Shown piece by piece: positions 1 to 64,000 of a stretch of DNA of 64,000 nt. Position 1 is the stretch's first letter. Each line of letters opens with the position of its first letter. A program made the translations under genes and the position numbers. The notes beneath the pieces were generated by a model. It was not told the origin of the DNA and made no database searches. It saw nothing but the letters and a program-made list of their open reading frames with translations. Origin of the DNA: Lepidodermella squamata (lineage: Eukaryota > Animalia > Gastrotricha); the NCBI GenBank assembly GCA_047495785.1, contig JBLDXI010000012.1, forward strand, positions 1,054,001-1,118,000, given 5' to 3'.

Positions 1-752
1 GTCTACTTGTGCCATGCGGTTGAAACCTCTGAGAAATTCGCTGTGAAAGAGTTTAATGTGACTCGACTGGACGTTCGGAGCTGGACGTTGGTAAAAGAGA
101 CCTGCGATGAGGTAAGCTGTTTGATTGCATCAACTTTTAAGCAGTATATTTCTCATTACAGTACAAAAAGTTGAAACAACTGCCTCACCCTAACATCGTG
201 AGAGTTTTTGGGGAATTTGTAGGTATGAAAACCGTTTCTGGGTTGAGATCAGGCGTTCTCAGCTGCGTATATTTTAGAGTTATACAGTGGCAATGACAAC
301 TCGAAAGACGATTGTCTGATGAACTACCTGGTAATGGAGTACTGTGAAGGCGGAGATTTGGGCAGTCGAATCGGAGAGAAAATAAGCGAGGTGCAACTGC
401 AATCCTGGGCCAGACAGCTAGCGTCTGCGTTGAAGTATCTGCACGACAAAGGCATCGTTCACCGGGATGTCACGCCGAAAAACATTTTTTCAAGCCGTGA
501 TGGACAAACGGTGAAGCTAGGCGAATTCGGCAAACACTTGAACAGGTATTTGAGCTGAATGATTAAGTTTTCCAACTCGCTAAAACTGATCCTTTTATCG
601 CAATATTTTTCAGAGTAGAAATTACGTCATCTAAGAAATCTTGTGCTTCCTGGGTATATGCAGCTCCGGAGTACATCATCACCAGCAATTATCACCGCTC
701 CTGTGACGTGTGGTCGTTTGGCGTTACTCTTTACGAATTGGCAAACGTTGTC

Positions 753-1523
753 ACCCGGCTGAAGCTAGCAGGACGTATCTTGCAGGATTGTGTTCCGCTC
801 ATTTTCGCTCTTGTGCCACCCTTGTGCCATCAGTCTGAGGGCCTAAATAGTTTATCCAGGTGTATTCCAGAGATTGCTGCATCGATTTCATCAAGTAATT
901 AACGATTGACGCAATTAAGGGTCACAGTACATGCGCCCTGTTCTAAATTAACCTCGCAGGATACTGTGCCAGTCATAAAACTTGGTGGACTGGGGTAGAA
1001 TTTTGCGCCGATTACGAATATGCAATCCTCTTGCGTGTCCAATCTGCACAAAATTCGATTTGTGCCATTATTTGTGAACATAAGCAATAAAATGACCCAT
1101 CACGTGACCTTCGACCTCAGGTGAGCTTGTGCCGGCAATGCAGGATTGACCAATCGATAGAGCGGGGTCGATTACCCTAGTTTGCCAATTGACAGCCCAA
1201 TGCAATCAAAATTGAGTGTGGAAAACGTAGCCGAAATACCGTAAAATATCAATTTTTAGCACCGCAGGGTGACTACAACAAAAAGTGGGTCAAACACCCT
1301 TGCAGGATTGTGTGCCAGGCATTATGATATGACCGTCTAGACCAGTTTTCGGCCCTGATCACGAATTTCAAGTCCGTTTGCGTAACCGGAGCCGGCAAAT
1401 CGGTTATTTTGCCTGATTTATGAGGAAAAACCGCAAAAATTGGCTTGTCACGTGACCTGTGACCCCAGGTGTGCCTGTGCCAGTGGCGCAGGAAGCGCCA
1501 TTCGATCGGGCGTGGTCGAAAAC
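753..1523 (+). repeat. Left terminal inverted repeat (~771 bp)
   Basis: Reverse complement of 10459-11229; the identical 62-aa ORFs at 899-1087(-) and 10895-11083(+) confirm it. Diverged similarity continues to about 1584/10398. Confidence 0.95.
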
Positions 1524-2877
1524 ACTTGCTGTCAGCAGGGCAGCTCTAGGCAATAACATTTGATAATTTAAAACGTTACTGAAATTAGCCGAAATAATAT
1601 ATGGATATATTTTTCCAATGTATTTTCAATTTGAGCGGTTAGCAGAATGCGCTTTCACAGGCGATTTTATCCGATTCTCTGCTGATTTCTCTGCTGTTTC
1701 TTTTTTTTACATGAAATTACAATTACAGAATGCTGAGATGAAAATATTTGCCACATACAATTTGGTCTACTAATTATCGACGGGCTTTATTATACATTGA
1801 GCCGCCACTACTACAAGTGATTGCCGATAACAGGTGTGCGCTAATAAAATGGGCGCCTTCTTCGAAAGTTATTACACGCAATAAAGCCCCTCCCGCGTAC
1901 GCGCAGGCGTACTGACTACTGACCGACAGATTTGTTTGGCCTATTCTTGCTAATGAGTATGGGGGCATAGGCGACTAGAGAAATTCGCAGAATTGATCGA
2001 GGTCATTTTGCGGTGTTTAAAGAAATACGTTGCTTATATTTGGTGAAAAACACCGTTTTTTCTCTCAAAAAAGCGAAATTGACGATGCAGCTCTTTAATT
2101 TTATCCTACTACAGCCTACTATGCGCCCCCACCTTTCTCGAGCCTAACGCTTAAAATCTGTAATAAAATCAATTTACAAAATGCGGACACTTTTTTAGAA
2201 AATATTTTGGATATTACCGATAAATACATTTGAATCTCCTAATTAGTTACACTGGAGGGTGACTCAGATGCATACGGTTAACAGGGCCTTGAAGATTGGG
2301 ATGTCAAAGCCAAAAAGTAAGTATTTTCAGTTTATTATTACCTCAGTATTTCGCGGCTGTAATATCTGCGATATTGCCGATGTTAAAAGTGTCTTAAATT
2401 ATCTATTATCGCCTATTGAGGAGTTCGCAGTCACAGGAAATGAGCATACATATTGAGCATGTTCGAATAGATTGGGTGCTCTCGGGCTTCATGTTCATTC
2501 TGCATTTTAGGAAATTTTGGGAGTATTTCTAATTTTTTCAGCTTTCTCCACATTTAAATTGAAACCCGTAAGATATTCCCGAGGAGGGTCGGCCGGAGGC
2601 TATCGCCGTTTTCATAATTGTTTGCGGTCTTACTTATAGTTTTAATTAATTCTCACAAAACTGTTTTTTTGGATTTTCTGGAATTTTACGATTGATGAAA
2701 CAATAAACATGAAAGGCCTGTTCTTCATCTTCAGGTCGCGGCGTAGTCGCCATTATTCAAAAAATATTCGAAGATGTCAACTTTTTTATACATTTGCGTT
2801 TGGTTCAATTTCAAATTGAAAATTGAAGTCCTGATCAGTCGATATATATTCAACCTATATTTTTCAGGGCGCAATGT

Positions 2878-5800
2878 GATGTTCAAGCCTATCGGTTTGT
2901 TACTGCTGTACCTGGTGATGCTGTCTATAGAGGCACCTGCTGCCAGTGCTGCTCGGCGGAGGGCCAAGGACAACAGGCCAATCGATGACAAAAAGCTGCT
3001 GGATTTCTTCAAAAAAAATCCTGGTCAACTAGTTTCAGGTGATAAAAATGGGATATAAGTAATTGATGGAGATTTTAATAATGGAATTCGTAGGTTGGCG
3101 ACGGCACGAGTCCGTTGTAGGGCGGTTGGCAGCTCGTCTATTCAGTGAAAATGACGGTCCACTTCGCCACAGGCTCTACACGCACATAGCCAATAACCAT
3201 CCTCAGTTTCTCAGCAGCGAGTCGACTAGTAACAGCTCTTCGTTGACCGAGTCATCGGAGGCTCCAATCATCAGGAATAAGAAGGTGATGGAAAAAAAAT
3301 CGCCAGCGACAATACCGGAGGCTGTCGATGAGTTCCAGTTAACGCTAGAAGAAGTTGCGCCTTATCTGCCATCAGCTCGTCAGTCCAAACACCTGAAGCC
3401 AGGTTGGACAACCCTATTTCAGTCGAAAATGACCGCAGAAGTCCGCAAATGCGACGTTAAACTGAAATACAGCGACGTGACCAAGAACGGATCATCGGTA
3501 ACTTGTGCTGGGTATTGCCAGGCAGAAAGTGGTTGCCGCAAGTTCAAGTTCAGGTTCAACCCCAGGCAACTCAATCAGGATAATCGTATTCCTGTAACGG
3601 TAACCATTATTGGGACACTGGTGCATGAGCCGGTTACGCCACGAACCATCCAAACGCGAGGTGTTGCTCGAAAACAGTTGGCGAAAGAGCTACGACAGCA
3701 GAAACCCGCGGCCTACCTATGGGCTTTGCTCGATCAGGCTCACAAAAGAAGAGTTCGAGGTGAATTTTTTATTTTATTGCAAACTGCGCGCTGTTGGCCA
3801 GCCTTTAATTTTCTTGATCGATATTGAAGCCCTCACGAACACATGCTGTTAGCCTATAAATAATGTCGTCAGCTAAGAAGAAATATTTCGAATATTTTCT
3901 TCCGAGACTTCTCATATTATCGGAAAAATAATAGATTTGTAAAATCTGAACTTTAAATCAATATCGGTTGTAGTTAGCACGGGAATCCTAAAATAAAGGT
4001 GCCCACTTTTCATACCCGAATATTTTTATAACACCGCATTGATTCGACTTCCGAGTCAGTTGTAGTTTTGGTTCGGTGTTCGAAATGGAAAGACGAAATG
4101 TGTTATTATTCGATATTATTTTTACATAAAGTTAGCTGGCTTTTTCTTACTGGTTATAACCTGTATTTTTCCTTTTACAAGGAGAGTTTGTGAATTTGGC
4201 TGCTATACCAAGTGAGACCGTTCTTCAGAAGATATCTTCGGATCAAAACTTGGAGCAAAGAATGCACGAGAATCCATACATTGACCTCTTCTTGTGGCTG
4301 GTTGATCAAATGACGCTGGACGATGAGCTACGGTACGCTCGAGGCGTCTCAATGCTACCGCTTGGCGTAGTACTTGGCTACGATCGCCACTTTCGGCTGG
4401 GTCAGACATGGGCTCGGCAAGCGAGGAGATCCCACGTTTTTCATGTTAATTCAACGGGTGAAGTCGTTGCGGATGATTTATTAACTGGAAAACGGGTTTT
4501 CCTATACCTGCTCTGCATGCGTTGTCCAATGCTGGGTGAAAGTGGTCCCAAGGTTCCGATGGGACAGTTTTTCCTCTCTGACCAGCACGCATTTTCCATC
4601 TCCAATGCACTTCAGGTACTTTGGAGCACTTGGGATGATGTATAGTAGGCGGCAAAGTTCTGGCTCCTTATGCGGTGGTAACCGATCATTCTTTTGCCTT
4701 GATGCAAGCTGTAGCACGATGTTATAATCAATGCCGCCTGCAGCGAGTTCTCAACTACACCTTTTCAGCTCTTCGCGATTCTTCTGGGAAAGTTCAAAGC
4801 GAGATCCAGTCTGATTTGGGTCATTTCACGTTGCTCGTCCTTTGCATGGCTCATCTATTCAAAGAAGTCATGGGAATTTTGAATTCAAAAGGAAGAAAAT
4901 ACTTGCAAAAGCATGTCAAAACCTTTTTTATGCAATGCTTCGCATTTCTGCAGAGTGCTCAGAACCTTGGTCTGGCTCTCATGATTTTCCACCTGATGTG
5001 CAAGGTATTCGATACCGAGAATTATGGCGAAGACGTTGAGTTGGCTATTAGCCATCTAAACTCACTGATGCAGATCTACGCAGAAAGTATGCCAAAAGCC
5101 GAGGTTCCCATACAAGGAGATGAAGAATTTGTTGAAGATTTAAACGGTGAAGCTTGTTCGAATATCATAGCTGGGCCAGAGGATTCCAAAGAATTTCAAT
5201 GTGGGACATATAAAAAGCTCTCGGCCTGTTGTGGAATGTTTTCCTACATTCGGGAACGGTCGATTGACGACTCAATTCCAGCCGCAGATGAAATGGAAGC
5301 TGATGGTGATTCAACCCGCAATATCTTCTACGCGAAATTCGCAATGGATGCGCTTCTAGACAGACTTTTGCCGCTTTTTCCTCTTTGGTCTGCTCTCTTT
5401 GTTAGCGGAATTGCAGCGAAGCGTTTGTGAGTTTTAATAATAAACTATGAATAAAAACAATTTCGATCACTTGGTGCTCTTAAATTTGAAACGTAGTTCA
5501 GTATTTTAGTCACATGGCACCCTGGGTGGTTGAAAGTAGTAGAATGGACTCGTAAAAATATTTTCAAATCTTTCAGTCCCAAATGGGAAAAGCCGCCTGG
5601 TCACTACACTAATGGGGCAGTTGAAGCAGAAATAAATAAAACGAAGAACGTCATCTTGGGAGGTAAGAAGAAGCAGTCAATTGCCGCTGTTGTACGAAAG
5701 CTGGAAGTCAGCCAATCTGGCCGTCTGGCAGCAATCGAGCTCTCCGACGAGATGCCGGCCCCACAGAAACGAAACAGACAGGCTGATACTGCTGATAAAG

Positions 5801-8181
5801 AGGTCGAAAAATTTCGGAAAGAAAAACGTCGGCAAAGGATCGGATATGCTGCTCAACGTCTGGTTAAGGAATTTTCTGCGAGGTTCGAAATTACTTACCA
5901 GCAAACATCCAAGATTAGCTCAGCAACGGAATCCTTGCCTCCTAAACGTCCCATTTGGGACCTTGGAAGTGATGGGGGTGTGGACGAGGCCTACAACGAC
6001 ATCCTCAGCTCTTCAACTTCCGATTCAGAACAATCCGACTTCTTTGTGTCTGATGACATTTTGGGATGTGTTTTCACGCCTGGGACCTCAACTGGTCCAA
6101 CGGCTGGGACCTCAACTGGTCCAATGGCAGGAACCTCGACTGGTCCAACGGCTGGGACCTCGACTGGTCCAAAAACTCGAAGCTCGGCTGTTCCGACAAC
6201 TGGAACCTTGACTGGTCCAATGGCTGGAACCTCGGCTGGTCCAATGGCAGGAACCTCGACTGGTCCAATGGCTGGAACCTCGACTGGTCCAATTGCTGGA
6301 ACCTCGGCTGGTCCAATGGCAGGAACCTCGACAGGTCCAATGGCTGGAACCTCGGCTGGTCCAATGGCAGGAACCTCGACTGGTCCAATGGCTGGAACCT
6401 CGACTGGTCCAATTGCTGGAACCTCGGCTGGTCCAATGGCAGGAACCTCGACAGGTCCAATGGCTGGAACCTCGGCTGGTCCAATGGCAGGAACCTCGAC
6501 TGGTCCAATGGCTGGAACCTCGACTGGTCCAATTGCTGGAACCTCGGCTGGTCCAATGGCAGGAACCTCGACAGGTCCAATGGCTGGAACCTCGGCTGGT
6601 CCAATGGCAGGAACCTCGACTGGTCCAATTGCTGGAACCTCGGCTGGTCCAATGGCAGGAACCTCGACAGGTCCAATGGCTGGAACCTCGGCTGGTCCAA
6701 TGGCAGGAACCTCGACTGGTCCAATGGCTGGAACCTCGACTGGTCCAATTGCTGGAACCTCGGCTGGTCCAATGGCAGGAACCTCGACAGGTCCAATGGC
6801 TGGAACCTCGGCTGGTCCAATGGCAGGAACCTCGACTGGTCCAATGGCTGGAACCTCGGCTGGTCCAATGGCAGGAACCTCGACTGGTCCAACGGCTGGG
6901 ACTTCGGAAAGACCTGCGCGTGGAACTGGAAATGACCAACGCGGGGCTTCGAAATCGGTCATCGTTACTGAAACAATGTTGTCAGGTGGCGTATATTTGC
7001 TGCAAAACGGAGGGAGTGTTAAAATTTTCTCAACCGATAAAGAAGAGTTCTATCACGTAACCAGCAACACGTGTGCAGTGGACAGCCTGATTAACGCCGT
7101 GTCCCATTGCGAAATGGAGCGTTTCTGTGGGTCCGAGCTGGTGGACTATCTGAGGAATCTAAAGGACGCGGCTTCCAGTGAAAACGGCGAGAGGATGGCT
7201 CAGTTAGCCAGATTCAGATTTATGGGCAGAGTGTTTCCGAGGAACAATGAAACTAGGTTGTTGCCAATTGATTGCTTCGGTTGGGTCATCGAAGTATCCC
7301 CTGATTCATCAATTTGCTGCCCAATTGATCATTACGAGATGCGAGTTTCCAATGTTGGAGATGGAAATTGTATGCTTTGGCTTACGCAAATGTGTGAACT
7401 TGATGGCTGCTATTTACTGCGAGACCTACATCCGTGTGAAGAATGCCGTAAGCCGACTCAGATACAAAAAGTGGTTAATCCTGTCTTATTGGGTTCTATT
7501 GAGGCGTCAGTTTTCTGTCCCATTCAAGGCTTTTATCTATTTATTTCATTAATTTGTAGGGAAAATGCGCAGCACTATGAGGCTGTTCGAGCAAATACAG
7601 CTTTGCAAAGGGTGACTTTCCAAGCGCAAATCGACGCCTTATTTTTTGAGGACATTGTGATGTGCCGTTGCAAAAACCATCACCGAATGCTATCACCCGC
7701 TAGGCATCATGATCCAAGCAAGCCCCTACCTTTTATTGCCATCGAGTTTGAGTCGAGTTGGGAGTGGACAGCAACCACTGTTCTCAACCAAGCTCCCAAG
7801 TCTCTTGAAATGGAACACTTTTCGTAAGTCTTCATCTCAGTGTTGTAAATGAAGCCAAATGTCAGATCTCCTTTCCCCTAAAGATATTCGCTTCACAGCG
7901 CTATTCTTTTCAGCGAGCCTAATCGAGCAGAAGGCAAGAGAACCGAGGATAGGGAAGGCTCGGGACATTACGTCACTATCAGGATCATCGATGGTGACGC
8001 TTACTTGCTTGACGATCTTGTAGTCAGCTCACGTACACGGAAACCGTTTTGGCGAAAATTCGACAATGAGCTTGAGAAATTCTATCGCCTTTACTACGCA
8101 GTTATTTTCTTTTACTGCTGTCCCAAACCTGTTTCGGCTGATGTTGCTACGCTCGTGGAATCTGTTCCATCTTCCAGGTGA
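2878..8181 (+). pseudogene. Multi-exon MULE/NOF-type DDE transposase fused to an octapeptide repeat and a USP-like (C19-type) cysteine protease domain; frameshifted
   Basis: N-terminal C..C...H zinc-finger-like region (CAGYCQAESGC...LVH). FHVNSTG (first catalytic D position is N), VVTDHSFAL, CMAH, HYTNGAVE. A -1 frameshift lies at ~4640-4645. Cys box SNTCAVDS at ~7063-7086 and His box YSLHSAI...GHYVT...LLDD at ~7885-8020. The start codon and 3' end are approximate. Confidence 0.75.
6082..6897 (+). repeat. 24-bp coding minisatellite, ~34 units, (GTS[T/A]GP[M/I/T]A)n, with a 120-bp higher-order period
   Basis: Directly visible; blocks 6241-6360, 6361-6480 and 6481-6600 are identical. Confidence 0.97.
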
Positions 8182-8229
8182 TTTTTGTGTTTTACTTTGA
8201 AGGACTTGTCTAGCTATATGATGATTTAG

Positions 8230-10075
8230 CGTCCCACTTCCACCTTCACCTCCTCCACCCTATTCCGAACATGCCCATGCTGCAATGGATCTCAGCAGCA
8301 AAGAGTCACAGCAGCCCTCGGCTGTTGGGAAAAGCTCATTTTCTAGGTATAGAATGGCTGCCTGCTTATTGGCTTATTTATATGGGACGATATCGGGACT
8401 TTAATGTTATAACTATATAGACTGGCCGGTCTAGAGGCGATTTCCGAGTTGAGCAATTTCCAGTTTGAAATACCCTCACGATTGCAAGACAGCGGGATGG
8501 TCTTGGAAAGTTCGTCGATAGTTTCGGCTATGGATGATGAGCCGGCCTCAAGTGTCAGCTCGGCTACAGCAAGTCAGCCCATGGCATCCCGGCGACGAAG
8601 GGCTCCAGAAACAACCCTGATACCCAAAGATTCGAAGCCTAGGAAAATTCCAAAGCTTGCGAATGCACCGGATCCACTGGAAATTCCAACGTCAGCCTCG
8701 AAAGATTCAAAGCCTCGAAGAACTGTGAAGACCGTAAAAGATCCGAAGCCTCTCAAGACTACGAAGGCTCCCAAGGTTCCCAAGGCTCCCAAGGTTCCCA
8801 AGGTTCCCAAGGCTCCCAAGGCTCCCAAGGTTCCCAAGGCTCCCAAGGCTCCCAAGGCTCCGAAGTCTCCGAAGTCTCCCAAGGCTCCTAAAACCATAAA
8901 AGGTAAGTCACGCAAGGGCGCTTGGACCTTCGATGATTTGGCTTCGGACGGATCGGAAGCCCAAGAAATCAGCTTCGCCTTGGGTCTCAGCGTGCTCGAC
9001 CAATTGCCTGCCTCTGACAGTGCAAGTCATGACGTTGACCTAAGAAGCACCAGACCTTTTGACCTATTTGCTATGGGCATGGCCCCAATCCGCCAAAGTC
9101 TATGCCCAGGTAAATGGGTTTCTTATTTGGAAGCCATCAGCAATAAAGCAGCGACACGCTTCGAACTCCGAGCTAGGCGAGGCATTTTGATCGAAGAGCT
9201 CTACTCTGATCTCGCTGTTCGACGTGAAGATGGGGGCAGAGTGTACAGCTTTGACGACATAAGGCCCAGTCAGTTGTGCTCAGCGATCTTTGCTATTGAC
9301 CGATGTGGGCTTACTAGGAAAGTTGGCAACTGCCAAAATGAATTCTGCACCTCTCCGCCTGGGTCAGAATTCATTACGAATCCGTTCCTCATCATCGAGT
9401 CGGATGGGTTTGCTTTATCAATTAATTTGTTCGGATCAATTTTGAATGCCAATTAATTCGTAGCTTTCCATCTACGCGGCAGCTAGAGGAAATGTTGGGC
9501 AACCTATTCGGTCAGACTTCGACCGATTGTCAATACATGGAATCTAGCGGGTAAAATCATCTAAAGATTGTTAAATTAACGGCCAGGTTAAAATGTTGGG
9601 GTTGAAATTTGTTCAGATCGCCATGCCAGGGCACGAGGCTGATCAGTGTTGGCACTCATCATCACGAAGATGGCCGAGTTTCGCCCAGCCCCACCATCAT
9701 CATCGCCATTGATGGTCTTGTAGCCTTAGCAAATGCCTGAATCTAACGCAATTATCATTCCAGAATCTGAGGTAAATTTTTGTTAAGAAACGTAAAACCT
9801 GTAATATAGCAGTAATATCCAGCTATGAAGTCGTCGCCGTCGTGGCTAGGCAAAGCGGCACGTCAAACTACGGCCTCCTTACGCCTGGTTCTTTCCCGTT
9901 GGATTATACCCTTGTCACAGAGGGGAAGGCGAGACGGAATTAACTGCGGCCTGAATCACCGGCCTTGAAAAAATGGCTAGGCGTTTTTCTTATTCTTGGG
10001 CGTACGCCAGACGAACAGGAACTGGGCTGTCCGGAACCGGAACTGAATTCAGGCGACTACATATTTGACCGCTAA
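8230..10075 (+). CDS. Further transposon exons (3' continuation or second gene) with a PK(A/V)PK low-complexity repeat; function unknown
   Basis: 335-aa ORF 8449-9456 plus short flanking exons with GT-AG borders; exon structure uncertain. Confidence 0.5.
8764..8890 (+). repeat. 9-bp tandem repeat (AAGG[C/T]TCCC)n encoding (K[A/V]P)n
   Basis: Directly visible. Confidence 0.9.
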
Positions 10076-10458
10076 CTATTTTTTGCGGTTTTGAATTTTT
10101 AATCTCCGCTATTGGTTTTCGTTGGGATACACTAATATCTACAGGGTATCGCTGTTTATTAGGCATCTCTTATATATTTGAGATGCGAAGTCCTACTAAC
10201 GTCTTATTTACTCAGTCGGTGTCTAATTGCTTTTCCGAAGAGTGAAAATGATCCAAATAATTTTCCATTCTTATTATCACATCTTTTTTACTCCGCTTTT
10301 TAAACGTTCAATTTGTACTATAAAAAAAAAAATGGAATTAATTACATTATAATCTGTAGAAAAAATAAAAATTACGTAATAATATCGAAATACTTATTTT
10401 CAGTAACGTTTTAAATTCTCAGATTTCATTAGGCGAGGTTGCCCCGTAGAGAACCACC

Positions 10459-11229
10459 GTTTTCGACCACGCCCGATCGAATGGCGCTTCCTGCGCCACT
10501 GGCACAGGCACACCTGGGGTCACAGGTCACGTGACAAGCCAATTTTTGCGGTTTTTCCTCATAAATCAGGCAAAATAACCGATTTGCCGGCTCCGGTTAC
10601 GCAAACGGACTTGAAATTCGTGATCAGGGCCGAAAACTGGTCTAGACGGTCATATCATAATGCCTGGCACACAATCCTGCAAGGGTGTTTGACCCACTTT
10701 TTGTTGTAGTCACCCTGCGGTGCTAAAAATTGATATTTTACGGTATTTCGGCTACGTTTTCCACACTCAATTTTGATTGCATTGGGCTGTCAATTGGCAA
10801 ACTAGGGTAATCGACCCCGCTCTATCGATTGGTCAATCCTGCATTGCCGGCACAAGCTCACCTGAGGTCGAAGGTCACGTGATGGGTCATTTTATTGCTT
10901 ATGTTCACAAATAATGGCACAAATCGAATTTTGTGCAGATTGGACACGCAAGAGGATTGCATATTCGTAATCGGCGCAAAATTCTACCCCAGTCCACCAA
11001 GTTTTATGACTGGCACAGTATCCTGCGAGGTTAATTTAGAACAGGGCGCATGTACTGTGACCCTTAATTGCGTCAATCGTTAATTACTTGATGAAATCGA
11101 TGCAGCAATCTCTGGAATACACCTGGATAAACTATTTAGGCCCTCAGACTGATGGCACAAGGGTGGCACAAGAGCGAAAATGAGCGGAACACAATCCTGC
11201 AGGAATCGTCCTGCTAGCTTCAGCCAGGT
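10459..11229 (-). repeat. Right terminal inverted repeat (~771 bp)
   Basis: Reverse complement of 753-1523 with a few mismatches in the outer ~30 bp. Confidence 0.95.
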
Positions 11230-13287
11230 AACGTTGTCAGACCCGTAAGCGCCGAAAGCGTGACCTATCTATTACAGATAGAATGCTAAATTTATTTCAG
11301 TTCAGCGGCAGTAATTCGATGGCGCTCATTGCAAACATCCAAAGGTAAGTCACACGGATTAAATTTACTACGATTTTGTAATAACGCACCAAATTGGCTG
11401 GCTCGTGCCGAACTAAGACGAACTTTTCGATGGTCATGCCTTAGATTTAATTTCTCGGCCGTTATCTTTTAGTCAGAAACCGCGGCCTTTCGACAATTCG
11501 CGTGGCTATTCTGCCGAATGCGTGGACTTCATCATGTCACTCATTGACAACCGTCCAACAATCGATCAAGCACTTGATCATCATTTCTTGGCTAAACCGC
11601 CAACAACCGAAGAAGAAGCCATCAAGGTATATGTACTATCATCTAAAAATTGTAAGATATGCCTACTTTGCCTAATAATTTAAATGCTTTTTAAAGGAAT
11701 TCGTACGATGCGGATGTGAAAATGACGCAGCGAGAATGTCCCGACTGCTGTTATGCTGTGACCCTTATCTGGGTGTGGATGTCAACGGCAAATACTGGGA
11801 AAACGAAGAAACTGCACTTCATTATGCAGCGAAGGAAGGCAATGTCAAAATTATTCAACTTCTGGCCGATAACTTCGAAGCCGATGTCAACGCGGCTGAC
11901 AAAGATGGCTGGACACCATTGCACTGCGCGGGCAAAAATGGCTATGCTGACGTCGTGGAACTACTAGCTGGCAGGTTCAACGCTGACGTCAATGCGGAAA
12001 ATAACGAGGGAAAGACGCCATTGCACTATGCCGCGAAATACGGCAAAGATGACGTTGTGAAGCTCCTGGCGGGCAGGTTCAATGCCGACGTCAACGTAAC
12101 TGATAAGGATGGCTGGACGCCATTGCTCTATGCCGTCAAATGTGGCAAATCAGAAGTCGTGGAACTGCTGGCTGGCAGGTTCAAAGCTGACATCAACACG
12201 ACCGATAAGGATGGCTTGACACCAATGCATTATGCCGTCAAATGTGGCAAAGCAGCAATCGTTGGAATGCTGGCGCGCAGGTTTACAGACCAAGTCAACG
12301 CGGCTGATAAAGATGGCTGCACGCCACTGCACTATGCCGTCAAATATGTCGAGGCAGAAATCGTGGAACTGCTGGCTGCCAGGTTCAACGCCGACGTCAA
12401 CGCGGTAAACAACGAGGGCAAGACGCCATTGCACTATGCCGCCCAGAATGGCCATGTCGACGTTATCGTGGCACTGCTGGCGCGTAACTTCAAAGCCGAC
12501 GTAAATGCAGCTGATAAAGATGGCTGGACACCACTGCACTATGCCGTCCAGAATCCTTACTATACCGGCGTTGTGGAACTGCTGGCTGGCAGGTTCAAAG
12601 CCAACGCCAACGCGGCTGATAAAAATGGTTGCACGCCACTGCATTATGCCGCCCAGATTGGCGATGCTGAATTCGCGAAATTGCTGGTGTTCACATTCAA
12701 AGCCGACGTCAACGCGGTGGATGAAAACGGTGATACACCGCTGATGAGGGCTGCTTATTTTACACAACCTTATATTGTTTTTTATCTTGTCAATGTTCTC
12801 AAAGCCGAACCAAACTTGAAAAACAAGAATGGAAAAACTGCCCTTGATTTGGCTAAAACGCCTCATTACGATGAACGGAAAAATTCTGAACAACAGCGAC
12901 GAATCGTTGAAACTCTCTCAAAATCCACCTCTACTCCTGTCAAAAAACGCTTGCTTTCATGGCTTGTAAAGAAGTTTGGTAAGTAAGGGTCGGACAGCAT
13001 GTTCCCATCAAATCTATTTTCCGTTAATCTTCGATCTTTCATGAGTTATCTATTGAGAGATCCGAGTGATCATGACGTTATGTCCTGTTCTTAGCGTCCT
13101 GCGGTTCTGAAGTACTTTGCATAAATCAAGCTATTTTCATTGCAAGCATTGTTAGTATACATGTAAATAAATGTGTTTTGTTTGTGTTTTGTTGTCGCGT
13201 TGCGGTGTTTTTAAATGCCAGGGTTCGATTCCTCATGTATGTGTCGCCGCGTTTTATGGAATTCGACGTTATGGAATTTCTTGGCGG

Positions 13288-13352
13288 TTTCGACGGCGAC
13301 CGAGTGCGAGAAGTTGCTAGAGGCCGAGTAGCTGCCGCTCTGGCTGCCCTCC
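13288..13352 (-). pseudogene. 3' remnant of the Lys/Gly/Ser-rich secreted protein gene
   Basis: Encodes GSQSGSYSASSNFSHSVAVET, matching GSKSGSYSASNNFSYSVAVET of the genes at 46139 and 53923. It sits in the same position downstream of the ankyrin exon as the 53923 copy. Confidence 0.8.
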
Positions 13353-13405
13353 GACAGGAGCGGTTCAGCAGCGCGCTATCACATTTGCCTAACACGAATC
13401 TACTA

Positions 13406-13608
13406 CCGTGGTCATGTGACGTCGATGTTGACGGAGGACGCAGGACTACCCCGATTTTTTGCCTGAAAACATCGCGAAAAAGATTGATAAAGTTTGATTT
13501 ATCATTGTTTTGATGCAGAGGCCGGGCCGAATTTCTGAATATTCGTGTTTTGTGGCTCAGGCAAAATATCGGTCCTGCGTCCGTCAACATCTACGCCACA
13601 TGACCGTG
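13406..13608. repeat. Imperfect inverted repeat / MITE-like remnant
   Basis: GGTCATGTGACGTCGATGTTGACGGA...GCCTGA (~13410-13466) pairs with TCAGGC...TCCGTCAACATCTACGCCACATGACC (~13557-13605). Confidence 0.6.
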
Positions 13609-13726
13609 GTGTTCTACCAGCTGAGCTGCCGCGGGATTTATCGGGAAATGCGAAATTGAGCAGAAATGGCTTTTTATCTCTTTCAATAAGCTTTATATAA
13701 GCAGCGATCATGCAAAAAAAAATGAG

Positions 13727-13800
13727 TGGCCACTGGGAGGATCGAACTCACGACCTTCGCGTTATTAGCACGACGCTCTAACCAACTGAGCTAAGCGGCC
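13727..13800 (-). tRNA. tRNA-Ile(AAT)
   Basis: GGCCGCTTAGCTCAGTTGG...GTGCT-AAT-AACGC...GTTCGATCC; cloverleaf and downstream T-run. Confidence 0.95.
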
Positions 13801-13878
13801 AGATGGGTTCTGTCACTCTGAAGTAGGCTGTGAGTTAGAAAATTAATTCCATGAATTACCGCGCGCTGAAAAAAATGA

Positions 13879-13951
13879 TGACCCCGACGTGACTTGAACA
13901 CGCAACCTTCTGATCTGGAGTCAGACGCTCTGCCAATTGAGCTACGGAGTC
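13879..13951 (-). tRNA. tRNA-Trp(CCA)
   Basis: GACTCCGTAGCTCAATTGG...TGACT-CCA-GATCA...GTTCAAGTC; T-run terminator. Confidence 0.95.
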
Positions 13952-14022
13952 GTTGTCTCATCTGTTTTACCGGCGTTGATAATGAACGAATGCATGCCAG
14001 TACCGGCGTAAAAAAAACTCAA

Positions 14023-14094
14023 GGGCCTGTCCGGGAATTGAACCCGGGACCTCTCGCACCCTAAGCGAGAATCATACCACTAGACCAACAGGCC
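14023..14094 (-). tRNA. tRNA-Pro(AGG)
   Basis: GGCCTGTTGGTCTAGTGG...CGCTT-AGG-GTGCG...GTTCAATTCC. Confidence 0.95.
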
Positions 14095-14164
14095 TCGCCA
14101 ACATTGTAAGAAACGTCGGCTCAGAAGCCCACCACAAAATGAAGAAGATGAACAAAAAATATTG

Positions 14165-14237
14165 AGGTCCTGCCGAGAGTCGAACTCGGGTCGCTGGATT
14201 CAAAGTCCAGAGTGCTAAACCACTACACCACAGAACC
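14165..14237 (-). tRNA. tRNA-Gln(TTG)
   Basis: GGTTCTGTGGTGTAGTGG...GGACT-TTG-AATCC...GTTCGACTC. Confidence 0.95.
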
Positions 14238-17200
14238 GGGCATGATTTGTCTGATATCCGAGCTTCAATAGCATATAGCGATACTAAGAAAATAAAACAA
14301 CTGCATTTTTTGTCAATTCGATGCCATGGCAGCTCCGATAAGTCCGAGCTTATGCCATTTTTTGGCAAACGTGATGCGAAAATCGGGATAAATTCAAGTA
14401 ATTACAACGAGACGGTATTCCTCATCGAACGTGATCTACGTTTATCATGATACTGGAGCATTATTTTACTGCAAACTTGATAATGATGACATAAGCTCAA
14501 TGATAGTTCTAGATCAAATTGCGTGTTATTCGAACGAAACACGCAGGTAGGGCTCGGGTCGAGAAATTGCGGTAAATGGCAGCAGATGCGATTCAAATAC
14601 TTTAATTTCGGTTTGCACTCTAATTTTTTCATTTTGTCCGTTATTTCGGCATAAACCGAGCATGGCCTGAATTATATTATATGTGTTATGCGTGAATGAT
14701 TACAGGTTTGTCGCCTGCCTGCACCGTTCAGACTGGCTGGTTTTATTGCACTCCACTTGACACAAAATAATTATTATCGTATCACGGTCCTAAAACACGA
14801 ACGACATGTGCGTTGGTCGGATTCACACGAGCTGCTGTTGGATATAAAAAATACTATACGCATGCATGCCGCGACCATCATCACCGTAACGATGTGAGAG
14901 GGGCGCGACGAATAGGAAACACAAAAATTCACCGAGCCGTGTGCTCGCGCCCTGGAACGGCGATCAATGCAGTTAATGAGCAAGATTATTTGACCGACGC
15001 ATGACAATTTCAGACTTATATTATTACTATAACATCGCGCAACGCAGAGCTCGCGGTTGATTTGGCTAATTTCTAGGCCGACATGCACCATAGCTGCAGC
15101 TCCGGAATAAAGACACGCATCATCATCCCACAATTGGCAATGAAACGCAATAAAAACGCGTGAAATGCGGCAACATATGATACGAGCGGCGCGGTTTCTG
15201 CGCTCACTGCGCGTGCAAAAATGCACTTTCTCGTGACCTATCCTAACCAACCAAGCGTCGCGCTCGGGCACTAATGAAATCATGAACAAATTTGGGCCTT
15301 TTGAGATATAAGCCCCCCGTTGCCTGCATAATTGCCATGCTGCTCTCTTTGCGAGCCCGCGAACGGTTCACACAGAGTTCTCCTCTTGCGCGCGTGTATC
15401 CAGCCAGGCGATAATATCACAGCCGCGCCCGCTGTTACATTATTAATATATATAATAATAAGAATAGTACAACAAGTTTTATTCATCCAGCCGAGGAATT
15501 AATTGGCAACCCAATTTTGCGTGTGCAAGCCTATTAAGCCGAGATCTGCGGCTGCGTGACATTCACCGTCAAACGGTCACACTTTAACGTGTCGCGCGTC
15601 GTGCAGGGCGCGAAATTTCACCCTCTCCTGTTTTTGCTGGCCTTTCTCACGCCACATCCCGACCACCCAACCCGGCTGACATCGAACGACTTTATTATTA
15701 TTTCCATTTCGCTTCCCTTTTCCTTGCCGCGCCGACCGACATCGGTATATTTTGTTCTTGTCTGCAAGTGAATTGCAACTTGCTACCGCGCACACCGTGA
15801 CCTAGGTCTAGTAATAATAATCAAAGCCGCGCTCGAGGTCATGCCGAAAAAAGGCCCAATAAAGTTGTTTACTGCGTTTTGTGATTCGTCTTTTTCAGGT
15901 CGTCGCGTCTGTTTGAACGCAATCGATGAGGCAGCGCCCGCGTGGTCAAAACTTCCTTGCGTACCTGCTGCTGGCCCCATTATTAACGTTTTAGCTAGTC
16001 GCGCGCTCTTGCTGGAGGTGGCCTTTTAATAATAATTAAGAATAAATATATTTCGGAGCGTGTCACGCGCGTCTTTTTCGCGTGAATTTTATACACTTTA
16101 ATATTAAACTGCTTCTTGAGCTTTTGACGAGATGTCTCTACGCCCATGCCCGCGCGACAATAGCGGCGTCGGGCATCCGGCGTGGCTACTACAACTATTC
16201 GATAGTAGCCGCGGCCGCGGCCAGGTAGAGCGCGTCATACCTGCTCGCGCAAAGGCGAGCGTGATGTTAGAGCAGCCCAAAGCCGCGTGTTTGCTCCTTC
16301 TTATTCGCTTCTTTCTTTCAATTACACGCGCGTCGCGCACCTCTGCTTGACTGAGTTTTCCGTCTGCGGTGACAGTTCGCCGGTTTTAGCTTTGTGTCGT
16401 TTGTTCGTGCAGCAGCAGCGGCAGCAGCAGAAACACAACGCAGCCCAACCGACTCACCGTTTTTCGTTTACACTGCCGTTTATTGCTTTTATTACTTCAC
16501 CTGCTAGTCTATTTATAGCGAGTGCTAGTTAATAGTAATAATAATAATAACTCCGCGACGTTTGTTGATGTTTTAAAGGCTGCGGCGGCGGTGGCTACTA
16601 GTCGTAGTCGTCGTCGTCGTACATGCAATCAAATAGTCGCAGGTATTTAGGTAGGTATAGGTAATATGCCCAACGCCCAACAAGCATGATGTGACACGCT
16701 ATGTTGGCTTGTTTGTAGACGGGCTGACGCGGCCACGCTTCTGTTGCCTTTCATGTGCGTCGTGCGCAAGTTAGTTCATCCGTCGACGGCCAGGTTAGAG
16801 ACGAAGACGCCGCAACCATAAAAACGCGCGCTTATACCTTATTCGTCATGCAGATGTGCGCGCGCGCGCGTCTACACGCTTGGCAGCTTCTTGGAAAGAC
16901 CGTGAGTCTGGCTTTCTTGTGCGCGTCCACACAGGCGTGACGTTTAACACTCGACGGCTTCGACGGCCGTGTCGTAGCTGGCGCATAATTCCCTGTTGAA
17001 CTTGCACGCGTTCGCGCTCTCGAGTGCTGCTCGCATTCTTCACCAAACCGCGAGCGCGCGCGCTATTTTTTCTCTTCTCAACATCATCGCGTTGGAAAAT
17101 AGATACCGATGCCGTTTTCCGAGCGATTAAGCACACGATCGATTTTGATACAGTTGTTTTCGCACATGTCAAGCGGCGCTTAGCGTTTGTCGGCTTTTTT

Positions 17201-18657
17201 CGGCCCGATATAGCCCGTTCCACCCTGTTAGATGATCGTTTATTATGATATAAGGCACGTACGCCTGTTGACTTGTCTTGCCGCGCCATGATGAAGGTAG
17301 TAATGGTAATAAAAATAAGGTGTATTACAAGGAGGTAATATGCTTGATTGATATTATGGCCGCTTGTTTGCTTTGCACCGCTGCGCTTCGGTCCCGTAAT
17401 CTAATCCCCGTGCCGTCCCGGTCGCCTGCGTAGAGAGGTAGGTACCTCGATATATTGCGCTGCTCTTCTCGCCATGCTTCACAGCTTTCCGCGCTCCAAC
17501 TAATGCCTCCTCACCACTCTCTAACAAGACAAATCGGGCGGAACGACCAGCGTTTGCCTACTCGAGCCGCGCGCCCGCCCGTCTAATACCATGAAGGGCG
17601 CGGATTTAGGCTCGAGGCACATCACCCATATTTTCGCGCTGCAAAGGCGCGCGCATTCCCCATTTTCACGAAACGTCGCCCATTAGTTTCAATTAATTTG
17701 TGTCTCGCGCGTTTTAAACACCTTGTCAATCGCGACGGGCCATTTTGACCCGCGCGCACCGGGAGGCTATCCCAACAAAATGCACGCTCGGTTGGGCCGA
17801 CAAGCACGCCCAGGAGGCTGGCGGTGGTGGGCGCCCCTAGCAATCATCATCATACCTAGTGGACGGCAAATCGTCAGCAAACACTAGCGGATGTTGTGTT
17901 GGCATAACGGCCTCCCGCTCCCTCCCGCTGATTGCTTCTCGTAGTGTGACGCGCGCAGCCCAGTGCATCTGTCCTGCGCCTAACGCTGGTTATTGACCGA
18001 AAAGCCAGCCGGTCGACATAAATTATTTGATGACACGACGACACGACTGCCCGTCGCCATCTGTTCTGTGGGACGGCCGCACACCGTGTTGCATGGTCAC
18101 CGTTCGTTTGGCAAAATGTTATTAAACAAGATGCCGAATCGTGCGAAGAAGGCTATTGTGCGTGTAGAGCACCCTGCTCTCTCTCTCACTTCAACAGCAA
18201 TATTCAATACAGCGCACGCTCCGGACCCCGACCCGGTCGTATTTATGTTCGTTAGTTAGGTTACGTTCGCTCATGATGTGATGTCTACTGTGCTACTTCC
18301 GTGTTTTCGTTGTGCATGCGCGCACGTTTGCCCGCAGGTGGGGTTCCTACTTATCGGCCAGACTGAGCGACTCTCTTCACTGAGTTGACGCACGCCGCAC
18401 TCACTCATTTATTCAGTTCAAGGTAATACAATATTCGGCAGCTAATAAGAGCAGGGACCTACTTATTATCGCCGCCGCCTTAAAACTCCGCGCCCCTTTC
18501 GGTCATGCATTCGCCACATTAATTTTCAAATACCTCACCCTAGACGAATTTTCCGTGACAAAGCACTATTGTCAACGTGCGCAAGAAATTCAACCACTGC
18601 AATAAAAAATAACCATTCCACCTTAATATTATCTATAGACAATTTTTAAATCGAAGA

Positions 18658-20224
18658 ATGAGCGTCATGGTGTCCGTGCCACATGTTCAGCTCGATTCGA
18701 TGGTTCACGCGACGAATCATCCGAGCAGCGCGGCGTCCAGCGTCGACAACCGGTCGAACACGAGCGGCGACGATTGCCGTGATTTGACTTCAGGCCCGCA
18801 GTCTTCAATCGACGGCGCCGACGTCGAAGAAGCGGCGCAGCGGCTGATGATGATAGCCGGCGTCAAATACGAGAGCGACCTGCCGAACACGCCCAACAAC
18901 TCGTCCGATGACCGCTTTCCCATGCCTTATCGCAGCCGGAAAGGCGTTACCGTCAACCAGTACGGCCGCTCGTTCACCAACGGCCGGCCTCTTCCCGATG
19001 AACTGCGCAACAAAATTCTCGACATGGCGATGGAGGGCGTTCGGCCTTGCGAAATTTCTCGACAACTCCAGATTTCTCACGGCTGTAAGTTATTCAAACA
19101 ATTATTTTTATTTAAAATATTAATTTTTGTTAATTCAGGCGTCTCGAAAATTTTAAATCGGTACCGAAAAACCGGCACAATTAACCCTGGCCAAATTGGC
19201 GGTAGCAAGCCGAAAGTCACGACGCCTGACGTGGTGGCGCAAGTTCGTGAGTACAAGGCGCTGTCGCCGTCGATTTACGCGTGGGAAATCAAAACTCGCC
19301 TGATTCGCGACGGCATTTGCACGGAAGAAAGCGTGCCAAGCATCAGCTCAATCAACCGCATTATTCGCGACAAGTTCAGCCCGTCGGAGGCTGGCGGTGG
19401 CGGCTCGTCGTCGTCGTGCGGCTCGCGAAATGGCATGCACGGCGAAAATGACCTGTTGGACGAGCAGAATTTGAGTAATTACCCAGACGAAATGTCGCGA
19501 TCGGTCACTCCTAGTCAACTCAACGGAAAGTCGACCGGTGCTGTGCTCAATGGCTCAATGGCTTCGAATCTCCTCGTATCACCTAATCTGGTCGCACGCC
19601 GCCAATCGATGCCCGTCAAACTGCAACCGAGAGACGATTACGACGAAGAATTTAACGATGCTGGTAAGTACGATGACCTAGATTTTATGATGACCTACTT
19701 TCGAGCAATATTAAAAACTCCACCTTAAACGTATTTTTTCTTAATTTTCAAGAATAGCTATTAAAAACAGAAAAAGTCCACCTTAAAAATATTTTATTTT
19801 CATTGATAATCATTTTTTTTTTAATTTTTTTTCAGCTCTCAACTTGTCTGTGAAACGGAAATACTCTGCCGATGAATCATCGTCGCCGTCGTCGCCCAAC
19901 GGTGCGAGTGCGGCGAAAATTCAACGGCGCGCGCCTGCTAAATCTGGTCAGTCGGCGGCGGCAGGGCATCAGCCGCTTGATTTAAGCCGCGCCGAACTAA
20001 TGCCGACCCAGCAACTACCACCCGCCACTAAGCCATCGTCTCAAAAATCAGCCAAAGTGCGCGTCGGTCAGCTCGATTTGCTGGGCCAGCGATTTCAAAT
20101 GACGCGCCTCGTCGACGGCGAGAATGACGAGGTTTGGAAGCTGACAAACGTCGACGACTTCCTGACTGCGTTCCGCGCCATCCTCCTCGGCAGCGCTGCT
20201 CTGCCTCTGTTAGCTCACCGGTAA
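18658..20224 (+). CDS. Paired-box transcription factor (paired domain, no homeodomain), Pax-beta-like
   Basis: [15 protein letters not shown]...[12 protein letters not shown]...[10 protein letters not shown]...[11 protein letters not shown]. Introns at 19085-19138 and 19664-19835. C-terminal PLDLS motif. Confidence 0.93.
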
Positions 20225-20630
20225 AACTGAACCAAGTTCTTCTTCGCGAAAAAAGTCATTGTCTTCAGTCTTGTTTTCAATCAATTTTTCGTTGCTCCGA
20301 ACATGTCTTCTTCTTACTTTTTCAACTATACATGTTCTCCGAAATTGTTATACATATACGGCATATCAACTACTTATTACTCTTTATCGTGCATATTTAC
20401 ATTTTTCCCACCTCCGCCCAACAAAATTGTTTCACGGCGAAATATTATAGTCAATTGTTGGTGACTCAATTTTTGATGAGAAATTGTTACCGATGTCAGA
20501 AAAAATCGAATAAAAAACGACGGTTCTAAAACTGTGATTTTTATTACTTCGAAACGAAAAATTCCAAGATCGATGTGGTGTGAAAAATGATCATAGACCG
20601 GGCGTGTAATTCAACATCGGCAAAGTGAAA

Positions 20631-21920
20631 TTAACTCTTCTTTTTAGGATTCAGTTCTTCGAAGCATGGATGCAAGTGGATTCGTGGCTTTTTGTTCGGA
20701 TCGGCGAACTCGTGGCCTTTGGACCAGTCGTAGCCGACAGCATAAGCGAAAACATGACCGCGAGGATCGATCGTGCAAGCACTGATAGGTTGATCCATTT
20801 CGTCGCTAGTCTTGAGTCGGGTTCGGGAATCCTTGTCCCAGAATGAATAACGACCATCTGAACCGATGGTAGCAAACGTGTAGTGAGTAGGATGAAAAGC
20901 GATTCCATTAACCTGGAAAAAATCATCTTATAACATCTCAAACTTGAGAACACAAAATGAATTTACCGCAAAAATATCCTGCGTATTGGTAGCAGGTTGA
21001 ACTTGAGAACGGTGGCATTTAAAGGTGAAATTATCTTTAGCTTGAGCTGGGTCCAAATACTGGATTGCCACGCGACCTTCAATACTTCCTACGGCGAAGC
21101 CATGAGGTTGGTTGGTCTTCTTGTCATTCATAATCGCAATAGCTCGATACTGGTATTTGAGTGGCGGTTCAGTGATTTTCTTGAACTCATTAGGGCCGTT
21201 ACGCAGGTCGTAAACAATAATCTGATGATTAGCCAGACCGACAACAGCCATCGGGAAAACTACATCAGCGCAGTAAACTCGTTCCTCGAGGTTGATAACT
21301 CGAGACGGCTGCGGCGTGCGACCGTCCCAAAAACGCAACGTTTTGTCGAATGAGCCGGTCATCAAACACGCGTAGCCAGGTGCCTTGATCCAGTGGACCG
21401 TTTTGACAGCCGCATCGTGTTGGCCAATCTATTTAGAAATTTATTACAGAAAAAAAAAGAAAAAATCCCATATTGACTGACCTGCGTGTATTGATTGCTC
21501 GCAAGATCCCACATTTTAGCTGTCCGGTCGCAACCTCCAGCGAACAATTTAGTGCCATCATCGCTCCAAGAGACGTCTAAAATTGGAGCCCCATGATTTT
21601 GCATAGCTTTTGGAATAGCTTGCCCATTCTGCTGTATTTCCCAACAGTAAAGCTAAACGATAAACAAAATTAATGTTGGGAATCCGGTGATTTTTAAAAC
21701 CTACGTTACTGTCCCATCCGCCAGCAGCCAAGAAAACCTGAGGTATTACCGATGGGCTAAATTGCAGCGCCGATACTGTGTCTTGCGGTCCTTCGACTAC
21801 CGGATCGGGAGCGGCTTGTGTAGGTGTTGCGGATGTTGCGGTGGTTGTATTTGTCGTAGATCCAAACACACTCGGTGTTGAGGTGGCAGCCGTTCCGAAC
21901 GTCCCACCAAATAAAGTCAT
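20631..21920 (-). CDS. RAE1: mRNA export factor Rae1/Gle2 (WD40), 4 exons
   Basis: [63 protein letters not shown]. Confidence 0.95.
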
Positions 21921-23253
21921 TTTTCAAAGAGTAATTCCTAAATTATAATAATTCGTCAGAATAAATAAATGCGTGGCTTTAAAAACAACGGCAAATATCG
22001 ATGGTATCTCATTTCGTAAGAAAAACTAATGCCTTTAGGAAGTACTTGTTGTGGCATCGCAGAACACAGAATAGCAATGATCATCGAATAACAGGAGATC
22101 AGAGAAATATTAAACCTTTCCTTGCTCGTTGCCAAACTAACATGAGAGCTCCCAAAGGAAGGAAGACGCTGAACTACATCTTAGCTTGAGATGAAATAAC
22201 ATACTCCATTTGAATAATTTGAATAATTAATTTTCGGACGGGCAACTAGGGGATGGCTAGAAGAGCCCTCAACAACTTATACCACCAGAACCAGTCAATA
22301 GCTTCAACAGATGAAGATTACAAATTCGACATTGTATGGGATAAACTCTGCTCTCTGTGCATCGCTCATTACAGCCCAAGGAGGAACGATGAACTGCGTT
22401 TTGCCAGGGTAGCAAAATGTTCCGAACCGCCTGCGAACCTGGTTCGGATAAAGCTTGGGTAAAATTGTCGTGTTGTCTTCAGCCGAGTTCGGGAATCCTT
22501 GTCCCAGAATGAACAACGACCAGAGAAATATTATCCCAAATTCTATAGGAAATTCTATATTTTGCGGATTTATCGCTTCCCCGAAACGACATTCTCTGCG
22601 CAGGACAAATGAATACTACAATGATATCCCGATGCTTCTTGTTTCTCGATGAAGTTTTTCTTTGATAAATGGCCTCGATGGTTCGGATTAAGGTCGGGCT
22701 AGCAAATATTTCCTGCAGCTCTGCGTTTTGCGAATGATTCTAAGCCCTAGACATACCAGATACAACCAGATACACCATTCAAGCTGCCTATTTCTAACGA
22801 ATGACAGTGACGACTTGGTGCAAGTGTTCAATTCGCACGTGTACTTTTTTATTTGAAAAGGCCACGATGGGCATAAACAATATTAAACTCCTACTAAGCA
22901 ACAAATTCAGCGGGGTAAAATAGGGCTTTACTCATTACGCGTCATCAGGTGTACGGTTATTCCGAGATATGCTTCTGGGAAAATAGAAGTTTTTGCTCAA
23001 GCGTGAATAACCGCATATGAATAAAAGGCGCCAGCAGTTTTTTCGAAATATTCGCCGAAGATTTTTTTGAAAAAAGTCACATGTTGGTCATTCGATCTTC
23101 GATGTTAAATCAACTATTTATTTTATATAATTGTCACATAATTTTTATTATAATAAGCATTATTTTGTAAATAGTGGCGGTAAATTCGAAAAATACCAAA
23201 ATCAGCTGAGTTCTTTGGCGTTGGTGTAGGCACAGCGTTGTTTGACTTGAAAC

Positions 23254-23580
23254 TTCAAGCTTTATGCCTTGTACTTTACAGATTGCTTCATCTGTGGCAA
23301 ACTTCTGGCTGTTGGCTAATTGTAAATTTTACCACCTGCTACCGTTAGATGTCCTTATGCCTTATTAGATGCCGAGATATCTCTTCAATAGGCGGTTAAC
23401 AACCATGTACCACCTCACTTGATTGAGATAGTTGTTAACCGCCTATTGAAGAGATATCTCGGCATCTAATAAGGCATAAGGACATCTAACGGTAGCAGGT
23501 GGTAAAATTTACAATTAGCCAACAGCCAGAAGTTTGCCACAGATGAAGCAATCTGTAAAGTACAAGGCATAAAGCTTGAA
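23254..23580. repeat. Perfect long inverted repeat: 150-bp arms (23254-23403, 23431-23580), 27-bp spacer
   Basis: The arms are reverse complements; the spacer sequence recurs at ~23585-23630 and ~23668-23689. Confidence 0.95.
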
Positions 23581-24485
23581 TTTACCATGTACCACCTCAC
23601 TTGATTGAGATGGTTGTTAACCGCCTATTGTAGAGACGAAGTTCCTAATTCGATAAAATATGAATAAGTACCACCTCACTTGATTGAGAGAACAATAGAA
23701 GTAAATCTTCCATGCTTGATTGCCAGAAGAAGGTTTCGGACGGCGTGGCATTTTTGGCATGCGGTAAAATCCGCTTAAGTGAACATTACTATTACCTTAT
23801 CAGGTTATCAGGTTTCCAGTCTTTCTATCCGTAGCTATGTCTTCTGAGGTGCTTGTGGCTACTTAACAGCGTGATGTCCCTGTCGATAATCATGTTTATA
23901 TTTACGATAGAATTTCATTTTTGCTAAACTAACATAAGATTTTCTTTATTCGTCAGCACTTATGAGCACTTTTGTTAAACTTTCATAGCTATTTTTTCTT
24001 GCGTCTTTCAAAAACTAAGGATGATGTAATTTTGCAATCTGCTTCTAGCTAGCCGGTTGAGCAAAACGGTATCGGAGCTGATTCTTACAGCCTATGGCCA
24101 ATATCGAGTTGAAAAGTGCACATTGTAAGTTGTTTTATTCCTGAAAAGTTATACAATAGATTTTTATCCGCTCACAATTGGGAAATTATTGATACGTCAT
24201 TGGAAATACTATTCCTCCATGTGGTACGCAATGATGGAGTCATATTGCATTTTTACAATGTCATATTGCAATTATGAATTTTACAAGTTACGCCTGGATA
24301 CTTATTAGACACTGCATAGGAAAACCGGCACTAGCATGTTTTTCAGTCAAATAAATTGGGTGTTGCTCAAAAATGTTTGCACGTCAGATGTCGCCTCGGC
24401 TACTTCGTGTCGATTTATCTGTGTCGTTTCTCCTATTATTTATTCATTGTGCCCATATAGATATTACGATTATTAATATTGAAAA

Positions 24486-25574
24486 ATGTTACACTTATCG
24501 CCATACCAAGAATCAGTTCAAATCGACGACAATTTTGATGTGTTTGCTGGCGCCGCGTCTGACAACGCGTACGGCGATGTTGATGATAGCGATGTCTGCA
24601 TCACATCGGCTGAGCTTATTAAGCGAATGAAGAAGGTTTTCAATGCCTGAGATTATTTCACCCGTCATTTCACCTGTTTTTCAGCTTTGGATCAACGAAA
24701 AATTGTGCCCAGATCTCCTGCCGTTCGACGATGCGATAGTTGACGCCGTTGTTGCTCAAATTAATTCAATGGAGCAAGCTCTGGAAGCGCGCATCGCTGC
24801 TGGCAAGGGGAAAAGCGCTTATGCAGATATTCCTTTATCACTGCATAGTTCAGAGGTAAATATAATATTGAAATGAGAGAAAGTAATAGCTGTTTCCGTC
24901 AATGCTACAGGTTGCTCGTATCAGGTTTATATTAACTGATTACCACAGAATTCGGATTAAAAAGGTGAGAATGCTGTAGCTTCAGGATTTTCTTGCTTTA
25001 AAGTATTCGGAACCTAGATTGAGCAATACCTTCATGCTGTTCTTGATCGTGACCAGCAGCAGAATTTCAATGATATGTCGTTACTATCGGAGGGCGAAAG
25101 AACGTTTGCTCTCAAGTAAGGCTAGGTGTAGGTCTCTCCGAACATTAAATACCCAACATTTATTCCAGGATGAAAGCGGCAACCGAATCTTACTTTCGCA
25201 GTGCTTTTCTGGAGTCCCTTCCAGCTACAATTCAAGATGTGCCTTTTAACAAGATTGGTTAGTCTATAATTCGAATTATGACTTCATTTAATGATCAACT
25301 AATTTCAGCGAAACGCCCTGACTTGGATTCCTATGTGTTTTTCCGGGTTGACAAGTCGGTATCTGCTGCGGATTTCAGCAATGCGATTTTGCAAAGTGGC
25401 GGCAACATGTCTGACATTGGGTTTGTGATTATATTAGTCTGATCATCATCGATTATTTATATGATTTGTTTCCGCAGCGATGGCTTGTCTTTATCCGAAG
25501 GTGATCAGCACGTCATGCTTTACCGCAACGTCGCACTGTTGCTCAAAGACGATGCTATCAGTCTGATGTCGTAA
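24486..25574 (+). CDS. GINS4: GINS complex subunit Sld5, multi-exon
   Basis: LWINEKLCPDLLP, EVARIRFILTDYHRIRIKKIEQY, LLSEGERTFA, PDLDSYVFFRV, GDQHVMLYRNV; GT-AG introns keep the frame. Confidence 0.9.
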
Positions 25575-25887
25575 CAATTTCGGATTTTGATCTCTTGATT
25601 TTCGCCCGTGCTTGATAACGCTTTCAGCCAATTAATTATGTGAACATTTAAATAAATTAAAGACAACTTCGTTTATTTAGCGAGTTTTTATAGCATCAAT
25701 ACGATGAAAGCAATAAATGTGCTGTTTACTAAGCAGAATAAAGTATGTAAGAAAAGCATGTCGCAACAAAATTTCGTAGTCATCACAAGCTTGGTTGGAG
25801 GATCTATTTCGTATGAGCGTATATTTCGACACTGCGCTCTTTAAAAATGACCAGCTCGCCTTTCGATTCAAAGTGCTTTTTCTAAAA

Positions 25888-26360
25888 GGGTGTTGCTATT
25901 GGCACATAATTATGTGCCTCTTATTGGCTATTGGCACATACATTATGTGCCCCTTAATGGCTATTGGCACATAACGCTAATTTCAATTTTCGATGTTTTA
26001 GAAAGTCACGCATCGAAATGTACCACGAGTATTGATATTAGGGTTTTCGTCAACGGGGAATCGAATGGCGATATCGAAATTGCAGTCATGGGCCCGCAAA
26101 TCGGGGTATCCGTCATCTAATGGGTAGCCCAAGTAGAGTATCTGAAGTCTATCGCATAGTTACGTGAAATCCGACGATTCCAGTGAATTCGCCGCCCCTA
26201 GATTGCTAATGCAAGGTTGAAATGCTGGTATCTGGGAATTAAACTCCCGAAAAAAGCAGTTAAATGAAAAATGTTATGTGCCAATAGCCATTAAGGGGCA
26301 CATAATGTATGTGCCAATAGCCAATAAGAGGCACATAATTATGTGCCAATAGCCACACCG
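25888..26360. mobile_element. MULE-type MITE (473 bp), ~88-bp TIRs built from GCTATTGGCACATA sub-repeats
   Basis: TIRs at 25888-25975 and 26273-26360; 9-bp TSD TTTCTAAAA at 25879-25887 and 26361-26369. Confidence 0.9.
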
Positions 26361-26443
26361 TTTCTAAAAAAACAAGGATTGCGAACATGCGTGAACATTA
26401 TTCAGGTCAGCACAAACCATCGAGCGCGTCAGGGGTGAGTTAC

Positions 26444-26950
26444 CCGCCAAAGAGCTCACAAAAGCTTGTAATGGGGTTTTCTCAGCTTCAGGTCTTCTTG
26501 AAGATGGAGTTGAAGGAGCAGGATCGGGTTTACTGAAAGTCACGGAGGTATTTTTGCGTCAAATATTATACATACAATATTACACAGAGAAACTTACAGC
26601 TCAAGTTGGAAATTCTTCTCATGAGGTGCCTGGTTTTCTGATTCCGTTGCTAGATCCATCTCATCGTCGCATTCATCAATATTACAGCGGTCAGGTAGCG
26701 GTGTTGGTTGTCGTTTGGGAGTTCTATGGCAACAAATGCGAATGAAGCATGGTGGACGAAAAGGAACTTGAATTTTTACCTGGCACTTTCCGTCGGGTTC
26801 TGCTCTTTGAACGGCGAATTTACCGCCCGCTCCAACCGGAGCATAGACGAGCGGTTATGCCGAGATATTTCATTAATGCGAGGGAATTGTGGACTGTAAG
26901 CCTCAACAGGTTTCACTGCATGGTTTTGATTAGTGGAAGTTTTCGGTGAC
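26444..26950 (-). CDS. Exons of an uncharacterised Pro/Ser/Glu-rich protein gene; both ends uncertain
   Basis: Three frame-compatible exons with GT-AG borders (…AVNSPFKEQNPTESAR/TPKRQPTPLP…/KPDPAPSTPSS…); no recognised domain. Confidence 0.45.
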
Positions 26951-28159
26951 GAAAAAGAATGTAGCATTGATGATAAAGCAAAGTATAATTGGAAATGAAT
27001 CTAAAGGATGAAATAGCAAAGAGAAGAATTGAAGAATAAAACTATCAGCTAATTATCCCACTGCCTAAGCCTTATTGTGGATGTGCGATGTGCGTTGGAA
27101 GTAAAGTCAAGCGCTAGTTACTGGTTGGTAGTTGGTCAGTGGTGATGAAAGAAAATGTACGATGTAGTAGTATCGGGTGCAGAATTCCGCGAATATAACA
27201 AAACATTATTTCACCAGGTTTACAATGTGATTAAAAAGCGCTCTTGTCTTGAGAAGCTGCGACACGGGATACTAAGGAAGATCAGTCAGCATTCAGCATG
27301 TAAAAGAATTTTGTGAAACGGTCATGTGTAATGTTTAACCTCTGAGAGGATAGTTCAACCAAGAAATTGAAAACGGCTGATTCGTAAGACACTTGCAGTA
27401 GAAAATGGAGTGATCTACATCAACCGCAACATGAAAATGAAAAATGAAGTTGATACACAGCCTGATGCCTGATTTTTGTTGTTGTTTCAGTCAAAAATAA
27501 GTAAAAACACATCGATTTGTACTCAGCGATCAGCATGGCAATTTCTGTCGTTCCATACGAACCGCATGCCATCAATATAGGTATTTAGATAGTATAACGT
27601 ATATGTCGTATTTAAATTTAAAGTTGATAATCATTTACGACATAATACGACATATACCACAGTATGTACCCACAGTTACCAGCCCCTGTCGCTAACATTC
27701 AGACCAAGCTTTTTGAAACGTTTTGAATTTACCGCTCATATTTTTAATTTGCTAGAACTAATTAAACAAAATATTTTTCCCCATCACTCAAAAATGTGCA
27801 AAATTTATTGTGAAAACCTAAATATCAAAATTTGGCGCTAATTTTTGCCTCAAGTCGGAGCAGAGCACGCGATGTTTTCTTGCCCTGTCAGTGTGAAGGG
27901 TGGGAATGCCTTGGGCCAGTCCGGTTTTTCGACGCATGATAAGCTGAACACTTGAGACATCACCTTGTAGCTGGTGCTGAGGCTGTAGAAGTGGGCCAAT
28001 TTAAGAATGGTCTGACTGACAGCTCTAATCTACCCTCTACCAGTAGAGACTGGGGCCGTATCTCAATCAAGGATATTGAATATTGAAGCAAATTGATGGA
28101 TTATTAATGTAATGTGCAGTACATAACCTTATATTTTTAATTTGAATTTAGCTTTGAGA

Positions 28160-31100
28160 ATGATCAAAGTTATTTCTAAGAAGCAGTATCGTAAGACGAA
28201 AAGGGGACAATGCTTATTTTTCTCTCGGAAATCTTACTTGCGGTCCGATATTCCATGCGGTGTAGCATTATGCAATTCATGTTGCTCACCTGCTGGCGAG
28301 CTTCCAGCAATCTTCTCCGCTGCTAATCCGCCTGTGAAATCATCTGCTATCAATGGCGATTACATTTTGATCCCGGATGTTGCAACAACCAACTTACAGG
28401 TAATCAACCTATTTCCTCTTTATTCCTTGATGTTGATATGTAGTCAATTTTCGTCAAATAGATAGATCTTTTGCGCGATGCCGCTATAACAAATGTTGTT
28501 CTGCTTCAATCTGTTTTGCAAGAAGTTGGCCGGAAAAATATGAAATCCCATGGTACCTTACGAGATTTGGCTCATGATGAGAACAAACACTTTTATGTTT
28601 TCTCCAATGAATTTCACTGGTAAGATTTTGATAAGACGCGAAGGGCTTTCTTACGTTGATCTTACGTTGGCTTCATTTAGCGAATGCTTTGATGAACCAG
28701 TCGATGGGGAATCTGTTTCTCAATACCAACAAAGGCTTGTTCTTAAAGCTGCGGAATGGTACGGTCAACACATTAAGAAAGCTAAAGGAAACAATTTCAA
28801 TGTCGTTTTGCTGACTGACGATGATAAACTGCGGGAAAAAGCATCAGCTACGAGTATAGTCACGATGTCTGTTGAGGAGTTCGTTGCTACTCTTCCGGAA
28901 GAGCTTTGCCTTATTGACAAAGTCGTAAAACTAGCAAACGTGGAAGCATTTTCTGATGCTAACTTCGCGCCTCATCTCTCATTGTCGGAGATTCAGAGTG
29001 GACTGAAATCTGGAAAGTTATTTGAAGGGACTTTTTTCCAGAGCCGATTCAACGGCACTGAGGGTACTGTTAGAGTGCACAGCACCGACCAGTCAGTTCT
29101 CATTCGGGGCATCAGAAATATTAATCGTGCCCTTCAGGACGACACCGTCGCGATCGAAATGCTCCCAAAAGAAGAGTGGGCAAAGGAATCTAATCTAGTC
29201 GCTCTATCTGAAGATCAGGAAGCCGCCGATGACGCTACTGTGCCGGATGAACCCCATCTTCTAGAAGAGGATGATGTCGAGCAAATCAAAAAGTTGAAAC
29301 CGGAAAGTCCGCAAAGAAAATCGGAGGAAGACGCACAGCCAACTGGCAAAATAGTTGGAATTATCCGCCGGAAATTCAGACAATATTGCGGAGTTCTTCA
29401 GCCATCTCAGCTACCCGGAGCTAATTTCCATCTATTCATCCCGGTCGAAAGAAGACTGCCCAAAATCCGTATTGAAACTCGCCAAGCTGACAGACTGGCT
29501 GGAAAACGAATTGTTGTCGCCATTGACCGTTGGCTTCCGACATCGCGCTATCCTACTGTGAGAAAATTCACTCGAACATCTCTTATTTAATAATATTTAT
29601 TTACAGGGCCATTTTGTCCGTTTGCTGGGCAATGCTGGGGATAAGAAAACCGAGAACGAGATGATTCTGCTCGAACGAGATGTGCCTCATGAGGGATTTT
29701 CTCAAGCTGTGTTGGAATGTCTTCCTAAGCTGCCGTGGCTTATAACGGAGAAAGACTTGCAAAATCGAGTTGATTTACGGAATTTAGATATCTGCTCCAT
29801 TGACCCTCCTGGCTGTACTGATATCGATGACGCTCTTCACTATCGCGAGTTGCCTAATGGAAATTGCGAGGTTAGCTAAGGGTAAATCTTTAAAATTCAT
29901 CTCAAGTTTGTGTCTAGGTTGGAGTCCATATTGCTGATGTATCTCATTTCATTCGACCGGGCACGGCGATTGACCGAGAAGCTGCTCATCGTGGCACGAC
30001 GGTATACCTAACAGACCAGCGCATTGACATGGTACCTGAATTGCTAAGCTCTAACCTTTGCTCTCTTCGCCAACAAGAAGACCGATTCGCGTTTTCAGCT
30101 GTTTGGGAACTGACAAAAAATGCGGATATTGTCAATACCAAGTTCCACAAATCAATTATCAAGTCAAAGGTTTGTCAATTAGTTGAATTTCGAGCTGAAG
30201 TTATAAAAATATATTCAGAATGCGTTTACTTATGGCGAAGCGCAAGCTCGAATTGACGATGCGAGCAAACAAGATTCTCTAACTTTGGGACTTCGAAAGT
30301 TATTGGCTTTGTCTAAAGTTTTGCGGAAGAAAAGAGGCGAAGCGGGTGCTTTGACGCTCGCCTCATCTGAAATTCGTTTCAATTTGGATTCGGAGACCCA
30401 CGATCCTGTGGGGGTTCAATCAAAGCAAATGCTGTAAGCTGATTTCTGAGATTAATTTTTATTTTCAAGCTGATTTTTTTTTATAGGGAAACGAACTCCC
30501 TGGTTGAGGAATTCATGCTTTTAGCGAATTGTTCCGTCGCTGACTTCATCTGGAAGCACTTTCCTGATTGTGCCGTGTTACGTCGTCATCCGATTCCGAA
30601 CACCGAGCAGTACACCGCTCTTCACGAAGCTGCTGCCTCGAAGGGTTTTCAGATAAAAACTGACGCCGGTCTGGATCTCGCGAAGTCTTTGGACGCCGCT
30701 GTTGTGCCTACTGCGCCATATTTCAATACAATGCTGCGAATGATCGCGACACGCTGCATGACCCAGGCCATTTATTTTGCCTCTGGAACATTGGCCTATG
30801 AACACTTCTTTCATTTTGGTCTTGCCGCCCCGATCTACACTCATTTCACATCGCCGATTCGTCGCTATCCGGATATTTTGGTCCACCGCCTATTAGCAGC
30901 TGCGATCGGAGTCGATACCACATATCCCGAGCTGTTGGATAAGCGGAAAATGCAGGATTGCTGCAATCACATGAATCATCGCCACCGCATGGCTCAATAC
31001 GCTTCCCGAGATTCAGTCGCCCTACACACTGTCATGTATTTCGCGAAGTCGCCTTGCGTTGAAAGCGGCTTCGTGCTCTTCGTCAAAGAAAACGCGCTTC

Positions 31101-31429
31101 AAATTCTGGTGCCGAAATATGGCTTAGAGGTCACCCTCGGTCTGAAAGACGCGAGCGGTAATAAGGTTTTCGAATTCGACAAAGAGAAGTGTTTACAACG
31201 CTCGAAAACGGGCGATGTCACGCTGAAAATGTTCGACGGTGTCAAAGTGTATTTAAGCGTGGCAACTGACGGCCCGCAGGCTGCGATGAGAAACCGCTTG
31301 ACTATCAAGCTTGTCGAGCCGAAAATTGAAGGATTTAGCGTTGAACCTCCACCGAACGTTGTTAAAAGCGAAAAGGGAGCAGCCGAGAAAGAAGCCGACG
31401 GGCCGTGCAAGCGCCCACGGAGAGCGTGA
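28160..31429 (+). CDS. DIS3: Exosome catalytic subunit Rrp44 (PIN + CSD + RNB + S1)
   Basis: [62 protein letters not shown]. Confidence 0.97.
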
Positions 31430-31663
31430 GAGTTCTGTTTTTGAGCTTTTCTAGAAATACGAATAAAATTGTCTTGGTCGAACTTCTTTCATGTTTTTCT
31501 GAAATTTTTTGAAAATACCATTGCAGCTGAAATTATTGTTCCTGAGTTGAGTGTTACGGTGGGTTTTAATTCTCTTGGTTTATCACTGCGCGGAAATTTC
31601 GCCTTGATTTTAGGTTAATTGCTTTGATTATTCTCGTATAGAGTTGAATTATTTTTGAGTGGA

Positions 31664-34600
31664 ATGTATGAAGCAAGTTCTGGAGAGCAGAGCAGCAAAT
31701 TTACTATCCCGCTACCTCTTCTGCCGCCTTTGGTCGAGCAGAAAATTGCCCAACTAGTTCAGAATGTTGTCTCGCGATCCAATTCCCTGGTCGGAAGTAA
31801 ATGTGTCCATGCTTTGAAGAAACAGAATAAAACGAAAAAGAGAAACGCTCAACTGAATGATCAACAATTCAGTGAAGAAGGTGAAGACGCGTTACTGTAT
31901 AACGGCAGCCTAGTAGCGACTGAATACCAATCGCTATGGCTGGCTAATCACTACCCTCAAATGCTGCGGCCCGCTAACCACTGGGACGACGAACGTCGCA
32001 CCTACGAAAAACTACTCGACATAGGCACAAATTTGTGCCGAGATAGGCAATACGAACACGCCTTGAGATGTTTCAATATGGTAATCTAAATTCTTCTTGT
32101 TCAAATTTTTCCTAATTTTGTTTTGAAGGCCGTTCCCCCAAACGCTGCAGACCATGCATATTTATACGCGTTGCGATCGCTGGTAAAACTCAGTTCGGAA
32201 ATGTACGAAGCCGCCGTGGTCGATGCCGCTACAGTTATGCTCATATTCCTGACGAACACAATGTGGCACCGGCTATTCCCTCATTTTCGCCTGGCTTTCA
32301 CTAATGCTCACCTCGTCGTGGCTGTCGCCTTTTCTCGGCTCGGCTACGTTGCTGCGGCGAAGGCGTGGGCCGATCGCTTTGTCTGCATGTCTGAATCGCT
32401 ACCTGGCCATGATGCCGAATCGATGCTAGCTGCGCTTCATCTCTCAAAGTTAGGCGACGAAGCTAGGCTGCTTCACAGCGCGAATATTTTGGAAATAGCC
32501 GATTTCGAAGCGATTCGGCAAATCAATGCCGAAGATCTGAAGTACCACGCCGAACGCGTTTTGCTTGGCGGTGAAACTCTGACTTCGGTTCAAGTTCTAT
32601 TTTCGATCGTTCATATCTCTCTAAATTACGGCTACTTTCTCACCGAGAGCATTCCATGTAAGTTGGTTTTTTTTTAATTTCCGTAGAAGCCTGACAGTTA
32701 CCAATACCACGCCAATTTTATGCCATTAGAGGCAAGATTAAATTTAGAGTCTTATTAAATACCTCCAAAATTAGTATTCCTAAATCAATAAAAGACATTC
32801 GATTTAGGAATTCTTTCAATGTTCGAAATAATTGAAATGTGGCTTATTTCGCTATCGGAAATAATCAGGTTTTATCAAGTTGCATGGCGGTATGACACAA
32901 TAATTTGTCGAGTCTTTATTCTAGTGATAACTATAAACTATTTAAGGTTCAACTTATATGTTTGTTGGATGAGCTTTCATTCGAATTTATCACACTGCTC
33001 ATACATCAACATTTGCTTGCGGTCCATTAGCCTTCAATTTTTGAAAAACCGGACTGAGAATAATGGCACCAGATGTTGACGAGATTATCAAAGAGCCGAA
33101 AGAGATCACGTACTGCTGGGTAAGATCATCGCCATTTAACACCAGCAGGATGAACATAACACCAAAACAAAGAATCGTAGCATTAGCAACTGCGGCTCTT
33201 GAGCTGCCGAATTCTGGCGATTTATTTGCCCAGTAAGATTCGCGCAAGTCGAATGCCAAGAATGCGCTAATTAAAAGCATCAATAAATGAGAAACCGGGA
33301 CAGCGATTCCTGCAAATGGCGTCTTGGATGAGCAAAAATTTGTATCAATTGATATGAATGCATCCGCGTCAGTATCATAGCGTAAGTTGGCTACTTTCGA
33401 AGCAACTGTGTACGGCTCAATAGCTAGCCAAATAACGATGCCAAAAAGGTTTAAAACCGAGAACAAACCGCAAATTGTGCAGATAAATTTATCCAGCCTT
33501 GCTTTTGAATGAATCTGAAATGAAGTAACTGGATCTTTAGACGTAGTATATCGCGATTTGACCGAAAATGTACGAGGAATTGCCGATATGCTCTCGCTTG
33601 TCCCTACAGGTAGTGATTTTTTGAGGGGCTTCGCTCTATTCCTGTATAAAATCATTCTTCCCAGAAGATAGCTAACTATTAAAGCCAGGCCGATTTGAGT
33701 ACAGACGTATCGAGCCACGCAGATTGCTGCATGGGTTGGGTTCAGGGCGTGGATTGTCCCTCCAGAATTAAGAAGGACGCATCCTAATATTAGCATGCAT
33801 TTACTGTATGGTAGAGTGTTTTTAATAGATTTAGCTTTGCGGCCGAGTAAAATCCGAATGGCTAGCCCACCAAAAATCAAGCTTATAGTTACGGATAACG
33901 CCGCAATTATGCCGAAAAACCAGTCTGGTATTTCTCGTTTTTTGTGAAAGATTGCGACTTTGTCTCTAGGAGGATGCCCATTCGAAGTCGCCCAAGTGAT
34001 GTTCCTTAGCGTTGTAATGTTATATCGCTCATATTTATATATTTCCTCGAGTAATTCGTTAGTTTTCATCACTATTAAATCGTGATTTTTCGAATCATTT
34101 ACCGACCACTGGCTTACAACTTGATACTCGAAGTCGCGTTCAAGTCGCTGGCTGTACTTAGCTCGCGGGTCGTGGAGAGCGCTGTAGACCACGAGTGGCG
34201 CTGTTTCATTAACGACTCGTGCTATGACATCGGGTTGCGTGCCATGTGACGCAAGGCTCATATTTCGTTGTCGTAGAGCTTTCTCCGAAAAATGTAGGGT
34301 TAATATAGCTTGTAGCATCGAATCATGGCAACTGTGGGCGAACCCGTAGTCCAAATCGCGCCGCTTGTTGGTCAATGCATCAAACCTTTCATCAAAGCCC
34401 TTCAAATCATAACCTAATGAGCCGATTATGTGATCGTTGAAACCTTCAATCGACCATGTTGCAGAACCTGTCCAAAATGAGATTCGTAGCTGTTCGATCA
34501 CCATTTTCCTTGTACATTCCGAATTTATGATAGCTGGCAGCGTTGTAGGGTCGAAAATCGCACTTCTTGTAAGAATGAACACATATTTTGACCCACTCAA

Positions 34601-37600
34601 ACCGTTTTTAAAACTTTGACATAAAAATCTGATCAAAGTTGGCTGCTGATTGACCTCGACGACTATAATCCGAGCGTCGCTCGATATTAGTGATTGGATC
34701 GCCGTATCCGTAAAATCCATAACTGAGTCGAACCAGGTTACTTTGATTCCTGCTAGAATAGCCTCTTGAACCAGGAGCCTTGCGATGTAGTAATCGAGTG
34801 AATTCACCGCATGCGTTATCACAGCTATTTCCTGCCATTTGCCAATTTTCTTGATGAACTGAATTCGAGCGTAGACGGCGAGTTCTCCCGGTGCTCGATT
34901 TCGGTACAAGTTTGGAAACGAATTCCTAGCAGCAGTCATCACCGGGGCTGCGCAACCGGCTGCGATAGAAATCATGTTGATGTGATGCAAAAATCGGCCA
35001 GTGCTTGTGCATCCGAATGTGATTAAATTGCCAACTGCAACCGGGGCCTGATAAGCTGTGTCATTTTCGGGGTTTTCAAATTTTCGAACAAAGTTGATGA
35101 GCTGCTTGGGTGACAGCATTCCAAGACCTTCGTCTTGAAAATCGGCCTCCAGTGTGTAATCTGGTAGTATGTCATCTCTCGAGTTGACTGCGTCGATCGC
35201 GACTTGCATAGCTGATCGGCACATGAAACCTGTTGATGGCTCGTTGCCGGTCATTAAATTGAAGGCCAGCAAAGTCAGTCGATGTTGTTTGGTAGCTGTA
35301 GCTAGAGCCGTTTCGATCGCCAAGATCAAAATGCTCACCAGCGTAAAAATTCGTGAATTCATACTTCTCGATTAATGAATTTATTTTAACGGTTAGCAGC
35401 CGGAATCGAAGCTTGAATGTGACTAGGTAAATATCACGTTTTTGCAGGCTATGATAAAAAATATTTGTGATGATATTCGCAATAAATTAGCGGGATAGAC
35501 TGAACTCGAGTCGCCTGACCAAAAAGGACATGTCTCAAAACGCACGCACCGCCCTCATAATTAATGAACCCTCATAATGACGTGGACGTTGTGTCGAGCG
35601 AGGGCTAGCTTTTACGCTAATTAGTTAGATGTTTGTCTAACCCACTTAAAGTATTCAGGTCGATAATTTGAAAAAACCTATTCTTTTGAATTTATGCGCT
35701 AATTAGTTCTCAAGCAGTGGGTGGAGAAAATTCTTAATATTCAAAGATGGTTTAGCGCTTAAATCTACTTCATTCCCAGTCAAGTCCCAGTCCCAGTGGG
35801 TTAGGGTTAGTTGTTACTTAGGGTTAGCCATAATTTTGGTCATTGGAGATGAATCGACCGGAGTTTCATCGACTTCTTAGCTAGGAAAAGCTGCCATCCC
35901 GCGATCTCAGTGGGAATGGGAATTTTTGTACTGAGACATAAAAACGAGGGGGATATGTACGATTTTCTGCCTTTTACGTGAATTTCAAGCTTGAAGAAAA
36001 CCGCACGGAATTCCCCTCTATCATGTTTCGTGATGCTAACTTTGCTCAAAACGATATCGTTTCTTCATTCTCCATTCTGTATTGCAGTTCGAGTTCGGAG
36101 AAAGCCTTAAAACAGTTGGTACCGTTTATTCAGCAATTTAAAAAAAAATTGAAAAAAATCAATAGTCAAGTTCCCATTTTTCGGTTATTCGGGTGATGAC
36201 TTCTGAGCACCTGCTCTCATTAGTCGCTCAGCAGTCAGAAAATGCCACCGCTTTCCTTTGTAATACCTGGTGAGAGCATCAGCCAGTATTTTTTGGTAGT
36301 GGGGTTTCCACTGTGTCCAAGGCTGAACCCTTGCTATCCAGATTCGGATTCACAGTGCGATTTCGTTACGCAGCTCAGCCAAAAATACACGAAATTGTTT
36401 ATGCCAGTGTAAAGTTTCTGGTCCGCCATAACACGGTAAAGTGATCGCACTCTTGGCGGAAATGGAACTAGTTCCAACTCTTGAACCTTCTTTGAAAATG
36501 AGCCAATCCGTTCGTATATGTCGATTAGTAGTTCGAGGCCGAGCACAAATTCTGAAGTTGTAATATTGCCGCTGGCTGACTTGCCTTCATCTTTTACGTT
36601 TTACGGAAGAGCTACAACAAAACCTTATAATCAACTATTTTCTATTCACATATTTGCAGATCGTGATGAAATTCTCATAAACAAATACCGCTTTCACATG
36701 GGCTTGCTGCAACTACCAATAATAGCCCGCATCCTCTCAATCAACACCGCCTTCGACCTCGCCGAACTCGACTGCCAATTTTTCTCAATCCTCCTCCGCT
36801 TCCTCCTCCTGCCCATGTGCTACTGCCTAAACCACAACGTGTGCGAAGAACTACTAACTGATGCTACCTTCGTCTCATTTCTATCAACAATCGCCGTTGA
36901 GCTGACAAACGACGATGCTGCCATTGTGCGATACAGGTCGGAGAGGCCGAGTTTCGCCCTCCTCGCCCCGGTTTTCAGCACTATCCTCTGGGCAGCGTGG
37001 CATCGAGCGCCGATGGGCAGGGGCCGTTTGCTATCCGGCGTTTCGCCGTTCAACGACATCGCCTGGCATACCGAGGTTCTACTCGAGGACCTAGGCTCGA
37101 ATGGACCGCCTAACGTCTGGCTGCGACTGCTCGAGTTCTTCGCAGTTTTCTACGAAACCTTCCAGGTAATGCCGGCTTTTAAGGCGGAGGTGCAGAAAAT
37201 GCCGGTCGAGAAGCTGGCGGCTGTTATCAACAAGCTGGCCTGGTTGTGGTCGGCCCTGTTTCAGTACTCGATCGGTGGCTGTGTCGCCGCGCGGGAGCCG
37301 ATAGCTGAATCGCTGGAGAAAGCTAGCAGTGATACTTCGCTGGTGTTTTGGTTGCTCATCGCGAAGGACGCCCACTTTTTGAACGCGATGGTCCGCAGTC
37401 ATTTTTGGGTGCACGTCGCTTCACATCTAGGTAATTTTTCCAAAAATATCCAAAATCCAAAATTCAAGTTAATTTTCTACGATTTTAAAATGTGAGCTTT
37501 CTTTTTCTCATTTTTTGGATTTATGGTTCTCTTTCCCCTAGGATGCTAAATTTAGCTAACCGTCACCCTCTTGTATGCAGAATCTTTACCATTGAGGCTC

Positions 37601-48365: not shown

Positions 48366-51300
48366 ATGTACATACGGTATACATCATTCACCGAATTCAA
48401 ATATTTGCAGGTGTTAGGCAGCGGCGGCTTTGGCACGGTCTCCTTGTATGATGTGGTCGAAACCTCTGAGAAATGTGCTATTAAGAAGACTCGACTGGAA
48501 GGAAATCCCTGGTTGGTAAAAAAGACCCTCGATGAGGTGAGCTGTTTGATAACATCAGCTGGAAGAAAGGTCTTTCTCGTTACAGTACAAAAAGTTGAAA
48601 CAACTTCTCCACCCTAACATCGTGAGAGTTTTTGGGTCATTTATAGGTATGAAAGCCGTTTCTGTGCTGAGGATAAGGCGCTAATAGCTAATTATATTTA
48701 AGATATAAACGATGGCAGTGGCCCCTCGACAAAGCTTTGTAATTACCTGGCAATGGAATACTGTGAAGGCGGAGATTTGGGCTGTCGTATCGGAGAGGGG
48801 CGTGAGAAAATAAGCGAACTCCAACTGCGATCCTGGGCCAGACAACTAGCGTCTGCGTTGAAGTATCTGCACGACAAAGGCATCGTTCACCGAGATATCA
48901 AGCCGAAAAACATTTTTTCAAGCCGTGATGGACAGACGGTAAAGCTAGGCGATTTCGGCATCGCCAAAGACTTGAACAGGTATTTGACCTGAATGATTAA
49001 GTTTTCCCTCCCGATTTTACTGATCTTTTTATCACAATTTATTGTTAGAGTAGAAGCTACTATTTCTACGACAGCTTTTGCTTCCTGGGCTTATGCAGCT
49101 CCGGAGTACATCATCACCAGCAATTATCAGCGCCCCTGTGACATGTGGTCGTTTGGCGTTACTCTTTACGAATTGGCAAATTTTGTCAGACCTGTAAGCG
49201 TCGAAAGCGCAATATACCTATTTTCAAATAGAATGCTTAATTTATTTCAGTTCAGCGGCATTAATACGATGGTAGTCGTTACAAATATCCAAATGTAAGT
49301 CATAAAGAATCCAATCTACTACGCTTTTTAATAACTAACCGAATTGGCTGGCTTGTGCCGAACTAAAGTTGGGGTCCGAGTCCGAATTCTGCCCGTACGC
49401 GTTTGGGCCGGCCCGTGTGGGGTTGGGTAATATCATAGAGATCAGATTAACTTTTTTACATAGAGAATAGAGTTACCAGAGATGAAACTCCTATTGGAAA
49501 CTTGGGGTCAAGCCGAAAACACCTATTTTTGAACCCCCAAAAAGTGACCTTCGGGAAAACCGCTATGGCGTCATAACCGTTCATTTCCGTACGGATTCCT
49601 TTGAACTGGTTATAGTTGAAAGCAAACCCCATCGATTAAAATAAAAAAAATCGAAATTCCATGATGAGGGATAGTGGGTATAGCGCGTGGAAAAACACCC
49701 TTTTTTACATGTAAACATGTATGCGTGAGTTTCAAAAAGATCCGCCATAATCGGCGAATCGGCGAAATCGGCAAAAGAATTAAAACTTCTAGTTTCCAAT
49801 AGGAGTTTCATCTCTGGTAACTCTATTCTCTATGTCTATGGGTAATATTTATTTACCGCTCCGCGCTCGGGCCGCTCTAAAACATGCCCGTATTCGACGT
49901 TTAATGCAAATTCATCGAAAGAATCACGCTTCACCGCACACGGGCCGGCCAAGGTGTTGGCCCGAGCACGGCGGAGAACAATGGGAACCAGTGCTATCGT
50001 TAAGCGCCGCACTCGGGCCTCTGGAATCTGGCCGCCGGGCTTGGGTAATCCTACAACTCGACAACTTTATCAAGTCCCAGCCCAAGGAGTCCCAGAAATT
50101 CAAATATCTCAACTGACGTCTTAACCTATCTGGCTCAAAAAATACTTTGATAAAAATTGAAGTTGACGATCGCCACCCCTGAATTTTGGTTCAATTTTTG
50201 GTATGTCATTGAGCCGGCAAATTTACCAGCTTGAAGGGGAACGCAGTATTTCGAATACATAGTGAAACGCTGTTAACATAATATTTTTGTGTATATCAAA
50301 TTTTTAGAAACGCACAAAATAGTTTGTAATAACTTCTATGGAATTATTTTTTGGGAATGCTCTCTGCCGCCAAATTTGGACTAAAATAATCTGCCACTAA
50401 TATGGGTTTCTGCCATCAAATATAGAATTGTCCCCAAAAATATAGGTCGAGTAGCTTTGACAATTCTATATTTTACGGTATAGCATTCGTAAATCGTTTA
50501 TATCTTGACTCTTTACTCACGTTATAGCATGCAAATATGAAAAATCTACAAATAGCCATCAAAATGAGGTTTCTTGTCACCAAATTGGTCTCGTCACCAC
50601 CAAAACAAGACGACCACCAATTTGAGCTTTCTTGCCTCCGGATTTTCGCGAATGGAATCACTTCTTTGCGCCTATTAAACCTAAAATGTGTTTAGGGAGC
50701 CTGGAGATGTCGTGCGCATGTAGGAATAGCAGCTTCTTTTCGTCATTCCCTTATTTTTCCGTTCTTGATCATCACTCAACAAAAATCGCAAAAAACTGGA
50801 ATATCAACGCCTGTCTTGTTTCTTTATTTTTCTCCATTTTTCTCATCCTTTTTAATTGTCATGTTATTTGGGTTAAACCTCGCGATAATATAAAGCCGTA
50901 GTACCTATCTCATATATACAGTAAATAGGTCTCTGCGACCTCCTAGCATGGAATCCTAGCTAAGCGCTCTAAAGGCAAGGTAATTGAGCCAAGAGAGGTT
51001 TGCACTAGAGTTTGCCTTATATTAGGTATATTTCGGTCATGCCTTTTCTATCTATTTTTCGGCTGTTATCGTTTAGTGAGAAACCGCGGCCTTTCGACAA
51101 TTCGCGTGGCTATTCAGCCGAATGCGTGGACTTCATCATGTCACTCATTGACAAGGAAAATGAAAAACGCCCGAAAATCGAGCAAGTGCTGAATCACAAC
51201 TTCATAGCTGATCTGCCAACAACAAAAGAAGAAACTATAAAGGTATAACTTAATCCGGTACTATATTGAACCTGTACAAATTTGAAAATTTTGTATGCAG

Positions 51301-53531
51301 ATTTAGGTTACCTTACCCTAGTCCCTAGTACTGATATTCTAGCCCATTCTAGTGCGCAGTGTCAGAGTCCAACTACTTGTTGCTGGCTCGGTCGCGGTGG
51401 TGGGGTTGGTGGGTGTGCTTTTTTATAAATCATACTAATCAAGTGAAAGAATCGCGTGCTGCCAAGCGCCATTGATGCTATCATGTCGGCCATCAAAGCA
51501 ACAAGTAAAGTATAGTTGGACTTTGGCTCTGCAAACCTGGCCTAAGGTGCCAGTCATAGAGTAAGGCGGATACGATAAAAATTAATCGTAAGTATCAAAA
51601 AACATGTTCTATTTAGAAAATACCTTGGCAGCACTGTTTTCGTTGAAAAAGTATGTTTACTGTACAAATTCTATTGTAGCTTCTAACTGACAAATTAAAA
51701 TCGGAAAATGCTCGAAGCCCTGCTCTGATACTTCACCTGCTTTAACAATATCGTAAAATGCCAACAAGAACGTGGCTATATTTAGTACACGAGTTGAAAT
51801 ATTATAACTAGTGTGAGGCCTTATTTGTATCAACTTCAGCGGCTTTGGCTCTATTGGCCCTTATTTTTCTATTTTCTCCACCAACGCACAGAGCAGTTCT
51901 TGGGACTAATGGATCACTCGACTATGTTAACAGGAACCGTGGTGGGCCGTGAAGAAACCGTGAACAGGAACCGTAAATATAACTAGAAAAAATATGATCA
52001 TAGAAAAATCATAGATTATAGTTGATCAAGTTGGTCAACCGTATTGTTGGACACCTGTTAACAGTTAACATAGGCAAGTTAAGTGAGCTATAAGTCCCAG
52101 GAGCTATTGGCAGTGAGTTAGTCGTAGCTTCGAAAGCTTGGCAAAACATCGGTTTGAAAAAAGTTAATAATTTTTAGTTAAACTACCGGTCAATTTTAGC
52201 TAAAATGAAATTAGGAGTGGCTAATGACCTTGGCCCGGTTGAATAAGCCTGCCCTCTATGGAACCTCAAGTCTTTTGAATAAATAAGAGATTGATTATTA
52301 ATAATAATTAATAATTCTTTTTTTAAAGGAATTCGTTAGGTGCGGATATGAAAATGATGCAGCGAGAATGTCCCGACTGCTGTTACGCTGTGACCCTTAT
52401 CTGGGGCTGGATGCTAACGGCAAATACTGGGAAAACGAAGAAACTGCACTTCATTGTGCAGCGAAACAAGGCAGTGTTGAAATTATTCAACTGCTGGCGG
52501 ATGGTTTCAAAGCCGACGTCAACGCGGCTGATGAGGATGGCTGGACACCATTGCACTGTGCCGTCAAAAATGGCAAACCTGATGTCGTGGAACTGCTGGC
52601 GAACAGGTTCAAAGCTGACGTCAACGCGGAGAATAACGAGGGCAAGACGCCAATGCACTTTGCCGCCAGATATGGCAAAACTGATCTCGTGGAACTGCTG
52701 GCGGGCAGGTTCAAAGCCGACGTCAACACGGCGGATAAAGATGGCTGGACGCCATTGCACTTTGCCGCCAGATATGGCTATGCTGTCGTCGTGGAACTGC
52801 TGGCGGGCAGGTTCAAAGCCGACGTCAACACGGCGGATAAGGAGGGCGAGACGCCACTGCACTATGCCGCCATATTTGGCTATGCTGTCGTCGTGGAACT
52901 GCTGGCGGGCAGGTTCAAAGCCGACGTCAACGCGCAGAATAAGGGGGGCGAGACGCCACTGCACTCCATCCGGTGGAGCGAAGCTGACGTCATCGTGGAA
53001 CTGCTAGCGGGCAGGTTCAAAGCCGACGTCAACGTGGCTAATATAAATGGCGATACACCACTGCACCATGCCGCCCGGAGTGGCAAGGCTGACGTCGTGG
53101 AACTGCTGGCGGGCAAGTTCAAAGCCGACGTCAACGCGGAGAATAAGGAGGGCGAGACGCCACTGCTTAGTTGTATCTCACTGCACAGTGCCGCCGCGTA
53201 TGGCGAAGGTGACGCCGTTGAAATTATTAAATTGCTTGTGGGCAAGTTCAAAGCCGACGTCAACGCTGTGGATAAATCTGGCGATACACCACTGATGAGA
53301 GCTGCTTATTGTACGCAACCTGATGTTGTTGGTCTTCTTGTCTATGAATTCAAAGCCAAAGCTAACTGGAGAAACAAGGAGGGAAAAACTGCGCTTGATT
53401 TAGCTAAAAGGCCTTACTTTGATGAACGAAAAAATTCTGAAGAACAAAGAATAGTTCTTCGAATGCTTTCCTCCTTTTTTCCCATCGAAAAGCGCTTGGT
53501 TTCATGGCTTGTAAAGAAATTTGCTAATTAA
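48366..53531 (+). CDS. Ser/Thr kinase (NEK-like) + ankyrin-repeat protein, copy 2, apparently intact
   Basis: GSGGFG, AIKK, HRDIKPKN, DFG, APE, DMWSFG. Splices via the 51077-51242 exon to the ankyrin exon 52329-53531 (9 repeats). Confidence 0.85.
49459..49834. mobile_element. Intronic MITE with 44-bp perfect TIRs (CATAGAGAATAG...)
   Basis: 49459-49502 is the reverse complement of 49791-49834; absent from the equivalent intron of copy 1. Confidence 0.85.
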
Positions 53532-53922
53532 AGTTTGGCCATCTTGTTCCCATCAAGTCGATATTCCTTGGATAGCTTCGATTTTTCGTCAGTTTTGCTT
53601 ATTGGAGATCCGAGTCGCACCCAATACTTTGGTGATATGTCCTGGTCATGACATCCTGTGGCTCTGAAGCCCATCGGTACTTAGCCTCATTAATGCAATT
53701 TTCATTGCAAACATGTTTAGTACGTTTAAATAAAAATCTGTTTTGTTTGTGTTTTGTTGTCGTGTTGCGGTGTTTTTATATGCCGGGTTCGATTCCTCAT
53801 GTATGCATCTTGCCAAGATTTTTAGATTTTTAAGATTTTGCATCTTGTATGGCGATAAATGACCAGAATACTAAACACCAAATGTCATCAGATAGCTCTC
53901 TTCAAGAGGAGCAATGTGATAT

Positions 53923-54523
53923 TTATTTGCTGGGGGCAGCACCGGTCTCGACGGCGACCGAGTACGAGAAGTTGTTGGAGGCCGAGTAGCTGCCGCTCTT
54001 GCTGCCCTTGCGACCCTTGCCGTGCTTGCCGCTGTGCTTCTTTCCGCCAAACTTCTTGCCGCCGAACTTCTTGCCACCGTGGCGCTTGTTGCCGCCCTTC
54101 TTGTTGTAGCCACCGAAGGAGCCCGATCGCGAGTACGAGCCGGACATGGATCCGCGCTTGTGCACGCGCATGAACTTCTTGGTGGAGACCTTGCGGGTGT
54201 GCTTGTTCGTGCGGGCCGACACCGACGCGGACACGGACTTGGAGAACGAGGCACGGCGGTGCTTGCGCCCAGCGACGAAGGCCTTCTTGGCCGGGCGCTT
54301 CTTCATCGCGTGCTTCTTCGGCTGCCGGTTGTACGACACGCTGATGGAGACGCTCTTCGAGACGCTCTTCGCCACGCCCTTGCCCTTGTTACCACGGCCA
54401 GCATCGACCTCGGAAAACGCTGAAATTCAGTGGGCCAGTTGAATGGTTAAAAGTCAGGTGTTTCAATTTAAACCAACCAAGTCCAAGCAGGACAACTGCA
54501 GCAATAGCGAACGCAACGCGCAT
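53923..54523 (-). CDS. Secreted Lys/Gly/Ser/His-rich cationic protein, copy B (180 aa; intron 54420-54477)
   Basis: Signal peptide MRVAFAIAAVVLLGL/AFSEVDA; mature region nearly identical to copy A. Confidence 0.85.
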
Positions 54524-54918
54524 TTTATTGAAGATTATATTTCAAATTGAAAAATGATAAACACTGAACCGATTACTTGATAATTCTTCTCATTTCATAA
54601 ACCGTTTTATATCCTAAAAATTACTGCGACGAAGTAATTCATTAGCAAGATTTTATCAGGATTTGAGACACCAGCAATTTGAAACAATTCAATCACGCAA
54701 AATTAATCATTAATTATAGAGAAAATTCAGACCACTCTGCTGGAGCCAAAATAGTGGAAACCTCACTGGGTATCGCCAAAAAATAAAACCACTCAAAGCA
54801 TTTACTAAAACCGGTTGATCGACTATTTTATTCAAACAGATTTCCACCGCCATCAGATGACGACTGAAAATTGAGTATGTAAACAAAAATTAAATATAAT
54901 TGTCTGGTTATTCAAATT

Positions 54919-55776
54919 TTAATAAAATTTATGTAATCCATACACGTTCAATTTCCAACCTAAAACATTGGCAACCGCAAAGTACGTCTTTTTTGTGTTT
55001 TCGAGGGCCAACACCTGCCTAGCAGTTCCAACATCCCAAGTCGGGTCGTGATGAATGTATTTACCGGCGATAATTTGGCACTCAGCCATATATTTCTGCG
55101 TATTATTCGTGATATGTTCATGCCAAAATTCGTCGAGAACCAGCGTCCATGGCACAAAAATTTGACCGGGATGGCTTGCAATTAAAAATAAAAACGTCCT
55201 ATATTGCTCCTCTAGTTCTTCAATCAACGCCTTGCCGAATTTCAACCGCTTTTTTAGACTGGCTTTCTCCGCCGAAAAATCCAACCCCTTGATCAGCTGC
55301 CATAATCCGAACCAGTCTGAATGGTGAGGCCGCGAGTTGATTTTCAGCCGGAATTCCGCCTCGTCCAACTCGTACTTCCCGTGGTGTAGATAACGACCGC
55401 AAATTCTGTCGCAGTCTTGCATGTACTTATTCGTCTGTAACAGGTGAAGTCGCCATATCTCGTCGATATGCCGCGAGCTAGGCTGCTTCGATTCGTCACC
55501 AGTCGCAATAGCGTAAAGAAGCTCACGATATTCTGCGATGTAATTGAGCAATTTTTCCGAGGTCAGTTTTTTGCGAATTTCTCGCGAATAACGCTCGGTC
55601 ACCCAGTCTAAATCGAGATTTTGAATCAACGCCATTTGACGGCTCCTCGCGATCGGATATCGCCATATTGCTAAATCAGCCGATGTCGGGTTGTAGCTGT
55701 GCTTTCGATTATCCGTAAAAATTTTCATTGAAGCTTTTCGAAATTTGCTGAATAAATTATTTGAGTCGAAAGACAT
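54919..55776 (-). CDS. Intronless protein with two tandem GRDP-like (DUF1399-type) domains
   Basis: The pattern LD..., (E/Q)YR.(F/L)L, P...(I/L)DE.W..H....KY...C..I.G.Y.HH occurs twice. Start is ATG 55776 or 55728. Confidence 0.7.
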   Translation of the reverse strand: MSFDSNNLFSKFRKASMKIFTDNRKHSYNPTSADLAIWRYPIARSRQMALIQNLDLDWVTERYSREIRKKLTSEKLLNYIAEYRELLYAIATGDESKQPSSRHIDEIWRLHLLQTNKYMQDCDRICGRYLHHGKYELDEAEFRLKINSRPHHSDWFGLWQLIKGLDFSAEKASLKKRLKFGKALIEELEEQYRTFLFLIASHPGQIFVPWTLVLDEFWHEHITNNTQKYMAECQIIAGKYIHHDPTWDVGTARQVLALENTKKTYFAVANVLGWKLNVYGLHKFY

Positions 55777-56616
55777 AAAAAATAATAAGCGACTGAAGTG
55801 TTTGAGAGCTACCAATTTTTTTTAATGCGCCGCGGGGAAGAAAAAAACGCAACATCTGGATACCAAGTAAAAGGTGCCGGCGGGGTGAGTCATTCATGAC
55901 TCTTTACTGCTTAGTAGATTAATCAGACGCAAACAAGCCGCGCAGGTGTTCTTGCCTGAGGGATGAAAAAGTAGAAAATAGCTCACTCATGACGCGATGT
56001 GGGCGGAGAGCGAGCCAAGCGTGACGGGCCGCTGAAAAGGACGGAAGGTAAGTGACTGTATCTGCTGTAAGATTTCGGAAAAAGGGCCTTTATCGTCTCA
56101 TTTATCAAATTTGCACCCAGGAGAGGAACAAAACTATTCCTAATTATTAAAAATATGATCCTCAAAGGTTTTTGCTTCATGGATTTTTTATAGCTGGATT
56201 CGATGTTGTCCTAAATGATGCAAAAAAACCAAAATAAATACTTGTGGTTTCCGGCACTCGGAAGTAGGCGAATTACGATCAATTAATCAGGCTTGTGGTA
56301 CAAATGCAAAATTGTTCACATTTCATCGTCTTGATTCAAACAGCTAAATGCTAAATGCTTGAGCTCGAATATGATGTTGATGTGAGTAGAAAAGGAAATT
56401 CTGTCTGGGAACGCGACCGTTCTGGAACTTGTGCCATATTTTGACGTGTTTTTTCTTAGAATAGCCGGAAATAGCAACAACGTTCACGTGCTTGATGAAT
56501 GAACTTTGCTTTTTCGGGGCAATCTCTATAATGTGACAATGCAAAAACCTGCTGTAGTTTGCGCTCGTGATTCAATTTCCCGCGGCGCCGGCCACATAAC
56601 ACTGCCATAGAAGGAC

Positions 56617-56624
56617 TATAAAAT
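56617..56624 (+). promoter_or_regulatory. TATA box of the first sHSP gene
   Basis: TATAAATA about 110 bp upstream of the ATG; the paralogue has TATATAAG at ~60738. Confidence 0.6.
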
Positions 56625-56727
56625 AGGCCGGATTTCAAGGCTAATTCATCATCAATCATTAGCAAATTCTCAGCTTTCAAGCTTTCATTTTCGATCTTTT
56701 TCCGCTCGTGTCTAACCATCTACAAAA

Positions 56728-58327
56728 ATGGCCTGCTCTTTCGCTAACAACGCTTCGTCCGTCCTGTCGGCTGGTTTCGACGGTCTTGCTGCCAAGCTCG
56801 GCCAATACAACCAATCTGGTCTGGCTGGCATCAACGCCGCCTCGGCTGCCACTGGCTTCGGCGCCAACAGCAACGTCTTTGGTGGTGTTCTCGGCGGTAA
56901 CGTCAACAACTTGGCGGGTGCCTACAACAACGGCCTCGTCGGCGGTCAGATCAACGCCAACAACGTCGCTGCTCAGATCGGCGCCAAGATCGGCGCCCTG
57001 ATCGGCCAGGAGTACGGTGCCCAGCTGGGTGCTGCCATTGCCGGCCAGCTGAACGCCACCTTCGGAGCCCAGTGGGCCGCCCAGCTGGGAGCTGCCTACG
57101 GCGCCGAGGTCGTCGCCGAGTTGGGCGCCCAACTGGCCGTCTTCGCCGCCGCCACCGGATTCGGCGCCCAGTCGACCGCCCAACAGGGTGCCCAGTGGGG
57201 TGCTCAGGCCGGCGCCCAGTTGGCCGCTGTTCTGGCTGCCAAGCTCGGCGGACAGGCTGGTGCTGCTGGTGCCTTCTTCGCCAACAATCAGGCCATCGCC
57301 CAGATCGGCGCCGCGATCATCTCGCAAGCTGGTGCCAAGCTGGGTGCCTGCGTCGCTGCTCAGATCAACGGCGGCGCCTTCGGTGCTGGTGCCAACGTCG
57401 CTGGCAACTTCGGCGGCTTCAACGCCATCAGCAACGGTCTTTTCGGTGGCCTGAACAGCTACAACGCCGGCCTCTTCGGAGCCAACCAGATCAACAACTT
57501 CGGTGGTAACGTCAACAGCTTGGCAGGTGCCTACAACAACGGTCTCTTCGGTGGTGCCAACAACTTCTCTGGCCTCTTCGGTGGCAACGCTGCCTTCAAC
57601 GGTCAGTTCTCTGGCAACCAGCTGAACAACTTCGGAGCCAACACCTTCGGCGGCCTCTTCGGCGTTGCCAACACCTTCGCCAACCAGGCTGGTCTCTTCG
57701 GCGGCAACATCAACGGCCTCGCCAACTCGCAGACTGCCGCCGACAAGCTGTACAACATCGCCTTCCGCCCGTCCAGCCAGGCCGAGCTCTACACCCTGAC
57801 CAACCCGGTGCAGTACGTCGACAACCAGGGCAACCGCCAGCTGTTCCTCGCCTTTGAGCTCAAGGGCTTCAAGCCTGAGGAAGTCACCGTCACCCTGAAC
57901 AAGGCCGAGCGCGCCGTCGTCGTCGAGGCTGCCCACGAGGCCAAGGACGGCAAGGAGCACACCGTCGCCCGCAAGTACTCGCGCAAGTTCGTCCTGCCCG
58001 AGGTGAGCTATTCAGCCATTGATATTTCCTACTTGAAATGCTAATTTTGTCCCTTTCCAGACCCTCGCCAAGGTCGACCTGGCCAAGGTTGAGCTCAAGT
58101 CGCAGCTGAACGCCAACGGCTTCCTGACCATCGAGGCCGAGCTGCCGAAGCTGAGCGCCGAGGAGATCGCCAAGCTGCCGGTTTCGTCGTCTCAGCTGCT
58201 CACCGCCGCTGCCCTCAACAACAGCAACGTCTACGGCAACGTTTTCAGCGGCAACAGCCAGTACGGCAACAACGTCTACGGCAACATCGCCAACGCCGTC
58301 AAGCCCGTCACCGTCAAGACCGCCTAA
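56728..58327 (+). CDS. Small heat-shock (alpha-crystallin domain) protein with a long Gly/Ala/Asn/Phe-rich N-terminus, 513 aa; intron 58003-58060
   Basis: FELKGFKPEEVTV...VVEAAHE...RKYSRKFVLPE/...LKSQLNANGFLTIEA; C-terminal VKPVTV (IXI-like) motif. Confidence 0.88.
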
Positions 58328-58616
58328 ATATTGAATCTGAAAGCCTTGGAGCATATAGAAAAACTCTCAGTGGAAAGACTCATTGAAATCAATGTGATTA
58401 ATCAAGTGCGATCGAATTTTATTCAAAGATGCAATAAATCAGAACTTTTCTCTGCACTTCAACATTTTTTGGTGTCCATTTTATTAGTTCAATCGACTGC
58501 TCCATTCATTATTTTCATTCAATTTCATGATAAGCCATTGACATGCAAGCAACAACAAAAAACCGAACTGAAATCAGATCAATTCGATCATTTTCGAGTT
58601 TTTTATTTACTTTCAG

Positions 58617-58702
58617 CATATAATGTTATATAATATAATATATTATATTATTATATATTATTATTATTATATTATTATTATATTATATTATATAATATAA
58701 TG
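58617..58702. repeat. AT-only low-complexity (TAT)n microsatellite
   Basis: Directly visible. Confidence 0.9.
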
Positions 58703-58917
58703 ATATGGCCCATCAAATCCTTAAGGATAGCATTAGGATCCTGAATAATCATCTTTACTCAAATAGCCAACCTACTCAAAGACGCTAACTAATCAATCAA
58801 TCAAGCAATTAATTCATCAATTAATCTCATCAAATTATAAACTTAATAATTTATAATCCTGTGTCTCAAAGGCAATGTTATAGTTTGTATATAACACAGT
58901 ATACCAATAAAAGGTTT

Positions 58918-59633
58918 TCACTCGCAGCGCTTGGTACGTAACTTCAACGCAACAACAGCGCGATGGGTTTTGGCCAAGTGCTCGTTGCGCTCATTGGAAG
59001 CCGGAAATAGTCGGTAAATTGACGAGCGGCTGCACTTGAAACCTTTCAACTGGCACTCTTCAACACATTCATCGAGCGTAACATTGACATCAGCACCAGC
59101 GCCGTTTCGAGTAGTAGCGCGTTTCCGCTCAACAAATTTCAGGATGCAATCGACAATTGCAGGATGATGAACTTCTATCGGCTTACGGCCACGCTTGACT
59201 GATTTCGGCGGGATGTCTCCAACGGGATCGAATGATATATCGTGGAAACGATGGTAGACCTGTTGAAAAAAATAAAAATAAAAATATTACTTCACAACTT
59301 TGTGATAGTAAATAATATTAAATAATTTGAAATGAAAAAAATTTAAATTTGAATTAATTGAAACCGGAAATATTGAAATTATTAAATTTGAAATACCTCG
59401 CAATCGTTTTTTTCCAGAACATCTTGAAATAGCGGGCTCGTTACGAACGACGGCCCTGTAAGACTGTTGTTATCGAGGATGTTAGAGAAGAGCGACACCT
59501 CGGGCTTGGGCGTCGGCGGGTCGAGAATGTTAGCGAAACGCGAGTTGTCGAAGCGCGGCATCTTTTCATCGAGAATGTTGGCGAAAAGTGATGCGAAGAG
59601 AGAGTCCTTAGAAATGTGTCTTTTCTGAGGCAT
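58918..59633 (-). CDS. Two-exon unknown protein with F-x-(N/D)-(I/V)-L-(D/E) repeats and an HTH-like C-terminus (intron 59260-59396)
   Basis: In-frame splice; upstream TATA; KRGRKP followed by CSRSSIYRLFP...AKTH...VALKL. Confidence 0.6.
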
Positions 59634-60864
59634 TTTCAAAACTCGTTACAAATTTAATAGGTAGTGTTAGGTGAAAATCCTACCCGAGCATGCCATCGCC
59701 AGGTGCGCCGCTATCAAGTACTTTATATGCCATGTGGCAATCGGCATGGAAACGCGAGACTGGTCCCCTAATACGACACCTGCTGCCTCTCTACCTGTTG
59801 CTATGTGGCGGCCGCGCTTTGAAGTCACGGTAAGAGATTGGTAAGAGAGACGGTTGGAAGAGAGAAATTTTTTGTATCTTCAAATGTTGTCTGCCGTGTT
59901 CTCTGTATTCGCTGAGTGGTATGGGTGGCATCTCGTCTCTCGAATAGCTGCGAAATTACAACCAGTCATTAGTAGTATACCTCCTACTTACTGCCTATTG
60001 CATGCTACTGCATGTATCATTCTGTATCAATTTGGCGAGATATAGCGAAGATTCAGTTGTTTGACCTCGAGGTCTTCGTCGCTTTCATCTACTACGTCAA
60101 GTGCGGCTATGGGTATAGTACCTTTCGTTTGCCCTTTAGTAAGGAGTTGTGTTAATTTGCAAACTCACCAAAAATTGAAAAAATTCACGAAAAAATGAGT
60201 AACTATCGGAAAAATCAGATAAATCAGCCATCATCTCCTTTATTCTTTCGCAAAATTGTTCATTTTGTGAATTTATATTTGTGAATCATCGTAGCAAGTT
60301 CAGCAGTGTTTTAAGGTGGATTTTGCTAATAAGGACATGAGCGAGGGTTTATTTTGTTCTCATTTGTTTCACTTTTGAGGTGGACTTGTGTGCGAAGGCG
60401 AGTCGAATAAGCCGCGCTTGCAGAACAGCCCCATTGTTTTACACGCACACCATGCCTGCGGGCTACGTCTGCTGATGTAAAATAGCTCCTGAAACCGAAC
60501 GAAGTAGTACTAAGAAGTGCTATTTTAGGAAAATTTCCATTGCAGCGTTGAACTTTAAGAAAATAATTCGGAAAGTTATGCATTCGGCTGAAAAGTGTTT
60601 TTCTTTCAAATAGAAGACCATTGAATTCGAGAAAAAAATTTCAATCGCACTCGTCGCCACGCCGACGCCACGCTGTTTTCCATTGTTGCGCTAAATAAAA
60701 AATCTCACCGGCACACGACCTGCCAAGTGTTAACACCTATATAAGTGGCTGAAAATTTCATTGGAAATCATCTCTTGCTCATTTGCAATTCGCTTTCAGC
60801 AATTCACTTCTCGTTCTCGCTTTTTGCCGTCGTTTTGACTTTAAGTCTTTAAACCAACCGAAAA

Positions 60865-62253
60865 ATGGCCTGCTCGTACACCTCGATCCCCTCGACCTTC
60901 GCCGCTGCTGCTGGCTACACCAGCCCGATGAACGTCGAGAGCCTGCTCCGCAACAAGGTCGACATCTACTCACCGTCGTCTGTTGAGCGCAGCCTCATCA
61001 ACGCCGCCGTCCCGACCCCGTTCGCGGCTGCCGCTGGCATCCACAACGTCAACGCCTTCGCCTCGTCCCCGATCGCCTACAACACCTTCGCCTCGCCGAT
61101 CGAGTGCGGAGCCGAGACCGGCCGCGTCTTCGGTGCCGAGTGCGGTGCCCAGCTGGCGGCCATCGTCGCCGCCCGCCTCAACACCTTCGTCGGCCAGGAG
61201 GTGGCCGTCCGCATCGGCGCCCAGTGGGGAGCCGAGATGTGCGCCAAGCTGGGTGCCGAGCTAGCCGTCAAGCTCGTCAACGGCTGGCCGGTCGAGCAGT
61301 GCGCCCGCTGGTGCTACACCTTCGGAGCCGAGCACGGCGCCGAACTGGGTGCCATCATCGCCCAGCGCCTGGGTGCCATCTACACCGCCGAGTTCGCCGC
61401 CCGCATCGGCGCCGAGCTCTTCGCCGACGTCTGCGCCAAGCAGTGCTACGTCATCGCCGCCCGCGTCGCCGAGTCGCGCTTCGGTGCTGCCTCCAACAAC
61501 TGGAACGCCGCCCGCCTCGCCAACAACTGGACCGGCTCGTTCCCGACCACCTTCGGCTCGTTCGGTGGCATCAACTACCCGACCACCTTCGGCTCGTTCG
61601 GTGGCATCAACTACCCGACCACCTTCGGCTCGTTCGAGCGCTTCGGTGGCATCAACTTCCCGAGCACCTGGGGTCGCCCTGAGCTCTTCGGCATGAACAA
61701 CACCTGCTACAACACCGCCCCCGTCCAGAACGACAAGCTGTACAACATTGCCTTCCGCCCGTCGAGCGAGCCCGAGCTTTTCTCGATGACCCACCCCATC
61801 CGCGTCATCGACAACGAGGGCAACCGCCAACTATTCCTCGCCTTCGAAATGAAGGGCTACAAGCCTGAGGAAGTCACCGTCACCCTGAACAAGGCTGAGC
61901 GCGCTGTTGTCGTCGAAGCTGCCCATGAAATCAAGGAGGGCAAGGAGCACCACGTCGCCCGCAAGTACTCGCGCAAGTTCGTCCTGCCCGAGGTAAGAAG
62001 GCTTTTTCACCCAATCTCAAAACTTTAATGATCCTTTTTTTACTAGACTCTTGCCAAGATCGACCTGACCAAGGTTGAGCTCAAGTCGTGCCTGACCCAG
62101 GAGGGCTACCTCGTCGTCGAGTGCCCGCTCCCGAAGATGACCACCGAGGAGATCGCCAAGATGCCGTTCACCGGCTACAACGCCTCGACTGGCATCCACG
62201 CTGTCAACTGCCAGCTGAACCACGTCAAGCCCGTCACCGTCAAGACTGCCTAA
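60865..62253 (+). CDS. Second small heat-shock protein paralogue with a long N-terminus, 444 aa; intron 61993-62046
   Basis: Alpha-crystallin domain nearly identical to 56728-58327, same intron position, same VKPVTVKTA tail; 36-bp repeat (PTTFGSFGGINY) about three times. Confidence 0.88.
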
Positions 62254-62574
62254 AAAACGAGAAACAACCCCGAGAAGCTGATGAGCATTAGTCGAACTCG
62301 ATTGTGAATGACATTTCTACTGTTGATCTATGTGATATTTGATTCTATGGTTGCTTCGCAACAATATTTCAAGAACATCGTTATCAGTAAAGCATGAACG
62401 ATTGAGCAATGCGCGAGACTTTTTTAGTCATAGCAGGTTTATATTAGGTTTCTTTTTTCAACGAGCTGGGTCGCTTTTGAGGCCAAAAGTTGAACGACAC
62501 CTGGTTGCACAGACACTTTTGAAAAAATTAATTTTATTGATAATTCTCATTTTTAGAACTTCTCAACATTTTGG

Positions 62575-64000
62575 TCAAACCTTAGAGCACTTCAAGCCGC
62601 GGTCAACAAAACACGGACTAGCAATAGGATACGGAGATGGGCAGAATCCATCATCGGATGGAGACGCGATTTCCTCCCGCTCCTGGAATCCTTTATCATA
62701 AACATTGCGGTTGAGCAGCCATGGTGGAGCTAATACAGAAGCAGGGTCGTACAGCGAATCTGTCCAGACATTCTCGAATGAATTGGCGTTAGAGAAAATT
62801 GGCGGAAAGCGATCAACGTCCTGCCTCGGATCGAAGAGCGTGTTTTCATAGATCAAAGTCGCAGATTTCTTCAAGTGACTGATAAACTGAGCCGATTCTT
62901 TATCAGCACAACTATCGCCATTATTCTCATCGATTGATGGGGAAAAATCACCCGAATTTGCTTGATCACATATTTCTATTTCACTTTTCGAGACCTTGAT
63001 AGTAAAAAAAAAATAGGAATATTTAAGTTGGAATATTCGCGCTTATAAACAAGTACGCGTTTTTTACTATTCGAACTTGGAAGAGATTCCAAAGCAAATA
63101 ATTGAATTTTTTTGCTCAAAATAGGGTGTGCCAAACAGCCCTAAATTTAGGGTTCCAGCTCTAAATTCGAGACTCCAGCACTAGATTTCCCTCATAAACA
63201 TGCTTTTTCGAGTTTCAAGTCTTCTTTGTTATCTCAATTATTTTGTTATCCTGCCTAACCAATAGATCTTCATATTACGCGTATTTTGCGGTCAGTTAAT
63301 GAGTTATACTTCAGCCTGCAGAGCCGATATCGATTCCATGTATCGATTTTACAAATCAGTGATTTTTCGTGGAACCCAACATCGCTAATTTTTCTACGTA
63401 ATTTAGGGCACCAGGTAGCTAGCATGTAAAATCCTAGGTTCAGGGAGGGCATCAGTATCGATCAAAAAACGAAAACGCCGAAATCTCAAAAAAACATGAA
63501 ACATTTAGAGACAGGACGCTTAAATTTAGTGCTGGAACCTCATTTTATGTGGTGCAAATATTTGGACCCCTTAAAATATTCTATTTCGAAGCTGAGTACA
63601 GTTCATACAGTTTCACCTGGTAGGAAAAAAGCGATTTCAGCGAATTTTATTGGGTGATGAAGTAATAGGAACCTTTCAGAAAGGTCAGGAAGCTCAAGAT
63701 TCAATTGAAATTATAAAATCAAGCAAAAATAATAGTTATTTTTTTATAGGGAATATGACGAGGCCAGATTATTTTTCCAACCCAGTGAAGTTGAGCCTTC
63801 CTCAGTTTCATGCGTGAAATATTTTGAGCGAAATTACCAATAATCCGAATAGTAAAAAATGCGTACTTCTTCAAGTACTCCGATAAAAATCAAGTGGAAT
63901 TTTCTTACACTTAATTTGGGATTTGAGGCCGTCTTCTCCTCTTGTTGAAGGGCGCCGATTTGTTGCATGAGCACAGCGACGACAATATTAATGAGGATGC
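62575..64000 (-). CDS. 3' part of a gene extending beyond the window; possibly a voltage-gated cation channel (S6-like segment)
   Basis: Exon 63909-64000 encodes ILINIVVAVLMQQ, resembling the Cav3 domain-IV S6 (LVNVVVAVLMKH), and ends at a GTAAG donor that is phase-compatible with the exon at 62575-62994. Confidence 0.4.

Follow-up and report, generated by a model that had tools for sequence, protein, structure and literature searches.

Giant small heat-shock proteins with FG-type tracts and a predicted four-helix Gly/Ala module in the gastrotrich Lepidodermella squamata

Introduction

In yeast Hsp42 and in Hsp-16.1 and Hsp-17 of C. elegans, the N-terminal extension of a small heat-shock protein (sHSP) drives sequestration into large assemblies. 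ODF1/HSPB10, which is also an sHSP, is a Cys-rich, cross-linked structural fibre protein of the sperm tail. Artemia p26 and the tardigrade CAHS proteins are plentiful in the cytosol, where they protect dormant or desiccated stages; the CAHS proteins constitute a multi-copy, helical, gel-forming family. Uncharged GLFG domains are established as cohesive for nucleoporins.

sHSPs with sequestrase activity are distinguished by longer extensions at both termini, in which Phe is enriched; these aromatic residues are required (PMC9458469). Hsp42 makes use of a prion-like segment and of disulfides (PMC9458469; PMC13405057), and intermolecular disulfides promote its assembly (PMC13405057). The two sHSP genes described here belong to a family of approximately 40 genes on at least four contigs of the Lepidodermella squamata genome. 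This family had stayed undescribed in a published genome, and both heat-shock proteins and crystallins go unmentioned in the genome paper.

Results and Discussion

Two spliced and transcribed genes

The window, a stretch of 64,000 nucleotides, carries two forward-strand genes encoding proteins of 513 and 444 aa, approximately three times the usual sHSP size. Each gene consists of two exons with a GT..AG intron between them:

56728-58002, + strand: gene 1 exon 1, 425 aa
58003-58060, + strand: gene 1 intron, 58 nt, GT..AG, phase 0, within the alpha-crystallin domain; spliced joint 58000->59 in run X1
58061-58327, + strand: gene 1 exon 2, 88 aa and stop
60865-61992, + strand: gene 2 exon 1, 376 aa
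61993-62046, + strand: gene 2 intron, 54 nt, GT..AG; joint 61990->62045 in seven X1 contigs
62047-62253, + strand: gene 2 exon 2, 68 aa and stop

Both introns are removed exactly in RNA-derived contigs of run X1, which bear out the two proteins of the original prediction. These contigs cover the N-terminal coding parts of both genes and contain almost no intergenic DNA. Both the predicted start site and the RNA contigs place the first ATG and the N-terminal extension within the transcript, as opposed to a transcript start further downstream. Both genes are real, spliced and transcribed, and the intron site is identical in all 24 of 24 paralogues.

A canonical alpha-crystallin core

The C-terminal part of both proteins was expected to be an alpha-crystallin domain with an IXI-like tail, and this was confirmed. 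Scanning of the exon-1 products alone with the Pfam HSP20 profile (PF00011) gave matches at the end of exon 1 of 26.9 bits for gene 1 and 24.7 bits for gene 2 (cut-off 20.8). Since only positions 10-65 of the 102 in the profile were matched there, the intron interrupts the domain. Exon 2 of both genes completes it, including the LKS..NG.L..E..LPK strands.

57733-58002, + strand: gene 1 pre-ACD motif (DKLYNIAFRPSS) and first alpha-crystallin part, up to the end of exon 1; HSP20 match
58061-58327, + strand: gene 1 exon 2 content, with the remaining alpha-crystallin domain, an Asn/Tyr/Gly-rich C-terminal extension, PVTV and stop
58304-58315, + strand: gene 1 PVTV, IXI-type motif near the protein end
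61735-61992, + strand: gene 2 first alpha-crystallin part, up to the end of exon 1; HSP20 match
62047-62253, + strand: gene 2 exon 2 content, with the remaining alpha-crystallin domain, a short C-terminal extension, the PVTVKTA tail and stop

The solved chains nearest to the alpha-crystallin part are HSPB6, SIP-1 and alphaA/B-type crystallin domains. By inspection, neither arginine of the beta6+7 strand (RKYSRKF) has been lost. A C-terminal KPVTVKTA of the IXI/V type is present in both proteins, and PVTVKTA stands unchanged at the very end of all 24 family members compared, giving each a V-x-V anchor. The alpha-crystallin domain is canonical and represents a genuine sHSP core.

N-terminal heads and low-complexity tracts

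The regions preceding the core comprise a head, a Gly/Ala-rich (GA) module and a low-complexity tract. The heads and tracts are as follows:

56728-56961, + strand: gene 1 N-terminal head, residues 1-78, starting MACSF, Ala/Gly/Asn-rich, predicted disordered (pLDDT 23-42)
57373-57732, + strand: gene 1 Gly/Asn/Phe low-complexity tract, residues 216-335, uncharged, with six GLFG
60865-61083, + strand: gene 2 N-terminal head, residues 1-73, starting MACSY, with NVESLLRNKVDIYS; conserved in types B, C, D and F
61474-61734, + strand: gene 2 aromatic/Gly low-complexity tract, residues 204-290, with three PTTFGSF units
61542-61636, + strand: gene 2 perfect 36-nt tandem repeat carrying the three PTTFGSF units

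The tract of gene 1 consists of 25% G, 22% N and 13% F, and the first charged residue in its 120 positions is the last one. It contains 15 FG (about one per 9 residues), and the count of six GLFG made earlier is correct, with a spacing of 9-13 residues. The model of this tract shows no secondary structure (pLDDT about 25), and it is predicted to be disordered. In sequence terms, its uncharged, Gly/Asn/Phe-rich composition is Nup98-like; composition by itself is no proof of phase separation. The repeats noticed earlier in gene 2 correspond to the PTTFGSF units on the tandem repeat.

The GA module

Between head and tract, both proteins carry the module that the original prediction had described as homologous and about 130 aa long:

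56962-57372, + strand: gene 1 GA module, residues 79-215; predicted helices 68-108, 114-143, 147-172 and 182-215, pLDDT 65-76
61084-61473, + strand: gene 2 Cys-rich GA module, residues 74-203; predicted four-helix bundle of four 32-residue units

The exon-1 products of the two genes share 39% identity (E 2e-79), and in a whole-genome search the GA modules alone share 40% (E 2e-10), in agreement with homology. For gene 2 the module was modeled with a pLDDT of 85.6 and a pTM of 0.76 (helices 5-31, 38-65, 70-95 and 102-129). Shifted by 64 residues against itself, it retains 39% identity, which exceeds shuffled sequences; the bundle has tetrad, 32-residue and 64-residue periodicity. The GA module is a real, shared domain with a predicted four-helix fold.

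No credible relatives of this module were found in Pfam, in PDB, among 5.8 billion word-indexed proteins or among 1.84 billion HMMER-scanned representatives. The model gave a best VIA Z of 7.0, to generic bundles only. The small-residue repeats behind the earlier label of a glycine zipper are real, but the label is only descriptive because the Pfam glycine-zipper families (YMGG/Omp/OmpA) do not match the module; Yae1_N, with a weak 13.9 bits, stayed under its cut-off of 27.5.

Gene 2 had been proposed to be a Cys-rich, cross-linkable variant, and the Cys-rich part of this description holds, with 12 cysteines versus 2 in gene 1. Several of these are at helix-interface positions of the predicted bundle. 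Cys-rich bundles in the family have 7-10 Cys each, some as CxxxC pairs on one helix, standing where the Cys-poor type A has small or hydrophobic interface residues. This arrangement would suit a metal or redox store carried on an sHSP oligomer in gene 2 and types B-D, similar to bacterial copper storage proteins, and such proteins do occur among non-significant Foldseek rows for the GA model. We consider this very unlikely. Those rows (E 1.9-2.5) are no better than other helical bundles, sequence searches, PDB included, showed no similarity to copper storage proteins, and the domain is kept in type A and in some type F members although most of these Cys are missing there.

An amplified, probably lineage-specific family

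The family search returned 97 exon-level matches. The genome contains 39 GA modules, all intact and without stops, and each is fused to a giant-type alpha-crystallin domain at the end of its ORF. In the tree, the giants form a close-knit clade with 100/99 support that is separate from the ordinary-sized sHSPs and that only a single long-branch member joins. The alpha-crystallin domain is nearly invariant across the approximately 40 copies, promoter and gene structure are conserved among members, and tandem-repeat length varies. The family is amplified and probably lineage-specific.

Amplified DNA was the starting material of the genome assembly (PMC11660948) and the coding sequence is of low complexity, as would be seen if these genes were assembly or annotation artefacts or decaying, functionless repeats. 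This is scarcely credible given the exact splicing in RNA-derived contigs, the intact copies, the conserved promoter and gene structure, and the purifying selection that acts on type A GA modules (dN/dS 0.13-0.19).

The full-length architecture matches no characterized family; it is undescribed and built on a genuine sHSP core. That much of the original prediction of a new system stands, but the pair are two members of a large family and not a system of their own.

Promoters, expression and location

The TATA boxes recognized earlier lie 29-31 nt 5' of an ATCATC element in both genes, a distance kept in most of the 24 paralogues:

56617-56653, + strand: gene 1 core promoter, TATAAAA at 56617-56623 and initiator-like ATCATC at 56648-56653, about 80 nt before the ATG
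60738-60772, + strand: gene 2 core promoter, TATATAA at 60738-60744 and ATCATC at 60767-60772

The predicted 5' UTR of gene 1 contains no upstream ATG. In both genes, 62-64% of third codon positions are C and 3% are A, while C amounts to 21-35% in the other ORFs of the window. The C-ending bias claimed for these genes is indeed extreme, being stronger than in EF1A (C 49-51%, A 5%) or the main actin gene (C 47%, A 9%). High constitutive expression appears plausible from codon bias and promoter type; the level is estimated from codon bias and contigs, and contig depth over the alpha-crystallin part is the sum of paralogues.

One possibility is that these proteins are ordinary stress-induced holdases, in which the enlarged N-terminal region merely broadens client binding. 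The canonical alpha-crystallin domain and IXI tail fit this explanation, sHSP N-terminal regions are usually client-binding and aromatic-rich (PMC9458469), and the ordinary sHSP L041 of the same genome and the environmental relative P0001 already have short FG/Gly-rich N-termini. We nevertheless consider it unlikely. A perfect three-unit heat-shock element (HSE) was found within 500 bp in none of 30 giant-family promoters, whereas three of eight ordinary-sized sHSP genes have perfect HSE clusters at -160 to -250. These promoters give no sign of the heat inducibility via HSF-binding elements that is typical, though not obligatory, for sHSPs; the missing canonical HSE may be compatible with induction by other stresses. 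The TATA and initiator promoter, a codon bias beyond that of EF1A, and the high copy number with a nearly invariant alpha-crystallin domain also argue against ordinary holdases, as do transcripts in whole-animal RNA from cultures without stated stress.

Another possibility is an extracellular or released hard material of cuticular scales, egg shell or pharyngeal lining, which would be exported non-classically or deposited by cell death and hardened by Cys/aromatic cross-links. The Gly/aromatic/Asn repeats and Cys-rich variants resemble structural proteins, the N-terminus of one family member, L017, consists solely of GSFPSTW-type repeats, and the apparent expression is very high with variable tandem-repeat length; ODF1/HSPB10 offers a precedent of an sHSP turned Cys-rich structural fibre protein. 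This is also improbable, as neither protein, nor any other member inspected, has a signal-peptide-like or transmembrane-like hydrophobic stretch, consistent with the earlier statement on signal peptides, and chaperone-type oligomerization motifs are kept under strong constraint.

Proposed function and significance

With moderate confidence, we interpret the giant sHSPs as constitutive, bulk cytosolic, self-assembling derivatives of the sequestrase or gel-scaffold type. As in other sHSPs, the alpha-crystallin dimer and tail-to-groove contacts would build multimeric particles. Since every subunit has a long, presumably cohesive FG-type tract, these particles would have a high valency and would be expected to form large assemblies, gels or dense phases by condensation. 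Such assemblies may function in bulk as a matrix for protection or sequestration, or else as structural material; the very large eggs or the epidermis are guesses at candidate sites. The GA bundle may be a folded spacer or an additional packing unit, and the Cys-rich bundle of gene 2 could add redox- or metal-dependent stabilization.

A more specific and clearly more tentative proposal is that the family builds a hydrogel or glass of FG type inside the cell, away from the nuclear pore, in which sHSP hubs would display cohesive GLFG/aromatic tracts and a de novo GA domain. This phase could be selectively permeable or protective in eggs or epidermis, its properties tuned by paralogue types (Cys-poor GLFG, Cys-rich PTTFGSF and repeat-only). 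If true, it would be a material not described for any animal.

If our interpretation as self-assembling derivatives is correct, nature has here combined in one protein two well-studied principles of self-assembly, the oligomerization of sHSPs and the cohesion of FG repeats, and an animal of a barely studied phylum produces such fusions in large amounts. They would provide a ready system for studying cooperation between a chaperone scaffold and an FG phase, and an abundant gastrotrich cytosolic protectant or structural material. The GA bundle, with its periodicity and no relatives, may serve as an example of a folded domain arising from a four-residue repeat.

Comparison with known systems

Like yeast Hsp42 and C. 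elegans Hsp-16.1 and Hsp-17, the giants are IXI-bearing sHSPs with a long, disordered, aromatic-rich N-terminal extension (PMC9458469). Unlike in those proteins, the extension is 290-335 residues long and includes, besides a GLFG-type tract, a domain predicted to fold as four helices, the genes exist in approximately 40 copies without heat-shock elements, and the sequences are unrelated beyond the alpha-crystallin domain. An uncharged Gly/Asn/Phe-rich tract with repeated GLFG, a composition that gives rise to cohesive FG phases, is shared by gene 1 and Nup98/Nup100/Nup116, but here it is short (about 120 residues) and fused to a chaperone domain. No GLEBS, autoproteolytic or pore-anchoring domain is present, as a Pfam scan at E<=1 gave HSP20 alone.

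ODF1/HSPB10 and the lens alpha-crystallins are likewise sHSP-family proteins taken up as bulk or structural material. The added part in ODF1 is C-terminal Cys-Gly-Pro repeats and lens crystallins have none; unlike the giant family, both are single genes without a helical Gly/Ala domain. Artemia p26 and CAHS are unrelated in sequence to the giants, and a role of the giants in dormancy or desiccation, as proposed earlier, is speculative. Gly-zipper/deca-GX3 motifs (Yae1_N) similarly have small residues at each fourth helix position, but those are short motifs of membranes or hairpins, and the GA module is a soluble-looking bundle of 130 residues in four 32-residue units.

The ordinary sHSPs encoded in this genome, at 184-235 aa, are devoid of a GA module, and perfect heat-shock elements precede some of their genes. 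They (for example L035, L036, L041 and L043) share the alpha-crystallin subtype of the giants (SRP..EHYSL.NPIR, KPEE, LPE) at 44-61% identity, and the shorter member L039/L040 shares their intron site.

Gene structure and the small heat-shock protein core

The two giant small heat-shock protein (sHSP) genes are co-oriented and consist of two exons each, separated by phase 0 GT..AG introns of 58 nt in gene 1 and 54 nt in gene 2:

Gene 1: exon 1 56728-58002 (425 aa), exon 2 58061-58327 (88 aa), + strand, 513 aa
Gene 2: exon 1 60865-61992 (376 aa), exon 2 62047-62253 (68 aa), + strand, 444 aa

Both genes were analyzed exon by exon, with all searches and folding run on single exons or parts of them. 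The ends of both first exons match Pfam HSP20 above threshold at profile positions 10-65 of 102, and the remaining alpha-crystallin strands are encoded by exon 2. Among solved chains, the exon-1 alpha-crystallin part is closest to HSPB6, C. elegans SIP-1 and alpha-crystallins. The last residues of both proteins are KPVTVKTA, with the IXI anchor in its V-x-V form. The C-terminal alpha-crystallin domain and IXI-like tail read from the sequence in the original prediction are thus present, and by all criteria that could be tested both proteins belong to the sHSP family. The predicted repeats were also recovered: gene 1 contains six GLFG and 15 FG motifs, and gene 2 contains three PTTFGSF units sitting on a perfect 36-nt tandem repeat. 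Export as a structural protein is a rival explanation for these proteins; in line with the predicted lack of a signal peptide, no signal-peptide-like or membrane-like segment was found in either of them.

Transcription, promoters and codon usage

Contigs of sequencing run X1 splice out both introns exactly (58000->58059 and 61990->62045, the latter in seven contigs). They also span the N-terminal coding parts, beginning in bins with the start codons, and hardly extend into the intergenic DNA. The intergenic DNA is covered by contigs of run X11, which we therefore take to be a DNA run. Contig depth over the alpha-crystallin part sums paralogues, so expression cannot be ranked from it. In five X1 contigs and one contig of run X2, gene 1 exon 1 runs directly into gene 2 exon 2 (58000->62045). 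Since exon ends are near-identical across the family, the joint most likely reflects collapse of paralogues or of the assembly graph, and less probably a read-through transcript.

The predicted TATA boxes are found in both genes, 29-31 nt 5' of an initiator-like ATCATC motif, which itself lies 80-98 nt 5' of the ATG. Most of 24 paralogues have the same layout. The predicted start site is 5' of the first ATG with no upstream ATG in the intervening stretch, so a transcript start downstream of the N-terminal extension is not indicated; together with the X1 contigs, this layout indicates that the extension is transcribed. These data speak against a further rival explanation, an artefact.

Third codon positions of genes 1 and 2 are C in 62-64% and A in 3%. 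Ordinary open reading frames (ORFs) have C in 21-35%, while EF1A (C 49-51%, A 5%) and the main actin gene (C 47%, A 9%) are biased in the same direction but less strongly. The C-ending bias, called extreme in the original prediction, thus exceeds that of these two genes and fits selection for very high expression.

Perfect three-unit heat-shock elements (HSEs) were absent within 500 bp upstream of all giant genes searched (0/30); perfect-HSE clusters at -160 to -250 were found in three of eight ordinary sHSP genes of the same genome. This comparison speaks against the rival view of the giant sHSPs as an inducible holdase. A CGCGTG/CACGCG motif is present in 18 of 24 giant-sHSP promoters (types B-F, described below) vs 12% of random 300-bp windows, and is positioned 10-30 bp upstream of the TATA box (loci L010-L034). 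Type A genes, gene 1 included, are without it, with the exception of a single distant copy at -287 in L006. Since the motif was found neither at 56400-56727 (gene 1) nor at 60560-60864 (gene 2), the regulation of these two genes may differ from that of most family members.

The Gly/Ala (GA) module

AlphaFold2, given an alignment of eight modules, predicted the gene 2-type GA module as a four-helix bundle (pLDDT 85.6, pTM 0.76) with helices at 5-31, 38-65, 70-95 and 102-129. Four helices were also predicted for the gene 1 module (pLDDT 65-76), and the gene 1 head and FG tract have a pLDDT of about 25. Shifting the module against itself by 64 residues gives 39% identity, which exceeds shuffled controls, as do shifts of 32 residues and of multiples of 4. 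From these periodicities the module reads as four 32-residue units on a tetrad ground pattern (G-A-polar-hydrophobic). Its dN/dS of 0.13-0.19 within type A marks purifying selection; values between paralogue types (0.6-1.6) are uninformative because codon bias suppresses dS. A two-copy complex prediction scored 0.00, which does not speak either way on self-association. A transmembrane module was ruled out on account of a maximum 19-residue hydropathy of 1.3-1.5 and polar residues at every turn.

Gene 2 is the Cys-rich variant that had been proposed, with 12 Cys vs 2 in gene 1. These Cys occupy bundle-interface sites of small or hydrophobic residues, partly as CxxxC pairs, and could serve internal stapling, metal binding or cross-linking. 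A metal store is another, improbable rival explanation for these proteins.

Searches for relatives

The GA module matched no Pfam family (Yae1_N reached only 13.9 bits) and no PDB sequence. Foldseek comparison of its model with PDB yielded no match with E below 0.5, the best Z from VIA wide was 7.0, to generic four-helix bundles, and Atlas likewise returned generic bundles; an Atlas feature search recognized HSP20 alone. Among 5.8 billion word-indexed proteins, the whole exon 1 of gene 1 retrieved just two environmental HSP20 proteins, its candidates being swamped by low-complexity words, and the gene 2 GA region and the alpha-crystallin region retrieved nothing. These blanks are weak, since the proteins of this genome seem to be absent from the collection.

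A HMMER profile of eight GA modules gave 25 matches at E<=1e-3 (best 4e-16) among 1.84 billion representatives. Nine of them, the eight best and the tenth, were inspected; these proteins have long four-residue repeat runs of the GAQV/AAQL/SQLD kind, and none has four helices with loops or an alpha-crystallin domain. The matches were rejected as periodicity matches, leaving no credible relative among the representatives scanned. JGI metagenome contigs were scanned once with the GA alignment and once with the exon-1 alignment, and neither scan yielded relatives. The name glycine zipper in the original prediction describes the module without placing it in a family, as no Pfam glycine-zipper family was matched.

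The gene family and the age of its parts

The assembly searched comprises 121.2 Mb in 151 contigs at about 43% GC; the published one has 122 Mb, 157 contigs and 43% GC, and heat-shock proteins and crystallins are unmentioned in the genome paper (PMC11660948). Gene 1 exon 1 gave 97 exon-level matches. All 39 GA-module copies in the genome lie within frames of 327-508 codons ending in a giant-family alpha-crystallin domain. Contigs C12, C33 and C29 hold clusters of family members and C74 a single one, and six N-terminal types were distinguished:

Type A: gene 1-like, GLFG/Asn tract
Type B: gene 2-like, Cys-rich module, many near-identical copies
Types C and D: variants of type B
Type E: without any GA module, GSFPSTW-type repeats only
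Type F: fewer glycines

In 24 of 24 members examined the intron lies at one and the same site and the protein ends in PVTVKTA. The alpha-crystallin domains of the giants cluster tightly in one clade (100/99 support, median terminal branch 0.02), separate from most ordinary sHSPs (184-235 aa) of the same genome; one shorter, long-branch sHSP, L039, groups with it. While these domains stay close, identity between the N-terminal modules has dropped to 36-49%. The last exon-1 segment occurs in two alternative versions, HEAKDGKEHTVARKY and HDIKEGKEHQISRKY, as seen in a comparison of the alpha-crystallin tails of L007, L013, L017 and L031 with those of L015, L016 and the window genes. Since these versions cross N-terminal types, the mosaic suggests gene conversion or recombination among paralogues.

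Two environmental sHSPs, P0001 and P0002, encoded by intron-free, mRNA-like JGI contigs of about 1 kb (L044, L045), have the alpha-crystallin subtype of this lineage and short, aromatic/FG-rich N-termini without the GA module. P0001 shares 67% identity with L041, an ordinary sHSP with HSEs, and P0002 shares 36% with the giant type E, which has repeats only. Because these proteins carry the aromatic tract without the GA module, the tract looks older than the module.

Other features of the window

5530-7827, +: long ORF with about 45 tandem 8-residue GTSTGPMA-type units and non-repetitive flanks, no Pfam match
11736-12986 and 52368-53531, +: pair of ankyrin-repeat paralogues, both intronless, with N- and C-terminal ends in common
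18658-19728, +: paired-box (PAX) exon
28550-31429, +: DIS3-like exoribonuclease, at least two ORF pieces
32999-35362, -: class C GPCR (ANF_receptor and 7tm_3)
54919-55815, -: 298-aa ORF directly upstream of gene 1, two W..H...Y..(D/E)C...G(R/K)Y(I/L)HH motifs

The 298-aa ORF had no Pfam match at E<=0.001, and the ORFs neighboring the long repeat ORF (3063-3827, 4675-5430, 8449-9456) had no Pfam match. An AT-rich microsatellite lies just 3' of gene 1 (58618-58701), and 58667-59060 has very high depth in run X11, as expected of a dispersed repeat.

Proposed mechanism and comparison with known systems

The giant sHSPs combine a conserved oligomerizing core, a folded orphan domain and an uncharged FG tract predicted to be disordered, and their genes have promoters of a non-heat-shock, high-output type with strong codon usage. 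On this basis we propose that sHSP particles would display many cohesive tracts and could condense, either as large assemblies or as a phase resembling a gel. Such a phase might be a bulk matrix for sequestration or protection, or a structural one. This would extend findings on sequestrase sHSPs, in which longer Phe-rich extensions drive inclusion formation (PMC9458469), and on Hsp42, whose higher-order assembly is promoted by disulfides (PMC13405057).

The likeness to Nup98 FG domains is one of composition only, as the nucleoporin domains are absent. As far as our literature search reached, a four-helix Gly/Ala domain and a GLFG tract on an sHSP are an undescribed combination, further marked by its presence in about 40 genes stripped of heat-shock elements. 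By analogy, the giant sHSPs most likely work in a manner closest to the Hsp42-type sequestrases.
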